NCBI GenBank assembly: GCA_000993405.1
Contig: LBWB01000007.1
Location: forward strand, 8,383-72,382
DNA from: Candidatus Woesebacteria bacterium GW2011_GWB1_39_12
GTDB lineage: Bacteria > Patescibacteriota > Microgenomatia > UBA8517
Direction: 5' to 3'
DNA: 64,000 nucleotides
Each line of letters opens with the position of its first letter. The first letter of the stretch is position 1. The position numbers and the translations under genes were made by a program. Of the stretch, positions 1 through 64,000 are shown in pieces. The notes beneath the pieces were generated by a model. That model had not been told where the DNA came from. It was given only the letters and a program-made list of their open reading frames with translations, and searched no databases.

Positions 1-2
1 GA

Positions 3-200
3 ATGGAAGGACACGGAGACAAAAATCCTCCTGTAAATATCGAGATTGGTCCCGGTCAAAGCGGAAAAGTAGTAACTCGGTTTGACCCAGCAGCTCATGG
101 ACCTCAAGGAGTTGGACCTTTTGATAGAAGTATTTATCTTACCTTCAGCGATCCGGCAGGAGTGAAGGAATTGAAATTTAATGGAGTGGTTGTCAAATGA
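3..200 (+). CDS. C-terminal fragment of a DUF1573-like protein; the start lies upstream of the window
   Basis: The ORF is open from the window edge. Its C-terminal motif (FDPAAHGPQGVGPFDRSIYLTFSDP) parallels FDPAVHKDDTDIGEVTRFIYVETDNP in the 5560..6048 ORF. Confidence 0.5.
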   Translation: MEGHGDKNPPVNIEIGPGQSGKVVTRFDPAAHGPQGVGPFDRSIYLTFSDPAGVKELKFNGVVVK

Positions 201-724
201 AGAAAGCAATAATATTTATAAAAGTTATAACGATTATAAATATTATATTGCTTGGATTTCCGAAGGAAATCCAAGCGCACTGTCCTTTATGTGTTGCCGG
301 AGCTGCAGCGGGAATAACTTTGACCCGATGGGTTGGGGTTGACGATTCAATAACTGGGATCTGGATTGGCGCGTTTTTAGGTGCCAGTGCCTTTTGGCTA
401 TTAAGGTTGTTAGGTCAAAGAAACAAGATCTTTTTTAATCGTTTCGTGGGGGCCGGAATATATATTTTGATTTTTATTACCACCCTTTGGTCCTTTTATA
501 AATTCAAACTAGTTATAAGGATGGATAGTATATTCGGCTTCGATAAACTCACTTTTGGCATGGTTCTGGGAAGCGCGGTTTTTTATTTAGTTGACCTCGT
601 TAACATTATTCTGAAAAGGAAAAACGGTAAATCTCTTTTTCCATACCAATCGATGGTTTTCAGTTTAGGTTCAATTGTTGTTACAAGTTTAGGAGTTTTT
701 GTTCTCATAAACTATTTTATTTAA
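197..724 (+). CDS. Hypothetical polytopic membrane protein
   Basis: 175-aa ORF with several hydrophobic segments and an HCPLC motif. The ATGA overlap with the upstream ORF suggests translational coupling. Confidence 0.5.
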   Translation: MKKAIIFIKVITIINIILLGFPKEIQAHCPLCVAGAAAGITLTRWVGVDDSITGIWIGAFLGASAFWLLRLLGQRNKIFFNRFVGAGIYILIFITTLWSFYKFKLVIRMDSIFGFDKLTFGMVLGSAVFYLVDLVNIILKRKNGKSLFPYQSMVFSLGSIVVTSLGVFVLINYFI

Positions 725-727
725 AAG

Positions 728-1936
728 TTGCGGCTTAAAAATATGACTATAAAAAAGAAAAAAAATAAAGATTTACTGAAATTTGGTGCCTTTGTTTTAT
801 TGATAATCTTTGGTTTTTTGCTTGGGACAGGTAGACAGAAAATAACAAAGAGTTTATTTTCAGGGAAAGTACTGGTCTCCGAAGAAATTTCGGCAAAGGA
901 ACTAAATAAGCTTCTAAAAAATAAAAACTTCACCTTCATTAATGTCCACACGCCTTATGAAGGAGAGATTGAAAAAACTGACATGTTTATTGACTACGAT
1001 ATGATTACAGCAAGTAAAGATAAATTACCAAAAGATAAAAACGCCGAAATTGTTCTTTACTGCAAGAGTGGCAAAATGAGCGCCGATGCTCTTACAACTT
1101 TAAAAAGTTTAGGATATAAAAACGTACGTCACCTAGCCGGCGGAATGGATTCTTGGAAAGATGAAGGCTTTAATCTCCTTGACTTATCAAATCTTTCCAA
1201 TCAGATATTGCCAGAAGAAGGATTTGAATTGCCGATTTCCTGGAGTGACATGGGGCCCAAGCTCGTTTCTTTGGGCGTTATTGATAAAAGTAAATTTGAA
1301 AAGGCCGTAAAAATGGATGAAGGACAAAAAGAGATTCTATCTGAAGGTTCTAATGATCCTATTAGAATTAATTCCGCCAATTCCCAGTTTGTTGTAGATA
1401 TGCTCTGGGCATTTGGTCTTGCTCAAAAATCAAAAGTTTATGACGAGGGTCCGATGGGTAAAGAATATAATAAGGATATTGGAAATTTCGCTTCCACTGG
1501 AGGTTGGAGTTTGGCAAAGGGCGATGCGGTTAATTACCTTAATAAAGAGAATCTAATTCCTCTTAATGAGGAGCAGCAGGGTAAAGTTGCTGAGATTTCA
1601 AAATACGTTTTCAGGCCATGTTGTGGGAATCCTACTTGGTTTCCAGATTGTAATCACGGAATGGCTGCTCTTGCCGCAATTGAACTCATGGTCTATCGGG
1701 GAATTTCTGATGATGAAATTTACAAAAATGTTCTCAAGTTAAATTCTTTTTGGTTTCCAAGTCATTATTTAACCCTTGGGACATACTTTGCACGGCAAGG
1801 AATAGGCTGGGATAAAGTTGATGCAAAACTTGCTTTGAGCGAAGAATATTCTTCAGGCCAAGCAGCCGGGAAGCTATTACAAAAAGTGGGACCGCTACCT
1901 TTCGATACGAAGTTCGGAGGAGGCTGCGGAGCGTAA
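728..1936 (+). CDS. Rhodanese-domain protein with an uncharacterised Cys-rich C-terminal domain; the true start is probably the ATG at 743
   Basis: The rhodanese active-site region (VLYCKSGKMSADALTTLKSLGYKNVRHLAGGMDSWKDEG) follows an N-terminal TM/signal segment. The C-terminal segment contains CCGNPTWFPDCNHG. Confidence 0.6.
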   Translation: MRLKNMTIKKKKNKDLLKFGAFVLLIIFGFLLGTGRQKITKSLFSGKVLVSEEISAKELNKLLKNKNFTFINVHTPYEGEIEKTDMFIDYDMITASKDKLPKDKNAEIVLYCKSGKMSADALTTLKSLGYKNVRHLAGGMDSWKDEGFNLLDLSNLSNQILPEEGFELPISWSDMGPKLVSLGVIDKSKFEKAVKMDEGQKEILSEGSNDPIRINSANSQFVVDMLWAFGLAQKSKVYDEGPMGKEYNKDIGNFASTGGWSLAKGDAVNYLNKENLIPLNEEQQGKVAEISKYVFRPCCGNPTWFPDCNHGMAALAAIELMVYRGISDDEIYKNVLKLNSFWFPSHYLTLGTYFARQGIGWDKVDAKLALSEEYSSGQAAGKLLQKVGPLPFDTKFGGGCGA

Positions 1937-1975
1937 AGAAAGTTTGGCAAAGAAAACGAGAGGAAGTGAGAGATT

Positions 1976-2245
1976 ATGAAATTTAATGAGAAAGTATGGG
2001 CAAACACGACCGCCGTGTTTGTAGGCGTAGTTTATCTTTTTTGTAGGTTTGCTATTGCACTTTTCCCCGGATTTAGTATGGCGGTTACAAGAAGTTGGTT
2101 CCATGGTTTTGATGTAGCCAGAATATGGACACCTCGCGCATTTTCAGAAAATTTTCTACTGGGATTTGTGACGGCAGTTGCCCTTTCATGGTTGGCAGGC
2201 TGGCTTTTTGCATGGCTATATAACTATTTTTCGGTAAAAAAGTGA
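1976..2245 (+). CDS. Small membrane protein (hypothetical)
   Basis: 89-aa ORF with two or three hydrophobic helices, sitting inside the copper-related gene cluster. Confidence 0.45.
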   Translation: MKFNEKVWANTTAVFVGVVYLFCRFAIALFPGFSMAVTRSWFHGFDVARIWTPRAFSENFLLGFVTAVALSWLAGWLFAWLYNYFSVKK

Positions 2246-2418
2246 CCAGAATTAAGATAGAAAAAGTACGCGATCCTGTTTGCGGGATGATAAAGCCCAA
2301 AAGTAAAATGAGGGCTATTTCTATTTATATGGGGAAAAAGTATTATTTTTGTACGGAAGGTGACAAGAGAATGTTTGATAGACATCCAGAACATTGGATT
2401 CCAAAAGGTGGTGAGTAA
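2242..2418 (+). CDS. TRASH/YHS-domain metal-binding peptide with a GTG start; absent from the ORF track because it is shorter than 60 aa
   Basis: My own translation gives VTRIKIEKVRDPVCGMIKPKSKMRAISIYMGKKYYFCTEGDKRMFDRHPEHWIPKGGE. The CGM...YYFC pattern is typical of the YHS/TRASH copper-handling domain. The GTG overlaps the upstream stop codon. Confidence 0.5.
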   Translation: MTRIKIEKVRDPVCGMIKPKSKMRAISIYMGKKYYFCTEGDKRMFDRHPEHWIPKGGE

Positions 2419-2419
2419 T

Positions 2420-2845
2420 ATGGATAAAACTTTAACTTACGCAATAATTGGGGGGTTGGTGGGTGTTGTCGCGACCCTTCTAATCACTAACTACTCAGTT
2501 AATAACAGGAATTACGGTATGATGAGAATGATGGGTATGGGAGGTGGAATAGAGACTATGATGCAGGGAGAGAAGTGCCCTATGATGAAAGAGGGAGAGA
2601 AAAATGAAAATATGGGAATGAGTATAAATGAAATGACAGGGAGTTTAATCGGAGTGCGCGGTGAGGAATTCGAAAAAGCTTTTATCGAGACAATGATTGC
2701 GCATCATCAGGGGGCAATTGACATGGCAAAGCTCATCCCGTCACGAACAGACAAGCCTGAATTAAATAAACTTGGTGAGGATATCATAAGCGCTCAGTCG
2801 AAAGAGATTGAGATGATGGAAGGTTGGATGGAGGACTGGTTCTAA
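2420..2845 (+). CDS. DUF305-family (metal-binding four-helix) protein; the track ORF starts at 2360 but the likely start is the ATG at 2420
   Basis: MDKTLTYAIIGG forms an N-terminal TM segment. The conserved HHQGAIDMA motif marks DUF305. A ggtggtgag Shine-Dalgarno-like sequence sits just 5' of the 2420 ATG. Confidence 0.55.
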   Translation: MDKTLTYAIIGGLVGVVATLLITNYSVNNRNYGMMRMMGMGGGIETMMQGEKCPMMKEGEKNENMGMSINEMTGSLIGVRGEEFEKAFIETMIAHHQGAIDMAKLIPSRTDKPELNKLGEDIISAQSKEIEMMEGWMEDWF

Positions 2846-2912
2846 AATGGGAATGGATAAGCAAAGCTTGGCCGAGTCAGACTCGGTAAGCAAAGCTTGG
2901 CCATAATAAATT

Positions 2913-3266
2913 ATGGATAAAATTTTAGTTACAACGGTTGGTATGGGATTAATTGGTTTTATCTGGTGGTTTTTCTTTGGAAAAAAAGAAAAAGCTATTG
3001 TTGCAGGTGATGTGTTGGAGATTCTTGTAGATGGGGGATATAAACCTGCCTTGATAAGGCTTAAGAAAGGTAAAAAGACAACCCTAAAAATTACACGGCG
3101 TGATCCTAACAGTTGTTTGGAAGAAATAATATTACCCGATTTTAAGATTAAAAAGTTTTTATCTCTTAACAAAGAAGTGGAAATATCTATTATTCCTCAA
3201 AAAACAGGTGAATTCGGATTTCACTGTGGAATGAATATGTATCATGGAAAAATCATTGTCGAATAA
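2913..3266 (+). CDS. Cupredoxin-like small protein
   Basis: An N-terminal TM segment is followed by a C-terminal ...[15 protein letters not shown], a candidate type-1 copper ligand set (H, C, H, M). It overlaps the start of copA. Confidence 0.5.
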
Positions 3267-5550
3267 TAAGTTTGTTAAGAAATCGTTTCCCATAGTTGGG
3301 ATGCACTGTGCTAGTTGTGCGAAGCTTATTGAAAGAAAACTTACGGGAACTCCAGGTGTTTTAAGCGCTTCCGTGAACTATGGCAGTGAGCAAGCCTCGG
3401 TTGATTTAGATCCAACGGTTACTGATGAGCAACTGGCAAAATCCGTTGAAGAGGCTGGATATAAAGCAATAATAGGGCAAAGCATAGAGGACAAAGGTCA
3501 GAGAACTCCGGAAGAAATAAAAGAGGAAGAGAAGAAGAAAGAACTTAAAAGTCTAAAGAATAAAGTCATATTATCATCCATACTTTCTGCCCTTGTATTC
3601 GTTGGAAGTTTTCCAGAGTGGTTTACTTTTGTACCCAGATTTTTAACCAATCCATATGCACTCCTTTTGTTGTCGACACCCGTACAATTTTGGGCTGGGT
3701 GGGGTTTTTATCAAGCAACTTGGTCTGGACTTCGGAATAGAACGGCCAGCATGGATACTTTAATTGCTATCGGAACCTCAGCGGCATTTGGTTATTCGTT
3801 AATATCCGTATTTTTTGGAGGACATATGTACTTTGATACAGCGGCCGTTATTATAACTTTAATTCTTCTGGGCAGATTTTTAGAAGCGAAAGCAAAAGCC
3901 CATACATCTGACGCTATAAAAAAGCTTCTGGGACTTCAAGCAAAAACTGCCCGTGTCAAGCGCGGTTCGAAAGAAATTGATATCCCAATAGAAGAAGTTG
4001 TAGTGGGGGATTTAATTCGAGTTAGACCGGGAGAGAAAGTTCCTACGGACGGTGTGATTGTGGAAGGCATAAGCTCAATTGACGAATCAATGGTAACTGG
4101 AGAATCTATTCCGGTTGATAAGAAAGCTGGAGACAATGTGATCGGTGCGACCATCAATAAATCCGGAAGCTTCATTTTTAAGGCTACTAAAATTGGGAAT
4201 GACACGATGCTTGCCCAAATTGTAAAAATGGTTGCTGAAGCCCAAAGTTCCCGTGCTCCCATTCAAAGATTGGTGGATGTAATCTCCTCGTATTTTGTAC
4301 CTGCAGTTTTAATGATGGCTGTCGCGACTTTTGTGATTTGGTATGTTATAACCCCGAGCGGAGTCGAGGGGATTTCTTATGCTCTTTCGAACATGATTGC
4401 AGTCCTTATTATCGCTTGTCCCTGTGCAATGGGGCTGGCAACTCCAACAGCCATTATGGTCGGGACCGGAAAAGGTGCAGAAAAAGGAATTTTGATTAAG
4501 GACGCAGAGGCACTTGAGACAGCAAATAAGGTAAAAACAATAATTTTTGACAAAACGGGAACATTAACAGAAGGGAAACCGAAGGTTACAGATGTGATTA
4601 AAGTGGACAGTGGACAGTGGACAGTGGACAGTGTTTTAAGGGTAGCTGCATCGTTGGAAAAGGGATCGGAACATGCTTTAGGTGAAGCCATTTTGAAAAA
4701 AGCTGAAGAGGAAAAGATAGTTTTCAAAAAGGTTGGAAGCTTTCAAGCAATTCCGGGGCACGGTATTGAAGGAAATATCGATGGAAAAAGATATTTTCTT
4801 GGAAATAGAGCCTTAATGGAAAAAGAAGGTGTGGAATATAAAAATTCAGAAAATCAGATCGCAAAATTAGAAGAAGAGGGGAAGACTGTCATGCTACTAG
4901 CCACTGTCAGTCATCCTGAACTTGTTTTAGGGTCTAAGATGCTGAAAAAGTTTCAGCATGACAAAGGAGTAGTATTAGGCATTATTGCTGTTGCTGATAC
5001 TCTTAAAATTGGAGTTGAGGAAGTGATTAAGCGATTAAGTGAGAAGGGAATTGAGGTTTGGATGATAACCGGGGATAACGAAAGGACGGCTAAAGCTATC
5101 TCAGAGGAGGCAGGAATTAAAAACGTCATGGCGGGAGTATTGCCGGATCAAAAAGCAGAGAAAGTTAAAGAATTTAAACACCGATCACTAACCATTGCTT
5201 TTGTTGGCGATGGAGTTAATGATGCACCTGCGTTGGCCGCGTCTGACGTCGGGATAGCAATGGGAACAGGAACTGACGTTGCAATTGAATCCGCTGGGAT
5301 AACTCTTCTTAATCGTGACATTCATTCGGTTTTAACGGCTTTGAATCTAAGCCGTGTGACGCTTTCCGTCATAAAGCAGAATCTTTTCTGGGCATTTGGT
5401 TATAATATTGTTTTGATTCCTGTAGCAATGGGAATTCTTTATCCCTTCTTTGGTTGGCTTCTTAATCCTGCTCTTGCTGCCTTCGCCATGGCCGCAAGTT
5501 CCATTTCGGTTGTTACAAACTCCCTGAGACTTAAAAAAGTTAAAATCTAA
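3244..5550 (+). CDS. copA: Copper-translocating P1B-type ATPase
   Basis: N-terminal HMA domain ([12 protein letters not shown]), membrane CPC motif ([11 protein letters not shown]), phosphorylation site FDKTGTLT and hinge [10 protein letters not shown]. Confidence 0.9.
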
Positions 5551-5559
5551 GATATAATA

Positions 5560-6048
5560 TTGGACATGAACTTTAATAGAATCATCAAACTGATTGTGGT
5601 TATAGTTCTGACTTTCGCAGCCGTGTTTATGGCCAGATCGGTAATAATTCAAAACGATCTGAAGGAGACTAAGAATTCTCCGAGTCAGGAAGCATCTGGG
5701 GAATCAAATTCAATCGTTCTAATTACTCCATCAAGTCAAAACTTGGGAAAGGTTATTTACGGCGATGTTGCCACCACCACGTTTACTTTGACGAATTCTA
5801 CGTCAAAAACCCTGAAGATTACCCGTGTTTCAACGTCATGTGGTTGTACAAAAGCTGAAGTTGAAAAGAAAGACTTGGGTGCCAATGAGATGACGGTAGT
5901 AAAGGTATCCTTTGATCCTGCCGTACACAAAGATGATACAGATATTGGGGAAGTAACTAGGTTTATCTATGTTGAGACTGATAATCCTGACTTTCCTCAA
6001 CTAACAAGTACTATAACCGCAAATGTCATCAAGGAAGCTTCACAGTAA
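5560..6048 (+). CDS. DUF1573 domain protein, N-terminally anchored
   Basis: N-terminal TM, then TSCGCTKAEV...VSFDPAVHKDD...IYVETDNP, typical of DUF1573. Paralogous to the fragment at 3..200. Confidence 0.6.
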   Translation: MDMNFNRIIKLIVVIVLTFAAVFMARSVIIQNDLKETKNSPSQEASGESNSIVLITPSSQNLGKVIYGDVATTTFTLTNSTSKTLKITRVSTSCGCTKAEVEKKDLGANEMTVVKVSFDPAVHKDDTDIGEVTRFIYVETDNPDFPQLTSTITANVIKEASQ

Positions 6049-6161
6049 ACTATCAAAAGACATGGTGGTGCAAAAAGATTAATTACCGGTAGTGGATTTA
6101 GATTACCGAGGGTATCTGGTGGTTGACTTGAAGCTATCCTTAACGGTATAGTGAAAACCGT

Positions 6162-6485
6162 ATGGCTACTCTTGATGTTAGCGATTCAGAATTTGAAGAA
6201 AAGGTTTTGAAATCACAGATTCCCGTCTTGGTAGACTTTTGGGCGGTTTGGTGCGGACCCTGCAAGATGGCTGAACCTGTTCTCAATGAACTTTCAGATG
6301 AATATAAGGACAAACTTGTTATAATGAAATTAAACGTTGACGAGAATCAAGGAAGCACGCTTAAATACCAAGTTATGTCGATTCCTACAACCATTCTTTT
6401 TAAAGGAAGTCAGGAAGTAGGACGTCAAATTGGTTTTGCAGGTAAAAATGCATATGAAGATTTAATCAAGAAGGGGGTGAATTAG
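6162..6485 (+). CDS. trxA: Thioredoxin
   Basis: 107 aa with the WCGPC active site and the thioredoxin fold motifs (VDFWA...PT). Confidence 0.9.
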   Translation: MATLDVSDSEFEEKVLKSQIPVLVDFWAVWCGPCKMAEPVLNELSDEYKDKLVIMKLNVDENQGSTLKYQVMSIPTTILFKGSQEVGRQIGFAGKNAYEDLIKKGVN

Positions 6486-6486
6486 G

Positions 6487-6861
6487 ATGGATCCAAATGA
6501 CACAAAAGTTAAAGGTTCAACTCCCGCAATGGGCACACCATTAGCATCGGATGATACGGGTATGGCGAGCGGTGGTGGACCTACGTCGACAACAGCGGAC
6601 GAACCCAAAATGCCAACGGGGATGCCAACAGGTGGTATGGGAATCAGTGTTCAACCTACGGACGAACCGGTAGCACCACTTCCTGGTGATCAACCTTCGG
6701 GAGGTATGGGTGGTTCAATGGGTGCAGAACCCGCTGAAGAAACACCGGAAACAACGTCTGAAAGTACTCCTTTAGGAGGTCTTCCTCCCACAAAAGAACC
6801 TGAAGAGGGTACTGGTACCGGGGTTCCGCCAGCAGGTGGAATGATGGGAGGAACAGTCTAA
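6487..6861 (+). CDS. Gly/Pro/Thr-rich low-complexity (probably disordered) protein
   Basis: 124-aa ORF that starts 2 nt after the trxA stop. It contains PTGMPTGGMG repeats, and the segment is locally GC-rich. Confidence 0.4.
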   Translation: MDPNDTKVKGSTPAMGTPLASDDTGMASGGGPTSTTADEPKMPTGMPTGGMGISVQPTDEPVAPLPGDQPSGGMGGSMGAEPAEETPETTSESTPLGGLPPTKEPEEGTGTGVPPAGGMMGGTV

Positions 6862-6923
6862 AGATATAGGACTTCATTTGTTTTAGAAATATATTTTTCT
6901 AAAGTTTTGTATGCTCGGAAAGT

Positions 6924-7892
6924 ATGACTGATAAAGACATATTTACGATCAAACCCAAAGAAGGTGAAGCTTGGGATGTGGTAATTATTGGGTCTGGTCC
7001 TGCAGCTTTGACTGCGGCGATATATACCACGCGTGGTGCTGCCTCTACACTAATTTTGGGAGGAGAGAGTTGGGGAGGACAGCTCATGCTGACTACAACG
7101 GTTGATAACTTTCCCGGTTTTCCAGATGGTATTCAAGGGCCTGACTTAATGAATTTGATGAGAAAGCAGGCTGAGCGTTTTGGGGCGGAGTTTGTACAAA
7201 AAAATGTGGAAACAGCGGACTTAGGTAAAAAACCCTTTGAATTAATTGCAGACGGAAAAAAATATTTATCTCGAACAGTAATAATTTCTACGGGAGCGAG
7301 CGATAAATGGCTTGCTATTCCGGGGGAGAAAGAGTTGGTAGGAAGAGGCGTTTCTACTTGTGCTCCATGCGATGCCCCGTTTTTTAAAAATAAAAAAGTA
7401 GCTGTCATTGGAGGTGGAGATTCTGCTTTAACTGAAGCGCTGGTTCTTACCAAATACGCAACCGAAGTTTTTATTATTCATAGAAGAGATCAATTTAGGG
7501 CTTCGGCCGCAATGCAGCAAAAAGTGCTAGATAATAAGAATATTAAGATTTTGTGGAATACTGAGGTTACTGAAATTGTCGGAAAAGACAAGGTAGAGAA
7601 GATACTTATCAAAAGTAATAAAGAGAATACTTCTGGAGAAATGGTTTTGGATGGAGTTTTTGTCGCTATCGGCCATGTTCCTGAAAGCAGGGTGTTCAAA
7701 GGACACATTGAACTTGATGAAAAGGGTTATATAAAAGTTAACGATCACACAAAGACAAACATAGAGGGAGTTTTTGTTGCGGGTGAAGTACATGATCAGC
7801 ATTATAAGCAGGCGATAACAACGGCGGGTTTTGGTTGTATGGCCGGAATGGACGTCCTACGTTACTTAGACAAAAGCGTTCCGAGTTGGTAA
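6924..7892 (+). CDS. trxB: Thioredoxin-disulfide reductase
   Basis: FAD-binding GSGPAALTAAIY, redox-active CAPC, and NADPH-binding GGGDSALTEA. Confidence 0.85.
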   Translation: MTDKDIFTIKPKEGEAWDVVIIGSGPAALTAAIYTTRGAASTLILGGESWGGQLMLTTTVDNFPGFPDGIQGPDLMNLMRKQAERFGAEFVQKNVETADLGKKPFELIADGKKYLSRTVIISTGASDKWLAIPGEKELVGRGVSTCAPCDAPFFKNKKVAVIGGGDSALTEALVLTKYATEVFIIHRRDQFRASAAMQQKVLDNKNIKILWNTEVTEIVGKDKVEKILIKSNKENTSGEMVLDGVFVAIGHVPESRVFKGHIELDEKGYIKVNDHTKTNIEGVFVAGEVHDQHYKQAITTAGFGCMAGMDVLRYLDKSVPSW

Positions 7893-7901
7893 AGGACGGG
7901 G

Positions 7902-8714
7902 TTGACATATTCATTTCTTTCTTGCAGAATAGCTGATATGGCAAAATTGAAAGGCGGACTTCTTGAAAAACTTGTTCCTGTTCTTCTTGTTGCTTCGATA
8001 GGATTAGCATTTGCTGTTGGTGTTTTGTGGCAGAAGGTAAGCCAGTTGGAAGGCGGGGGAACGAAGGTTCCAACGACAACTACTGGAGCTAATGATTCAG
8101 GTAATGCAGCGGCGCAGCCCCAAGCTGCTTCAAAACTCAGTAATTTGGAAGGTGTTGTTTCGACAATAGGAGTTGATGTAAATAAGTATAAATCTTGTGT
8201 TGAAGCCGGAAAATATAAAGATAGAGTAGAGAATGACTATCAAGGTGGAATACAAGCAGGCGTACAAGGAACTCCCGGAAGTTTTATAGTCAACAAAAAG
8301 GGTGAAGTTTGGTTTGTTGCAGGAGCATATCCATACGAGAGTGTCAAACAAGTTATTGATATGGCTTTAGGCAAGGGAACTGGAACACTTCCGCAAGGAG
8401 TAGAGAAATATTCCGCTGATAAGGCGGCAAAGCTTCCTAAACTAACTAGTAGCGATCATGTTCGTGGAGATAGGAATGCGGATGTTCTTTTGATCGAATA
8501 TTCAGACTTTCAATGTCCTTTCTGTCAGAGATTTCATCCGACTGCGCAACAAGCTTTGGACGAAAACAAGGAGGTTGCTTGGGTTTACCGCCATTTCCCG
8601 TTAGATCAACTTCATCCGCTTGCGCGCCCGGCTGCTTTGGCTTCAGAATGTGTAGCTGAAATTGGCGGGGATGAAGCTTTCTGGAAATTTGCAGATGAAG
8701 TATTTGGTAGTTAG
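7902..8714 (+). CDS. DsbA-family thiol:disulfide oxidoreductase, membrane-anchored; the likely start is the ATG near 7941
   Basis: N-terminal TM, CPFC active site (DFQCPFCQRFHP), and the FRHFPL motif of the DsbA fold. Confidence 0.7.
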   Translation: MTYSFLSCRIADMAKLKGGLLEKLVPVLLVASIGLAFAVGVLWQKVSQLEGGGTKVPTTTTGANDSGNAAAQPQAASKLSNLEGVVSTIGVDVNKYKSCVEAGKYKDRVENDYQGGIQAGVQGTPGSFIVNKKGEVWFVAGAYPYESVKQVIDMALGKGTGTLPQGVEKYSADKAAKLPKLTSSDHVRGDRNADVLLIEYSDFQCPFCQRFHPTAQQALDENKEVAWVYRHFPLDQLHPLARPAALASECVAEIGGDEAFWKFADEVFGS

Positions 8715-9235
8715 TTTAAAGATTCTAGAATCTTATAAGCAACAACCGCTGCTGAGCCCCAGACATTAAAGGATCGATTTACTCCAAACATCGGTAATTC
8801 TACAATTAGGTCCGCTTCGTCTAAAACTTTCTGGTCTATACCTTCTGTTTCGTTTCCGACAACTATGGCGCAAGGAAAATAAGGTTTGAGATTTGAGTAA
8901 GAGACAGAGAGGGAGGATTGTTCAACTGCGATGATTTGGATACCTTCTTTTTTAAGTTTTTTAGCTGTTTCTAAAGTTGATTCAGATTTTTCCCAAGGAA
9001 CCCAAGTTTCTGTTCCGACCGCCGCTTTGTGAATTCTTGACGAAGGGGGATATTCCATTTCTCCACATAAATACATTTTGGTAGCTGCAATAGCATCAGC
9101 CAGTCGGAAAAGTGAACCGATATTGTATGTATCGATAATTTGGTCGAGTACCAAATAAATCGGATTTCTTTTAATTTTTTTAAGCTCGTTTTGCGCGGGT
9201 ACAGACTTTCTTAATTGTTTCGCGTTTAATTTCAT
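8711..9235 (-). CDS. SpoU/TrmH-family RNA 2'-O-methyltransferase
   Basis: 174 aa with SPOUT motifs (NIGSLFRLADAIAA, IVVGNETEGI, LPMFGVNRSFNV). Confidence 0.7.
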   Translation of the reverse strand: MKLNAKQLRKSVPAQNELKKIKRNPIYLVLDQIIDTYNIGSLFRLADAIAATKMYLCGEMEYPPSSRIHKAAVGTETWVPWEKSESTLETAKKLKKEGIQIIAVEQSSLSVSYSNLKPYFPCAIVVGNETEGIDQKVLDEADLIVELPMFGVNRSFNVWGSAAVVAYKILESLN

Positions 9236-9256
9236 ATGAAGAGTTAATTAGTAGAG

Positions 9257-9329
9257 TGACCCCACCCGGATTCGAACCGGGGTTTACGGGATGAAAACCC
9301 GCCGTCCTAGGCCTCTAGACGATGGGGCC
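9257..9329 (-). tRNA. tRNA-Glu (anticodon TTC)
   Basis: Folded by hand on the minus strand: acceptor GGCCCCA/TGGGGTC, anticodon loop TTTTCAT, T-loop GGTTCGAATCC. Confidence 0.7.
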
Positions 9330-9386
9330 AAGTCTAACCTGACTCGCTTACAAATACGTCTTCATGCGAAGCCGCGTTTGACGCGG

Positions 9387-9458
9387 TGAGCCCGGAGCGG
9401 ATCGAACGCTCAACCATCACCTTAAAAGGGTGTTGCTCTACCATTGAGCTACGGGCCC
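9387..9458 (-). tRNA. tRNA-Lys (anticodon TTT)
   Basis: Minus-strand cloverleaf: acceptor GGGCCCG/CGGGCTC, D-arm GCTCAATGGTAGAGC, anticodon loop CTTTTAA, T-arm GTTCGATCC. Confidence 0.7.
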
Positions 9459-9754
9459 TCGTCGAAATAGACTACGCTTGCCGCAAACCGCGAACGCTTT
9501 TTGCTTAACGCTTCGTTATTTCTCCTCTCAAAATTTCTTCGAAATTTTGTGTGTTTTTTAAAGAAAGACAGTAGATATTATACAGCACCAAGCTCATATG
9601 GTAAAATATCAAAGCTAGATTTGCTTATTACGGAGTCGTCTGGCGCGAAGCGCAAAGGAAAGACTTTTAGTCTTGACGCCATGGTAAGCAAAGCTTGGCC
9701 ATTTGGAATACTAAATGGTAGGACTCCTGCGAAGCAGGAGTAAAACTATTACGT

Positions 9755-9826
9755 TGCGGAGTCGTCTAATGGTAGGACGTCACCCTTTGGAGGTGAATAT
9801 TCTTGGTTCGAATCCAAGCTCCGCAG
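9755..9826 (+). tRNA. tRNA-Gln (anticodon TTG)
   Basis: Acceptor TGCGGAG/CTCCGCA, anticodon stem TCACC/GGTGA with loop CTTTGGA, T-arm CTTGGTTCGAATCCAAG. Confidence 0.7.
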
Positions 9827-10048
9827 CTCTTCGACAAACTCAGTGCTTTAGCACTAAAGTTGTTGAAGTTATAACTGGGATGAGAAGTTTACCCTGAACA
9901 GAGTCAAGGAGAGTTCTCTTTCCGCAGCAAAACCAGAATGCTCCAGAAGTCTTAATACCCGAAAAAAATCTTAAGGCGTTGTCTCTGAATAAAATTGCCC
10001 TTGACATATATATAGTTATAGATCGATAATTGTCCTATAAGTGAAGTT

Positions 10049-11443
10049 ATGAATAATATAAAAATTTATTTCATCGCGTTACTTCCACTTTTATTGCTTC
10101 TCGCTTCGATTATCTTCCCCCAACCAGTATCAGCAGTGTTAGGTGTTGGGATAGGATCGTTTTATTTAGGAAGTTCAAATAAAACTGAGGGGTCTGGTCG
10201 CTGTGATGTTATGCACTTCAGGCCGGACGGGTGGCAATTATGGAATACTGTAACCACTCTTGGACCCTTGGAAACCAAGGGGTTTGGGAATATTCCTGAA
10301 CTGCCACTAAATCATTATAATAGCCAAATTGTTTGCACTAACGGGACAACCTCAATTATGGGTATTTGGCGAAATCCCACCCAAACTGCTATTGGAGCGT
10401 ACGGAGGTGATCAAGGAGCAATTAATGCCGCCTTTATTCCTGGATTGGTAAAAAATTATTATAATCAGACAAGTAGCGTTTTTGTTTCTGCAGAATTATG
10501 GGACTTGTCACTTCACATATCTTTTTACGATATAAACGGCACCAAAGTCGGTTCCACTTATTTTACAACCGTACCATTTTTAGGAATGGCAGAAATAGAT
10601 TTAAAGGATTACCCTTCTTTACCTGACGGGAGATATTCAGTTGGTATTGGAACGGATGGACTTGATCAATTATTCACAGCCACTGTAGTTACAAGGAATG
10701 TCAGCGGTCCCGATCGGGTAATCGCTTGGCGTGTAGATCCTCTGGGAGGATATAAACTTTACGCACCCAGTGTCAGAAAAAATTATTACGGATATAATTC
10801 CACGCTGGTAATAAATAATTGGACAGATAGCGCAGGATATGTAACTGTTTCTTTATTACCGGGTCCATATTTAGTAAGTTCAGGAAATTTAGCAGGTCAC
10901 GCTACACTTGCACTTAACAGTTCGAATTTTAATATACCGGATGGCGATTATACGGCTGTTGTCACTTCGTCGGGTGCAATGGTCGTTGGGATGAGCTCAA
11001 CTTTTCACTCTACGAATAATTCCCGTGGGGCATATGCTTTGGCATCCCCCACATTTACCTCAAAATACCGAGCATTACCAGCTTTATGGAATTATACCCC
11101 CAATAATGATCCCAGAATTTCATCAGTAAAATGCATGAATACTAGTCAAACCCAGGGAAAAATTAGGTTAACTATTCAGGGCGGGGCATATGCCGAATCA
11201 GGAGATTTGGGCGTTAACCAAGGGCAAGAGTTTGTATTACAGAATATCCCTCAATTTCCACTTCACACCATGTTTGCAGGCTTGGCCGAAAGTATGAGTG
11301 GTGGGACTATTGCTTGTGTAGCCACCTCCAACGTATCCGGCTCGAGTAATGATAGATTCTTCCAATATGAGAGCAATATCTCCAATAATGATAACAACCA
11401 GAATTACTCGTCAAAAATTCTGACTTTATACGACGACCAGTAG
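10049..11443 (+). CDS. Secreted hypothetical protein with an N-terminal signal peptide; N/S/T-rich
   Basis: 464-aa ORF with a hydrophobic signal (IYFIALLPLLLLLASIIFP) and many N-x-S/T sites. A TTGACA...TATAAG promoter-like sequence lies at about 10003-10040. Confidence 0.6.
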   Translation: MNNIKIYFIALLPLLLLLASIIFPQPVSAVLGVGIGSFYLGSSNKTEGSGRCDVMHFRPDGWQLWNTVTTLGPLETKGFGNIPELPLNHYNSQIVCTNGTTSIMGIWRNPTQTAIGAYGGDQGAINAAFIPGLVKNYYNQTSSVFVSAELWDLSLHISFYDINGTKVGSTYFTTVPFLGMAEIDLKDYPSLPDGRYSVGIGTDGLDQLFTATVVTRNVSGPDRVIAWRVDPLGGYKLYAPSVRKNYYGYNSTLVINNWTDSAGYVTVSLLPGPYLVSSGNLAGHATLALNSSNFNIPDGDYTAVVTSSGAMVVGMSSTFHSTNNSRGAYALASPTFTSKYRALPALWNYTPNNDPRISSVKCMNTSQTQGKIRLTIQGGAYAESGDLGVNQGQEFVLQNIPQFPLHTMFAGLAESMSGGTIACVATSNVSGSSNDRFFQYESNISNNDNNQNYSSKILTLYDDQ

Positions 11444-11581
11444 ATCTTAGTTAAGCAAAATGACATCCTCCCCGCTTTAAAATAAGACTGGGTTGTCGTC
11501 ATGAAGAATGTTCGAACCTGGTCCACAGTCCGCAGCCATTCGACTCATTTCATTCACTCATGGCCTTCGGCCCTATAGATA

Positions 11582-11908
11582 ATGTCGAGTGTCTCGAGCG
11601 TAGTCGAGAGAATTTTTCTGATGGAATATTTTCTTTACATTCTCCGAACTTCATCTGACACTCTTTACATTGGCCAAACAAATAATTTAGAAAAACGTCT
11701 AAAAGAACACCAAAGTAAATCCAATAAATCTGCAAAATATATCCGCTATTTTAACTCATTTAATTTAGTTTATTCGGAAAAATACTCAACCAGAAAAGAA
11801 GCAATGCAAAGAGAATGGCAGTTGAAAAAGTGGTCTAGAGAAAAGAAAGAACTATTAATACATGGAACTATAGTCCCAAGCCAAGTCGAGGGGAAAAATA
11901 AGAGTTGA
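11582..11908 (+). CDS. GIY-YIG nuclease-domain small protein (UPF0213/YhbQ-like)
   Basis: YFLYILRTSSDTLYIGQTNNLEKRLKEHQS matches the GIY-YIG motif. The likely start is the ATG near 11621. Confidence 0.65.
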   Translation: MSSVSSVVERIFLMEYFLYILRTSSDTLYIGQTNNLEKRLKEHQSKSNKSAKYIRYFNSFNLVYSEKYSTRKEAMQREWQLKKWSREKKELLIHGTIVPSQVEGKNKS

Positions 11909-12040
11909 TTAATGGTGATAAGATGCATTAAGGAAATCGTAGGTCCCGACCAACCTGCTCAGCATATGAAATACACAATGCATTTACCCGAAAGACCATT
12001 TTATGCAATTAAAAATGGGACTTAACAAGTTGAGGGACGG

Positions 12041-12316
12041 GTGCCGAAGTCCAAAAGGAGCCGATATTTTAAAATCAAATCCGGGGACGCTATCGTTTTT
12101 TTATTAGTGACGGGAAAAGAAAAAGTTTATACAATTGTCCAGTTTGTGCATCATTATCCTGATTTTAGAACAATGCTTCAAAAAGAAGGTCCTAAAAAAG
12201 TTTTATCCAGCGGAGGGAATATTGAGCAAGGTGTGGCAAGCTATAATTCTTTATCAGGATATAAAGAATTGGTTAAAAAATACGGTGTTTTTGCATTCGG
12301 AATTAAAGCGACGTGA
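12041..12316 (+). CDS. Hypothetical small protein
   Basis: 91-aa ORF with no recognisable motif. Confidence 0.35.
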   Translation: MPKSKRSRYFKIKSGDAIVFLLVTGKEKVYTIVQFVHHYPDFRTMLQKEGPKKVLSSGGNIEQGVASYNSLSGYKELVKKYGVFAFGIKAT

Positions 12317-12400
12317 GTAACCCCAAAGGAATGTTCTAAACCCGCTTGCTCAGCCATACGATTTACCGCTCACTTTGTGCTACACTTTTAGTGATTTTCC

Positions 12401-12748
12401 ATGTTAATTTTGACAGTAATATTTGCACAATCAATCAATATACAGCCGGGTGGTCAATTCGGTGGTTTAAATAACATAACGATTGCAAACCTGATAAGCG
12501 CAGGAATTCAGATATTGCTGGTTGTAACCGCCATAATTCTTATTGTTATTCTTGTCGCGGGAGGTATAGCCGTAATGACCTCGGGTGGCGGCGATCCGCA
12601 AAAAAAGGCTGGTGGACAGAAAGCAGTAACAGGTGCGATTATAGGCTTAATGATTGTATTTGGTGCCTGGGCAATTATAAATTTGGTCAATCTTTTCTTT
12701 GGAATAAATATTTTGCAGCTGAATATTCCTAACGCTCAGGCTCCTTAA
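12401..12748 (+). CDS. Small two-helix membrane protein; VirB2/TrbC-pilin-like topology (speculative)
   Basis: 115 aa with a signal-like N-terminus, two long hydrophobic helices and a Gly-rich loop (TSGGGDPQKKAGGQK). Confidence 0.4.
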   Translation: MLILTVIFAQSINIQPGGQFGGLNNITIANLISAGIQILLVVTAIILIVILVAGGIAVMTSGGGDPQKKAGGQKAVTGAIIGLMIVFGAWAIINLVNLFFGINILQLNIPNAQAP

Positions 12749-12762
12749 ACGATCGACATGCT

Positions 12763-13422
12763 TTATCCCAGCCAATTTTCTTTTAGCTTCAGAAGATATG
12801 CGAAGACCTTGTTTCTTCTGGCAAATTTTTTTATGTCTTCCCTCATATGAATTATTCCGGGAAGTACTGAGGCAAAAATTATTACGGCGATTATTGGTAG
12901 GAGATATTTGTCAACATCCGGAATTAAACGCCCAAGATAATATCCTGCAAGTGTCATTCCCGCTCCCCAGAAAAGACCTCCGAATACGTTGTAGCTTATG
13001 AATTTTTTATACTCCATATCTGCCATTCCGGCAACGATTGGGACGAAAGTGCGCACAGCCGGGACAAAACGGGCGAGAATCAATGCCTTTCCTCCGTATT
13101 TGTCATAGAATTTATGGGCGCGTTCAATATATTCTTTTTTGAAGAAAAAACTCTCGCGTCTTTCCATCAGCCATTTTGCGAACTTTCCTCCCATCCAGAA
13201 CCCTGTTGAATCTCCGACAATAGCACCGATGACAACCAGAGGTAATAGAATTTTAATATCAAGAATATTTTGAGACGCTAAAAACCCCGCAGTAAAAAGA
13301 AGTGAATCTCCCGGAAAGAAAAATCCGAAAAATAATCCGCTCTCGGCAAAGATCATAAAAAAGATCCCGGCGTAGCCGATTGTTTTAACAAGCTCGATAA
13401 GGTCAATTCCCAAAAATGACAT
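12763..13422 (-). CDS. DedA/VTT-family membrane protein
   Basis: GYAGIFFMIFAESGLFFGFFFPGDSLLFTAGFLAS matches the DedA/SNARE-associated domain. Confidence 0.75.
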   Translation of the reverse strand: MSFLGIDLIELVKTIGYAGIFFMIFAESGLFFGFFFPGDSLLFTAGFLASQNILDIKILLPLVVIGAIVGDSTGFWMGGKFAKWLMERRESFFFKKEYIERAHKFYDKYGGKALILARFVPAVRTFVPIVAGMADMEYKKFISYNVFGGLFWGAGMTLAGYYLGRLIPDVDKYLLPIIAVIIFASVLPGIIHMREDIKKFARRNKVFAYLLKLKENWLG

Positions 13423-13655
13423 ACAAACTATAATTGTAGGGAACCTTAAATCCTAATACAATGGCATTTGTTATATAATAATCCCAACATGTATCAATAT
13501 GTTAAAGGTTTCTCTTCATCCAAAATCGCGTCCCGGATAGCGGCAAGATCAAAAGTGCATTCATTTCTTGGTCGTTTAAAGTACAGAATTTTTCTCAAAA
13601 AAGTATATGGTAAGAAACAAGATGAAGGTACTATAACGTAATGGTTCCTTATTAG

Positions 13656-14129
13656 CTAAGAGTATTTTTTCTTCTTTTCTTCCAATGCCTTTTCGATAAA
13701 GATAAGTTGGTCTTTGGGAAGAAGGGGAAGGGAATCGAAGGCAAAAAAGGCCGCTTTTGAAACTTCCTTCGAGGGAGTGAATTCTCCTCCTATAAATGTG
13801 CCGACGTAAGTTATATCAAGCCTTGCGCTATCCCTGTCCGTCCTTATCTTTAGTCTTTCATCAGCGCTTACTACTAAACCCGATTCTTCTTTAACCTCCC
13901 TCTCCAATCCTTCTTTGGGGTGTTCTTTGGCTTTAACATAGCCTCCGGGAAGACTCCAACTGTTTGTGTTTCTATAGGTATGTTTGAAAAGAAGTATTTC
14001 GTTACGATCATTCAAAAATATTCCCGTTGCCCCAACCAGGAATTGGTCATTTAGCCTTCGCATTATAAAAAGCTGAAGGTTATAGGGAAGTTTGAGGACT
14101 TTCCAGAAGCTTAGTAATAATCCTTGCAT
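13656..14129 (-). CDS. NUDIX hydrolase
   Basis: Nudix box GGYVKAKEHPKEGLEREVKEESGL. Confidence 0.8.
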   Translation of the reverse strand: MQGLLLSFWKVLKLPYNLQLFIMRRLNDQFLVGATGIFLNDRNEILLFKHTYRNTNSWSLPGGYVKAKEHPKEGLEREVKEESGLVVSADERLKIRTDRDSARLDITYVGTFIGGEFTPSKEVSKAAFFAFDSLPLLPKDQLIFIEKALEEKKKKYS

Positions 14130-14473
14130 TATTGTATTGAGTCTTCATCAAAACCTCGGCCGTTTGTGGCATTTAGTTTAGTATTCTCTAGCTCAAGTTT
14201 GTGAACCATTTTGGTTAGTTCTGCATTTTCTGTCCTCAACTTTTTTAACCCCTTTTTCATATCAGACTCGGTTAGCCTTGCAGATAAATCGCGAGAGACA
14301 TAGATGATAAAAGAAGCTAATAGTCCGACGAGAAGGGGAGTAAGTACAACCAAATAAAGCGGTACGTCGGGAATATAAAATTGACCGAAGTTAAGAGTAA
14401 CGACGTTCGTGTTTTGTGTAGCAAAAATCGCAAATCCTAATCCGAGTATTACTGTAACGATTAGAGTTATCAT
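14129..14473 (-). CDS. LapA-domain (DUF1049) inner-membrane protein
   Basis: N-terminal TM pair with ...NTNVVTLNFGQFYIPDVPLYLVVL... and a C-terminal coiled-coil segment. Confidence 0.55.
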   Translation of the reverse strand: MITLIVTVILGLGFAIFATQNTNVVTLNFGQFYIPDVPLYLVVLTPLLVGLLASFIIYVSRDLSARLTESDMKKGLKKLRTENAELTKMVHKLELENTKLNATNGRGFDEDSIQ

Positions 14474-14518
14474 ATTTTAATAATAACATATGAAAAAAAT
14501 CGATGGAACTTTTTGCCA

Positions 14519-14547
14519 TTGACCCTCTTTACTTCTTTGGTATAATA
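14519..14547 (+). promoter_or_regulatory. Near-consensus sigma70-type promoter (TTGACC, roughly 17 bp spacer, TATAAT)
   Basis: ttgaccctctttacttctttggtataat. The intrinsic-terminator hairpin at 14603-14628 lies downstream. Confidence 0.45.
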
Positions 14548-14602
14548 CGAATGCACATATGGAAAATGGATAGAAACAGATGGTCAATTTCTCGTGCAAC
14601 CC

Positions 14603-14628
14603 ACCCATCTGGTGGGTTTTTTGATTCT
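14603..14628 (+). terminator. Rho-independent terminator-like hairpin (AACCCACC-loop-GGTGGGTTTTTT)
   Basis: aacccacccatctggtgggtttttt. A near-identical hairpin recurs at 17553-17582. Confidence 0.5.
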
Positions 14629-14742
14629 CATCAGGTTGAAGAGCACTTTAACCCCGAATAAAACTTAGCTCGAGCCACGAATTACATTTGTGCTCTCGAG
14701 ATGCGTTTATACGGGGTCTGCAGAGCTCAAATGCCTTGAATT

Positions 14743-14757
14743 TTCGCTCTTTGACAA
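14743..14757 (+). promoter_or_regulatory. boxA-like rRNA antitermination element
   Basis: gctctttgacaa against the boxA consensus GCTCTTTAACAA, about 100 nt upstream of the 16S 5' end. Confidence 0.5.
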
Positions 14758-15016
14758 TTGAAGATTAATTTAGGTTAATAAGCTAATAGCTTATTATTCA
14801 AAATATGGTTGGAAGCGAATCCCATTAATTGCGTAAGCTAATTAATTGGGAACTTTTTGAGGATTTGATCCTGGTCCAGGACGAACGCTAGCGACGTGCT
14901 TTAAGCATGCAAGTAGAGCGAGCCCGCAAGGGCAAGCTGCGAACGGCTGAGTAACACGTAGGAACCTACACTTTGGTGGGGTACAGCTCGCCGAAAGGCG
15001 GGGTAATACCGCATGA

Positions 15017-15204
15017 CCTCGTGCTTTGCACAAGGAAATTACGAATAACACAATAAATTCCAAATAACAAATTACAAACAATTATCAATTAATAAATAAC
15101 AAATAATTAACATTGTTTTTTTCATTGAAAATTGGAACTTGAATTTTGTTTGTATATTGGAATTTGTGATTTGTTACAAGTGATTTTCTCGCGCAGAGTG
15201 CGAG
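15017..15204 (+). repeat. IVS-like quasi-palindromic AT-rich insertion element A1 in 16S (helix 10/V2 region)
   Basis: Bounded by GC hairpins cctcgtgctttgcacaagg and ctcgcgcagagtgcgag. The two halves are complementary (ttccaaat... / ...atttggaa). Same family as the 23S elements. Confidence 0.6.
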
Positions 15205-15809
15205 AAAAGGATGTAACTGTCCGCCGAAGAAGGGGCCTGCGGCCTATCAGCTTGTTGGTGGGGTAACGGCCTACCAAGGCTACGACGGGTAGGGGGCGTG
15301 AGAGCGTGTTCCCCCAGAATGGGACTGAGACACGGCCCATACACCTACGGGTGGCAGCAACTGGGAATCGTGCGCAATGGACGAAAGTCTGACGCCGCGA
15401 CGTCGCGTGTGGGATGACGGCCTTCGGGTTGTAAACCACTTTTGCCAAAGAGTGATTACTTTGGAGAATAAGCACCGGCTAACTACGTGCCAGCAGCAGC
15501 GGTAATACGTAGGGTGCAAGCGTTGTCCGAATTTATTGGGCGTAAAGAGTTCGTAGGCGTTTCCTTACATCTTGTTTCAAATACCGGAGCTCAACTTCGG
15601 GAAGGGGCAAGAGATGGAGGAAATTGGAGAGTGCAGGGGCTACTGGAACTTGCGGTGTAGGAGTGAAATCCGTTGATATCGTAAGGAACACCGAGGGCGA
15701 AGGCAAGTAGCTGGGCACACCTTGACGCTGAGGAACGAAAGCTAGGGTAGCGAAAGGGATTAGAGACCCCTGTAGTCCTAGCCGTAAACGATGCTCGCTA
15801 GGGATTTGC

Positions 15810-16012
15810 CACGCAAAGGATATGTCCTTTGCGGGAATTTCTAAGCACAAATATCTAAATTCTAAGTAATATCCAATTTCCAATTTTCCAAATTCAAAAC
15901 AGACTAAAGTGTTATGTATTTGGAGTTTGGAATTCGAGATATTTGAATTTGTTTAGGATTTCGAATTTGGGATTTAGAGTTTCCACGCAAAAACGACACA
16001 TTTTTTGCGTGG
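15810..16012 (+). repeat. IVS-like quasi-palindromic insertion element A2 in 16S (near position 840, V5 region)
   Basis: Flanked by ccacgcaaagg..cctttgcgg and ccacgcaaaaa..tttttgcgtgg hairpins. The interior is AT-rich with complementary halves. Confidence 0.55.
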
Positions 16013-16070
16013 TGAGTCCCGTAAGCTAACGCGTTAAGCGAGCCGCCTGGGGAGTACGAGCGCAAGCTTA

Positions 16071-16102
<32 letters not shown>

Positions 16103-16398
16103 CCAGTGGAGCATCGCAACCCCTGCCGTATGTTAAATTATTCATACGGGACTGGCCAGCTTAGCTGGCAGGAAGTGGGGACGATGTTAAGTCCGCATGG
16201 CCCTTATGTCTAGGGCAACACACATGCTACAATGGAGCCGACAATGGGTTGCCAAGTGGTAACACGGAGCTAATCCCATCAAACGGCTTCTCAGTTGGGA
16301 TTGAGGGCTGCAACTCGCCCTCATGAACGCGGAATTGGTAGTAATCGGAAATCAGCTAAGTTCCGGTGAATACGTTCTCGGGTCTTGTACACACCGCC

Positions 16399-17278
16399 GA
16401 AATTAAAACGCGCGTGGCAGTCATATTTTCTAACAAGTTAAAATCTTGTCTTTGTTGGATAACTTTAATTGTCTAATGGAGTAGCCAAAAAAATATATAA
16501 GCAGTCCTAGTCGGGTAACTGACTAGGGTGGAGGGCTTGAGGCAAAGAACAGGGATAGAATACAAAAAGATAGACGACTTCTGTTGGGCGGTCAGAAGGA
16601 AGTCGTTTTTACAAATCTTACTATTCATGTTTGGAACAGAAAGTATGATGACCCATGGAGATCCTTACAGGATTGAGGTAATTGCCTGTAAGGAAGTCAG
16701 CTTTTCCATAATAGGTAATTGAGCAAGTCTGACTTGCTTGACATTTTCGGGTTATATTTGTAATCTGAAATTACAATTACTGAAGGGAAAAACGTAAATG
16801 TTATTAACTCCAGATTATATAGTTGGTCTTACTGAAGGGGAAGGATGTTTCTTAGTATGCTTGAGACGCGATAATCGGATTGAATTTCGATTTTTTATAG
16901 CTCAGGCAATAGGGAATAGACCTCTTCTTGAAGAAATTAAAAAGTTTTTCAAAGTTGGAAGTGTTTACCAAAAGTCTAATGTAAAGGGAAAGTTACCGGC
17001 ATATGTCTTTGAAATTTCGAAAAGAGATGACATATATAAAGTACTTATTCCATTTTTTCAAAAAAACAAATTGAAAGGCATTAAATCTAAGTCGTTTGCA
17101 GTTTTTGAAGAAATTGCAAAATTAGTTAAAGGTAGACAAGATAAACGTAAACTAACTTCTGAAGAACTGAACTACATAACCAACTTAAGATTTGGAATGA
17201 ATAAACATTACGGCTCGCTAAGTGCGGAAAAACCGCTCGCTTAGTGGGAACGCGCAATAGCCTTAATGAAGCGCAATC
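16399..17278 (+). mobile_element. Intron in 16S at the site equivalent to E. coli position 1397-1400, carrying a LAGLIDADG homing endonuclease gene; probably group I
   Basis: The conserved tgtacacaccgcc...cgtcaag is interrupted by about 880 nt that contain the 16798..17244 ORF. Boundaries are approximate. Confidence 0.65.
16798..17244 (+). CDS. LAGLIDADG-family homing endonuclease, intron-encoded
   Basis: LLTPDYIVGLTEGEGCFLV matches the LAGLIDADG motif. 148 aa, embedded in the 16S insertion. Confidence 0.75.
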   Translation: MLLTPDYIVGLTEGEGCFLVCLRRDNRIEFRFFIAQAIGNRPLLEEIKKFFKVGSVYQKSNVKGKLPAYVFEISKRDDIYKVLIPFFQKNKLKGIKSKSFAVFEEIAKLVKGRQDKRKLTSEELNYITNLRFGMNKHYGSLSAEKPLA

Positions 17279-17552
17279 CGTCAAGTTAGTGAAGTTGGGG
17301 GCACCCGAATCCCGGATGTTCCGGGGCAAGGTGAAACCAGCGACAAGAATTAAGTCGTAACAAGGTATCCGTTCTGGAAGGAGCGGATGGATCACCTCCT
17401 TTCTAAGGAGTGTGAACTCCGATTAAATCGGAGATTACCCCTCAGTTTTCAGGTCGCAGTTTGCTGATAAACTAAACTGGACTCGCGCCTTCTGCGATAG
17501 TGGGCGTTTCCGACCATATTTTGGAGGCCAACCTAAATTATAAATGTCATAA

Positions 17553-17582
17553 AAAAACCCACCGTTTAAGGTGGGTTTTTTA
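17553..17582 (+). terminator. Terminator-like hairpin immediately downstream of 16S
   Basis: aaaaaacccaccgtttaaggtgggtttttt. It has the same stem as 14603-14628. Confidence 0.45.
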
Positions 17583-18078
17583 GTGGTAGAAATTAATATC
17601 CGAAAGTGTGGGGGCAAACATCCCGACTTCGCTTCCCCGAATTTAACCTCGGGGCGGCAAAGTTGCTTTAGAGGATTTTTAGTTCACCCCCACGCTTCCG
17701 GATACAAAAATAAGTTATATCCTTTCTATATTTATTTTAGCATTTTTAAAGAACCGCCGAGTCAAACTCGGCTGGTGCGTTAGACGCTCCGCACTGTTAC
17801 GGATCGAAAGTATTTCAATCCGTAAGTTGTGCGGCGGATTTAAAAGATTATGGAAAAAAGATGAGTGGTTATTGTGTAGCAGAAGCTACAAAATAATTTG
17901 TTCAGGCGCTTGTGCCCAAACTTCCCATCCCCATATTCTTAATAAATCCTTTGTCCCGATAAAATCGGGACAGCCGCTGTCCCAAGTCAAGCTTGACGTA
18001 AGCCGAGTATGACTCGGGTTGTGCCCCTGAAGTCAGGTTCCTCCTAAGGTCCTTTGGACCTCAGGGGCACTATAAATA

Positions 18079-18336
18079 TTACAAACTTTTCTTCCTCGTG
18101 CTCATAAGAAAAAGAGCAATGAGGATAATAATGACTACGGGCACGCTTATAGATCGCCATGCGTTGGTAGTAAAAAATGGCAGCACATAAGCAGCCCACG
18201 ATTTCCAGCTAAGGAATGAAACTAAAATCCCTAGCCCAAGGAAAATACAAAAAATCTTGTACCCGACACTGTCGGGTTTCCGAACCGGTCTATCGTTCAT
18301 TGCCTTTACTCCTTTTGAAAAAGATTTTTTCCTCAT
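18079..18336 (-). CDS. Small two-TM membrane protein (hypothetical) inside the rRNA spacer
   Basis: 85-aa ORF with two hydrophobic helices. Confidence 0.35.
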   Translation of the reverse strand: MRKKSFSKGVKAMNDRPVRKPDSVGYKIFCIFLGLGILVSFLSWKSWAAYVLPFFTTNAWRSISVPVVIIILIALFLMSTRKKSL

Positions 18337-18853
18337 ACGAGGAGAGAGGGGGGGAAAAGTTTTTTCTTCTCCCTCTTTTTCCTCGCAAGAGGCGAGAAAG
18401 GATTCCTAACACACAAATTTTTAATGTGCTAATTCCGCATTATTGACCCTCAAAATTAATTGAGAATCAAGTGGTGCGGGGGAGAAAGAAAAGATAGATA
18501 GTGGAAAGGGGGTTTTAGGTTGCAATAATAATTGCAAAATAAAATAATGATTTGAACGCAACGTTCAAATCCCCAATTCCTTTTCTTTTCGATCTCCCTG
18601 ATCCGTATTATTGTGTGGCAATCCGCCAGCAAGATGCTTTCGCAATCTCGAGGGCAATTTTGCCTCACTCAACGGATATTTCCGCATTTTCAGGTACCAG
18701 TCGGTACCTGATTTTATTCTTTGTTTTTCTCATCCGAAGATGAGTCTCCCACCAAGCTAAGCTTGGTAAACAAAGAGGGGAGAAGGGGGCGGTACCCTTC
18801 CGAGCTGCGTTTCCAACGCAATTCGGGGTGCTGACCGCCCCATAAGGCTCTAT

Positions 18854-19540
18854 TTATTTGACACGAACAACAATGTTCGCGTCATTTCCTGTTGAGCCAT
18901 CAGGCCCGTGGCCATAGATCGTGTAGGTACCGGGTTCAAGGACGAACCCAAGATATAGCCACCCGATGTGGTGGTTGTCCTTGTTGACCCATACCGCTGG
19001 GGGTTCGAGGGGGATGCAATGCATCCCTTTGGTGCAGATTCGCACCTTCTCGAGGGTCCCAAGCCACGTGATCGTGAGCCCGCCACTACCGCTCGGGTAG
19101 TACGTTGCCCGCTTGGGGGCAACGATTTTTGTGACGTCCTTGTCGGACTTCACATAGACGGGGGGGACGGGGGTGCCGGTCGGAACAGGGGTCGGGTTGG
19201 GGACGGGAGTTGGATCAGGGCAATCAGGGCGCTGAATTTTCAGCTGATCTTTTTCGACGTGAGTCGGATTCGACCATTTAGCCGTCGCATTGACGACTGC
19301 CTGTTTCTGGCCGCCCTGCCAGCTTCCCGACTGGTGATTCCAGTGTATTGAAGCCCCAGAAGGGCTTAACTTGGAAACCCAGGAATCCCAGCCTTGGCAG
19401 TTTGCGTTGCCATCGATCTGAAAAATGTAACCCCCGCCCTTGGCGGACGCTGAATCCGACATAGTGCCGGCCAGCATAACGGTCAGGATTAGAGTGGCGA
19501 CCAGCCACTTTTTAATACGGTTGGCGTTCATTATGAACAC
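18854..19540 (-). CDS. Secreted hypothetical protein with a signal peptide and a Pro/Thr linker (PTPVPNPTPVPTGTPVPP)
   Basis: 228 aa with signal MFIMNANRIKKWLVATLILTVMLAGT. The gene is markedly more GC-rich than its surroundings. Confidence 0.6.
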   Translation of the reverse strand: MFIMNANRIKKWLVATLILTVMLAGTMSDSASAKGGGYIFQIDGNANCQGWDSWVSKLSPSGASIHWNHQSGSWQGGQKQAVVNATAKWSNPTHVEKDQLKIQRPDCPDPTPVPNPTPVPTGTPVPPVYVKSDKDVTKIVAPKRATYYPSGSGGLTITWLGTLEKVRICTKGMHCIPLEPPAVWVNKDNHHIGWLYLGFVLEPGTYTIYGHGPDGSTGNDANIVVRVK

Positions 19541-19865
19541 CTCCTATCGATATTCTCCGCTCTACGGCTGGAGTGAGGCCGACTTTCAAAATTGCTGAAA
19601 GCGGTGTAGAAGCAAATAAAGTTAAATAAGTTAATTAAGTTAACTAAGAGATTAAGTAATATTTAGATTTTTGTGCTCCTAATTAACCGATTAACAGATC
19701 ACTATTCTTGCTCGCAAAGCGAGTACTTACTCCCACAAAGCTTCCAGCAATAATTTGTTAATGTGCGACACCCTCCTTATCTTCGCACTTGGCTTTTCAA
19801 TACTATTCGTATACGCCTCCTGCCAAGATTGGTCGGAGGGTTGTGTACTATTTTTATTTATTAAG

Positions 19866-19885
19866 GAACACAAAAAAGCCGCGGC
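19866..19885 (-). terminator. Hairpin plus T-run when read on the minus strand, downstream of the 20245..22497 gene
   Basis: aaaaaagccgcggcttt on the plus strand, which reads aaagccgcggcttttttt on the minus strand. Confidence 0.35.
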
Positions 19886-20244
19886 TTTAGAGGCCACGGC
19901 TTTAATACAAACCGTTAACGGTTAATCAAAATTTTTGATTAACTTAAATTACTTCACCTCTAAAGCATTTACCCTAAGAATGTATCCTAGAGTATTGGCA
20001 CTATAACACAGTAAGTGCTATTTGTCAAGCCCCCCGTGCTCTTGTGCGAGTAAATATTACATTCAAAACACTTTGAGGGGCGAGTTTTTGCAATACTTTG
20101 AATTCACTCGATAATTGCAAATCAAAAAACACACGGGATTTGAAATCGAAAATTTCTGAGTGCGCCAATACAAAATTAGATTGTACCGGTGGTACAATAA
20201 ACTTGGAGAGTACGTTTTCACGAAGTTTTCACGGTAAACTGAAG

Positions 20245-22497
20245 CTAATTTTCGTCTTCAATCTTGCCCTCAAATATTGTCCCTGAAGACTCATTTTGGG
20301 CAGGTTCGGAATCTGATTTCACTTTCTTGGCATATCTTTCCCTTGATACCCGGATAACTTTATCTTTATTCTGATTTCGGGAAACCGGAAGGGGAAGAGT
20401 ATTGGCCAAGAATGGCCTTGTCGTATGTCCATCTATTGTTAGTTTTAGCGCGATTTGGAAATTTTGCAAGTTCACCAGATCGTTTTGCGAGAACACCTCG
20501 GCAAACTCTTTAAAAATTACGTTTGCGTCTTCCGCCCCAACGGCAAAAGAAATTAAAGTTCCGGCATTTCCCAAAATTGCTTTTTGGACATATTCGGGAA
20601 TTTGTGCCATGTATTGGTTTGCTAAAGTTAACGCCAGGCCGAATTTTCTTGCCTCGGACAAAATTTTTATAAATGAATCGGTTGCAAAATTCTGAAATTC
20701 ATCAACATATAAATAAAAAGGGACCCGGGTCTCTTTGGGAATATCGACACGGTGCATTGATGCCAATTGAAACTTTGTAATAAGCATTGCACCAAGAAGA
20801 CTTGAGTTGTCTTCGCCAAGGCGACCTTGGGAAAGGTTTGCGATGAGAATTTTTTTGCCGTTAATTATTTCATCAATAGAAATGGTTGACTTGGGTGCGC
20901 CGATTATTCTGCGTATCAAAGGAGAAGTCACGAACTGTCCGACTTTATTTTGGATGGGAGCTATTGCTTCTTTTTGAAGGGCCATGGGCATTTTGTCGAA
21001 TTCTTCTTTCCAGAAATGAACTAGTGACGGATCGGTTAGTCTGGCAACGATTTTATTTCTGAAAGACTGGTTTGCAAGCATTTTTAAAACGTCTGCCAAA
21101 GTTGAATTGGGGATTTCGGTCAGCGTTAAAAATGAATTTCTTAAAATGTATTCCATTCGGGCAGACCAGACGTTTGCCCAGACTTTTGTAAATATACTCA
21201 TTAAACCCGAGGCGACGAGTTCTGCTTCCTCGCGATTTGTGACTTCCAGGGGATTTAAAACAATGGGGAAGTCACGGTCGGCCGGGTTAAAGTAAATGGT
21301 ATCGTTGATTCTTGAAGCCGGAATATAGTTTAAGATATCGTCGCAAAGGTCCCCATGCGGGTCAATTACGGCAACACCTCTGCCTTTTTTAAAGTCATCA
21401 ATTGCCATATTGGCAATCATTGTTGATTTACCGGTTCCCGTTTTTCCGACGGTCCAGATATGGCGAAGTCTGTCAGATTCTTTTATGCCGAAGATGCTTT
21501 CTTTATTTTTAAAAGGAGTCTTAGCAAAAAAATTGATTTTTCTTTTTTCCTCGTCAGTAAGCCCTTCAGAAACAGGGAGTTTTTCGGGGGGCTCTGTAAG
21601 AACCGATGTCCCCCAGGTAATTCCCGGAACTTTGATTTTTTCCGAAGGCAAATGCCATAAAGTTGCCAGCTCAATGATATTTAAAATTTGTTTATCGGAA
21701 ACACGCCTTGCCCTTAGAGCTTTAGTTTCCGAGGTTTTGTTAAAACGGTTAGGGGATTTGACAGAAAAAGAATTTGCATCTGATCTGGCAAAGACTCCGA
21801 AGGCGTCTGCAATACCTTTCAGGGTTTTATTTGTATTGCCGGCTATCCTTAAAGTAGTTCTGAAACCTGGGTAAGAAATTTTTTCTTTAATGATATTTGC
21901 GTCCGTCCTTTGGGAAAAAGTTCCATCGGCGTTTTTAGCACCTTTATCAGAGAAAACTTGTCCTTGGGTCTGCCAGTTGGGTGTTATTGACTCCAATGCG
22001 ATTTGGATGAGAACCACTTCATCCGGATCTCCTTTTGAAAGGACAGAAAGAATGGATGATAGAGGATCAACGTCCTGGAAATTAGAGTAAGTTTGGATGG
22101 AGTAAAAACTTCCCTTGGCAAGTTTTAGAAAAAACACTTTGATATCTTGATTCTCCAGAGGGCTCGCCTCGATTCGACCGAGTCGGAGCGGGCTCGCCTC
22201 GCTGAAGCTTTGGCGAAGCGGGTCTTCAATTTTTTCAATTATTACCAAAGGATAGTTTGAGCGGATCTGAGTCTCAATAAAAGATACTAATGACGCATGG
22301 CATGTAACAAGAAACCTGATTTGCTGGTTAACTAATGCAATCTCAAGAGCAAAAGCAGGTGGTTTTTTGCCGAGAAGTTTATCCAATGTTGATGCATAAT
22401 TAATTTGGGTTAAAGCGGCAAGAAATGTTTTTGCCGCCTCAGGAGTGACCTCGATATTTCGAGGTAGTTTAAGAGAAAGAGTTATTAATCCTTCCAC
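20245..22497 (-). CDS. TraD/VirD4-family (T4SS coupling-protein-like) P-loop ATPase; HerA/DUF87-like is the alternative
   Basis: Walker A TVGKTGTGKST, ...AVIDPHGD..., Walker B FYLYVDEFQNF, and ...LALTLANQYMAQ... as found in the conjugative coupling protein / T4SS-DNA-transfer domain. Confidence 0.55.
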   Translation of the reverse strand: MEGLITLSLKLPRNIEVTPEAAKTFLAALTQINYASTLDKLLGKKPPAFALEIALVNQQIRFLVTCHASLVSFIETQIRSNYPLVIIEKIEDPLRQSFSEASPLRLGRIEASPLENQDIKVFFLKLAKGSFYSIQTYSNFQDVDPLSSILSVLSKGDPDEVVLIQIALESITPNWQTQGQVFSDKGAKNADGTFSQRTDANIIKEKISYPGFRTTLRIAGNTNKTLKGIADAFGVFARSDANSFSVKSPNRFNKTSETKALRARRVSDKQILNIIELATLWHLPSEKIKVPGITWGTSVLTEPPEKLPVSEGLTDEEKRKINFFAKTPFKNKESIFGIKESDRLRHIWTVGKTGTGKSTMIANMAIDDFKKGRGVAVIDPHGDLCDDILNYIPASRINDTIYFNPADRDFPIVLNPLEVTNREEAELVASGLMSIFTKVWANVWSARMEYILRNSFLTLTEIPNSTLADVLKMLANQSFRNKIVARLTDPSLVHFWKEEFDKMPMALQKEAIAPIQNKVGQFVTSPLIRRIIGAPKSTISIDEIINGKKILIANLSQGRLGEDNSSLLGAMLITKFQLASMHRVDIPKETRVPFYLYVDEFQNFATDSFIKILSEARKFGLALTLANQYMAQIPEYVQKAILGNAGTLISFAVGAEDANVIFKEFAEVFSQNDLVNLQNFQIALKLTIDGHTTRPFLANTLPLPVSRNQNKDKVIRVSRERYAKKVKSDSEPAQNESSGTIFEGKIEDEN

Positions 22498-22559
22498 AGT
22501 AATTTATTATATATCAGGGGGTTGGAGAAAGAAGAGGGAAACAAACTCGTTGGTTATGG

Positions 22560-22922
22560 CTACCGCCGGAGAATTTCTGCTAGTTTATCAATAAAATCTT
22601 GTGTCTCTTTTGGGTGGGTATATATCCAGTAGGTGGCTGTACTCCCAACGCAGAGAAACGTAAGAAAAGCACTCACAGCAACTATGGCAGCCGATTTTCC
22701 TTCACCGGGTTCTGGTTGGTCTGGAATCACTTCTTTCGATATTTCTGTAGGGTCAAGTTCGTGCATAAAAAACTCGTAGTAAATTATAGGATTAATTGAG
22801 TTCGATGTCAAATTGTGGTAAATTAATCGTACTCGGGTGGTTAGTTCACCGGTTAGAACGCTTACCTGATGACAAACGAAGTTTGACATAACAAAAATTG
22901 CAAACGGGGGCACGTAGTTCAC
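22560..22922 (-). CDS. Possible small membrane protein; overlaps the tRNA-Ile fragment and gene
   Basis: 120-aa ORF with one TM. The overlap with tRNA sequence makes it doubtful. Confidence 0.25.
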   Translation of the reverse strand: MNYVPPFAIFVMSNFVCHQVSVLTGELTTRVRLIYHNLTSNSINPIIYYEFFMHELDPTEISKEVIPDQPEPGEGKSAAIVAVSAFLTFLCVGSTATYWIYTHPKETQDFIDKLAEILRR

Positions 22923-22979
22923 TGGTAGAACGCTTACCTGATAAGTAAGAAGTAGATAGTTCGATTCTATCCGTGCCCA
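22908..22979 (+). tRNA. tRNA-Ile (anticodon GAT) in the 16S-23S spacer
   Basis: Acceptor GGGCACG/CGTGCCC, anticodon stem CTTAC/GTAAG with loop CTGATAA, T-arm GATAGTTCGATTCTATC. Confidence 0.7.
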
Positions 22980-23195
22980 CTCAAAAGTAAGAGGTGTAAG
23001 GCTTGCCCTGAGCGAAGTCGAAGGGTTCGATTCCTTGCGCGCCCACAGAATGGATTTTTTACCTGTTGACGGAGTTCGATATTTTGTAATATAATTCCTT
23101 TTACCTTTTTAAGGCCGTTTACTTAATGAGAATCCGAAAATTAATATTAATCTATAACCCACAGGAATTCTGTGGCTAAATTAGGGAAAGATTAG

Positions 23196-23222
23196 GATCA
23201 TTAGGTAATCCCGCCTTAAAGC
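23196..23222 (+). terminator. Terminator-like hairpin between tRNA-Ile and tRNA-Ala
   Basis: aatcccgccttaaagcgggatttttt. Confidence 0.4.
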
Positions 23223-23283
23223 GGGATTTTTTATTGCACATTTGAAAATTAATATTAGGGAGATAGGGAAGATTAGGGATTAA

Positions 23284-23357
23284 GGGCCCGAAGTTTACCC
23301 GGTTTGAACGCGTCATTTGCAATGACGAGGCAGAGGGTTCGACTCCCTCCGGGTCCA
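23284..23357 (+). tRNA. tRNA-Ala (anticodon TGC) in the spacer
   Basis: Acceptor GGGCCCG/CGGGTCC with the G3:U70 identity pair, anticodon stem CGTCA/TGACG with loop TTTGCAA, T-arm GAGGGTTCGACTCCCTC. Confidence 0.7.
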
Positions 23358-23581
23358 CAACGAAAGAAATTGCTTTGCAATTTCAACGTTGTAGGAACGT
23401 TTAAATTCGAAAGAATTTATTACGTTCCACCCCATTGGTACTTGGAAAGTGGCGGTTGGTGACTGGATATTTTTTCGTCACGAGCCGCCAATTTCCAAAT
23501 ACTAATAATTATATTTGCACTTTGAAATCTGAAGACCATGAAGTGAGCTTTTGCTCTACTTCATGAGGAAAGTAAGGCCAT

Positions 23582-23760
23582 GCCTTGTGCATAGCACAAG
23601 GAATTTCTAATTTCTAATTCCTAATTTCTAAACAAATCCAAAGCACTAAATTCAAATGTTCAAAACTTTTTAATTAGTTTTGAATTTTGGATTTTAAAAT
23701 TTGAGAATTGTTTTGGATTTAGGATTTTGGATTTAGGATTTCCTCGCGCTGTGCGCGAGG
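23582..23760 (+). repeat. IVS-like element B1 at or near the 23S 5' end
   Basis: Hairpins gccttgtgcatagcacaagg and cctcgcgctgtgcgcgagg flank complementary ttctaatttc / ggatttagga halves. Confidence 0.5.
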
Positions 23761-24063
23761 CTATAAGTCTGATATTAACGCAGACAGTGAATGCCTTGGT
23801 GTAAGTTGCCGAAGAAGGACGCACATGGTAGCGATATTCGTCGGGGAGGAGCCACGATCCTGTGATCCGGCGGTGTCCGAATGGAGAAATCCGACCGAGT
23901 TCATACTCGATCACTCCGTGATAAAAATAATTTACGCAAGTAAGTTGTATAGTCGCGGTAGAGGGAACCGTCCAAACTGAAACATCTAAGTAGGGCGAGG
24001 AAGAGAAATCAATAGATATTCCGTCAGTAGCGGAGAGCGAAAGCGGAAAAGCCCAAACCCGCC

Positions 24064-24242
24064 CGTGCGTAGCACTGGAAGTTCCAATTTCCAATCACCA
24101 ATTTCCAAATAATTTCAAATTTCAAATGACAAATTTTCAAAACATTTCTAATCTTAAAGGAGTTTTGAGTTTTTGATTTTGAATTTCGAGTTTGTTTGGG
24201 ATTTGGAATTTGGGTTTTGGAATTTCTCATGCTGCGCATGAG
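24064..24242 (+). repeat. IVS-like element B2 (23S helix-9 region)
   Basis: The 3' hairpin is ctcatgctgcgcatgag. The two halves are complementary (ttccaatttccaa / ttggaatttgg). Confidence 0.55.
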
Positions 24243-24427
24243 TGGGGGTTGTAGGAGCCCGATGTGGGAGTCGACTTGGTAGCAGAATTATCTGGAATGG
24301 TAGATCATAGAGAGTGAAAATCTCGTATGCAAAATTAAGTCGACCTCTAGGGATTTCCTGAGTACCACGATTTAAATCTTCGTGGGAAGCTGGGGGAGTC
24401 ATCCTCCAAGGCTAAATACAACTTGCA

Positions 24428-24468
<41 letters not shown>

Positions 24469-24523
24469 GGGCGAGACGCCCAGTGAAATAGAACCTGAAA
24501 CTGTTTGCGGACAAACCGAGAGA

Positions 24524-24682
24524 GCCTTCGAACAGGAAATTTCAAAAGACAAATAACAAATTACAAACAAGTTCCAAATAACAGAACCCAATATATAGTT
24601 TTAAAAAGTTTTGCAATTTGTGAATTAATTATTGTTTGTATATTGGAAATTGGTAATTGGAGTTTCCCGCTCGGAGAGCGGG
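24524..24682 (+). repeat. IVS-like element B3 (23S helix-25 region)
   Basis: It follows cagtgaaatagaacctgaaac. The 3' hairpin is cccgctcggagagcggg. Confidence 0.55.
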
Positions 24683-24916
24683 TGATCTCGTGCCTATTGA
24701 AGAATGAGCCGGCGAGTTACCGCGTAGCGCATAGTCTAACCGAGTCTGACTCGGGGAGGCGTAGGGAAACCAAGTCTGAATAGGGCGATTAGCGCGAAGT
24801 GGTAGACCCGAAACCGGGTGATCTATCCATGAGCAGGGTGAACCCCGACGAAAGTCGGGGGGAGGCCCGAACCGGTGTAAGTTGCAATTTGCTCGGATGA
24901 CTTGTGGATAGGGGTA

Positions 24917-24950
<34 letters not shown>

Positions 24951-25179
24951 CCCGAAAGGTCTATAGGGACCGTGGTACGTAAGGTGTTGCCGATGGTAGA
25001 GCTACTGAATGGGTAAGCGAGGGTAACCGAGTTTACTCAATCAAACTCCGAATAGCGGTAAACATTAACGTACTAAACAGTCGCATCGGGCTAAGCTGAT
25101 GCGGCGAAAGGGAAACATCCCAGACTCTCAGCTAAGGCCTCTAAATTACAGCTAAGTTTCAAAGGAAGTTCACGTCCGT

Positions 25180-25230
<51 letters not shown>

Positions 25231-25300
25231 CAGCTCACTGGTCGAGGTTGTGGGCGCCGAAGATTTATCGAGGATAAGCTGTATGCCGAAGCTGGAGATG

Positions 25301-25506
25301 CCTGTTCGTAGAACAGGAAATTTCAAATAATAAATGCCAAGTAACAAACCCTTCGATTTTACTCAGGGTCCTGAGCAGGTCGAAGGACAAATTCCAAATA
25401 ATAAAATCCCAATGAATAAAAAAGTTTTTAGATTTTAAGATTTGTGATTTAAATTTTGTTTGTAAATTGGATATTGAAAATTGGAGTTTCCCGCTCTGCG
25501 AGCGGG
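25301..25506 (+). repeat. IVS-like element B4 (23S helix-45 region)
   Basis: 5' hairpin cctgttcgtagaacagg; 3' hairpin cccgctctgcgagcggg. Confidence 0.55.
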
Positions 25507-25746
25507 TGTGGTAGGGGAGCGTTCCGTATCCAGTGAAGTTAAGCCGTAAGGCTTGGTGGAGGATACGGGAGTGAGAATGCCGGCATGAGTAGCGTACTAT
25601 CCCGGAGAGAATCCGGGACACCGAATGCCCGAGGATTCCGTCGCGAGGTTCGTCCCCGACGGGTTAATCGGTACCTAACCTAAGGCCAAATGGCGTAGGG
25701 GATGGATAACTGGTCAAAATTCCAGTATTTATTTTGAATCGAAAGC

Positions 25747-25904
25747 CCTTGTGCTTTGCACAAGGAAATTACAATAAACAAACACCAATTTCCAAACAAA
25801 TTCCAAATTGCAATTAAGAAAAATAAAATAATTGTGATTTGTTAATTAATATTTGTTTGTAATTTGTAAATTGTGTTTTGTGATTTTCTCGCGCAGAGCA
25901 CGAG
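25747..25904 (+). repeat. IVS-like element B5 (23S, domain III region)
   Basis: Its 5' hairpin ccttgtgctttgcacaagg and 3' hairpin ctcgcgcagagcacgag are almost identical to the ends of 16S element A1. Confidence 0.55.
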
Positions 25905-26979
25905 GTAATTGGGGGTTGACTGGATAGGATGGTTGAAGCCTCATAACGATTTGGGGTGTAAGTTATAAGATAGTGTCAGCAGGAAAATCCGCTAATACGT
26001 TTAATCAAGTAGCGATGCAGAGTCTTGCGCAAGCAAGACAATTTCATCCCATTCAATCTACAAGAAAAGACTCGCAGTGAGATTCAAGGTAAGCCGTACC
26101 GCAAACCGACACAGGTGGGCTGGTCGAGAAGACTAAGGTGATCGAGAGAAAGAGGTTCAAGGAACTCGGCAAAAAATCTGGACGTAAGTTCGCAAGATGT
26201 CCTCCCTGAAAAATCTTCGGATTTTTTAGGGTACAACAAAAGAGTGCTAACCGACTGTTTATCAAAAACACAGGTCCGTGCAAAAGCGAAAGCTAAGGTA
26301 TACGGGCTGACGCCTGCCCAGTGCCGGTAAGTGAAGGGGATGGGTTTTACGGATTTATCCGTAAGGCCTTGAACTCAAGCTCCGGTAAACGGCGGCTTTA
26401 ACTATAAGAGTCCTACGGTAGCGAAGTTCCTTGTCGTGTAAGTTACGACCCGCACGAAAGGCGTTACGAGTTAGCAACTGTCTCGAGCCTCTACTCGGCG
26501 AAATTGCGTTGGCTGTGAAGACGCGGCCTACTTCCACCAGGACAAAAAGACCCCGTGGAGCTTTGTTTTGTGCGAGCCAATTGTTTAGAGTAGGAGGGAC
26601 CCTGAGAGCAATCGAAGGGGACACTGAAACACCTCCCTTTGGAACGTGGCAAGACTTACCTAACGTCCTTGCAAACAGGTCGAGGAAAAGTGCTAGGTGG
26701 GCAGTTTTACTGGGGCGGTACCCTGCCAAAAGGTAACGCAGGGGTACAAAGGTTGGCTTAGCACGGATGGACATCGTGCTGAATGTATAAAGGCATAAGC
26801 CAGCTTGATAGCGACTGCGACGGCAGAAGCTAGTACGAAAGTAGGTCTTAGTGATCCTCCGATTGCCTAGTGATAGGCACGGAGCTTAACGGATAAAAGC
26901 TACCCCGGGGATAACAGAGTAGTCGCACCCGAGAGTCCATATCGACGGTGCGGTTCGCTACCTCGATGTCGGCTCACCG

Positions 26980-27010
<31 letters not shown>

Positions 27011-27023
27011 GGTCTGTTCGCCC

Positions 27024-27068
<45 letters not shown>

Positions 27069-27502
27069 GAGTCCGATAACATATCGGACTGACACCAAGC
27101 GGTCTCATCCCTTGACTGACTGAAATACACATCGAAGGATTAGTAACTAATTTGTTATCAACAATCGTTTATAAGGATATATTAAACGGTTTAATTTAAA
27201 TATTTAAATTTGATCTTTTTGTCTAAATAGGAAAGAGGGAATATAAATCTGACTATATGCTGGAAACTCCGGTGTATCCTGTGCTACTCTTGAAAAAGAG
27301 TGAAAAAGCAACAGGTGCGGACAATCAGCAGGAAAGGCCTCATTAGATATGGAATTATCTAATGGGGAATCCTCAACGACTATACGTCAGAATACGTTCA
27401 GTTTACATGAACGTATAAGATATAGTCTGATCTCCATGGCGACTTGGAGGGTTGAAAATCGTTCAGCCGTAAAAACAAGCGGAGTATTGATATACTAAAT
27501 GT
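27069..27502 (+). mobile_element. ORF-less insertion of about 430 nt in 23S just upstream of the sarcin-ricin loop, equivalent to about E. coli position 2590; putative intron
   Basis: The conserved gtcgtgagacagtt ... cggactctatccggtgg...cagtacgagaggacc is interrupted by AT-rich sequence that contains no ORF of 60 aa or more. Confidence 0.45.
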
Positions 27503-27630
27503 CGGACTCTATCCGGTGGAAGCGTTCGAGTCTTGAAGGGAGCTGGCCTCAGTACGAGAGGACCAGGCCGGGGGAATCCCTGGTGTGCCGGTTGTGGCAT
27601 CAGCCGCAACGCCGGGTAGCTACATTCCCA

Positions 27631-27662
<32 letters not shown>

Positions 27663-27847
27663 GCCCCCCCTAAGATTAGGACTCGTTATTAGATCCCTAG
27701 AAGAATACTAGGTTGTTCGACAGGCGGTGGAAGTCGCGTAAGCGATTAAGCCTACCTTGTACGAATCGATCGATTTCAGACTTACTTACTCCTAATGAAG
27801 TATTGTATAAGCTCACTTTATGGTCTTTAGATGAGAAGCAAAGCTTT

Positions 27848-27966
27848 GGTCTGGTGATGATAGCGGTGCGGAACTACCTGATCCCATTCCGAACTCAGTC
27901 GTCAAACACACCTGCGGCGACGATAGTAAGCGGGCAACTGTTTGCGAAAATAGCACGTCGCCAGGC
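27848..27966 (+). rRNA. rrf: 5S rRNA
   Basis: ggtctggtgatgatagcggtgcggaactacctgatcccattccgaactcagtcgtcaaacac...gcacgtcgccagg resembles bacterial 5S. Confidence 0.65.
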
Positions 27967-28165
27967 TAAAGTTTTGCTCTGATAGTTAGGCAAATTTTAG
28001 ATCATCTGATTTAATCCGCTTTCAGCGGATTTGCGAAAATAAGCATAGCTTGGCACCGCTATGCGTTGTAAGTGATCTCTGCTTTGCAGAGCTCCACTTG
28101 GCCAAGTCTGACTTGGTAGCACGTCGCCAGGCTAAAGTTTTGCTTGAACATTAAATTGTAGAAAG

Positions 28166-29317
28166 GTGGTCCCGATTGAATCGGGGCGGTTATGCAAAGT
28201 GGTTTCGAAAAAACATCCAAAAACTTCAAGTAAAAAACGTGGGGAACCTCAGACAATGGAGGAGCTTCTTTCTCTTTATGGAGGTCCGAAGTTTTCTTTT
28301 TCTGTGGGAAATATGATCAAGGGTAAGATTATTCGGATCGAACCACAAAGAGTTGTAGTTGATATTGGAGGGAAAAGTGAAGGAATTGTAGCCGAGAAAG
28401 CTTTTAATGAGGCAGGAGAATTTATTAAAACCCTTAAAGTCGGGGATGAAATAGAAGCAAGAGTTCTGGTTTCCGAGACAAAAGACGGTTATACAATTCT
28501 ATCTTTAAGACGCGCAAAAGAAGAGGCTGTTTGGAAGAGAATTGAGGAAGCTCAAGAAAAACAAACGCCAATATCAGTTGAGGGAAAGGGAGTAACTTCC
28601 GCAGGAGTAACGGTTGATATCGAAGGAATGACAGGGTTCATTCCTGCTTCCCAGCTGGGTAAAGAAGTCTCGGAGAATCTGCAAAGATTAATCGGTCAGA
28701 AATTTGAGGTTATTGTTATTGATTTTGATAAGACGGTAAAAAAAATAATTCTTTCGGAGAAAGAGGTTTCTGAAAAAGAAGAAGTAGCAGCTGCAAGAAG
28801 TGCTATAGAAAATATTAAAGAAGGTGAAACTTTTGAAGGAGAGGTTACGACGATTTTTGACTTCGGAGTTTTCGTTAAAATAGAATGGGGTAGCGGTAAA
28901 ACAAAGATTCCACTTGAAGGTTTGGTGCACATTTCTGAACTTTCTTGGGAAAAGGTTAGTTCTCCTAATGATGTGGCTACTCCCGGAGATAAAGTGAAAG
29001 TCAAAGTTATAGGTAAGAGAAATGGTAAGCTTGCCTTTTCAATAAAACAGGCCTTGGAGGATCCATGGATAAAGGTTGAAGAGAAATATAAAAAGGACAA
29101 AAAAGTGGGGGCAAAAATTACTCGGGTGACGGATTTTGGTGTATTTGTTCAGTTAGAGAGCGGCATTGAAGGTTTAATACATATGACAAAAATTCCGCCT
29201 GGTAAAAAGCTTGTCAGAGGTGACGCGGTAGATGTTTATATAGAGGAAATTGACAAGGAAAATCGAAAAATTGCGCTGGGGTTAGTGTTAACAGAAAAGC
29301 CGGTGGGGTATAAGTAA
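28166..29317 (+). CDS. rpsA: 30S ribosomal protein S1 (short, about four S1 domains); the likely start is the ATG near 28246
   Basis: Repeated S1 OB-fold signatures (GKIIRIEPQRVVVDIGGKSEGIV; GEVTTIFDFGVFVKIEWG; AKITRVTDFGVFVQLESGIEGLIHMTKI). Confidence 0.75.
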   Translation: MVPIESGRLCKVVSKKHPKTSSKKRGEPQTMEELLSLYGGPKFSFSVGNMIKGKIIRIEPQRVVVDIGGKSEGIVAEKAFNEAGEFIKTLKVGDEIEARVLVSETKDGYTILSLRRAKEEAVWKRIEEAQEKQTPISVEGKGVTSAGVTVDIEGMTGFIPASQLGKEVSENLQRLIGQKFEVIVIDFDKTVKKIILSEKEVSEKEEVAAARSAIENIKEGETFEGEVTTIFDFGVFVKIEWGSGKTKIPLEGLVHISELSWEKVSSPNDVATPGDKVKVKVIGKRNGKLAFSIKQALEDPWIKVEEKYKKDKKVGAKITRVTDFGVFVQLESGIEGLIHMTKIPPGKKLVRGDAVDVYIEEIDKENRKIALGLVLTEKPVGYK

Positions 29318-29445
29318 GTGATTAGTGATTGGATATAATTCTTCTTGATGGCTAAGTCTTTATTGTTATTTGTTTGTCAGCAATATATTCACTTATTGAA
29401 ATCATTTGTAAATAGTCCTAAGATGAATTTGTCCGGCTGAATTCT

Positions 29446-30621
29446 ATGGCTAAAAGTAATTTTCAAACTAAATCTTCCTTTATGAGTTTTCTTCTAGTTG
29501 CTTTTCTTCTCGTGGCCTTATTTACAAGTGTTTCTGTTGTAAAACAAAAACAGGATTTGCGAAGCAGGGCCCAAGTTGAATGTTTTGTGTGGCCTATCTT
29601 TGGTCCTGTCTCTCAAAGAGCGGAGTCGCCATCGCTTCAGGATGCTGTGAATTCCCATAATTGTGTGCGTGTGAGAAAGGGAACTTACAATCTTACTGGA
29701 CCTTTAACTTTATGGTCAAATAAAACCTTGAAAGGAGAAAGTAGAGACGAAACTATACTCAAAGCAAGTGGAGCCTGGCCCAATAATGGTTTAGAAGGAG
29801 TTGTACAAATGATTCGCAATGATGTCTCTGGAGTTAACGTCTCAAATTTAACAATTGATGCCAACCAAATTTCCACCCACGCTATAGTTATTCGGGGAGC
29901 TGTTGTGGATAGTGTTAGAGCTAAAAATGGTAAATGTACAGGAATTACAATACCGGGTCCTGCAGCTATAGTTAATAACAGTATTATCGAAAGAAACGGT
30001 AATACTTGTCCTGTGGCACCACCCGGAGCAGGAATTTATGCCGACGGAACCGATGATAAAAGTAAAGTTCCTCCTCAATATGCGCCTCGGATTACCAATA
30101 ATACTATTAGAGACAATTACGGACCGGGAATTGATATTAATACAGTTTGGAATGGCGTTATACAAGACAATACTATAACCAATAATAAAGGATGGGCAGG
30201 AGTTAGTTTGTATTCTTCCAGTTACTGGAACATTAGTGGAAATATAATCAATCAACCCGCAACTAGTGACTATCAGAAATATCACCCACGTTGTGCAGGA
30301 GGACCTAATGGTGCGAAATCTGCCGGGATCTTTCTTTGTGAAGATTATGACCAGAACGAGGGACAACCCAATACTGTAACAATTTATAACACCATAGAAA
30401 ACAATAGGTCAGCAAGTTGGTATGGAATATTATTAATAGGGAATGATGAGCAAACACCTTATCTGGTACCTCGCTTCAATACTATTAAGAATAACAACGT
30501 TTTTGGGTCAACACATGGTTGTGCGGACGATTTCAAGGTGGGTCAATGGATGGATGGAGCCAATACCTGGACGAACAATAATTGTAGCGGTACCTCAAAT
30601 ACTCCACCCTCTTATTATTAG
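29446..30621 (+). CDS. Secreted right-handed parallel beta-helix repeat protein (pectate-lyase fold)
   Basis: Signal peptide followed by repeated NNTIxxNxGxGI units (NNSIIERNGNTC; NNTIRDNYGPGIDIN; DNTITNNKGWAGVSL). Confidence 0.6.
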   Translation: MAKSNFQTKSSFMSFLLVAFLLVALFTSVSVVKQKQDLRSRAQVECFVWPIFGPVSQRAESPSLQDAVNSHNCVRVRKGTYNLTGPLTLWSNKTLKGESRDETILKASGAWPNNGLEGVVQMIRNDVSGVNVSNLTIDANQISTHAIVIRGAVVDSVRAKNGKCTGITIPGPAAIVNNSIIERNGNTCPVAPPGAGIYADGTDDKSKVPPQYAPRITNNTIRDNYGPGIDINTVWNGVIQDNTITNNKGWAGVSLYSSSYWNISGNIINQPATSDYQKYHPRCAGGPNGAKSAGIFLCEDYDQNEGQPNTVTIYNTIENNRSASWYGILLIGNDEQTPYLVPRFNTIKNNNVFGSTHGCADDFKVGQWMDGANTWTNNNCSGTSNTPPSYY

Positions 30622-30724
30622 TTATCCAATAAACCATATTTATATTGCTACAGAATTCGTTTGTACTTAAAAAAACCGCCTCAGTTATTGACAATTATTC
30701 AGTATGACAATATAACAATAAGCA

Positions 30725-32083
30725 ATGGTTAAAACTCGCTCTCATTTTGTTTGCCAACAGTGCGGTTATGAGTCATCCCGTTGGTTCGGTAAGTGTCCCG
30801 AATGCGGAACTTGGGGAAGTGGAGTGGAAACTGTGGCTTCAGATAAAAGGCAAGAGGTAAAAGGTAAAAGAGGAACAGCCTCAAAACCGGTTTCTTTGAC
30901 CTCAATTCCTTCAAAGGCGACTTCAAGAACTTCAACTAAGATATCGGAATTAGATAGGGTTTTGGGTGGAGGATTGGTTCCCGGCCAGGTTGTCTTAATT
31001 GCGGGGGAACCGGGAATCGGAAAGTCAACAATTTTACTTCAACTTGCGGACAAACTCGGAGACTTCTTGTATGTTTCAGGCGAGGAGTCGGTTAGTCAAA
31101 TAAAAATTAGGGCAGAGAGGTTGGGGATTAAAAGTAAATCGATACAAGTACTGGAAGAGACGGATGTGGATGGAATAGTAGAAGCGGTTGAACAGATGAA
31201 CCAAAGAACAAGTAAACCGAAAAACGATTCAACAGTTCAACGGGTAATCAATTTATCAGGTATTGTTATCGATTCGATTCAGACCATGGCAACTTCTGAT
31301 TTATCCGGCATGGCGGGATCCGTCGGTCAGGTTCGGGAATGTGCGTTTCGTCTGGTTCGGTTGGCAAAATCGCAAAATATTCCAATATTTATGGTCGGTC
31401 ACGTTACTAAACAAGGTTCGGTTGCGGGTCCTGCAGTACTCATGCATATTGTCGACACGGTTTTGTGGTTTGAGGGCGATAAAAGCCTGACTCTCAGGCT
31501 TCTGCGGGCGGTTAAGAATCGTTTTGGTCCTACTGACGAGGTAGGGGTTTTTGAAATGGAAGATAAAGGTTTGATATCGGTTAGTGATCCGGAAAAGCTG
31601 TTTCTGACTCTTGATAAAAAAACTACGCCAGGCAGCGTGCTTACTTCAATTCTCCAGGGCACAAGACCGCTTCTTGTAGAAATTCAAAGTTTGGTTGTTC
31701 CAACTAAAATGGCTTTTCCAAAAAGAATTGCTCAAGGAGTTGATGTAAGACGTTTTGAACTTCTTTTAGCAGTACTTCAGCGCCGCTCAGGTCTTCCGCT
31801 TTATGAATTTGACTGTTTTGTGAATATTGCAGGCGGAATAACCATTAAAAATGATCCTTCGGCTGATTTGGCGATATGCTTATCTGTCGCTTCAGCCTAC
31901 TTTGACAAGACCCTACCCAAGGGTTCGATAGCAATCGGCGAGGTAGGACTATTGGGGGACATACGTGAGGTTATCGCTCAAGAAAAAAGAACCAAAGAAG
32001 CAAAGAGATTAGGATATAGAGTAATGATTACAAATAGAGAAGTTAGATATCTTCAGGAAGCGATTAGAAAATACCTGAAGTAA
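30725..32083 (+). CDS. radA: DNA repair protein RadA/Sms
   Basis: N-terminal zinc ribbon CQQCGYESSRWFGKCPECGTWG, Walker A GEPGIGKST, the KNRFG motif, and a C-terminal Lon-like domain. Confidence 0.9.
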   Translation: MVKTRSHFVCQQCGYESSRWFGKCPECGTWGSGVETVASDKRQEVKGKRGTASKPVSLTSIPSKATSRTSTKISELDRVLGGGLVPGQVVLIAGEPGIGKSTILLQLADKLGDFLYVSGEESVSQIKIRAERLGIKSKSIQVLEETDVDGIVEAVEQMNQRTSKPKNDSTVQRVINLSGIVIDSIQTMATSDLSGMAGSVGQVRECAFRLVRLAKSQNIPIFMVGHVTKQGSVAGPAVLMHIVDTVLWFEGDKSLTLRLLRAVKNRFGPTDEVGVFEMEDKGLISVSDPEKLFLTLDKKTTPGSVLTSILQGTRPLLVEIQSLVVPTKMAFPKRIAQGVDVRRFELLLAVLQRRSGLPLYEFDCFVNIAGGITIKNDPSADLAICLSVASAYFDKTLPKGSIAIGEVGLLGDIREVIAQEKRTKEAKRLGYRVMITNREVRYLQEAIRKYLK

Positions 32084-32136
32084 CTGGTGAACGGATAAAC
32101 GGCTTAACTGATGAACTGGATGAATTGTCGGACCTT

Positions 32137-32500
32137 TATTTTTTAAGATTTTTGGCAGTATTTGCAATCAGATAGTTTATTTCTTTTGGTAGTTGATCTA
32201 ATAAATCCTTAATTTCTACATATTCTTTGTCTGCTACTAGTTTTCTAACTTTGGCTTTCTCTAGCCAGTGAATACTTTCAAAAGCAGAGCCTCTAGCTTG
32301 GTAAAAGAATTTCATCTTATCTTTTTTGAAATATCGACCTTCACCCTCAATTATATTTGCGGCAATTGAATCTATAGATCTTACAAACTGTTCACCAAAG
32401 GTCTTTTGTGCTAAAAAGCTCCATTTTATTACTATAAACCAAACCTTATCCGATAAAAATGAAGCTAATTTGTAAGCAGTAATTTTATCTGGGGTGATCG
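32137..32500 (-). pseudogene. Degraded four-helix-bundle protein gene of the 23S-rRNA-intervening-sequence-protein family (TIGR02436-like); no ATG and an N-terminal deletion
   Basis: My own minus-strand translation gives ...KVWFIVIKWSFLAQKTFGEQFVRSIDSIAANIIEGEGRYFKKDKMKFFYQARGSAFESIHWLEKAKVRKLV...* with the family signature S-I-x-x-N-I-x-E-G-x-G-R...D...F...A-x-G-S-x-x-E. It is absent from the ORF track because it has no Met start. Confidence 0.5.
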
Positions 32501-33295
32501 TTATTTTCAGTTTATCAGTTATCTGTTCAGCAGTTCAACAGTTATTCCCAACTTATCCACAAACTTTTTTCCTACCAAATAACTGGCGAAAGTTAGATTC
32601 GGAAATTTTTAGACTTAAACTATGGGAGGATATACTATATATAGTAGTTAGATTATAGGGTTTGACAGAGTTGACAGATGGTGTTAGACTAAATTTGTTT
32701 AAAAATCGCATGTTTTATTGCTCCCTTGCGGGACGGGTGGTGTGTAGGGCAGGCATACTACCCGTTCCTTGAGGGTTCAATCCATGCGATTTTTTTATGG
32801 GAAGACTTCTCGGGTGGCCCCGCACAGCTCTTATTTCTCGCCACGAACTACGTTTGTGCTCTCGAATTGCGAGTGTGCGGGGTAAATGTGTAGGCGAAGT
32901 CCCGCACAATCCTGTAAGGATCTGTGCGGGAGCAGGCATACTACCCGTTCCTTCAGGCTAGAAAAAGCTCGGCTCTTTTTTTATCGCACAAAAAAACCGA
33001 GTCTAACTCGGCTCCACTTGTCTCTAGGCCCTCCTAATTTTAGCACTCGGCTTTTCAATACTATTCGTATACGCCTCGTGCTGCAATTTTAGAAGGGCAG
33101 AGCAGGCAATAGACAAGTATTATCACTATCAGACTATTATCTTAGTTAAGTGTTTGTCAAGTGCCTCTTGTCGCCGAAAGTTTAATTTCTCATTCCTTGA
33201 AAATCCTATAAGAGGTTAAAATAAGCTTGTGTACGGAAACTTGACATGCTTATAACTCTCACATATAATTGGCTTCGAACTGCTCCCAAGTGTGA

Positions 33296-34192
33296 ATGAA
33301 AAATAAGTTTTTCAAACAAGGTGTGATTACTGCTCTTCTTTTGCTCACTTCAGTTTTTTTGGGAAGAATTTTCGGTTACGAAGCTTTTGCCGAAAGTTCA
33401 GTAACTCCGCCAAGCTTTCCGACATGTTCAGAGAAGATATTTGTTGCTGATGGTGATTGGGCTCATTATGATTCCGGGATCCATGGGATCCCTGGGGTAG
33501 GTAACTTCGAAGGAAGCGATGATGTTTATTCGTTGGGTTCTGGAAACTTTTTACAGTGTTTTTGTCCGGCCGGCGGGGGAGAGGGAACTCAAACTAACTG
33601 GTGGGATGTAGAGAATCTTAATCAAGAAGATATTAATTCATTCTTATCACAGAGTTGGTTTTTTGAATCAAGTGGTGATGGATGGAATTTATTAGACGAT
33701 CCATACCTAGTTAAGAATTCAAACTTTAGTTGTGCAGTACCTACCCCGACACCTCCGCCTTCAGGTGGTGGGGGTGGTGGTTCGCCTGGAGCACCTGTTT
33801 GTAATGCACCCGCAGTTACAAAAGCACCTCTTTATTCGAGTGCGAATTTATCAAGAATCGATAGCGATAGTATTAAAATAAGCTGGATAGTAACAGATGA
33901 TCGTGCTCAAAGGTACGGTATTTACTATGGTACGAATTCGGATAAACTTTCTTGGTATACCGAAGTTAAAGGACACGATACAAATGAGGCAATAATTAAT
34001 TTAGTACCCCAGGGTAATATATTTTTTAAGGTTTGTAGTATTGGAGAATGTGGAGATCAGGTGTGTGGGAGTGATATTCCTACAGTTCTGGGGGTGGCCA
34101 AAGGATTACCAGCTACAGGAACCATTGCACTTACTATTTTAGTCTTTGCACCAATTGGATATTATTTATATAGGCGCTTCAGGTTAGTATAA
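33296..34192 (+). CDS. LPXTG-anchored cell-surface protein
   Basis: Signal peptide, Gly/Pro linker (PTPTPPPSGGGGGGSPGAP), and a C-terminal LPATG sorting motif followed by a hydrophobic stretch and RRFRLV. Confidence 0.7.
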   Translation: MKNKFFKQGVITALLLLTSVFLGRIFGYEAFAESSVTPPSFPTCSEKIFVADGDWAHYDSGIHGIPGVGNFEGSDDVYSLGSGNFLQCFCPAGGGEGTQTNWWDVENLNQEDINSFLSQSWFFESSGDGWNLLDDPYLVKNSNFSCAVPTPTPPPSGGGGGGSPGAPVCNAPAVTKAPLYSSANLSRIDSDSIKISWIVTDDRAQRYGIYYGTNSDKLSWYTEVKGHDTNEAIINLVPQGNIFFKVCSIGECGDQVCGSDIPTVLGVAKGLPATGTIALTILVFAPIGYYLYRRFRLV

Positions 34193-34268
34193 AGATATTA
34201 GGATATTAGGAAAAGTTTTGCTAATTACTTAATATCTTAATATCATAATCACTTGATATCCTCAAAAT

Positions 34269-35009
34269 ATGCACCCTAAAGGAATAATTTATCAAAACGG
34301 ACGTTCAGGTACACATGGTGAAATAATTCTGTTTTTACCTGTCATTGCCCGTTTGGTCTTTCATTTCATTCGTGGCTTAGGAGCGGGTCTGATTGCCTTT
34401 TCTTTTTTAACCTTTGCTTTTTCATTCGGACCGGTTATTCAGCAGGAGATATCATACAATCTTGAAAAAACCGGTCTGAAGACGCAGGAGGAGTCAGTTA
34501 ATGAAGGTTTTTCTTTAAGTATTGCAGAAGCGGATAGAATTCTGGCGGTACAGAAAGAAGCGCAAAGCTATGAAGTTAATTCCTATTTTTCCGTTGTTAT
34601 TCCCACAATTGATGCTAAAGCTAATGTAATTGCAAATGTAGATGTGTCAAATAAATCGGATTATCTTGAGGCGTTAAAGAAGGGGATCGCTCATGCGAAA
34701 GGCACTTACTTTCCGGGACAGGGCGGAAGAATATTTCTTTTTTCCCATTCAACGGATTCTCCTTTAAACTTTGCCCGCTACAATGCAATTTTTTATCTTT
34801 TAAAGAAACTTGAAAAAGGTGACACAATTATTGTCTTTTTTGCAGACAAAAAATATGAATACGAGATTGTCGACAAAATCATTGCTGATGCCGGTGATAC
34901 GTCTTGGCTAATGCCCAAGAAAGAGGGAGAGGAATTGATACTCATGACCTGTGATCCGCCGGGTACTACATGGAACAGACTTTTGGTTGTCGCGAAGCCA
35001 AAGGCATGA
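34269..35009 (+). CDS. Sortase-family transpeptidase
   Basis: N-terminal TM and the catalytic LMTC motif (EGEELILMTCDPPG) near the C-terminus. It is adjacent to its putative LPXTG substrate. Confidence 0.65.
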   Translation: MHPKGIIYQNGRSGTHGEIILFLPVIARLVFHFIRGLGAGLIAFSFLTFAFSFGPVIQQEISYNLEKTGLKTQEESVNEGFSLSIAEADRILAVQKEAQSYEVNSYFSVVIPTIDAKANVIANVDVSNKSDYLEALKKGIAHAKGTYFPGQGGRIFLFSHSTDSPLNFARYNAIFYLLKKLEKGDTIIVFFADKKYEYEIVDKIIADAGDTSWLMPKKEGEELILMTCDPPGTTWNRLLVVAKPKA

Positions 35010-35171
35010 CTCTAATCAATAGTTGACAAGTCGGGGAACTTAGGAATACAATACAGTTGTTCCTCGGAAAATATTCACTTCCGCGATTATTCAAATGGAC
35101 TTTTAAGCGTTTGATTTAATATTTACTTTTGTGAGAAAACTTATTAATTGGCTTTCGAAACTTAAGCTATT

Positions 35172-36485
35172 ATGCCTATAAAGAAGAAAGATAAAGATCC
35201 CGGTTTAGATTTACCTCAGAAGGAAACTATTTCGGCAGCAACGTTTACCCAACCACCAGCTTTTACCAGAGAACCTCAAAGATCTTTGGTTGTTGACGAC
35301 CGAGTACTTCCTGATTCAGGTTTACCTACCGAATTTGTTGAGGGAGTTTTGGATATTGCCCAAGAAGGATCGGGTCTTTTACGTCCCAATTTTCATCCCT
35401 CTGATCATGATATTTATATTTCCGCAAGCCAAATAAGAAGATTTAATTTAAGAATTGGAGATGTTATTGGAGGTCAGGCCAGGCACCCCAAAGAAAACGA
35501 GCGCTACTGGGGACTTTTGAAAGTGGAGAATGTAAACGGAGATCCTGCTGAAGAGCTTTTTCAAAGGCCATCTTTTGACGATTTGCTTGCAGTATATCCT
35601 AATGAACATATCGTTCTCTCTACAGAGAAGGAAGTATTGACCACACGAATAATTGATCTTATTGCACCAATTGGATTTGGACAAAGGGGTTTAATTGTTT
35701 CTCCGCCAAAAGCAGGTAAAACCTGGCTAATCAAAGATATTATTGCCGGAATTGCCAAGAATTATATAGTAGGTAAGAAACAAGGGGCGAAAGCTAAAAG
35801 GAAAACAGAGGTACATTTAATGGCCGTACTTATTGGAGAACGTCCGGAAGAAGTAACCGACATAGTAAGACACATGAAGGAAGTTACTGGCGGTCAAGGC
35901 GAGGTTGCTGCTAGTAATTTTGACGAACAAGCAGACGCACAAACTGCTGTGGGAGAACTTGCTCTCGAGAGGGCTAAAAGACTGGTCGAGAAAGGATATG
36001 ATGTTGTTATTGTTCTTGACTCCATAACCAGAATGGCGCGGGCTTATAACTTAGCTCTTCCAACCTCGGGTAGGACTCTATCTGGTGGTTTTGACCCTGC
36101 CGCGCTTTTTCCTGCTAAGAAATTTTTTGGCGCAGCGAGAAAAATTGAGGATAACGGTTCTCTAACAATTATTGGTACGTGCCTTGTTGATACAGGATCC
36201 CGAATGGATGATCTCATCTATGAAGAGTTTAAAGGTACCGGTAATATGGAATTGCATTTGGACAGAAGACTTGCCGATAAAAGGATTTTCCCGGCAATTA
36301 ATGTCACAAGAAGCGGTACAAGACAAGAAGAACTTCTCTACGGCAAAGATGCTTTGCAGCAAATTTATACTTTAAGACGAATGCTTGATATGGTTTCTGA
36401 AGATGAAAGAACAGAGACGCTTCTGGAAAGGCTTAAAAAGTCTGAATCAAATGCGGACTTTTTAGAAAGCCTCAAAACTGCTTAG
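35172..36485 (+). CDS. rho: Transcription termination factor Rho
   Basis: RNA-binding CSD-like region (RFNLRIGDVIGGQAR), Walker A GQRGLIVSPPKAGKT, and the Rho Q/R loops. Confidence 0.85.
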   Translation: MPIKKKDKDPGLDLPQKETISAATFTQPPAFTREPQRSLVVDDRVLPDSGLPTEFVEGVLDIAQEGSGLLRPNFHPSDHDIYISASQIRRFNLRIGDVIGGQARHPKENERYWGLLKVENVNGDPAEELFQRPSFDDLLAVYPNEHIVLSTEKEVLTTRIIDLIAPIGFGQRGLIVSPPKAGKTWLIKDIIAGIAKNYIVGKKQGAKAKRKTEVHLMAVLIGERPEEVTDIVRHMKEVTGGQGEVAASNFDEQADAQTAVGELALERAKRLVEKGYDVVIVLDSITRMARAYNLALPTSGRTLSGGFDPAALFPAKKFFGAARKIEDNGSLTIIGTCLVDTGSRMDDLIYEEFKGTGNMELHLDRRLADKRIFPAINVTRSGTRQEELLYGKDALQQIYTLRRMLDMVSEDERTETLLERLKKSESNADFLESLKTA

Positions 36486-36681
36486 TCTCAGGTACCTTCC
36501 ATTATAGTAATTGGGTACAAAAAGTTCACTTCGCCATTATTTGACCCCGCACGAAGTTAGCATGAATATGCTCCCAAATTTTTATTCAACTTTAATTAAT
36601 GCTTGATTAAATATTTCGAGTCTGACTTCACTTAAACTCAAACTCGGATATTTAAAAATTAGATGCCCATTTGGTGCTGGG

Positions 36682-37947
36682 TTGACCCACAACTCTTCAT
36701 GTGTTATCTTCTTGAGTGTCACTCAATTTTTGGCTATGTTGAAACTACCCTTCAAATTGAAAGTGCGTAAGGCTTTGAAAGAAAAGGAACCATACTCAAA
36801 CGGCCTCTCTGATTCTCAGGCTAAAGAGTACAGAATTCTGACCTTTTTTGAGGACGTATTACCCAGATTAAACGAAATCTTCTCTGAATTTAAGAATTTT
36901 GCCTTCGAACTTACGAATTATCTTGCAAGAATTCTTCACCTGTCTTTTTTAAGGTTTGAAATGGGCAAGAGTTTATTTGCTGCTATTTTGTACCGACAGC
37001 GGGGTAAGTATGCTAAAAGATTTGTTCACTCGGGAATGGCAGGCCTCGCTGCTTTGGGAGTAATGATTGCACCAGTTATTGCAAAGGAATTTCCGGGGAG
37101 AACTTTGGATCCGTGGGATATTCCGTCTCCATCATCGGTACTTTCGGCATCTGTTGAGGAAACAGGGATCTCAACAGATATATCTTCAAAACCCAGAGAT
37201 AAAATTATTGAATACGAAGTGCAAGAAGGAGATACTGTTTCGGGGGTTGCCGATAAGTTTGCTGTCTCGCAGGATACGATTCTTTGGCAAAATGATTTAT
37301 CAGCGAGAGACCGAATAAAACCGGGTCAGACTTTGGAAATCTTGCCGGTATCGGGAATTTCACATAAGGTCGCTAAAGGCGACACAGTATATTCCATTGC
37401 CAAAAAGTATGATTCTTCACCTCAGGCAGTTGTGGACTTTCCTTTTAATACATTTGTTAACGATGAAACCTTTGAACTCGCAATAGGTCAATCGATAATT
37501 GTTCCGGACGGTATTAAGCCGGAGGAGAGACCTACTGCACCTCGTACCAGGAGAATTACTCCGGATGCAGGTACCGTTGTTGCATCAGGCGCTTTTGTCT
37601 GGCCTGCTAGCGGAACAATTTCACAAAACTTTGTTTGGTATCACAAGGGGATTGATATCGCAAATCGAGCCGCTCCGGATATACTGGCTGCGGATGCCGG
37701 AACTGTTATAACTGCCGGGTGGCCGGATAATTATGGGTACGGTAATAGGGTAGTAATAGATCACGGTAACGGCTATAGAACTCTATACGGTCATCTATCA
37801 AGAATATATGTTACTCCCGGGCAAACTGTGGTAAGAGGCGCAGCGGTTGGTAAAATGGGGTCAACTGGTCGTTCTACAGGCATTCACCTTCATTTTGAAG
37901 TTACCAAGGAAGGTGCATATCTAAACCCGCTCAGCGTGCTACGTTAA
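36682..37947 (+). CDS. LysM-domain M23 family metallopeptidase
   Basis: Two LysM motifs (YEVQEGDTVSGVADKF; HKVAKGDTVYSIAKKY) and the M23 motifs HxxxD (IDHGNGYRTLYGH) and HLHFEV. Confidence 0.8.
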   Translation: MTHNSSCVIFLSVTQFLAMLKLPFKLKVRKALKEKEPYSNGLSDSQAKEYRILTFFEDVLPRLNEIFSEFKNFAFELTNYLARILHLSFLRFEMGKSLFAAILYRQRGKYAKRFVHSGMAGLAALGVMIAPVIAKEFPGRTLDPWDIPSPSSVLSASVEETGISTDISSKPRDKIIEYEVQEGDTVSGVADKFAVSQDTILWQNDLSARDRIKPGQTLEILPVSGISHKVAKGDTVYSIAKKYDSSPQAVVDFPFNTFVNDETFELAIGQSIIVPDGIKPEERPTAPRTRRITPDAGTVVASGAFVWPASGTISQNFVWYHKGIDIANRAAPDILAADAGTVITAGWPDNYGYGNRVVIDHGNGYRTLYGHLSRIYVTPGQTVVRGAAVGKMGSTGRSTGIHLHFEVTKEGAYLNPLSVLR

Positions 37948-38046
37948 TTTTCAATATCAATTTTTTAATTTTAATTCAATTGATAATTATTTAATTAGTT
38001 AATTCATTGAAAATTAGTAATTAAAAATTTAAAATTAAGATGTTTT

Positions 38047-38108
38047 AGGGCCGTTAGTATAGTCCCGCCAGAGGCGGGCAGGGGTAATGTAAACCCTTAC
38101 GAATATTC
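38047..38108 (+). other. tRNA-like fragment (GGGCCGTTAGTATAGT...) immediately upstream of tRNA-Ala
   Basis: It shares its first 6 nt (GGGCCG) with the downstream tRNA and contains the hairpins cccgccagaggcggg and gggtaatgtaaaccc. No complete cloverleaf could be drawn. Confidence 0.3.
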
Positions 38109-38180
38109 GGGCCGATAGGTAAACGGTATACCGTACCCTTCGCATGGGTAAGTTCTGGGTTCAATTCCCAGCCGGTCCAC
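38109..38180 (+). tRNA. tRNA-Ala (anticodon CGC)
   Basis: Acceptor GGGCCGA/CCGGTCC with G3:U70, D-arm GGTA-AACGGTA-TACC, anticodon stem TACCC/GGGTA with loop TTCGCAT, T-arm CTGGGTTCAATTCCCAG. Confidence 0.65.
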
Positions 38181-38239
38181 AAAACAGTTTCGTCCAGAGG
38201 ACGATCAATCTTTGGCTGGCGATTCTGCACGGTCCACTT

Positions 38240-38842
38240 TTAGGGAATGGGCGAGATGATTTTGGGTGGAGAGAAGACAATAATTAGAAGAGTAATCAAG
38301 GCGATAAGAGCAATAGTTATAGAAATTGTGACAAGTCCAAATCTTTCATTCGATAGAAGAAAAATTGGTTTTTTAGTTACCTCAGGATTTGTCGATGGTT
38401 CAAGAATTGACGGGTGAGAGAGGGGTGGTGTTGAAATAGAGTCAATATTTGTTGAAAGAGTAAGGAGCTTATCATATTTAGAAGGTCTTTGAACTGTAAA
38501 ATAACGGGGCACTATCAGTTTAGACTTTTCTTCCAGGGGTCGATCGATCTCCGACTTAATCTGATCCGTAACTGTGGCCGTGTCTGCTATTTCTATTTTT
38601 GTAGTTTTTTCATCCGACTTACTTTTAAGATCTACTTTTGCTAATTCATCTCTTTCATATTTACTCCCAAAAAGATTGTCCAGATCTTCCTTCTTAAAAT
38701 ATCTATGACCTCCCGGGGATCTATATACTTCAACTTTTTCTCTTTTTTCCCAACGACGTAACGTGTCTATGGAAATTCCTAGATAGTTTGAAGCCTCTCC
38801 AATACTAAGTAATTTTTTTGCTAAATCTGCCCTTACTTTCAT
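38240..38842 (-). CDS. MerR/excisionase-type HTH DNA-binding protein with a C-terminal membrane anchor
   Basis: LLSIGEASNYLGISIDTLRRWEKREKV forms an HTH_17-type helix-turn-helix. The C-terminal hydrophobic helix reads LVTISITIALIALITLLIIVF. Confidence 0.55.
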   Translation of the reverse strand: MKVRADLAKKLLSIGEASNYLGISIDTLRRWEKREKVEVYRSPGGHRYFKKEDLDNLFGSKYERDELAKVDLKSKSDEKTTKIEIADTATVTDQIKSEIDRPLEEKSKLIVPRYFTVQRPSKYDKLLTLSTNIDSISTPPLSHPSILEPSTNPEVTKKPIFLLSNERFGLVTISITIALIALITLLIIVFSPPKIISPIP

Positions 38843-38960
38843 TTGAGGGTATTGTTTAGAATTTGCATAGATTTGTCAAGTGTTTAAGTGATAAGTCAAT
38901 ATTCCAAATAGCGGGAAGATATCACTTAATGACTGGAGGATTATTCAATCTGTCAAGAAA

Positions 38961-39722
38961 TTATGACAGGCCGGACTTATGTCTTTTTCTTTCGGAAATA
39001 CGATTTAAAAGCAACGTAAATTCAAAAAGTAAAATGAGTGGCAAAGAAAGAAATATATCAGCAATGATTGAGTCGGGAGGAAGAAGAAGGGCAAAGATAA
39101 AAGAACCTAGATAAATCCAGAGGCGCTTTTTACTTAAGGCGTGATGCTTGATGACTCCGATACGCAGAAGAAGTAATAAGACGATAGGAAATTGGAAACC
39201 AATTCCCATAAAAGCCGATGTTAGAAAGACGGTTGTTAAAAGGCCGCTGATATCTAAAATGTTGCCGATACCCAAAGAGATTGACCTGGCTAAAAAAATC
39301 TCGATTTGCCATTTCATGATGACCGCTCCAAGGGAGAACCCCATTAAAAAAAGAAAGATAGAGAAAGGCACGAAGCTAACCACTGTTTTAAACTCTTTTT
39401 TTCTAAGCGCTGGTTTTAAAAAATGCAAAACTTGAAGAATAAAGAGAGGTAGAGCTATAACAAGCCCTGTAACAATACCACAGCTTATGGCAAGGTTGAT
39501 AAACTGGAAAGGTGAGGTAAAGACAATATTAATGCCTTCGAGTGAAAGGGCGCCAATAAAGAATCTAATTATATCTTCATAAAAAGCAAAACCAATTAGT
39601 GTTGAAGCTGCGAAAATTGAAAGCGTAAAAAAGATTCTTTTTCTGACTTCCCTAAAGTAATGTGAATATTTGTTTGTTATTGCAGTTAACTCAGAAGATT
39701 TGAAAGATTTGATATTTTCCAC
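38961..39722 (-). CDS. tatC: Twin-arginine translocase subunit TatC
   Basis: Six predicted TM helices; N-terminal ...HLEELRKR-like region (HYFREVRKRIFF). Confidence 0.7.
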   Translation of the reverse strand: MENIKSFKSSELTAITNKYSHYFREVRKRIFFTLSIFAASTLIGFAFYEDIIRFFIGALSLEGINIVFTSPFQFINLAISCGIVTGLVIALPLFILQVLHFLKPALRKKEFKTVVSFVPFSIFLFLMGFSLGAVIMKWQIEIFLARSISLGIGNILDISGLLTTVFLTSAFMGIGFQFPIVLLLLLRIGVIKHHALSKKRLWIYLGSFIFALLLPPDSIIADIFLSLPLILLFEFTLLLNRISERKRHKSGLS

Positions 39723-39742
39723 GGCAGTAGCGCTCTAATAAA

Positions 39743-39911
39743 TTTAACCTTCAACATTTTTTTCTTGTTCATTATCTTTTGAAGCTTTTTTAAATTCTTT
39801 GACTGCGTCTGCCAAACCTTTAAAAAGTTCCGGGATTTTCTTGCCTCCGAAGAGCAAAATGACTACGGCTGCGATAATAAGTAGTTCAGTAGTTCCTAGT
39901 GATCGAAACAT
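39743..39911 (-). CDS. tatA: Twin-arginine translocase subunit TatA/E; shorter than 60 aa and absent from the ORF track
   Basis: My own translation gives [55 protein letters not shown], a TM helix followed by FGxKKxPE. Coordinates are within about 2 nt. Confidence 0.6.
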
Positions 39912-39917
39912 TTTCTA

Positions 39918-40121
39918 TTATGTCACCTCCTCATTTTTTTTACTTGGTTGATCGTCTTCAATAGCTTCGGTAAAGTTCTTTTTTATTTTTTTGATCTCTT
40001 TGAGACTTTGCCCTGCAGTTCTACCAAACGAGATAAATGCTTTTGCACCAAAAAGTAATATCAAAATTGAAACAAGAATAATTATCTCTGTCGTACTGAT
40101 ATTTTTAAGAAAGCCTGGCAT
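39918..40121 (-). CDS. Second TatA/E-like protein
   Basis: IIILVSILILLFGAKAFISFGRTAGQSLKEIKK has TatA-like topology. Confidence 0.55.
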   Translation of the reverse strand: MPGFLKNISTTEIIILVSILILLFGAKAFISFGRTAGQSLKEIKKIKKNFTEAIEDDQPSKKNEEVT

Positions 40122-40179
40122 CTAATTAATTAGACTATATTACTTGGGGGAATAAAAAACAATAGGTAAAAATGAACAA

Positions 40180-40380
40180 CTATACTTCTGTCATTGACGC
40201 TGCCAGCCAAAAGGATCCGTTATAATATTCCAGACTGTTTGTTTGTGAGTTAAAGCCGATTGTTCCGCGCTTGGGTTTTTTCGGCCTAGCGTCTGTTTCC
40301 CAGGAGCTAATTCTTGGTAAACCAAGCATTAGTGATAAACCTTGGCCTATGTCCATTAAAACTGTGGATTTACTTTCCAT
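40180..40380 (-). CDS. Small protein consisting of the conserved C-terminal module shared with the giant repeat protein
   Basis: ISSWETDARPKKPKRGTIGFNSQTNSLEYYNGSFWL aligns with [36 protein letters not shown] at the end of the 40594..44532 protein. Confidence 0.5.
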   Translation of the reverse strand: MESKSTVLMDIGQGLSLMLGLPRISSWETDARPKKPKRGTIGFNSQTNSLEYYNGSFWLAASMTEV

Positions 40381-40593
40381 CTTGTTGAAATCATTATATC
40401 GATCAAAGTAACTTACATCAAGTGTTAAGGAACCAACTATACTTGCTTTTCTTTAGGTGGTTTAGGTAAAACTTGTAAGGTGTTCACTTGCAAGGTTTAA
40501 GAACAATATTTAAGCATGAAATACCTTGCAAGTTTTGCAATTGAAGACCGATCCTTACAAGATAAGTGAGTTTGAAACTACTACTTGCAAGGA

Positions 40594-43500
40594 TTATATT
40601 TTTTTCATTGGTAGAGTCAGCCAGCTAGATCCGTTCCAAACTTCAATATTATTTGTTTGAAGATTAAATCCAAACGTTCCTGTTTTTGGGTTTTTAGGTC
40701 TGCCTGAGATATTCCAAGAGGGGATTCGTTTCTGGATATTAGACACCGTTGCACCCAAAACCTTTTTATTGTTTGTATTAAAAATCGTATGGTTTCTGAA
40801 AAGAATAGGCGGTTCTGGAATAGGAGCAACATAAGCTTCCGATGGACTTACCGAAGGTGAGACGCTAAAACTTGCTGAGTATATGATAGCAGGAGAAGGG
40901 GAAGGAGATGCAGAGGGGCCGCTTGGGGCCACGGAGGGACTAGCTGATGGTGAAAGAGAAGCTGAACCACTTTCTCCACCTAGAGAAGGACTGGCAGACG
41001 GTGATAATGATCCGGAAGGACTCCCGCTGGCTGACGGACTAAGAGACAGAGATGGGGAGACCGAAGCGCTGATGCTTTCTGACGGTGAGAAAGAGGCCGA
41101 TGGTGAAAGAGAGGCGGATGGTGAAACCGAAGGACTTCCTGATCCAGAAGGACTAAATGAGGCACTTGGTGAAATAGATGCCGACGGCGAGACAGAAGGG
41201 CTAAGGCTTGCTGATGGACTCAAGGAAGCCGAGGGTGATAATGATGCCGACGGCGAGACAGACGGCGAGGCAGATGCACTGGGTGAAAGAGAGGGAGAGA
41301 CGGATGCAGAAGGAGAAATTGACGCACTTCCGGCTTGTGAAGGGCTTACCGATGCGCTGGGAGAAATTGACGGTGACACTGACGCAGACGGACTAACCGA
41401 TGCACTGGGAGAAACAGAAGGAGAAACACTGGCCGATGGCGATTCCGATGGACTTACACTTGCTGATGGAGAAAGAGATGCCGATGGGCTAACAGAAGCA
41501 CTTGGACTAACCGACGGAGAAACTGAAGCAGACGGGCTGACACTAGGACTGATGCTTGCGCTCGGACTGACAGATGCAGACGGACTGGCGCTTGCGCTTG
41601 GAGAGACCGAAGCACTTGGTGAGAGTGAAGCGGACGGTGACATACTTGCTGATGGTGAGACAGAGGCGGATGGACTAATGGATGCACTTGGACTAAGCGA
41701 TGGCGATACGGATGCAGAAGGAGAAACAGAAGGCGATTCCGATGCCGACGGACTCAAACTAACCGAGGGAGAAAGAGAAGGAGAAACAGAAGCTGATGGT
41801 GATACCGATGGACTGAGACTTGCAGAAGGTGAGACTGATTCTGAAGGTGATACCGATGCTGACGGACTTACTGATGCACTAGGCGAGACAGATGCAGACG
41901 GACTCAAAGATGCCGAAGGTGATACTGATGCCGATGGCGATACAGATGCACTAGGACTGACTGATGGAGACACAGAGGCTGAGGGTGAAACGGAAGGACT
42001 TACACTTGCAGATGGGCTAACAGATTCACTCGGACTGACAGAAGCCGACGGAGAAATAGACGCAGACGGCGAGACCGAGGCCGATGGAGAAAGTGATGCC
42101 GATGGTGAAACGGAGGCAGAAGGTGAAAGAGACGCAGACGGGCTAACAGATAGTGAAACCGACGCGCTTTCTGCTTGAGAGGGACTCACAGATGCGCTGG
42201 GGCTGATACTCGCAGACGGCGAGATGGATGCGCTGGGTGACACTGATGCCGACGGGCTAAGCGATGCAGAAGGTGATAAAGATGCTGATGGACTGATGCT
42301 AGCGGAAGGACTAAGTGACGCAGAGGGGGAAACTGATGGAGAAACAGAAGCAGATGGAGACACTGATGGACTTTCACTTGCAGATGGAGAGAGTGATGCC
42401 GATGGTGACACCGAAGCAGAAGGACTAACACTTGCCGAAGGACTGACAGATGCGCTAGGTGAAAGAGAACCTGAGGGGCTGGCACTTGCAGACGGCGAGA
42501 CCGATGCAGATGGACTAATCGATGCACTTGGACTAACCGACGGAGAAATAGATGCTGATGGTGACACCGATGGACTAAGACTGGCAGAAGGAGAGACTGA
42601 TTCAGATGGCGATACTGATGCGGAGGGAGAAACACTGGCTGATGGGCTAAGAGATGCACTAGGCGAGACAGATGCAGACGGGCTAACTGATTCACTTGGT
42701 GACACAGAGGCTGATGGAGAAAGGGATGCACTTGGACTTAAAGAGGGAGAAACAGATGCCGATGGGCTGACAGAAGGCGATTCCGATGCCGACGGACTTA
42801 AAGAGGCCGAAGGGCTGACAGAAGCCGATGGAGATACGGATGCAGATGGAGAAAGACTAGCAGATGGAGACACTGATGCAGATGGACTGACACTTGCCGA
42901 CGGGCTGACTGATTCACTAGGCGAAACTGAAGCTGATGGACTAACAGACCCGCTGGGACTTAGAGAAGGAGAAATAGAGGCAGACGGTGAGACTGATGGA
43001 CTTTCACTCGCAGAAGGACTCAAAGAAGCCGATGGAGAAACTGAGGCAGAAGGCGAAACAGAAGCTGATGGGCTAAGACTCGCAGAAGGACTGACACTTG
43101 CAGATGGGCTAACTGATTCACTTGGTGACACCGACGCAGATGGACTCAAACTTGCAGAAGGACTGAGAGATGGAGAAACAGATGCACTTGGCGAGACAGA
43201 AGGACTCTCACTAGCTGATGGAGAGAGTGAGGCTGATGGTGATACTGATGCGCTAGGCGAGACAGACTCCGACGGTGAAAGAGAAGCAGAAGGAGAAACT
43301 GAAGGGCTAATAGATGCCGATGGTGAAAAAGAAGGTGACTCCGATGCCGACGGACTTAAAGAGGCCGAAGGGCTGACCGATGCCGATGGGCTTACCGAAG
43401 CAGATGGACTAAGGCTAGCGGATGGACTAACCGATGCACTAGGTGATATCGATGCAGACGGACTTAGACTTGCAGAAGGACTGACAGATGGAGACATCGA

Positions 43501-44532
43501 GGCAGAAGGTGAAACAGAAGGACTTTCACTGGCAGATGGGGAGAGTGAGGCAGAAGGAGAGACAGAAGCTGATGGTGACACTGATGCGCTAGGCGAGACA
43601 GACTCCGACGGTGAAAGAGAAGCACTAGGGCTTACTGATGGCGAAATAGAAGCAGATGGAGATATAGAAGGACTTTCACTAGCAGAAGGAGAGAGTGAGG
43701 CAGAAGGACTGAGAGATGCAGATGGACTTAAAGAAGCTGATGGACTGACAGAGGCCGATGGTGACAAAGAAGCACTGGGTGATACCGATTCCGATGGCGA
43801 TACCGAAGCGCTAGGTGATAGTGATGCTGAGGGAGAAAGCGACGCGCTGGGACTCAAAGATGCAGATGGGGAAATACTGGCAGATCCTTGCACCGGTTTA
43901 AGCGCGATGACAACTTCAACAAGTGGGCCGGCAGAGCTACTGCGTACCCAAGATATACTTTGGTTAGCAGGGGGAGTCACGGGTATTGTACTCATTCCCG
44001 AGAAGGTTGTTGCACCTGCAACCGTTACTCGCTCTGTTTGGCCTGCTGTTGCAGTAGAAGTGAGTGTTCCTCCTGTACTGGCCTTCGCGATCATGGCGTC
44101 AACAACCCATGCGTTATCTGTGATTGTTTGCAAGCTGACCGGGGTTGCCGAAGAAGTAGCAGGATTTATAGCTAAAAATGTACTTGCTTCCGGCGCTTGC
44201 TGTGCCACACCGCTTAAGGCGATTGCTCCGACTGAAGTCTCGGTATTAGTATCTGTACTTGCAAAAGTTGCCTGGACGGTGTATGTACCGGTACCAGGCA
44301 ACTGGGCAGACAGCATATAGAAAATGCCGGCGGCATTTACTCCGGCAGCGTTATTGGCACTTTCGGCCGAAGTCATTGCTACACCGTTGAAATTTATGCC
44401 AGTTGGAGGGTTAAAGCCTGCCGCATAGGCAACCACCATATCGTACGCGGAGCCAATCGTGATATCTACACTCGGGCTGGCTGAAGCAGAGGCTGCTGCT
44501 ATTCCTGCCGCTGCGACGAATGCAATTGCCAT
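40594..44532 (-). CDS. Giant (1312 aa) secreted or surface protein made of about 150 tandem SPSAS[VLIE] hexapeptide repeats, with distinct N- and C-terminal domains
   Basis: Continuous minus-strand ORF with a signal-like N-terminus ([18 protein letters not shown]), a non-repetitive domain of about 200 aa, an 18-nt periodic repeat core, and a unique C-terminal module. The plus-strand ORFs are mirror artefacts. Confidence 0.75.
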
Positions 44533-44533
44533 T

Positions 44534-45700
44534 TTAGCGCCCTCCTCCCGCTAAACGGATACTTAGCTTGAGAGAATCTACATAGTATTGATTTTCTTCT
44601 ATTGCTCCAACAATATGTAAAAGCAGCATATTCTTATTCATAAGCTGGGCAACCATATTTCCGAACTCGGTTAACGCCCTTTGGCGTTTTTTGGATCCTT
44701 TCTTTAGGTTTAATAATTTCTTAAGATGTATGTTAATTTGTGCATTCAGGTTAAATGCCTCTGATTGAACTTCTATATATTGCTTTTTAAATGAAAACCG
44801 TGCACCATCAAATTCCCCCACTGAAAATACAGATGCTCCGGCCGTTCCTTCCATTGCGCGGGCCTTCTCCAAGTATCTTTGACTCTCTCTGATCCTTCCA
44901 TTAAGAATTCCGGCTTGTTCACTTCTTTTGTTGAGTTCGTTTAGCTCCTTTTGAATTTCAACACTTGTATCAGCCTTTAAAAGACCAGACAGACTTTCCA
45001 GAAAGATTTTTGCTTCTTGGTTGTAGCGATCCTTATCGTCACCCAGTTCGGTAGTTAATTCGGCAATCCTTTTCTCGATCTTGGTTGTAGGTAATGCCAC
45101 ATCTCCTTCGTAGCCGTACATTGGGGAATCAAAAATTGAATTGTAAAGAATTATTTTTACTCCGAGTGCGGTAAGGTAACCGATCCAAAAGCCGAAACCA
45201 GTTAACTGGTATCGGTATTCGCTTTCCGTCTCCAACTCAATCCCGTGAATCTCAACGCGCTCATAGCGTTTCCCTTGTTTCCACATGTCAGCAACCAGCG
45301 CAAATGCATAGTCCGGTGAAGAACTAAAAAATTTAAAGTTTTTTTCTTCCCCCTTAACGACCACACTGACGTTTTCGGAAAGTGAGAGCACACGCTCAAT
45401 AGGGTATTTTTTTGATTTCGGGATATCAGTGTAGTGCTTTTGCATGTAAACAGTTGGTGTTATACCGGATTTAAGCCAAAGGTAATGCTCTTCGTCGCTT
45501 CTATTTTTTGGATTTTTCCAAATTGCCTCATGGTGCAATTGGAAGACTGTATCGCACTTTGGATATTTCAGTTCGCCATTTTCTTTCTTTGCATTTGGGG
45601 CTTCATTAAACATCCAGATATCGCAGTCGGTTCTTGACCAGTCGAACGTTTTCAATCCGTTCGGGTGCGTACCCATTATTACGAGCGTTTTTTTCATCAC
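44534..45700 (-). CDS. Hypothetical protein in an operon with the giant repeat protein; C-terminal coiled coil
   Basis: 388-aa ORF that overlaps the GIY-YIG gene in ATGA fashion and ends 2 nt before the start of the repeat protein. Confidence 0.5.
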
Positions 45701-45978
45701 GTTAGAAATAGAAAACGTTTCATACGGTTTTTAAGATATCTTCTACCCATTCCAGTCTTGAGGTATTTTTCTCGAGCAACCCCGTCTAATTTATTTTTAC
45801 ATCCTTCAAAATAGATTATTTCGAATGGTCCTCGGCCTTTGGTGTATCTGGACAATCCTTTCTGATGTTCCTGTAAACGTTTTCGAAGATTGTTAGTGCA
45901 ACCAATATACCACTTTCCAGATCTAGTACCTCTTAAAACATAAACATATTGATAATTGAAATTTCTAACGTGATTCAT
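45697..45978 (-). CDS. GIY-YIG nuclease-domain small protein; second copy in the window
   Basis: YVYVLRGTRSGKWYIGCTNNLRKRLQEHQKG. Confidence 0.65.
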   Translation of the reverse strand: MNHVRNFNYQYVYVLRGTRSGKWYIGCTNNLRKRLQEHQKGLSRYTKGRGPFEIIYFEGCKNKLDGVAREKYLKTGMGRRYLKNRMKRFLFLT

Positions 45979-46129
45979 TTTCTTTCAGTCCATTGTTTAT
46001 ATACAACACACTAGCCGTGACTTTCGACGGCTAAAAACTATTTACGCATTCATTATAGTAGAAGTTATCCCCAAAGAATATTAGAAGATTCTTTGATTAC
46101 AGTCCTTTTACTCTATGCTAAAATAAATT

Positions 46130-47878
46130 GTGAAGATTCCTGCAATTCTCCTATTGGTTTTTGTCCTTTTTATTTCTTCCTTTCCAATATTTTCAAGAAG
46201 TGCGACGGGTCAGGAAGGCGGGCCTGTCATTTCTGATATCAGCGTTTCTACTTCGGGAGACTCTGCAACAATAACATGGACAACCGACGTACCAGCCGAG
46301 TCTGACGTTGACTGGGGAACAAATCCAGATGACAATGATTTTACAACTGGAAATGACCATACATTTGTTACTTCTCACTCAGTTACAATATCATCCCTTT
46401 TACCCAGTACGGTATACTACATTAAAATATTCAATAGGAATGAAGCTGGTTATGAGACAATTTCTGATATCCAATCCTTTACGAGCGCCAGTCAAAATCC
46501 TACGGCTACCGAGGCACCGGCTACAAGTACTACCACCACTACCACCGCTTCTACTACGACTACAACGACAAAAAAGGTTGTTGATACCACGGCGCCCAGT
46601 CTTTCTTTAACAACCAACCTTTCTCACCCGTACGTTAAAGCACCGATTCTTACCGGGTCTGCCACTGATGAGATTGATGTAAGCTCTGTTGAGTACTCAA
46701 CCGATGGGGGAGCGAATTGGATTGCTGCAAGTCTTGAAGGAAAGGGTACGAAAAGCGCGACATTTAATTTTTCTTTGGGGGTTTTGGATGATGGAAATTA
46801 TCCTTTTCAGATCCGTGCCAAAGATTCTGCTGGCAACACTTCGGAAACGAAATCCTATACCCTTATTATTGACAGACTTCCGCCTCAGGTTGGCGGGGTT
46901 GTCTTTTCATTAGGTCCCCAGACATTTGCCCCAACCAAAGACGGGACACTTGTAACCGTCGCAGGATTGGAACAAAAACTCACTCTTTCCGCAATTGGCG
47001 GTCCGACTTCGTTAGAAGTTTCGGCGGGTGACAATAAATTTAGTTTGACCAAAAATATTGAGAGCGGTTTATGGTCAGGACTAATTAAATTCGACAGTCC
47101 TGGGGTATATGATCTGACGACAAAATCTATAGACGGAGCCAAAAATGAGACCGACCAGGTCCTCGTTAAGATAGAAGTTTTGCAAGCAGGATCGGTTTCG
47201 TACTCAGGAAAGTCAATTAATGGGGCTGAGGTTTTAGTCTATATTTTTGAGCCCACATTAGGTGAGTTTATTGTCTGGGATGGCGCTTCCTATAGCCAGT
47301 CTAACCCACAAAAAACCGGTGAAAACGGTAACTATAGCCTTCTTTTACCTTTCGGAAAGTATTATCTTGAGGTTAAAATTTCCAGAATAATTAAATTGAG
47401 AAGTCAAATTTTTGAAATTACCAACCCATCTGTTATTAATGCCGACTTTGAAAGCGGTACATTATCTCTACCCTTCATAACTAAAGAAGTTAAAGTCACC
47501 CCAACAAAGGGCTTTACTGAAGTACCTATTGAGAACGGACTTGTTGGCCGCGACTTTCCATTTGAACTTGTCGAATCGGCCAAGGGAAAGCGTCTTATAA
47601 GCTTTGTGGCTACTTGGCTCCCCGATACTGCCCAACAAATTCAAATGTTAGAGGTAGTGGCTGACGATACCAAAAATATCGTTATTGTTCCTCAGGAATC
47701 AGCGGCAACTGTTGAAATCTACCGCAAGAGGGGAGGCTACACCCTGGAAATGTTTTCCGATCCTGATGGGAAGCTTGTTGAACCACTTAGGTTACGTTTT
47801 CTCCCTGTCCATTTTTTCTTAGATGAAGGTGGTAAGATTAGTAAAATAAAATACGGGATATTAAGTTTAGAGCAATGA
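46130..47878 (+). CDS. Secreted fibronectin-type-III / Ig-like repeat protein with a poly-Thr linker
   Basis: Signal peptide, an Fn3-like segment (ATITWTTDVPAESDVDWG...YYIKIF) and a TTTTTTASTTTTTT linker. Confidence 0.6.
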   Translation: MKIPAILLLVFVLFISSFPIFSRSATGQEGGPVISDISVSTSGDSATITWTTDVPAESDVDWGTNPDDNDFTTGNDHTFVTSHSVTISSLLPSTVYYIKIFNRNEAGYETISDIQSFTSASQNPTATEAPATSTTTTTTASTTTTTTKKVVDTTAPSLSLTTNLSHPYVKAPILTGSATDEIDVSSVEYSTDGGANWIAASLEGKGTKSATFNFSLGVLDDGNYPFQIRAKDSAGNTSETKSYTLIIDRLPPQVGGVVFSLGPQTFAPTKDGTLVTVAGLEQKLTLSAIGGPTSLEVSAGDNKFSLTKNIESGLWSGLIKFDSPGVYDLTTKSIDGAKNETDQVLVKIEVLQAGSVSYSGKSINGAEVLVYIFEPTLGEFIVWDGASYSQSNPQKTGENGNYSLLLPFGKYYLEVKISRIIKLRSQIFEITNPSVINADFESGTLSLPFITKEVKVTPTKGFTEVPIENGLVGRDFPFELVESAKGKRLISFVATWLPDTAQQIQMLEVVADDTKNIVIVPQESAATVEIYRKRGGYTLEMFSDPDGKLVEPLRLRFLPVHFFLDEGGKISKIKYGILSLEQ

Positions 47879-47934
47879 CGGACTAATGTCCTTTGGACTT
47901 TGTCCCAGAAATTAGTATTTAGAAATTCTAGATT

Positions 47935-49500
47935 ATGTGGATACAGTTTATTCTTGAAAACTTGAGGTTTGCCATTAGCCTTTTTGCCGGACTGATCTTT
48001 TTTGGCGTCGGCTGGCTCTATTTTGACGCTTGGTTGGAAAAACACGAGAAAAAGGAGCTCTTAAGATATCTTGGTTTTTTCCTGCTTGCTTTCTCTTTTG
48101 CCTTTTCCGCGACCCAGGTAGAATCCACTCTAATTGAGGTACCGTTTTCTGCAATTTTAGGTAACATTCTGGCTTCTACTTCGATTTTAGCCAAGATTTC
48201 CGGCTTGATTTTAATTACCATAAGTTTGGTGATTGATCCGATTCAGCCTCGTCCTGATGTCTCAAAATTTGCGAGTTCTGGTATTTTTGGAATACCTTTG
48301 CCGTTTTCTTTGCTGCACCCTTTTCTTGCACTATCTGTTGGCTTTTTGTACTTCAGGCGCGCAACAATCGGGCTTGAGAGGCACTTAAGGCCGGTTGCCA
48401 TTGCCTTTTTTGTCCTGGGTTTCTCTGAATTCTTATCTCTTGGAAGCTTTTTTAGATCCACGACCAACGTTGGTCTCTACAATCTAGTTGCCGTTTTCGG
48501 ACCAATCTGGTTTGCCCGCTACATTTCACTTGCCGTTGCCACTTTTATTCTTGGTAAGTGGGTATTTGGCTATCTTCTTAAGCGCTTTCTTACTCAACTC
48601 TTTATGATTTTTACCTCCAGCATTTTGGTTATTTTCTTGGTGACAGCGGTTACTTTTAGTGGAATCTTGCTTAATAATATCCAAAAGGAAACGTTTGTTC
48701 GGCTTGAAATTGATGCTCGTGTCCTTGCGTATGCAATTGATGCCAGGAAAGCCCAAACTCTCTCTGATGCCCAGCTGGCTGCCCAAAATTCACAAATTGT
48801 CACATCCCTTGGTTCACGCAAGAGCCTCGCGACTAACTTGGAGAACTTCCTTCTTTCCAAAGATCAAAGTTTCCTTTGGGCACTTGATTCTAGTGGTACG
48901 GTTCTTGCCAGGGGAGAAGATAGTGAAAAATTCGGCGATTCGGTAGCAGGAGATCCCTTGGTCCAAAAAGCTCTTGAGGGCACGGCAGTTACTTCAATTG
49001 GTTCCCGTGATGGTGCTTTTGCACCAATTATTACCATACAGGCAGCCGTGCCGATAAAGTCTCGGGGTGCGATTGTCGCCGGTACAACCATAGATAATGC
49101 CTTTGCCGATGGTATCAAAAAAGCCACTGGTTTTGAGACTTCTATCTATGGTGGAAATACTCTTTCGGCGACAACATTTGTTACGGCTGACGGCAAAACC
49201 AGGCCAGTGGGAATAAAGGAGGAAAATGCTCAGGTAAAATCGCAAGTTCTAGAAAAAGGTGAATCTCTTAATCTAGCTTTAAAAATCCTTGGAGTGCCTT
49301 ATTTGGGAGTATATCTGCCCCTCAAGGACATTACCGAAAAGCCAGTTGGGGTGATATTTGTCGGTGAGCCTCAAACTGAGGTACTCCAGACTGCCGGGGC
49401 GTCAATTGAGTTGACATTCATTTCGACCGTAGCCTTACTCCTCTTGTCGGTCATTCCTTCCTACCTTATTGCCAAGTATATTGCAAAACAAGTAGAGTAG
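47935..49500 (+). CDS. Polytopic membrane protein with an extracytoplasmic sensor-like domain and no output domain
   Basis: About six N-terminal TM helices, a soluble domain of about 230 aa, and a C-terminal TM. It lies upstream of the response regulator. Confidence 0.5.
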   Translation: MWIQFILENLRFAISLFAGLIFFGVGWLYFDAWLEKHEKKELLRYLGFFLLAFSFAFSATQVESTLIEVPFSAILGNILASTSILAKISGLILITISLVIDPIQPRPDVSKFASSGIFGIPLPFSLLHPFLALSVGFLYFRRATIGLERHLRPVAIAFFVLGFSEFLSLGSFFRSTTNVGLYNLVAVFGPIWFARYISLAVATFILGKWVFGYLLKRFLTQLFMIFTSSILVIFLVTAVTFSGILLNNIQKETFVRLEIDARVLAYAIDARKAQTLSDAQLAAQNSQIVTSLGSRKSLATNLENFLLSKDQSFLWALDSSGTVLARGEDSEKFGDSVAGDPLVQKALEGTAVTSIGSRDGAFAPIITIQAAVPIKSRGAIVAGTTIDNAFADGIKKATGFETSIYGGNTLSATTFVTADGKTRPVGIKEENAQVKSQVLEKGESLNLALKILGVPYLGVYLPLKDITEKPVGVIFVGEPQTEVLQTAGASIELTFISTVALLLLSVIPSYLIAKYIAKQVE

Positions 49501-49517
49501 TACTACGATCTAATTGA

Positions 49518-49913
49518 ATGGCAAAAATTCTCATCATTGAAGACGACCCGTTAATGCAGCGGATGTACAATAAGATTTTTACTTTCGAAAAGTACGATGT
49601 AGATGTGGCTGCAAATGGTTCTGAAGGTCTCTCCAAAGTTAAATCAGGCAAACCCACACTTATTCTTCTTGATATCATGATGCCCAAAATGAATGGCCTC
49701 GAGGTTCTCAAATCCCTCAAGGCCAGCGAAGCAACTAAAAAGATTCCTGTCGTCATGTTGACAAACCTTGCCGGCCAAGAAGACGCCGAGACGGCTCTCA
49801 AGCTCGGCGCCGTGCGCTATATTGTCAAATCTGAACACGAGCCCGAAGAGGTAACTAAAATTGTCAAGGGGATTCTCAAGGGTTACACAAGAGAAGAAGT
49901 TCCCACGGGATGA
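49518..49913 (+). CDS. Single-domain (CheY-like) response regulator
   Basis: KILIIEDDP...LILLDIMMPKMNGLEVLK...VVMLTN...K is a receiver domain with the conserved Asp. Confidence 0.8.
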   Translation: MAKILIIEDDPLMQRMYNKIFTFEKYDVDVAANGSEGLSKVKSGKPTLILLDIMMPKMNGLEVLKSLKASEATKKIPVVMLTNLAGQEDAETALKLGAVRYIVKSEHEPEEVTKIVKGILKGYTREEVPTG

Positions 49914-50692
49914 AGTTTATTGTCACCTTCAGATATTTGTTTCATCGACAGGACAGAAATTATGGCCGTTGCAAATAAACCGCCTGCGATTAGGTATAGT
50001 GTGTCTACCACGTCCCCATTCCAGTAAGTATCCTGCAAAGATCTGTAGCTAAATGCAGTATCGGCAATGACCATAAAAAGTGAGGCAAAAACAAAAAGTA
50101 ATAAATTGGGGTGCAAACTTCCTTTAGTGGTTCTGATGCCAGTAATGGCAAGGGCAACTAGAAACGAATCCAACAAAGGGTATGTGATATCTAGAATCCG
50201 CTCAAGTGTCGGCAAACTTTCCAGCCCACTTTCCTGGTTCAAAAAAGAATATAAAATTGCAAACATAATTCCAGATAACACGACGAGCTCGACAACCAGT
50301 CTGAAAGTGAATTTTCCGCCGAGGCTAAATATCAAAAATACGAATCCTAACGATGACATCGGAACAAATAATAACCATAAAATATCGGCTATACTTGGAT
50401 AGGGTACCTCAACATTGAGGACCAAGTTATAGAGTGCCCAAATAAATAGAGCTAAAGTGTAAGAGGTCAAGGCGGTTGCATAAAAGACAAGGCTTTTGCC
50501 CAACCAAGATGAGAATTTGTTTTTCTTCATTCCCCACAAAGCAGCTGCAGCTCCGAAAAGATAGATAATGCCGTAAGAGACATTAAAAAGATAATTAAAT
50601 GGAGTTTGTTTATCCGGGTTTAGAAAAAGTAAAATGTTCCAGATAACGTTTATCAAGACAATAACAATTAGCAAGTTTTTCGCTCGGCTCAT
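49883..50692 (-). CDS. Polytopic membrane protein (hypothetical)
   Basis: 269 aa with about eight hydrophobic helices. Confidence 0.45.
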   Translation of the reverse strand: MSRAKNLLIVIVLINVIWNILLFLNPDKQTPFNYLFNVSYGIIYLFGAAAALWGMKKNKFSSWLGKSLVFYATALTSYTLALFIWALYNLVLNVEVPYPSIADILWLLFVPMSSLGFVFLIFSLGGKFTFRLVVELVVLSGIMFAILYSFLNQESGLESLPTLERILDITYPLLDSFLVALAITGIRTTKGSLHPNLLLFVFASLFMVIADTAFSYRSLQDTYWNGDVVDTLYLIAGGLFATAIISVLSMKQISEGDNKLHPVGTSSLV

Positions 50693-50753
50693 ATTAACTC
50701 ACTTTAATCCTTTTTGTGAAGGCCGTCAATTTTAGGTATATACTTAAAATGTT

Positions 50754-53717
50754 ATGCATGCTGCCCAAAAATTCACGTCAAGTTGGAGAGACTCTCTTGA
50801 TTTTATCGTTCTTATAATAGCTTTGTTGCTGACCTTCTTCGCTTGGAAATTTACCCAGGGTTTTGTCGAAGAACAAGGAGAGAACAAACTGGTTTCTGAA
50901 TTAGACGTGATCGAAAATTCGATTAAGTCTGACATTGCGGGTTACGACAACGCACTCGCGGGAGTGAAGGGCTTGTTTTCGGCAAGTCTTGAAGTTGAGC
51001 GTGATGAATTTGACGCCTATTTTAAGGGGATAGATGTTCCATTCCAATATCCGGGAATATACTCTTTTGTCTACGTAAGTCGTGTTTCCGATACAGATCT
51101 AGCTAATTTTACTGAAAGGCTTAAATCAGAGTTTAGTGAAAAAGAGATCCCTGGGGAATTAAACTTTCAGATTTCCGAAGACCCCGAACACTATATAGTT
51201 AACTTTATTGCTTACCAGCATGAAGCCTACCCTGTTGCATACGGCTTGGATTTGAAATTAGACACAAACAGAAGACAAACTCTTGAGAGAGCCAGAGACA
51301 TCGGAGAGTCGGTGGCTTCGGCGCCTCTAATCCTTCGAGGGCCTGAAAAACCCGGATTTATCATAACTGCCCCGATTTACAAAAATGGCGAGCCAACAGA
51401 GAGTCTTGACGAGAAAAGAGAAGCTATCGTCGGATTCGTCAACGCAACATTTATTTACGAAGATTTGTTAAAAAACGTCTTTGAAGAAAGTAGGCATGCT
51501 GATTTGGAAATTCATATAAAAGACGGTAGTGATTTAATTTATGATTCTATTCCGGCCGAAGACCATACTCCCGATGGAGGACATGTCCCGGGTTTCGAAA
51601 GCGCCGCGAAAAGGCCTATTGAAGTCGCAGGTAGAAACTGGGAAATCGAGTTTTTTGGCGATCCCATGATCCACGTCAGCGAAGTTGAAAGAAGACTTCC
51701 TATTGGAGTTTTGTTGACAGGGATAGCCTTTAGCGTTCTTCTTTTTGGTATTATCTACACCCTTTCCAGCTCTCAAGCGAGGGCCGAAGCGCTTGCCAAT
51801 CAAATGACTGCAACTTTGCGGTCCGAAAGAGACCGAGTAAACTTGATCGTTTCTTCCATGGGCGAGGGACTTTTAGTGGTTGACGATCGTCATGATATTG
51901 TAATGGTGAATCCTGTTGCCGAGAAACTTCTTGAAATTTCTCAAAAAGATGCTTTGGATAAGAGTTGGTCTGAAATTACCTCAACCTTTAAGGGCGACAA
52001 GAAAGTTCCTATCGAAGAACGCTCTTTTACCCAAGCAGTTCAAGAAGGCAAAACGATCATTACCAATTTAGAGGATGATCACTATTATCAAACGTCATCA
52101 AGTAGAAAGTTTCCAATAGTTTCTGTAACTGCGCCCCTAACCTCCGGCGGCAAACAAATTGGCGCGGTCAAAGTTTTCAGAGATGCAACCCACGAGAAAG
52201 ATTTGGAAGGGAAGCTGAAAGGAGAAAGAGATCGCGTAAAGTTAATTATTTCTTCCATGGGCGAGGGACTGATAGTCATCGATAAAGATTACAGAATTTC
52301 AGCAATGAATCCAAAGGCAGAAACTTTACTGGAGGTAAAAGAAGAAGATGTTAAAGGAAAACTCTGGTCAGATTTCACAAGGGCTTACGAGGGTGAGAAT
52401 GAAATAACCTTTGAGAATAGGGTGACTGTGAAGGTAATAAAGACTGGTAAGTCAATTGTTACAAAAATAGACGATGACCATTATTACATGACTTCATCAG
52501 GTAAGAAATTTCCTATATCCTCGATAACCGCACCACTTTTTGCTAGTGATGGAAAAACGATTAGTGGTGCAGTTAAGGTTTTTAGAGACGCAACTCATGA
52601 CAAGGAGGAAAGGGCCCTTATCGAGAAAGAAGTTCAGGATAAAACCTTTGAACTTTCTGAAGAAAAAGCAAGGCTCATTGCCTCAATAAATAGCCTTTCT
52701 GTCGGCTTTTTAGTTGTCGATAGAGAGACTCACTCATTGGTAATTAAAAACCTCGCTCTTGAAAAAATCTTAGGACTTCCACCAGAAGTAAAATTAGAAG
52801 AGATCGAAGAGAAGTTAAAAATAAAAGGCAAAGTTGATTTTCATTCATACGGTCAAGCCAGCATGAGAGATGGAAAACCTTGTGAGTGCAAAGATATCGA
52901 CTACGAAGGAAAAATATTAAGGATCTTTATATCCCCGATTAAAGTACCCGAAACCCATGAAATCATCGGCCTTGTCGCCCTTGTCGAAGATACAACCGAA
53001 ACCAAACTACTCGAGCGTGCCAGAGATGAGTTTTTCTCTATTGCTTCCCATGAACTTAGAACTCCTCTAACTGCAATTCGCGGAAATACCTCAATGATCG
53101 AGCGGTACTTTAAGGCCAAATTAAAAGATCCCGATCTGGTTGAAATGATAGATGATGTAAAAGAGTCTTCTGAAAGGCTTATAAATATCGTAAATGATTT
53201 CTTAGATATCGGGCGCTTGGAGATGAGACGGATGGAGTTTAAAAAAGAGGAAATTGATGTTGTTTCTCTCATTGATGATGCCTTAAAGCAATATCAAGTC
53301 ACAGGTTCCCGTCAAAAACTTTCATTAGCTCTCCAAAAGCCGGAGGTTAATATTCCGAAAGTTAATGCTGATAAAGATAGGGCCCGCGAAGTCCTGGTGA
53401 ACCTCATAGGAAATGGAATAAAATTTACCGAAGTAGGTGGTGTTACAATTTCACTTGTTCCGAAAGAAGGTTTTGTTCAGATTAATATCACAGATACGGG
53501 CCGTGGAATTTCAAAAGAGCTGCAAAAACTGCTATTCAGAAAATTCCAGCAAGCGGGTTCAAGCCTCTACACGCGAGATACGACCAAAGGGACGGGCCTA
53601 GGGCTTTATATAAGTAAACTCATGGTAGAAGGAATGGGTGGAAAAATCTGGCTTGAAAAATCAGAGGTTGGTCGTGGTTCGACCTTCAGTTTTACCTTAC
53701 CAGTATTCCACGCTTGA
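50754..53717 (+). CDS. Multi-sensor histidine kinase with an extracytoplasmic domain, PAS repeats, HisKA and HATPase_c
   Basis: N-terminal TM, repeated PAS-like blocks (VSSMGEGLLVVD / ISSMGEGLIVID), H-box FFSIASHELRTPLTAIRG, and G-boxes (IGNGIKFT; GTGLGLYISK). Confidence 0.8.
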   Translation: MHAAQKFTSSWRDSLDFIVLIIALLLTFFAWKFTQGFVEEQGENKLVSELDVIENSIKSDIAGYDNALAGVKGLFSASLEVERDEFDAYFKGIDVPFQYPGIYSFVYVSRVSDTDLANFTERLKSEFSEKEIPGELNFQISEDPEHYIVNFIAYQHEAYPVAYGLDLKLDTNRRQTLERARDIGESVASAPLILRGPEKPGFIITAPIYKNGEPTESLDEKREAIVGFVNATFIYEDLLKNVFEESRHADLEIHIKDGSDLIYDSIPAEDHTPDGGHVPGFESAAKRPIEVAGRNWEIEFFGDPMIHVSEVERRLPIGVLLTGIAFSVLLFGIIYTLSSSQARAEALANQMTATLRSERDRVNLIVSSMGEGLLVVDDRHDIVMVNPVAEKLLEISQKDALDKSWSEITSTFKGDKKVPIEERSFTQAVQEGKTIITNLEDDHYYQTSSSRKFPIVSVTAPLTSGGKQIGAVKVFRDATHEKDLEGKLKGERDRVKLIISSMGEGLIVIDKDYRISAMNPKAETLLEVKEEDVKGKLWSDFTRAYEGENEITFENRVTVKVIKTGKSIVTKIDDDHYYMTSSGKKFPISSITAPLFASDGKTISGAVKVFRDATHDKEERALIEKEVQDKTFELSEEKARLIASINSLSVGFLVVDRETHSLVIKNLALEKILGLPPEVKLEEIEEKLKIKGKVDFHSYGQASMRDGKPCECKDIDYEGKILRIFISPIKVPETHEIIGLVALVEDTTETKLLERARDEFFSIASHELRTPLTAIRGNTSMIERYFKAKLKDPDLVEMIDDVKESSERLINIVNDFLDIGRLEMRRMEFKKEEIDVVSLIDDALKQYQVTGSRQKLSLALQKPEVNIPKVNADKDRAREVLVNLIGNGIKFTEVGGVTISLVPKEGFVQINITDTGRGISKELQKLLFRKFQQAGSSLYTRDTTKGTGLGLYISKLMVEGMGGKIWLEKSEVGRGSTFSFTLPVFHA

Positions 53718-53729
53718 AACTACAACCCC

Positions 53730-55592
53730 TTAATTAACTCTTTTGTCTTTCCCCAGCCAAGTCAGACTTGGCCAGCCGGGGATATCCGAATCGCTTTCAA
53801 TCCAGCCTTTGAGAAGATTCTGGTTTCGAAATTCGCCTTTCTTCCACCTTTGACCGGTAACATTGCCTGTGTGGCGGATATCTATGTTGGGATATTTGGA
53901 TTTCCAGGTTCCCAGCTTAAACACGTTTTTCCATTTGATCCGATTATGGGTCATCGGCTCAAAACCCATTTTGCGGCTGAAACCTTCTTTTTGAATCAGT
54001 TCGTAGCGTTCTCGGAAATGGGTTAAAAGTTCCTCGCGATATCCGCAAAGGCCGGAAAGCTGATTAACGTCATAATGAAGCGCATGACCGTCGGTAGTTC
54101 TTAAGAACCAGACATTCTGATTATAGTAAAAAGTATTTTTATCCTGCGGAGTAAAGTCAAAATGGGTAGGGTGATAGAGAACATCGTGTTCACAAAAGAA
54201 GATGATATCAGCGGTACTATGTTCTAAAGCAGCCACAATTTGTTTAAACATTGCAGGATAGCCTTTTTTTAAAGAAGGAAAGTGGATGTTTTTAACGCCA
54301 AAATCCATTTTCTTGAGAGTTGCACTGACAATCGGGACACTTTTTTCCTGACTGATCTTGAGAAGCTGATCCCGAACAGGCTTAGCAATTTTTTCATCAA
54401 GTGTACAATCGCTGTAATAGATCATTCCCTTGTTTGGTAAATCACTCTCTACTTCGCTGACTACTGGTTCGGGAGCTTCGGGTAGGGCGGCATAATCCCC
54501 AGCAAAATATATGATACCTTCAATTGGACCATTCTTATTAGGTTCACTTTCAGCAGGATTAATAATTATTTCTTTCGATGAAAATCTGAAAGTATTTGCC
54601 TTTAGTTTTTTTAGGTCTTCCTCAGTCCAGCCCTTGACCGGCCAGAATTTTTCGACTAACCACGAAAGGGGACGCACCTGTTGAGGCCAGTTGTTATTAA
54701 AGAAAAGATTGCGGGCATAAGATTTGGCTTTTTCCTGATCCCTTCCTGAAATTGGGTAGGGGAAGCCAAAATCACCGCCTTGAGTGCGAAACATATGGGC
54801 ATACCAAGTTTTTTTGTTTACCATAACACTTCCTCCGGAGAGCCATGTTTTTACAGCAACTTCAATTCCCTGTGAACCCCAACTACCAAAATTCTCGTCA
54901 CAAACACCAAGTTCCCAATATTTGTTTCGTGTCAGCATCCAGCATGAACCCTGAAGAGACATGGTTTCGGTTATTTCACCTTGCCCTTCAGGACGCTTGG
55001 TCCAATCACCGAAATACTGGAAGTGGGGTTCAGAGTCGAAACAATAAGAAACGCTGTTAGGACTTTTCTTAGGTTGCCAGAGAATGTCCCTGACCGTTTC
55101 TTTTCCGCAATCCCGACATGGGCCGCTTGGTCCCTGGTACCTGTGGTGACCGTCAGGACAAATCCAGTCAAAAGCGTGAAGATTTTTCATCAAGGGAGCC
55201 ATCGTCCAATCGTCGTGCATCTCCTTCATCATTTTTATGTCAAACCCCTTATCAAATGCACAATGTGCATCACACTTCATCAAATATTTTGCCTTTGACA
55301 GTTTAGCCGCCTGATTGGTTGCTGCCCGCTGTCCTATTGACTCGGGGTTATAAATTACTGTTACTCGCTCATGCTGGGGGATGGGAGGATCTGTCCAGTA
55401 GCCGTCCATAACTGCAATAATTTCGGTATTGCCTTCGATATTATTTAGGATATCTTCTATTGTTCTTGCCAGGAACATTTCGTTTCTGGCTGGTATGAGA
55501 ATACTTAAATCGTAATTTGCCCCGTTAGAAATCCGACCCACCTTTGGTGTTTCGGCATTAATTTCAACTGTATTTCTAACGGGGTTTGCCAT
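53730..55592 (-). CDS. Two-domain glycosyltransferase-like protein: an N-terminal GT-A domain with a DxH (CDAHC) motif plus a C-terminal domain related to the 58499 and 59273 paralogues
   Basis: The N-terminus (LSILIPARNE...IAVMDGYW...CDAHCAF) is paralogous to 55675..56550. The C-terminal ADIIFFCEHDVLYHPTHF matches EADFLYPPEYF and DDDTLYVAEHF in the 235-aa paralogues. Confidence 0.5.
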   Translation of the reverse strand: MANPVRNTVEINAETPKVGRISNGANYDLSILIPARNEMFLARTIEDILNNIEGNTEIIAVMDGYWTDPPIPQHERVTVIYNPESIGQRAATNQAAKLSKAKYLMKCDAHCAFDKGFDIKMMKEMHDDWTMAPLMKNLHAFDWICPDGHHRYQGPSGPCRDCGKETVRDILWQPKKSPNSVSYCFDSEPHFQYFGDWTKRPEGQGEITETMSLQGSCWMLTRNKYWELGVCDENFGSWGSQGIEVAVKTWLSGGSVMVNKKTWYAHMFRTQGGDFGFPYPISGRDQEKAKSYARNLFFNNNWPQQVRPLSWLVEKFWPVKGWTEEDLKKLKANTFRFSSKEIIINPAESEPNKNGPIEGIIYFAGDYAALPEAPEPVVSEVESDLPNKGMIYYSDCTLDEKIAKPVRDQLLKISQEKSVPIVSATLKKMDFGVKNIHFPSLKKGYPAMFKQIVAALEHSTADIIFFCEHDVLYHPTHFDFTPQDKNTFYYNQNVWFLRTTDGHALHYDVNQLSGLCGYREELLTHFRERYELIQKEGFSRKMGFEPMTHNRIKWKNVFKLGTWKSKYPNIDIRHTGNVTGQRWKKGEFRNQNLLKGWIESDSDIPGWPSLTWLGKDKRVN

Positions 55593-55674
55593 AAAGATAA
55601 ATTATAGGATTTTCATAAAATTCTAACTTGTAAGGTAATACCTTGCAAGTATATTAGACCTGATAACATAAATA

Positions 55675-56550
55675 CTATAAGCTGTTCTTTTCGCCGACCC
55701 AGGTAGGAACCGGCCAAAATCTCTTGACTAGCCAGGAAAGGGGAAGCGTTTGTTTATGCCAACCCTTATTTTTCCACTTATCAACCGCTGCCAGTGCCTT
55801 TGGTTGGTCATCCCTACTCAAACTATATCCTCGTCCATAGTCGCTACTTTTGTGCCAGTGAGCATACCAAGTATTCTTATTGACCACAACACGCCCTCCC
55901 GATAGCCAGCACTTTAAGCCAATTTCCTGAAATTCATTCCAAAAAGTTCCATAAGTTTTTTCGTCCATAAGCTCAAGCTCATTGAAGTAGTCGTGAGTCA
56001 TAAACCAGACACTTCCTTGATTACTCATGGTTTCATCAATTAATTTCTTCTTAAGTTCAGGATCTTTGTTCTTTTCATTCCAGACGACTCCGTGCAGGTC
56101 CTGAGATAAATACATATAGTCAATGGGATACTTTGGATTGTCAACCAACTCCCATTTTTCAGGGTCCAGTGCATATCTTCTGGGGACGACAACCCAGTTA
56201 TCCGAACAGTCTGCGGCTAATACTGTATCAAATCCATTAGCAAACATACAATGTGCATCAGTTTTCATTAAAAATTTGCCTTTTGCGATGACAGCTCCTG
56301 CATTGATTGCTGCTCGCATTCCAAGGGGTTTTCCGCGGTGAATAATTTTTAGGCGGGTATCTTCAATTAATTGGGGAGTAGGCCAGTAACCGTCGAGGAT
56401 AACGATGACTTCAATATCTCCTTCGGCTTTTGTCAATAAGTCAGTAACGGTTTTTTGAAGAAACAACTCATTTCGGGCGGGGACGATTACACTTAAATCA
56501 CAAGTTGCCATAACACACCCATATTTAGCGTAAATTGAAGTAAAAAGCAA
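55675..56550 (-). CDS. GT-A fold glycosyltransferase (GT2/GT27-like) with a ppGalNAc-T-like DAHC motif
   Basis: LSVIVPARNE, VILDGYW and KTDAHCMF. Confidence 0.5.
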   Translation of the reverse strand: MLFTSIYAKYGCVMATCDLSVIVPARNELFLQKTVTDLLTKAEGDIEVIVILDGYWPTPQLIEDTRLKIIHRGKPLGMRAAINAGAVIAKGKFLMKTDAHCMFANGFDTVLAADCSDNWVVVPRRYALDPEKWELVDNPKYPIDYMYLSQDLHGVVWNEKNKDPELKKKLIDETMSNQGSVWFMTHDYFNELELMDEKTYGTFWNEFQEIGLKCWLSGGRVVVNKNTWYAHWHKSSDYGRGYSLSRDDQPKALAAVDKWKNKGWHKQTLPLSWLVKRFWPVPTWVGEKNSL

Positions 56551-56564
56551 CCTATAGAAAAAGT

Positions 56565-56867
56565 CTATTTTGCAGAAATTTTTGCTTGGAGTTCTCTCTC
56601 AACCCTTTCCGCTAAAAATATTTTCATTAGAGATTGATATGGAACATCGCGGGAATTGGCAATTTCTTTTATTCTCATAAGTAGATATGCAGGAAGTCTT
56701 AAAGATATTGTTTCGGTTGTTGGTTTGAGTTTGGATAGATCCAATTCCACTGGTACAAATTGATCTAAATAGTCAGTTAGGTCGTGATTTGCCCAAAATT
56801 CACGCTCTTCGTCTTCAGTTCTGAACTTTGGGATTTGTTTTGAGATTTTAGCTTTATTCTTTGGCAT
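56565..56867 (-). CDS. brnA: BrnA-family antitoxin (CopG/RHH-like)
   Basis: EDEEREFWANHDLTDYLD matches the BrnA signature. It overlaps the upstream brnT. Confidence 0.6.
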   Translation of the reverse strand: MPKNKAKISKQIPKFRTEDEEREFWANHDLTDYLDQFVPVELDLSKLKPTTETISLRLPAYLLMRIKEIANSRDVPYQSLMKIFLAERVERELQAKISAK

Positions 56868-57144
56868 AATATTTCCTTTCTTTTTTACTTTGATTTCTAG
56901 CTGAGATTATTCTAATATTGCTATTTCTTATAGTAAAGACTATATGTAATTTTCTCTTCTGACTTGTCATACCTAGGGCAATATATCTTTCTTCTGACTG
57001 CGAATGTTTTTTATCCCTAAGCAGGCTTAAGGGTTTATTTAGGAAAGCCTCTTCAGCTTCTTTGTAATGAACTTTATGCTTTTGCCAATTTTTGTCGATA
57101 TTACCTTTGTTCCAATCAAATGATAATGGAACAGGTAATTTCAT
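56854..57144 (-). CDS. brnT: BrnT-family toxin (DUF497 ribonuclease toxin)
   Basis: FDWNKGNIDKNWQKHKVHYKEAEEAF...RYIALGMTSQKRKLHIVFTIRNSNIRIISARNQSKKERKYY matches the DUF497 pattern. Confidence 0.6.
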   Translation of the reverse strand: MKLPVPLSFDWNKGNIDKNWQKHKVHYKEAEEAFLNKPLSLLRDKKHSQSEERYIALGMTSQKRKLHIVFTIRNSNIRIISARNQSKKERKYYAKE

Positions 57145-57364
57145 ATATTCTTAAGTATATGATGGTAATATACATTTGTCAAGAGATCAAATGAATTATT
57201 TTCTTCAGTATTTAGCGTAAATTGAATTAAAAAACAACAAAGAAGTTGCACACGAGGCAATTCTATTTTTTGACAAAATACCAGCAGGGTTGTCTATCGT
57301 CTCTTGAGACAGCGTCCCAATCTTGCTCAGTTGTGTATAAGCGGTAGTCTTTTTTCTTTTAATA

Positions 57365-58021
57365 TCAGCTTTTTACCCACATCCAGGATCTTGTTGCGTC
57401 TCTTACCATACCATTTCCTTTTGCTTTTAATCCCAAGATAAACCAAGGTCTAATATTTTTTTCTTTGATAAATCTTTGTGTTGCATCTATAACGTTACAA
57501 ACAAAATCCTTTCTTCCTCTTCTTGCAGGTTGTATATAATCGTGCCCCGATAAGATGCCTCCGACTCTAAGCTTTTTATACCACTCAGTTATATCTTGGG
57601 TGATATATGGTTCGCTGTGGTTGGCGTCTATATAGACAAAATCCAAAGATTCGTTGGGAAAATCTCGGACGGCATCCATGCTGAGTTTTCGGATTTCTTT
57701 ATAGTTTGGGTAGGGGGCAATAACCTCCTTGAATTTTCTATATAGTTTTTTTAACGTTGCCGCGTCCACGTATTCGATACCGCCCTCGTAAGGAATCCAC
57801 GGATCTATGCCGTAAAATTGCATCTGAGGATTAGTTTTTGCCAGTATGACCCCATACTCTCCGGCTCCGACACCTATCTCCACGCCTGTTTTGAAATTAA
57901 GCTCATTTAACCACTCGGGTATGTTATTTCTGCCAACGTTCGGTATTTCAATTGGCATTAATGACCCTTCGTCATAAATGATTTTAATTTTTTTTAATAT
58001 GTATTCAAGAGTATTAGTCAT
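57365..58021 (-). CDS. TylF/MycF-type class I SAM-dependent O-methyltransferase
   Basis: GVEIGVGAGEYGV...YIDANHSEPYITQDI...GGILSGHDY. Paralogue of 60849..61556. Confidence 0.6.
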   Translation of the reverse strand: MTNTLEYILKKIKIIYDEGSLMPIEIPNVGRNNIPEWLNELNFKTGVEIGVGAGEYGVILAKTNPQMQFYGIDPWIPYEGGIEYVDAATLKKLYRKFKEVIAPYPNYKEIRKLSMDAVRDFPNESLDFVYIDANHSEPYITQDITEWYKKLRVGGILSGHDYIQPARRGRKDFVCNVIDATQRFIKEKNIRPWFILGLKAKGNGMVRDATRSWMWVKS

Positions 58022-58544
58022 TTTTTTTAAGCCATAATAAATCCTTCTTATTGCTTAAAACAGTTGTATTGGGCACAGCTTTTGTATAATCATACCTATA
58101 TTTAAATAGAGGGAATATTTCATCAATATGATAATAATCATATTCTTCACTATCATGGATAATGACGTAGTTAGTATTATTCGCAATTTTTTTAATGACA
58201 GACGCTCTCATTTTCCGCTCGTTATCGACAAAGACCACATCCCACTTTCGATTAAAATCGAAGTCATCCCAGTTTTTGATTAAATGAATTTCGTGTTTTT
58301 CAGATGCAAAGCGGCGATTGAGTTGAATGAATTCCTCATTACTATCGAGTGAAATTAGTTTTCGTCCTTGGTCAAAGCATAACCAGTGCATAATAGGAGT
58401 ACTGAATGGACCCATACCTACTTCAAGAACCGTACCTTTGGTAACCGATAAGACTTTCACTAATACTGGAAAATGTGAACAGTATCTCGGATTAAATTTC
58501 ATAATCCAAACATCGCTTTTCTCATTTCTACTGCTGTCCCCCAA
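58014..58544 (-). CDS. Class I SAM-dependent methyltransferase-like protein
   Basis: LEVGMGPFSTPIMHW...VVFVDNE... is a Rossmann-type MTase motif I / post-I. Confidence 0.4.
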   Translation of the reverse strand: MGDSSRNEKSDVWIMKFNPRYCSHFPVLVKVLSVTKGTVLEVGMGPFSTPIMHWLCFDQGRKLISLDSNEEFIQLNRRFASEKHEIHLIKNWDDFDFNRKWDVVFVDNERKMRASVIKKIANNTNYVIIHDSEEYDYYHIDEIFPLFKYRYDYTKAVPNTTVLSNKKDLLWLKKND

Positions 58545-59203
58545 TAGGGCAAGGAAGGAACGGAATGAGTCGAGATTGCGGAGTATTTATGCAAGGATTG
58601 ACCAGTTTTAAAAGTTACACAGGCGTTATTTCCAGTAAACATCTCAAAACTAATATTTTTGTATGGATCAAGCTTGCGGAAGTGCGGAGAGTCTTCTTCG
58701 AACCACTCCGGGCAGGCTTTAAGGGCATTTTCCAATACGGAAATTAAATACTTGCGACCGGCTATCTGGGCTCCCTCTGAATATTGTTTTGGGAAAAATC
58801 CCCAATGGTACTTATACATAAGTCTTATATTGCCATATCGGTAAATTTTTTCTTCCTCTTTTGGTAGAAATGAAAAGTATTCAGGTGGATATAAAAAATC
58901 AGCTTCGGCATTAGCAACAAATGTTGTTTTTGCGGCTTTTGCTCCGATTAAAAGTTGTCTGTAAAGTGTAAGGTTACTTGGATAATGAACCCCAACACAA
59001 ATATTTCTCCCCAATTTAATAGGTTTATGGGAGACGCTTATAATAGGTATGTTTTTCGCAGTTTCGAGAAGTCTTTGCCGAACTTTATTTTCAAAAGACT
59101 TTTCTTCCCGGTTACACGTATAGTAGATAATTGTAAGATCTTCTCTTTGCATTTTATTAATGCTGTAAATGCCCAAAGAGGAAACCAAATTACTGATGCG
59201 CAA
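58499..59203 (-). CDS. Putative glycosyltransferase-like protein (paralogue family A)
   Basis: About 235 aa. Paralogous to 59273..59992 and to the C-terminal domain of 53730..55592, with the conserved acidic-x-D-x-LY motif. Confidence 0.45.
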   Translation of the reverse strand: MRISNLVSSLGIYSINKMQREDLTIIYYTCNREEKSFENKVRQRLLETAKNIPIISVSHKPIKLGRNICVGVHYPSNLTLYRQLLIGAKAAKTTFVANAEADFLYPPEYFSFLPKEEEKIYRYGNIRLMYKYHWGFFPKQYSEGAQIAGRKYLISVLENALKACPEWFEEDSPHFRKLDPYKNISFEMFTGNNACVTFKTGQSLHKYSAISTHSVPSLPYWGTAVEMRKAMFGL

Positions 59204-59272
59204 GCTGATATCTTAATTCAGGAAGCACAGGAAATAATTAACCACATTTCATTATAGTTCCTCTTTTAGCCT

Positions 59273-59992
59273 TTAGCTTTGATTTCTAACGGGAGACTCA
59301 TCCCAGTACTTCTTTCTTAAGCTTATGGCACTTCCGTAAGGTTCTAAATAATCAGTTTGGTTATCCGGATCAAGGGGGCCAAATCTTTTTCTTTTGCCGT
59401 TAAGTGAGCCTCTGTATTCGAAAGAGATTAGGGGAAATTTTGTAGAAAACTTTTCTACTTTTGCGTTTGGAATACCAAATTCAATATCGAATTTTCCTGG
59501 TTCACCCCAGTGATGGTCATCACGGGGTTTGGTCGGATACATTTTGAACCGAGCGGAGAGGTTTTCTATGAGGGCTTTGGTTGGGGAAATATGACAAAAC
59601 ATTCCAGAAAGCTCTTCTTTCGGGTGCCAGAAAAGTTTATCTCCACCGATCCAGGCATTTGTATTCCAAGTAAATGTGTCTAGCCCGCTTGGGCGATGTT
59701 CAAAATGCTCAGCTACATATAATGTATCATCGTCGATATGGGTAATGTAGTCAGTTTTTACCTTGAGTGCTCCAAGAAGAATTTGTTTGAAAAAGTTGTA
59801 GCAAGATTTGCCGATTTCGCCAACGCAGATATTAGTCCCAAAATCTATAGGTTTTTGGGAGACGCTAATAGTAGGGAATTTAGCTTGCGTAACTTCAAGC
59901 AGGTTCTGTCTGATTTTCTTGGCAGTAATATCTGGAATTACGTTCGCTGTGCAATAAAGTAAAGTTAAATCTACCATAGCGCTAATTTCCAA
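59273..59992 (-). CDS. Putative glycosyltransferase-like protein (paralogue family A)
   Basis: See 58499..59203. Contains THIDDDTLYVAEHFEH. Confidence 0.45.
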   Translation of the reverse strand: MEISAMVDLTLLYCTANVIPDITAKKIRQNLLEVTQAKFPTISVSQKPIDFGTNICVGEIGKSCYNFFKQILLGALKVKTDYITHIDDDTLYVAEHFEHRPSGLDTFTWNTNAWIGGDKLFWHPKEELSGMFCHISPTKALIENLSARFKMYPTKPRDDHHWGEPGKFDIEFGIPNAKVEKFSTKFPLISFEYRGSLNGKRKRFGPLDPDNQTDYLEPYGSAISLRKKYWDESPVRNQS

Positions 59993-60840
59993 AATCCTCT
60001 ACATATTTTTTCCCAGTCGAAATTTTTTTTAACATAGTCTTTTTCAGATTTGCTAACTGGTCTAGCACCTTTCTGGAATAGTTTAATCAGGTTTTCTACT
60101 TTTTTTTTATCCTCGGGAATATACTCGGCAAATTCATTAAACCATTTGCGGTAGTGTGGTTTGTCGAAACAAATCGGCCTGGCTCCGCAAAGAAGTCCTT
60201 CCAAAACAGGTAATTCAAAGCCCTCAATACGTCTTAGTCCGGATACAAACTGACACTGGCTGTAGTATTGGGCAAGAGTCGTATCATTCATACCGTTGCT
60301 GTAAAACACTTCTTTGCTACTCTCTCCGGTACCAAGTTGAAACACAGTTTTTTTGACTGATCTTGCAGCCTCAAGGATTTCATTTTTGCATTCTCTGTTC
60401 CATCTTTTTCCTGTACCTGTACCGGCAATAATAAATCTGCGTTCGGCTTTAGTTTCTTTGAAAATTTCAGCGTCAACCCCCAAAGGTGCCCAGTAAAATT
60501 TAAAATTGGGAGTATTCCCGTCCTCGCGGCAAAGCTCAGGAAGATTATAATAACTCCAGGTCAGTTCTGCCTTTTCCCAAATGGGTAGCCAGTCGAGGGT
60601 GTTAGGATTTGGAGTGCTTCTTACCGAGAGTTGTATAATGGCGTAGCGTTTTTTTTGTTCTATTAATTTTTGAGTGTACCAAAGCGTTTTTCTTCGTCGA
60701 CCATAGTCGCAGACAACAACAAAATCAGCTCCTTCGGGATTTTCAGTAAGTGTGTGCTCTAATGATAAATATTTTTTCAGCGCATTAGTTATTCTTGATA
60801 TTGCGTTATCCGGCAGAAATTTTTCGACGTAAACGTTCAT
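59971..60840 (-). CDS. Hypothetical protein, paralogue family B (possible glycosyltransferase)
   Basis: 289 aa, clearly paralogous to 61541..62407: YTPLGADAAIFKP / YWAPLGVDAEIFKE; FEGFELPAAEGFLCGARPIMFDRPHYRAWFNEFA / IEGFELPVLEGLLCGARPICFDKPHYRKWFNEFA. Confidence 0.5.
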   Translation of the reverse strand: MNVYVEKFLPDNAISRITNALKKYLSLEHTLTENPEGADFVVVCDYGRRRKTLWYTQKLIEQKKRYAIIQLSVRSTPNPNTLDWLPIWEKAELTWSYYNLPELCREDGNTPNFKFYWAPLGVDAEIFKETKAERRFIIAGTGTGKRWNRECKNEILEAARSVKKTVFQLGTGESSKEVFYSNGMNDTTLAQYYSQCQFVSGLRRIEGFELPVLEGLLCGARPICFDKPHYRKWFNEFAEYIPEDKKKVENLIKLFQKGARPVSKSEKDYVKKNFDWEKICRGFWKLALW

Positions 60841-60848
60841 ATTTATAA

Positions 60849-61556
60849 TTAAAATGAATGCGGTCGCAGTATAATTTCAGAATTCTTAACAAACATAAAG
60901 GAGCGAGGCCTGTCTCTTACTTCGCCGTCAACAACACTTTTTCTTCCCAAAATAAACCAGGGTGAGATATTGTAGGCCGCAACATAACCATGAAGTGCAT
61001 CAACAACATGGCTTTGATAGCCGGGATCAGTTTTTTTGATGTAGTCATGTCCGGCTACTATTCCGCCGGGGCGTACTCTTTTGGACCACTCAACTAAGTC
61101 GTGTGCTACATGACTGAATTCGTGACTGGCATCAATATAGACAAAATCGAGGGATTCGTATTTAAAACTTTTGACCGCATCAGCGCTTAATTTTTTTATG
61201 AGTTTGCAATTGTATTTGGCGAGTCTTTTTTTGGCTTCTTTGTAAATCTTGTCCATTGTCTTTTGGTTAGTATGATCCCGGTAGCCATTGTATACCTGCC
61301 AAGCGTCGACAGAAAATAATCTTAGTTTGGGATTGGAACGGAGTAGAATTTCTGAGTATTCTCCTCGTTCTATGCCGACTTCAGTTCCTATTGTAAAGCC
61401 TAATTCGTTAAAGAGTTTAGCCAATTCCACACGGCCAAAGTTAGGAATTTCAATAGGGGATTTTGTTGTCAAGTCTAGATTAAATTTATTGGCAATGTGG
61501 TCCAATGTTTTGTCTATTTCATTCATGATATTTTTCGATGTCATAGTCGTTCCCAA
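60849..61556 (-). CDS. TylF/MycF-type class I SAM-dependent O-methyltransferase
   Basis: GTEVGIERGEYSE...YIDASHEFSHVAHDL...GGIVAGHDY. Paralogue of 57365..58021. Confidence 0.6.
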   Translation of the reverse strand: MGTTMTSKNIMNEIDKTLDHIANKFNLDLTTKSPIEIPNFGRVELAKLFNELGFTIGTEVGIERGEYSEILLRSNPKLRLFSVDAWQVYNGYRDHTNQKTMDKIYKEAKKRLAKYNCKLIKKLSADAVKSFKYESLDFVYIDASHEFSHVAHDLVEWSKRVRPGGIVAGHDYIKKTDPGYQSHVVDALHGYVAAYNISPWFILGRKSVVDGEVRDRPRSFMFVKNSEIILRPHSF

Positions 61557-62407
61557 AAACCGGATGCGATTCGCTCCCAGTTAAAACGTTCTTTAGCAAG
61601 ATTAATTTCGGATGGGGTTATGGGTCTTGCACCATTACGAAAAATGACTTCCAGAGAGTCAATGACTTCAGCCCGGGAGTTTTCCGGAATAAATACGGCA
61701 AATTCATTAAACCAAGCTCGGTAGTGAGGTCGATCAAACATTATTGGCCGAGCCCCGCAGAGAAACCCCTCGGCAGCTGGCAGTTCGAAACCCTCAAATC
61801 TCCGTAATCCGGATACGAATTCGCAGGCGCTGTAATGTTCGGCGAGTAGGTTGTCACTAATTCCTTTGCTGCATTCTACATCTTCCCCCAAGTGGAGTTC
61901 GCGACCGACGTGGAAAACCGGCCTACCAACTTTTCTGGCGGCCTTCACCGCTTCGCGTACACCCTCGGTTAAATAATCCGGGCCGCTTGTGGCTATAATA
62001 AATTTCTTCTCTACATTTGTAGGTTTAAATATAGCAGCATCAGCCCCAAGCGGTGTGTAATAAAAATTAAAGTTAGCCAGTTCTTGGTCTTCACGGCAGA
62101 GTACGGGTAGATTTAGGAAACTAACTACAACCTCAGCTTTTTGCCATAAAGGAAGCCAGCTTTCAGTCGAAGGCTTGAGAGTGCGACGCAAAGCGTGTTG
62201 TAAAACTGCGAATTTTTTACCTTCATTTGCCAAATGTTCAGCCAAGCTTAACACCCGGTCGTGGCGTCCGACTACATGGATGATTACCAAGTCTGCGTTG
62301 TCCCTGTTATCAACTATCTGAATAGATTCGGGTGCATATAGGGTAAATGCGTTATTAATCCGTGCCAGTGCCCGGTCGTCGGGTGGAGTTTCGAAATAGA
62401 CTCTCAT
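61541..62407 (-). CDS. Hypothetical protein, paralogue family B (possible glycosyltransferase)
   Basis: See 59971..60840. Confidence 0.5.
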   Translation of the reverse strand: MRVYFETPPDDRALARINNAFTLYAPESIQIVDNRDNADLVIIHVVGRHDRVLSLAEHLANEGKKFAVLQHALRRTLKPSTESWLPLWQKAEVVVSFLNLPVLCREDQELANFNFYYTPLGADAAIFKPTNVEKKFIIATSGPDYLTEGVREAVKAARKVGRPVFHVGRELHLGEDVECSKGISDNLLAEHYSACEFVSGLRRFEGFELPAAEGFLCGARPIMFDRPHYRAWFNEFAVFIPENSRAEVIDSLEVIFRNGARPITPSEINLAKERFNWERIASGFWERL

Positions 62408-63121
62408 TTAATTTTTCTTCCTTAAAACCAAATGATAACTTTTTCGTTCATTACGGACCCACTGGTTGTCAAAATTTGCTTCGGTTTGGCTATCGCGACG
62501 GAAACCGAGTTTGGAAATTTTATCTAGCCACCAGTTTAAGTCCTCATGGATCCGGTGCATGTCAACCTGATACTTCGGATTTATGGATTTTTTGTTGGCA
62601 ATACTTATCACAAACATTCCGTCTGTCTTCAGGTGATTGGCAACATTGGTAAAAAGTTGTTCTAGGTCAGGTTCGGGGATGTGTTCCATAACTTCCCAGG
62701 CCGTGATAACGTCAAATTGATAAAGCTTTTCATCACCTCGATGGATTATAAATGGTTTGGTAATGTCGCAGGTAAAAAGGTTATCGGGTATTATTGACCA
62801 ATCACCCCAAGCGGTTTTTTGGTATCGATCAGTACCTTCGAGTCCTATCGCTATGCGGCCTTCATCAATACAATCTTTGATAAAACCACCACCGCCACAT
62901 CCCAGGTCTAATACAGAGGCGGTTTTAGGTAGACGAGCATTAAACTTAGAATTACGAGAGTTGTATTTGGTGTGCATTGTCGGCATTGGATAGCGATACT
63001 CGTATGAATCTAGTGCTAAGGGGTAATTTGTCTTTAAGTAGAATTTCATCGCGTTAGAGATCCGACTCGCTTTAGGCGTGTCGGCAAAAATTTCTAATTT
63101 TTTATCTCTAACGGGATTCAT
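62408..63121 (-). CDS. Class I SAM-dependent methyltransferase
   Basis: Motif I VLDLGCGGGGF and motif II region ...FDVITAWEVMEHI. Confidence 0.65.
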   Translation of the reverse strand: MNPVRDKKLEIFADTPKASRISNAMKFYLKTNYPLALDSYEYRYPMPTMHTKYNSRNSKFNARLPKTASVLDLGCGGGGFIKDCIDEGRIAIGLEGTDRYQKTAWGDWSIIPDNLFTCDITKPFIIHRGDEKLYQFDVITAWEVMEHIPEPDLEQLFTNVANHLKTDGMFVISIANKKSINPKYQVDMHRIHEDLNWWLDKISKLGFRRDSQTEANFDNQWVRNERKSYHLVLRKKN

Positions 63122-63125
63122 TTAT

Positions 63126-63842
63126 TTATATTACCTTGAGCATTGTACCCTCCTTGATCATCTTGACTCCATCATTCCATCTACCTAGAGCGATTTTTAC
63201 TCTTGCGCGAAGTCCGTTTTCTGTGTACCTGGCAGTATTGATATATAGTCGCTCTAATGAAGTGTTTCTGGAAATGTAGCGGTAGTGAAGTAGTAGTATC
63301 TTTGCCCAGGAATGACTAGCACCTTTTGGAAGATAAGTAATATGCTTTCCCATATTAAACCTTACATTTATCTCCGGGTTAAAGATGATCATTTTGTCGT
63401 ATAAATGGGACCTAACCCCGAAGTAGCATTCTTCATAAATCTGCCCTTTTGTTGTGGGAAAGTTTTCCGAAAACATTGTCATTCCTGAGGCCTTTATTGC
63501 TTTTATACCCCTTTCTTGTTGTTGCGATAATACGCCGATAATATCTTTGTTGTAGAGAAATTCGTCACCGTCTGGGCACATTACCCAGTTTGCAACACCC
63601 CGGCTGTATTTTTTGTAAAACTTATAGAAGCAGGCATTATGGTATTTACTGAAATCTCCCCTGAAGTTATAACTCAATAACGTGACTTTGGGATTTTTCT
63701 TTGCAATCTCAATGGTTTTGTCTGTGCTGCCGTCATCAGTGATAAATATCCTGTCTGCAAAAGTTGAGTAGTAACGCAAGAAATAGGGGAGTAGACGTTC
63801 CTCATTTTTCATTACACTATAGACGTGTATTATCATTGACAT
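63126..63842 (-). CDS. GT-A fold (family 2-like) glycosyltransferase
   Basis: IIHVYSVMKNEERLLPYFLRYYSTFADRIFITDDGSTDKT has the GT2 N-terminal pattern with a DDG motif. Confidence 0.5.
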   Translation of the reverse strand: MSMIIHVYSVMKNEERLLPYFLRYYSTFADRIFITDDGSTDKTIEIAKKNPKVTLLSYNFRGDFSKYHNACFYKFYKKYSRGVANWVMCPDGDEFLYNKDIIGVLSQQQERGIKAIKASGMTMFSENFPTTKGQIYEECYFGVRSHLYDKMIIFNPEINVRFNMGKHITYLPKGASHSWAKILLLHYRYISRNTSLERLYINTARYTENGLRARVKIALGRWNDGVKMIKEGTMLKVI

Positions 63843-64000
63843 ATTGCTATTGCTACACCTTTATCATCAGGCTTACATGGGTATATGATTCCCAGATCGT
63901 TTTTTTGGATAAACATCTCGGTGTTTGAGAAATGCTTTTTTAAGGCTTCGGAAAACTCGTTCAGTCTATATTCGAATAAATGGAACTTGCTTCTTGCAAA

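What the first reader, a model, noticed from the sequence alone, without database searches (positions are those of the whole stretch)
53730..63842. Tandemly duplicated glycosyltransferase/methyltransferase cluster with ppGalNAc-T-like DxH enzymes; candidate protein O-glycosylation system for the Ser-rich giant protein
Ten co-directional genes on the minus strand are built from paralogue pairs.

- Family A, of about 235 aa with the motif D/E-x-D-x-LY: 58499, 59273, and the C-terminal domain of 53730.
- Family B, of about 289 aa: 59971 and 61541.
- TylF-type O-methyltransferases: 57365 and 60849.
- GT-A enzymes with CDAHC / TDAHC: 55675 and the N-terminal domain of 53730. This DxH arrangement is characteristic of polypeptide GalNAc-transferases, which modify Ser/Thr-rich proteins.
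- Two further methyltransferases (58014 and 62408) and a GT2 at 63126.

No Wzx/Wzy/flippase-type polysaccharide export genes are apparent. The (SPSASx)n protein lies 9 kb away, so a cytoplasmic protein O-glycosylation and sugar-methylation pathway is a testable hypothesis.
Basis: inference. Interest (0 to 1): 0.8.

Follow-up and report, generated by a model that had tools for sequence, protein, structure and literature searches.

The report
Sugar-adding gene cluster for serine-repeat fibre
An ultra-small groundwater bacterium (Woesebacteria) carries about 20 soluble sugar-adding and methyl-adding enzyme genes that, across many related bacteria and their viruses, sit next to giant proteins built from Ser-x repeats, so these proteins are the likely glycosylation targets.

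Summary
Window 53730-63842 (minus strand) holds paralogous soluble glycosyltransferases (GTs) and methyltransferases (MTs), and no transporter.

- **DxH enzymes:** over their whole catalytic domain they match only polypeptide GalNAc-transferases (GT27) among solved structures.
- **Family A:** a Pfam-less GT-A fold.
- **Family B:** a short GT4-like GT-B fold.
- **Extent:** the cluster runs about 9 genes past the window end, giving 6 DxH paralogues and 4 Methyltransf_24 genes in all.

- **CPR genomes:** in 75 loci, all 17 Ser-rich ORFs lie on the GT strand. The fused DxH+Family-A gene (the 53730 orthologue) is directly followed by a (SPSxSx)n giant ORF in 9 of 23 testable cases.
- **Controls:** 278 kb of control DNA held no Ser-rich ORF.
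- **Phage contigs:** the same module is common in IMG/VR. In 41 of 80 loci the order is major head protein, Ser-rich protein, then the module.

Best reading: a dedicated cytoplasmic O-glycosylation and sugar-methylation system for (S-x)n fibre proteins. It works like streptococcal serine-rich-repeat glycoprotein systems or phage virion glycosylation, but uses different enzymes. The support is genomic only; no biochemistry was done.

The parts
53730..55592 (-). Bifunctional enzyme of 620 aa. N-terminal DxH (CDAHC) GT-A domain, ppGalNAc-T-like, with a Cys/His-rich insert. C-terminal Family-A GT-A domain (EHDVLY). It is the last enzyme gene of the module.
   Evidence: Pfam GT2. All PDB hits are ppGalNAc-Ts. 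C-domain vs 59273, E 2e-13. In relatives its orthologue is the gene directly followed by the Ser-rich ORF.
55675..56511 (-). Stand-alone DxH (TDAHC) GT-A glycosyltransferase, 278 aa.
   Evidence: P0001 is 100% identical and the family has more than 2000 homologues. Family profile vs PDB: the whole catalytic domain matches GT27.
56565..57144 (-). BrnA (CopG-type antitoxin) and BrnT toxin pair inserted in the cluster. Probably not part of the pathway.
   Evidence: Pfam CopG_antitoxin E 9e-29 and BrnT_toxin E 7e-23.
57365..58021 (-). Methyltransf_24 SAM-dependent methyltransferase; paralogue of 60849.
   Evidence: Pfam E 2e-12. 43% identity to 60849.
58014..58502 (-). Small conserved module protein of 162 aa; a probable minimal SAM-methyltransferase-like protein.
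   Evidence: No Pfam hit. Homologues occur in 35 genome-locus ORFs and 30 phage loci. Family profile hits O-methyltransferase family 3 only weakly, E 0.012.
58499..59203 (-). Family-A GT-A glycosyltransferase (EADFLY).
   Evidence: blastp to 59273, E 5e-19. Family alignment A1.
59273..59977 (-). Family-A GT-A glycosyltransferase (DDDTLY).
59971..60840 (-). Family-B short GT-B (GT4-like, EX7E motif) glycosyltransferase.
   Evidence: 46% identity to 61541. Weak Pfam Glycos_transf_1 hit.
60849..61544 (-). Methyltransf_24 methyltransferase.
   Evidence: Pfam E 1e-14.
61541..62407 (-). Family-B short GT-B (GT4-like) glycosyltransferase.
   Evidence: Family profile vs PDB: 7qsg ManT, E 1e-5. AF2 pLDDT 93.8. 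Foldseek hits are GT4 enzymes at about 1e-9.
62408..63121 (-). Methyltransf_23 class-I methyltransferase. Its 5' end carries the hairpin element.
   Evidence: Pfam E 2e-14. Hairpin seen.
63126..63836 (-). Glyco_tranf_2_4 GT-A glycosyltransferase, 236 aa.
   Evidence: Pfam E 1e-14. Gene call on record.
63833..64000 (-). 3' end of a 192-aa Methyltransf_11/25 gene. The cluster continues beyond the window with a 196-aa MT-like gene, two Methyltransf_24 genes, and four DxH GTs (301, 304, 489 and 328 aa).
   Evidence: loci L005 and L006.
40594..44532 (-). Giant protein of 1312 aa. About 200-aa N-terminal domain, a 1025-aa strict (S-x)n array (501 Ser), then about 75-aa C-terminal domain. It is the proposed glycosylation substrate.
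   Evidence: Translation. Alternation runs of 570, 278 and 116 residues, and P(Ser at i+2 | Ser at i) = 0.99. All six Ser codons are used and DNA repeats are rare. The C-domain hits PHROGs and also occurs in L055 and in phage locus L146.
44534..45700 (-). Conserved 388-aa protein of unknown function. Its stop codon abuts the start of the giant gene.
   Evidence: 781 representative homologues. No Pfam or PDB match even with a profile.
38961..40121 (-). TatC and two TatA-like genes, immediately downstream of and co-directional with the giant gene. A possible export route.
   Evidence: Pfam TatC E 2e-36. TatA-like ORFs. TatC lies within 10 kb of the DxH GT in 18 of 75 genome loci, and L085 has the same order.

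Best explanation
The cluster is the chromosomal, expanded form of a conserved module of soluble cytoplasmic enzymes. The module core is a DxH GT-A transferase, a Methyltransf_24 methyltransferase, and a fused DxH plus Family-A transferase. A stand-alone Family-A GT and the small 58014-like protein are usually present too.

Proposed mechanism:
- The module builds a methylated O-linked oligosaccharide on the serines of (S-x)n stalk proteins. In this window the target is the 1312-aa protein at 40594-44532.
- One of the ppGalNAc-T-like DxH enzymes, most likely the fused one that is kept next to the substrate gene, probably transfers the first sugar from a nucleotide sugar to Ser-OH using a Mn2+ site (Asp-x-His plus a later His).
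- The other GT-A and GT-B paralogues extend the glycan, and the SAM methyltransferases O-methylate individual sugars.
- The result would be a mucin-like, protease-resistant bottle-brush fibre.

In related phages the same module decorates Ser-rich proteins encoded right after the major head protein and Ser-rich fibre proteins with lectin-like heads.

Shown here: paralogy, folds, metal-site motifs, lack of membrane segments, and gene linkage. Inferred: the protein acceptor, which enzyme initiates, the sugars, O-methylation, and surface location.
For: **Enzymes**
- The DxH family profile hits GT27 ppGalNAc-Ts across the catalytic domain, including the Gal/GalNAc-T motif. D85, H87 and H218 are invariant.
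- Family A is a GT-A fold. Family B is a GT4-like GT-B fold.
- No GT or MT has a hydrophobic 19-mer above KD 1.6.
- No transporter or phosphoglycosyl-transferase lies in the cluster or its extension.

**Linkage in CPR genomes**
- 17 of 17 Ser-rich ORFs are on the GT strand and 14 lie downstream.
- 9 of 23 fused-GT genes with at least 1.5 kb of downstream sequence are followed within 1.5 kb by a (SPSxSx)n ORF, and 2 more within 7 kb. L011, L062 and L064 add further cases.
- The loci span Woesebacteria, WWE3, Paceibacterota and Microgenomates.

**Linkage in phages**
- 67 of 80 loci hold a Ser-rich ORF, and 81 of 82 such ORFs are co-directional with the GT.
- 41 loci have the order major head protein, Ser-rich protein, module.

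**Controls**
- No Ser-rich ORF in 114 kb of unselected DNA or in 164 kb of distal locus ends.

**Substrate**
- A strict (S-x)n array with degenerate codons indicates selection on the protein pattern.
- This is the same dipeptide logic as Fap1-type and SDR glycoproteins, whose GT genes flank the substrate gene (PMC5063993; PMC3794999).
Against: - There are no biochemical or mass-spectrometry data.
- In this window the giant gene is 9 kb from the cluster, separated by two-component-system genes on the other strand.
- Similarity to GT27 does not prove a peptide acceptor. There is no lectin domain, and Pfam sees only generic GT2.
- About half of the fused-GT genes in relatives are followed by something else, such as T/S/A/G-rich proteins or further enzymes.
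- Most Ser-rich proteins lack an obvious signal peptide, so surface display of the cellular ones is unexplained.
- The reverse test, asking what fraction of all (S-x)n proteins lie near such modules, could not be run.
Confidence: 0.55

Rival explanations
1. The cluster builds a methylated cell-wall or surface polysaccharide on a lipid carrier. The initiating transferase, flippase or ABC exporter and ligase would be encoded elsewhere in the genome. The Ser-rich protein is only a neighbour, or is glycosylated outside the membrane by an oligosaccharyltransferase.
For: - GT2, GT4 and methyltransferase clusters are typical of O-antigen and S-layer glycan loci (general knowledge).
- JGI names for homologues read 'glycosyltransferase involved in cell wall biosynthesis'.
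- One relative (L013) has PMT_2 and Wzy_C-TPR genes within 8 kb. Relatives also carry DegT, epimerase, UDP-sugar dehydrogenase and cytidylyltransferase genes.
- A SIS_2 (GmhA-like) gene borders the cluster.
Against: - No PGT, flippase, ABC transporter or ligase lies in the roughly 20-kb cluster or was found among the window ORFs scanned.
- The module also sits in the head-gene region of phages, flanked by Ser-rich structural-type proteins. No lipid-linked export is expected there.
- Strand-specific adjacency to Ser-rich ORFs is conserved across lineages.
Confidence: 0.2
2. The region is a decaying or domesticated phage module. The enzymes and the giant protein derive from a CPR phage's virion-glycosylation cassette. 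They either no longer serve the cell or serve only a phage-like particle.
For: - More than 572 IMG/VR hits to the DxH family.
- The giant's C-terminal domain hits PHROGs and a phage Ser-rich protein in L146.
- A tRNA gene at 38109-38179 lies next to the giant/Tat block.
- A GIY-YIG gene and a toxin-antitoxin pair lie in the region.
- A 66-aa remnant copy of the giant's C-domain is present.
Against: - The window has no major capsid protein, portal or terminase homologue.
- Only 2 of 75 genome loci carry the head module.
- The cluster is intact and expanded, with 12 GT domains and long uninterrupted ORFs.
- It lies on the same 144.8-kb contig as the rRNA operon and housekeeping genes.
- The same chromosomal arrangement, with the conserved SH3_3/TM gene pair upstream, recurs across CPR classes.
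Confidence: 0.15
3. The cluster makes an intracellular polymethylated polysaccharide, like the mycobacterial methylmannose polysaccharide made by alternating glycosyl- and methyl-transferases.
For: - The best solved relative of Family B is the methylmannose-polysaccharide mannosyltransferase 7qsg.
- GT and MT genes alternate between 59971 and 63121.
- All the enzymes are soluble.
Against: - The match to 7qsg is generic GT4 similarity (15% identity), with many other GT4 enzymes at the same score.
- Family B is rare in the module elsewhere: 7 ORFs in 75 genome loci and 3 in 80 phage loci.
- No MmpH-like hydrolase was found.
- This reading does not explain the linkage to Ser-rich proteins or the position next to phage head genes.
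Confidence: 0.05

Closest known systems
Serine-rich repeat glycoprotein (SRRP) systems of streptococci and staphylococci (Fap1, GspB with Gtf1/2, Gtf3, dGT1, GalT2 and the accessory Sec system), and SdgA/SdgB acting on Ser-Asp repeat proteins
   Same: - A giant protein whose stalk is a dipeptide (S-x)n array.
- A dedicated set of soluble cytoplasmic glycosyltransferases, one of them bifunctional, encoded next to the substrate gene.
- Translocase genes on the other side of the substrate gene (PMC5063993; PMC3794999).
- In the window: GTs upstream, the giant gene, then TatA/TatA/TatC downstream.
   Different: - No GtfA/GtfB pair, no SecA2/SecY2/Asp genes, and no LPXTG motif or long signal peptide.
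- The enzymes are DxH GT-A (GT27-like), a new GT-A family and short GT4-like proteins.
- There are many methyltransferases.
- The host is a CPR bacterium.
- The module is shared with phages.
Eukaryotic polypeptide GalNAc-transferases (CAZy GT27), which initiate mucin-type O-glycosylation
   Same: - GT-A catalytic domain with DxH, the Gal/GalNAc-T-type second half (W/Y-G...E...W..GG...H), and the third Mn2+ ligand His.
- They are the best and only full-length hits in the PDB.
- The presumed acceptors are Ser-rich low-complexity stalks.
   Different: - No ricin-type lectin domain and no membrane anchor.
- 270-330 aa instead of about 550.
- Only about E 1e-10 profile similarity. Pfam sees only generic GT2.
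- Donor sugar and acceptor are unknown.
Phage and virus virion glycosylation: mycobacteriophage capsid and tail-tube C-terminal glycans (Freeman et al. 2023, cited in PMC12619734), and, from my own knowledge, chlorovirus and mimivirus capsid or fibril glycosylation with methylated sugars
   Same: In the phage relatives the GT/MT module lies beside the major head protein gene and beside Ser-rich structural-type proteins. This implies virus-encoded cytoplasmic glycosylation of virion components.
   Different: - The proposed targets are separate (SPSxSx)n proteins, not short C-terminal tails of the capsid protein.
- The enzyme families differ.
- The window copy is chromosomal and has no head genes.
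Mycobacterial methylmannose polysaccharide pathway (ManT plus MeT1 and MeT3)
   Same: Soluble GT4-type transferases work together with SAM methyltransferases. ManT (7qsg) is the top solved match of Family B.
   Different: - The similarity is generic GT4 only.
- The conserved core of the module is DxH GT-A plus Methyltransf_24, not Family B.
- The module is linked to Ser-rich proteins.

Membership tests
CAZy GT27 (polypeptide GalNAc-transferase) | GT-A catalytic domain with a DxH Mn2+-binding motif | tested here: met
   CDAHC and TDAHC motifs. D85, A86 and H87 are invariant in 24 family members and align to DSHCE of GalNAc-T2.
CAZy GT27 (polypeptide GalNAc-transferase) | Gal/GalNAc-T motif (WGGENxE...) and a downstream His as the third metal ligand | tested here: met
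   53730: 'FGSWGSQGIEVAVKTWLSGGSVMVNKKTWYAHMFR' aligns to '[32 protein letters not shown]'. The profile alignment spans positions 4-230 or more. The motif is degenerate in most members (YGTFxNEFQE).
CAZy GT27 (polypeptide GalNAc-transferase) | C-terminal ricin-type lectin domain and type-II membrane anchor | tested here: not met
   The proteins are 270-330 aa with no further Pfam domain and no hydrophobic segment.
CAZy GT27 (polypeptide GalNAc-transferase) | Transfers GalNAc from UDP-GalNAc to Ser/Thr of polypeptides (retaining mechanism) | not testable with these tools
   Needs an enzyme assay. Only gene linkage to (S-x)n proteins is available.
CAZy GT27 (polypeptide GalNAc-transferase) | Formal CAZy/dbCAN family assignment | not tested
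   No CAZy library was available. Pfam gives only PF00535, which covers both GT2 and GT27.
SRRP / accessory-Sec glycosylation system | Substrate with a long serine dipeptide-repeat region | tested here: met
   1025-aa (S-x)n array with 501 Ser and alternation runs up to 570 residues.
SRRP / accessory-Sec glycosylation system | GtfA/GtfB (Gtf1/Gtf2) initiating pair | tested here: not met
   No such proteins are present. The only GT-B proteins are 288-aa Family B; PDB Gtf1 (4pqg) scores only E 0.11.
SRRP / accessory-Sec glycosylation system | SecA2/SecY2/Asp export genes and an LPXTG anchor on the substrate | tested here: not met
   None was found in the window ORFs scanned. The giant ends '...[11 protein letters not shown]'. 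TatA/TatC genes lie next to it instead.
Lipid-carrier polysaccharide pathway (Wzx/Wzy or ABC-dependent) | Initiating phosphoglycosyl transferase, flippase or ABC exporter, and polymerase or ligase in or near the locus | tested here: not met
   Absent from the cluster, its 9-gene upstream extension, and the window ORFs scanned. The rest of the genome could not be searched.
Phage virion glycosylation cassette | GT genes embedded in the virion structural gene module | tested here: not met
   Met in the phage relatives, where 41 of 80 loci have the order major head protein, Ser-rich protein, module. Not met in this window, which has no capsid, portal or terminase homologue.
Methylmannose polysaccharide (MMP) pathway | ManT-type GT4 plus MeT1 and MeT3 plus MmpH hydrolase acting on a free oligosaccharide | tested here: inconclusive
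   Family B's best PDB hit is ManT (7qsg), E 1e-5 and 15% identity, but other GT4 enzymes score the same. No hydrolase was seen.

The most novel reading that the evidence does not exclude
CPR bacteria and their phages may share a previously undescribed mucin-like O-glycosylation system.
- Prokaryotic relatives of the eukaryotic ppGalNAc-transferases (DxH GT-A enzymes) would initiate glycosylation on (S-x)n stalks in the cytoplasm.
- New GT-A and minimal methyltransferase families would build a methylated glycan.
- In cells, the finished folded glycoprotein fibres would leave by the neighbouring Tat translocase. In phages they would be assembled onto capsids as glycan-coated head fibres.
Probability: 0.25. 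Interest if true: 0.85.

Novelty: new variant of a known kind. Interest (0 to 1): 0.68.

Why it matters
CPR/Patescibacteria make up a large part of bacterial diversity. They live attached to other cells, and almost nothing is known about their surface glycoconjugates.

If the reading is right, this would be:
- the first candidate dedicated protein O-glycosylation system in CPR bacteria;
- a system built from enzyme families with no characterised members, including bacterial and phage relatives of the enzymes that start mucin glycosylation in animals;
- evidence that the same cassette is used by phages, probably to coat virion fibres.

It also offers concrete, cheap experiments, such as peptide plus enzyme assays and co-expression in E. 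coli. It would give a handle on host attachment, phage recognition, and the evolutionary origin of GT27.

Tried and rejected
- **Polysaccharide export genes.** I looked in the cluster, its extension and the other large window ORFs and found none.
- **TylF identity of the MTs.** Only Methyltransf_24 and a weak NanM-like hit were found.
- **Family A by sequence.** No Pfam, NCBIfam, PHROG or PDB hit, so structure prediction was needed.
- **g44534 as a Maf- or sialyltransferase-like initiating enzyme.** This was my guess from the N-terminal motif. It is not supported: 781 homologues, but no Pfam or PDB match even with a profile.
- **Prophage hypothesis for the window.** No capsid, portal or terminase homologue.
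- **Homology of the giant's N-terminal domain to the Ser-rich proteins of relatives.** No significant hits; the N-domains are variable (LamG-like, discoidin-like and others).
- **Exact-protein look-ups.** The 238-aa form of 63126 and the giant protein are not on record.
- **Rfam match for the 5' hairpin element.** None was significant.
- **Literature.** No paper linking CPR, Ser-rich proteins and glycosyltransferases was found. Freeman et al. 2023 could not be opened.
- **Reverse association by DNA pattern.** Not attempted, because the Ser codons are fully degenerate.

Full report
**Source and setting**

The window comes from Candidatus Woesebacteria bacterium GW2011_GWB1_39_12, a member of the Candidate Phyla Radiation (CPR). 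It lies on contig LBWA01000004.1 (144,826 bp), and the window stops 2.6 kb before the contig end. The same window carries an rRNA operon with a group I intron in the 23S gene, plus housekeeping genes: Rho, an S1-domain protein and a RadA-like protein. The cluster is therefore chromosomal.

**Observation**

Thirteen co-directional minus-strand ORFs fill 53730-63842.
- 53730 N-domain vs 55675: 37% identity, E 3e-61.
- 57365 vs 60849: 43%.
- 59971 vs 61541: 46%, E 5e-94.
- 58499 vs 59273: 43% over 94 aa.
- 53730 C-domain vs 59273: E 2e-13.

Pfam names the DxH enzymes Glycos_transf_2, the 57365/60849 pair Methyltransf_24, 62408 Methyltransf_23 and 63126 Glyco_tranf_2_4.

**What the unnamed families are**

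- **Family B** is a shortened GT-B enzyme of GT4 type with an EX7E motif.
- **58014** belongs to a conserved 160-200-aa family with a VLELGxGxxST motif. Its profile touches O-methyltransferase family 3 only weakly (E 0.012).

**The DxH enzymes**

Used as a single query, the 53730 protein hits only ppGalNAc-transferases in the PDB. The alignment pairs CDAHC with DSHCE and also aligns the Gal/GalNAc-T motif. A 24-member family profile gives GT27 enzymes as 16 of the 18 hits down to E 2e-5, aligned over profile positions about 4-250 of 275 (E 9e-11 to 2e-5). Ordinary GT2 enzymes, the other two among them, align only over the first 100 or so residues. Asp-x-His and the later His are invariant.

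These proteins lack a lectin domain and a membrane anchor, and Pfam sees only generic GT2. I therefore describe them as GT27-like, not as GT27 members.

**True extent of the cluster**

Contigs from near-identical populations show that the cluster continues upstream of 64000. In order, the further genes are: a Methyltransf_11 gene, a 196-aa MT-like gene, Methyltransf_24, a DxH GT (301 aa), Methyltransf_24, DxH GT (304 aa), DxH GT fused to an MT-like domain (489 aa), a GIY-YIG gene, and DxH GT (328 aa). All four extra GT2 genes are DxH paralogues (36-50% identity).

The whole cluster therefore has 6 DxH domains, 3 Family-A domains, 2 Family-B proteins, one GT2_4 protein, and 6 to 8 methyltransferase or MT-like domains (four Methyltransf_24, one Methyltransf_23, one Methyltransf_11, plus the 196-aa and 58014-like proteins). 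It contains no transporter, flippase, polymerase or phosphoglycosyl-transferase. None of the enzymes has a transmembrane-type segment. The upstream border consists of a SIS_2 gene and a dCache gene on the other strand, and a conserved pair: an SH3_3/TM protein and a 214-aa TM protein.

**The Ser-rich protein**

The protein at 40594-44532 has three parts: an N-terminal domain of about 200 aa, a 1025-aa array, and a C-terminal domain of about 75 aa.
- In the array every second residue is Ser: 501 Ser in total, alternation runs of 570, 278 and 116 residues, and no Ser-Ser pairs.
- All six Ser codons are used, and the commonest 15-mers recur only three times.
- The pattern is therefore held by selection on the protein, not by recent DNA duplication.

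A scan of species-representative genomes with the DxH profile returned 75 loci from many CPR classes.
- Seventeen ORFs with at least 28% Ser in some 200-aa window were found (15 of them at least 47%). All 17 lie on the GT strand, and 14 lie downstream.
- The orthologue of 53730, the fused DxH+Family-A gene, is the last enzyme gene of the module.
- Of 23 copies with at least 1.5 kb of downstream sequence, 9 are followed within 1.5 kb by a co-directional (SPSxSx)n ORF, and 2 more within 7 kb.
- L062, L064 and L011 show the same arrangement.
- In others the next gene encodes a T/S/A/G-rich or Gly/Ser-rich protein.
- Controls held no such ORF: 114 kb of unselected DNA and 164 kb of distal locus ends.
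- In this window the pair is split by an 8-kb block of two-component-system genes. That block is absent from the close relatives L011 and L016.

**Unexpected phage link**

The same profile finds more than 572 places in IMG/VR. Contig L169/L089 is a real phage: its 371-aa protein matches the major head protein family phrog_267 (E 6e-19), and terminase-like and portal-sized genes lie upstream.

Among 80 viral loci:
- 44 carry that head protein.
- 67 carry a Ser-rich ORF, and 81 of 82 such ORFs are co-directional with the GT.
- 41 show the order head protein, Ser-rich protein, module.
- 19 of 38 have another Ser-rich ORF just after the module.

The phage Ser-rich proteins have small N-terminal domains (a conserved head-adjacent type, or what look to me like discoidin-like or LamG-like domains) followed by (SPSxSx)n.

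The window has no head, portal or terminase homologue, and only 2 of 75 genome loci do. However, the giant's C-terminal domain recurs in a phage Ser-rich protein (L146), in L055 and in PHROGs.

**Interpretation**

The most economical reading is a dedicated cytoplasmic O-glycosylation and sugar-methylation system whose substrates are (S-x)n stalks.
- It works like streptococcal SRRP systems, in which GT genes flank the substrate gene (PMC5063993).
- It works like the staphylococcal SDR/SdgAB system (PMC3794999).
- It works like mycobacteriophage virion glycosylation (cited in PMC12619734).
- It fails the membership tests for each of these, because the enzymes and export genes differ.

Which enzyme initiates, which sugars are used, and where the product ends up are all inferred. 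The rivals are a lipid-linked polysaccharide with export genes elsewhere, a phage remnant, and a polymethylated polysaccharide. Each explains the conserved linkage to Ser-rich proteins less well.

**Export**

Two TatA-like genes and TatC lie immediately downstream of the giant gene. TatC lies within 10 kb of the DxH GT in 18 of 75 genome loci, in at least three different arrangements. It was found in none of the 80 phage loci. This is suggestive only, because the giant protein has no twin-arginine motif.

**Novelty**

I found no paper describing this module or its link to Ser-rich proteins in CPR bacteria or phages. I rate it a new variant of a known kind of system, namely dedicated glycosylation of serine-repeat proteins. 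It has uncharacterised enzyme families and an unusual distribution shared between cells and phages.

Noticed in passing
window 55520-55585 (-) and 63052-63116 (-); L006 2977-3075: A hairpin element of about 60-100 nt starts 5-9 nt after the ATG of three cluster genes: 53730, 62408 and the 328-aa DxH GT. The outer stem is CCCCGTTAGAnnn...nnnTCTAACGGGG, with compensatory changes (AAT/ATT, GAT/ATC, ACG/CGT). The inner stems also covary. In frame it reads as 'NPVR...ISNG'. There is no Rfam match. The CCCGTTAGA/TCTAACGGG core with covarying extensions occurs in 10 other IMG/VR contigs.
   Followed up: partly
window 38961-40121 (-): TatC and two TatA-like genes lie directly downstream of the giant Ser-rich gene. 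TatC is within 10 kb of the DxH GT in 18 of 75 CPR genome loci (L085 has the same order) and was found in none of the 80 phage loci. This could be an export route for a cytoplasmically glycosylated protein.
   Followed up: partly
window 40180-40380 (-): A 66-aa ORF duplicates the giant protein's C-terminal domain ('RPKKPKRGTIGFNSQTNSLEYYNGSFW'). The same domain ends the Ser-rich proteins of L055 and of phage locus L146, and it hits several PHROGs of unknown function.
   Followed up: partly
window 44534-45700 (-): A 388-aa protein whose stop codon abuts the giant gene's start. It has 781 representative homologues but no Pfam or PDB match even with a profile. It consists of an N-terminal alpha/beta-like domain and a coiled-coil tail. 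Function unknown.
   Followed up: partly
window 56565-57144 (-): A BrnT/BrnA type II toxin-antitoxin pair is inserted between the DxH GT and the rest of the cluster. It is present in all near-identical contigs.
   Followed up: no
window 45697-45978 (-); L006 3950-4231; L070 20337-20660; L088 4237-4587: Small 93-aa GIY-YIG proteins recur inside or beside the module. The two copies in this organism are clearly related in sequence. They may be mobile endonuclease genes.
   Followed up: no
window 54980-55190 (-), residues about 135-205 of the 53730 protein: The DxH domain of 53730 carries an insert of about 40 aa, absent from its paralogues, with a Cys/His pattern (CPDGHH...CRDCG) that looks like a zinc ribbon.
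   Followed up: no
L006 1-1357 (upstream of the cluster, outside the window); homologues in about 25 of 75 genome loci: A conserved gene pair lies at the upstream edge of the module. One member is a TM protein with a C-terminal SH3_3 domain and a weak Y1_Tnp hit. The other is a 214-aa TM protein with an internal Tat-like 'KRAFLKIIGAAGISFF' segment. In L055 the pair follows the Ser-rich gene instead.
   Followed up: partly
window 14853-27966 (+): The rRNA operon is split. The 16S and 23S genes are 7.3 kb apart. The spacer holds two tRNA genes on the + strand, and a TrwB/VirD4-like coupling-protein gene and a 228-aa ORF on the opposite strand. The 23S gene spans 4.0 kb and contains a group I intron.
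   Followed up: no
L026 = L168; record titles of L014-L088: The same 44,615-bp contig is filed both as a Paceibacterota MAG contig and as an IMG/VR viral genome. Many loci with CPR-type content carry titles such as 'uncultured Gammaproteobacteria'. Both the viral/cellular labels and the taxon labels of these records are unreliable.
   Followed up: no
L006 4231-5700; P0032 and P0084: Some DxH GTs are fused to methyltransferase domains. The 489-aa paralogue just upstream of the window has a C-terminal MT-like domain. P0032 and P0084 (about 480-500 aa) carry Methyltransf_11/25-type Pfam domains alongside GT2. This supports coupled glycosyl transfer and methylation.
   Followed up: no
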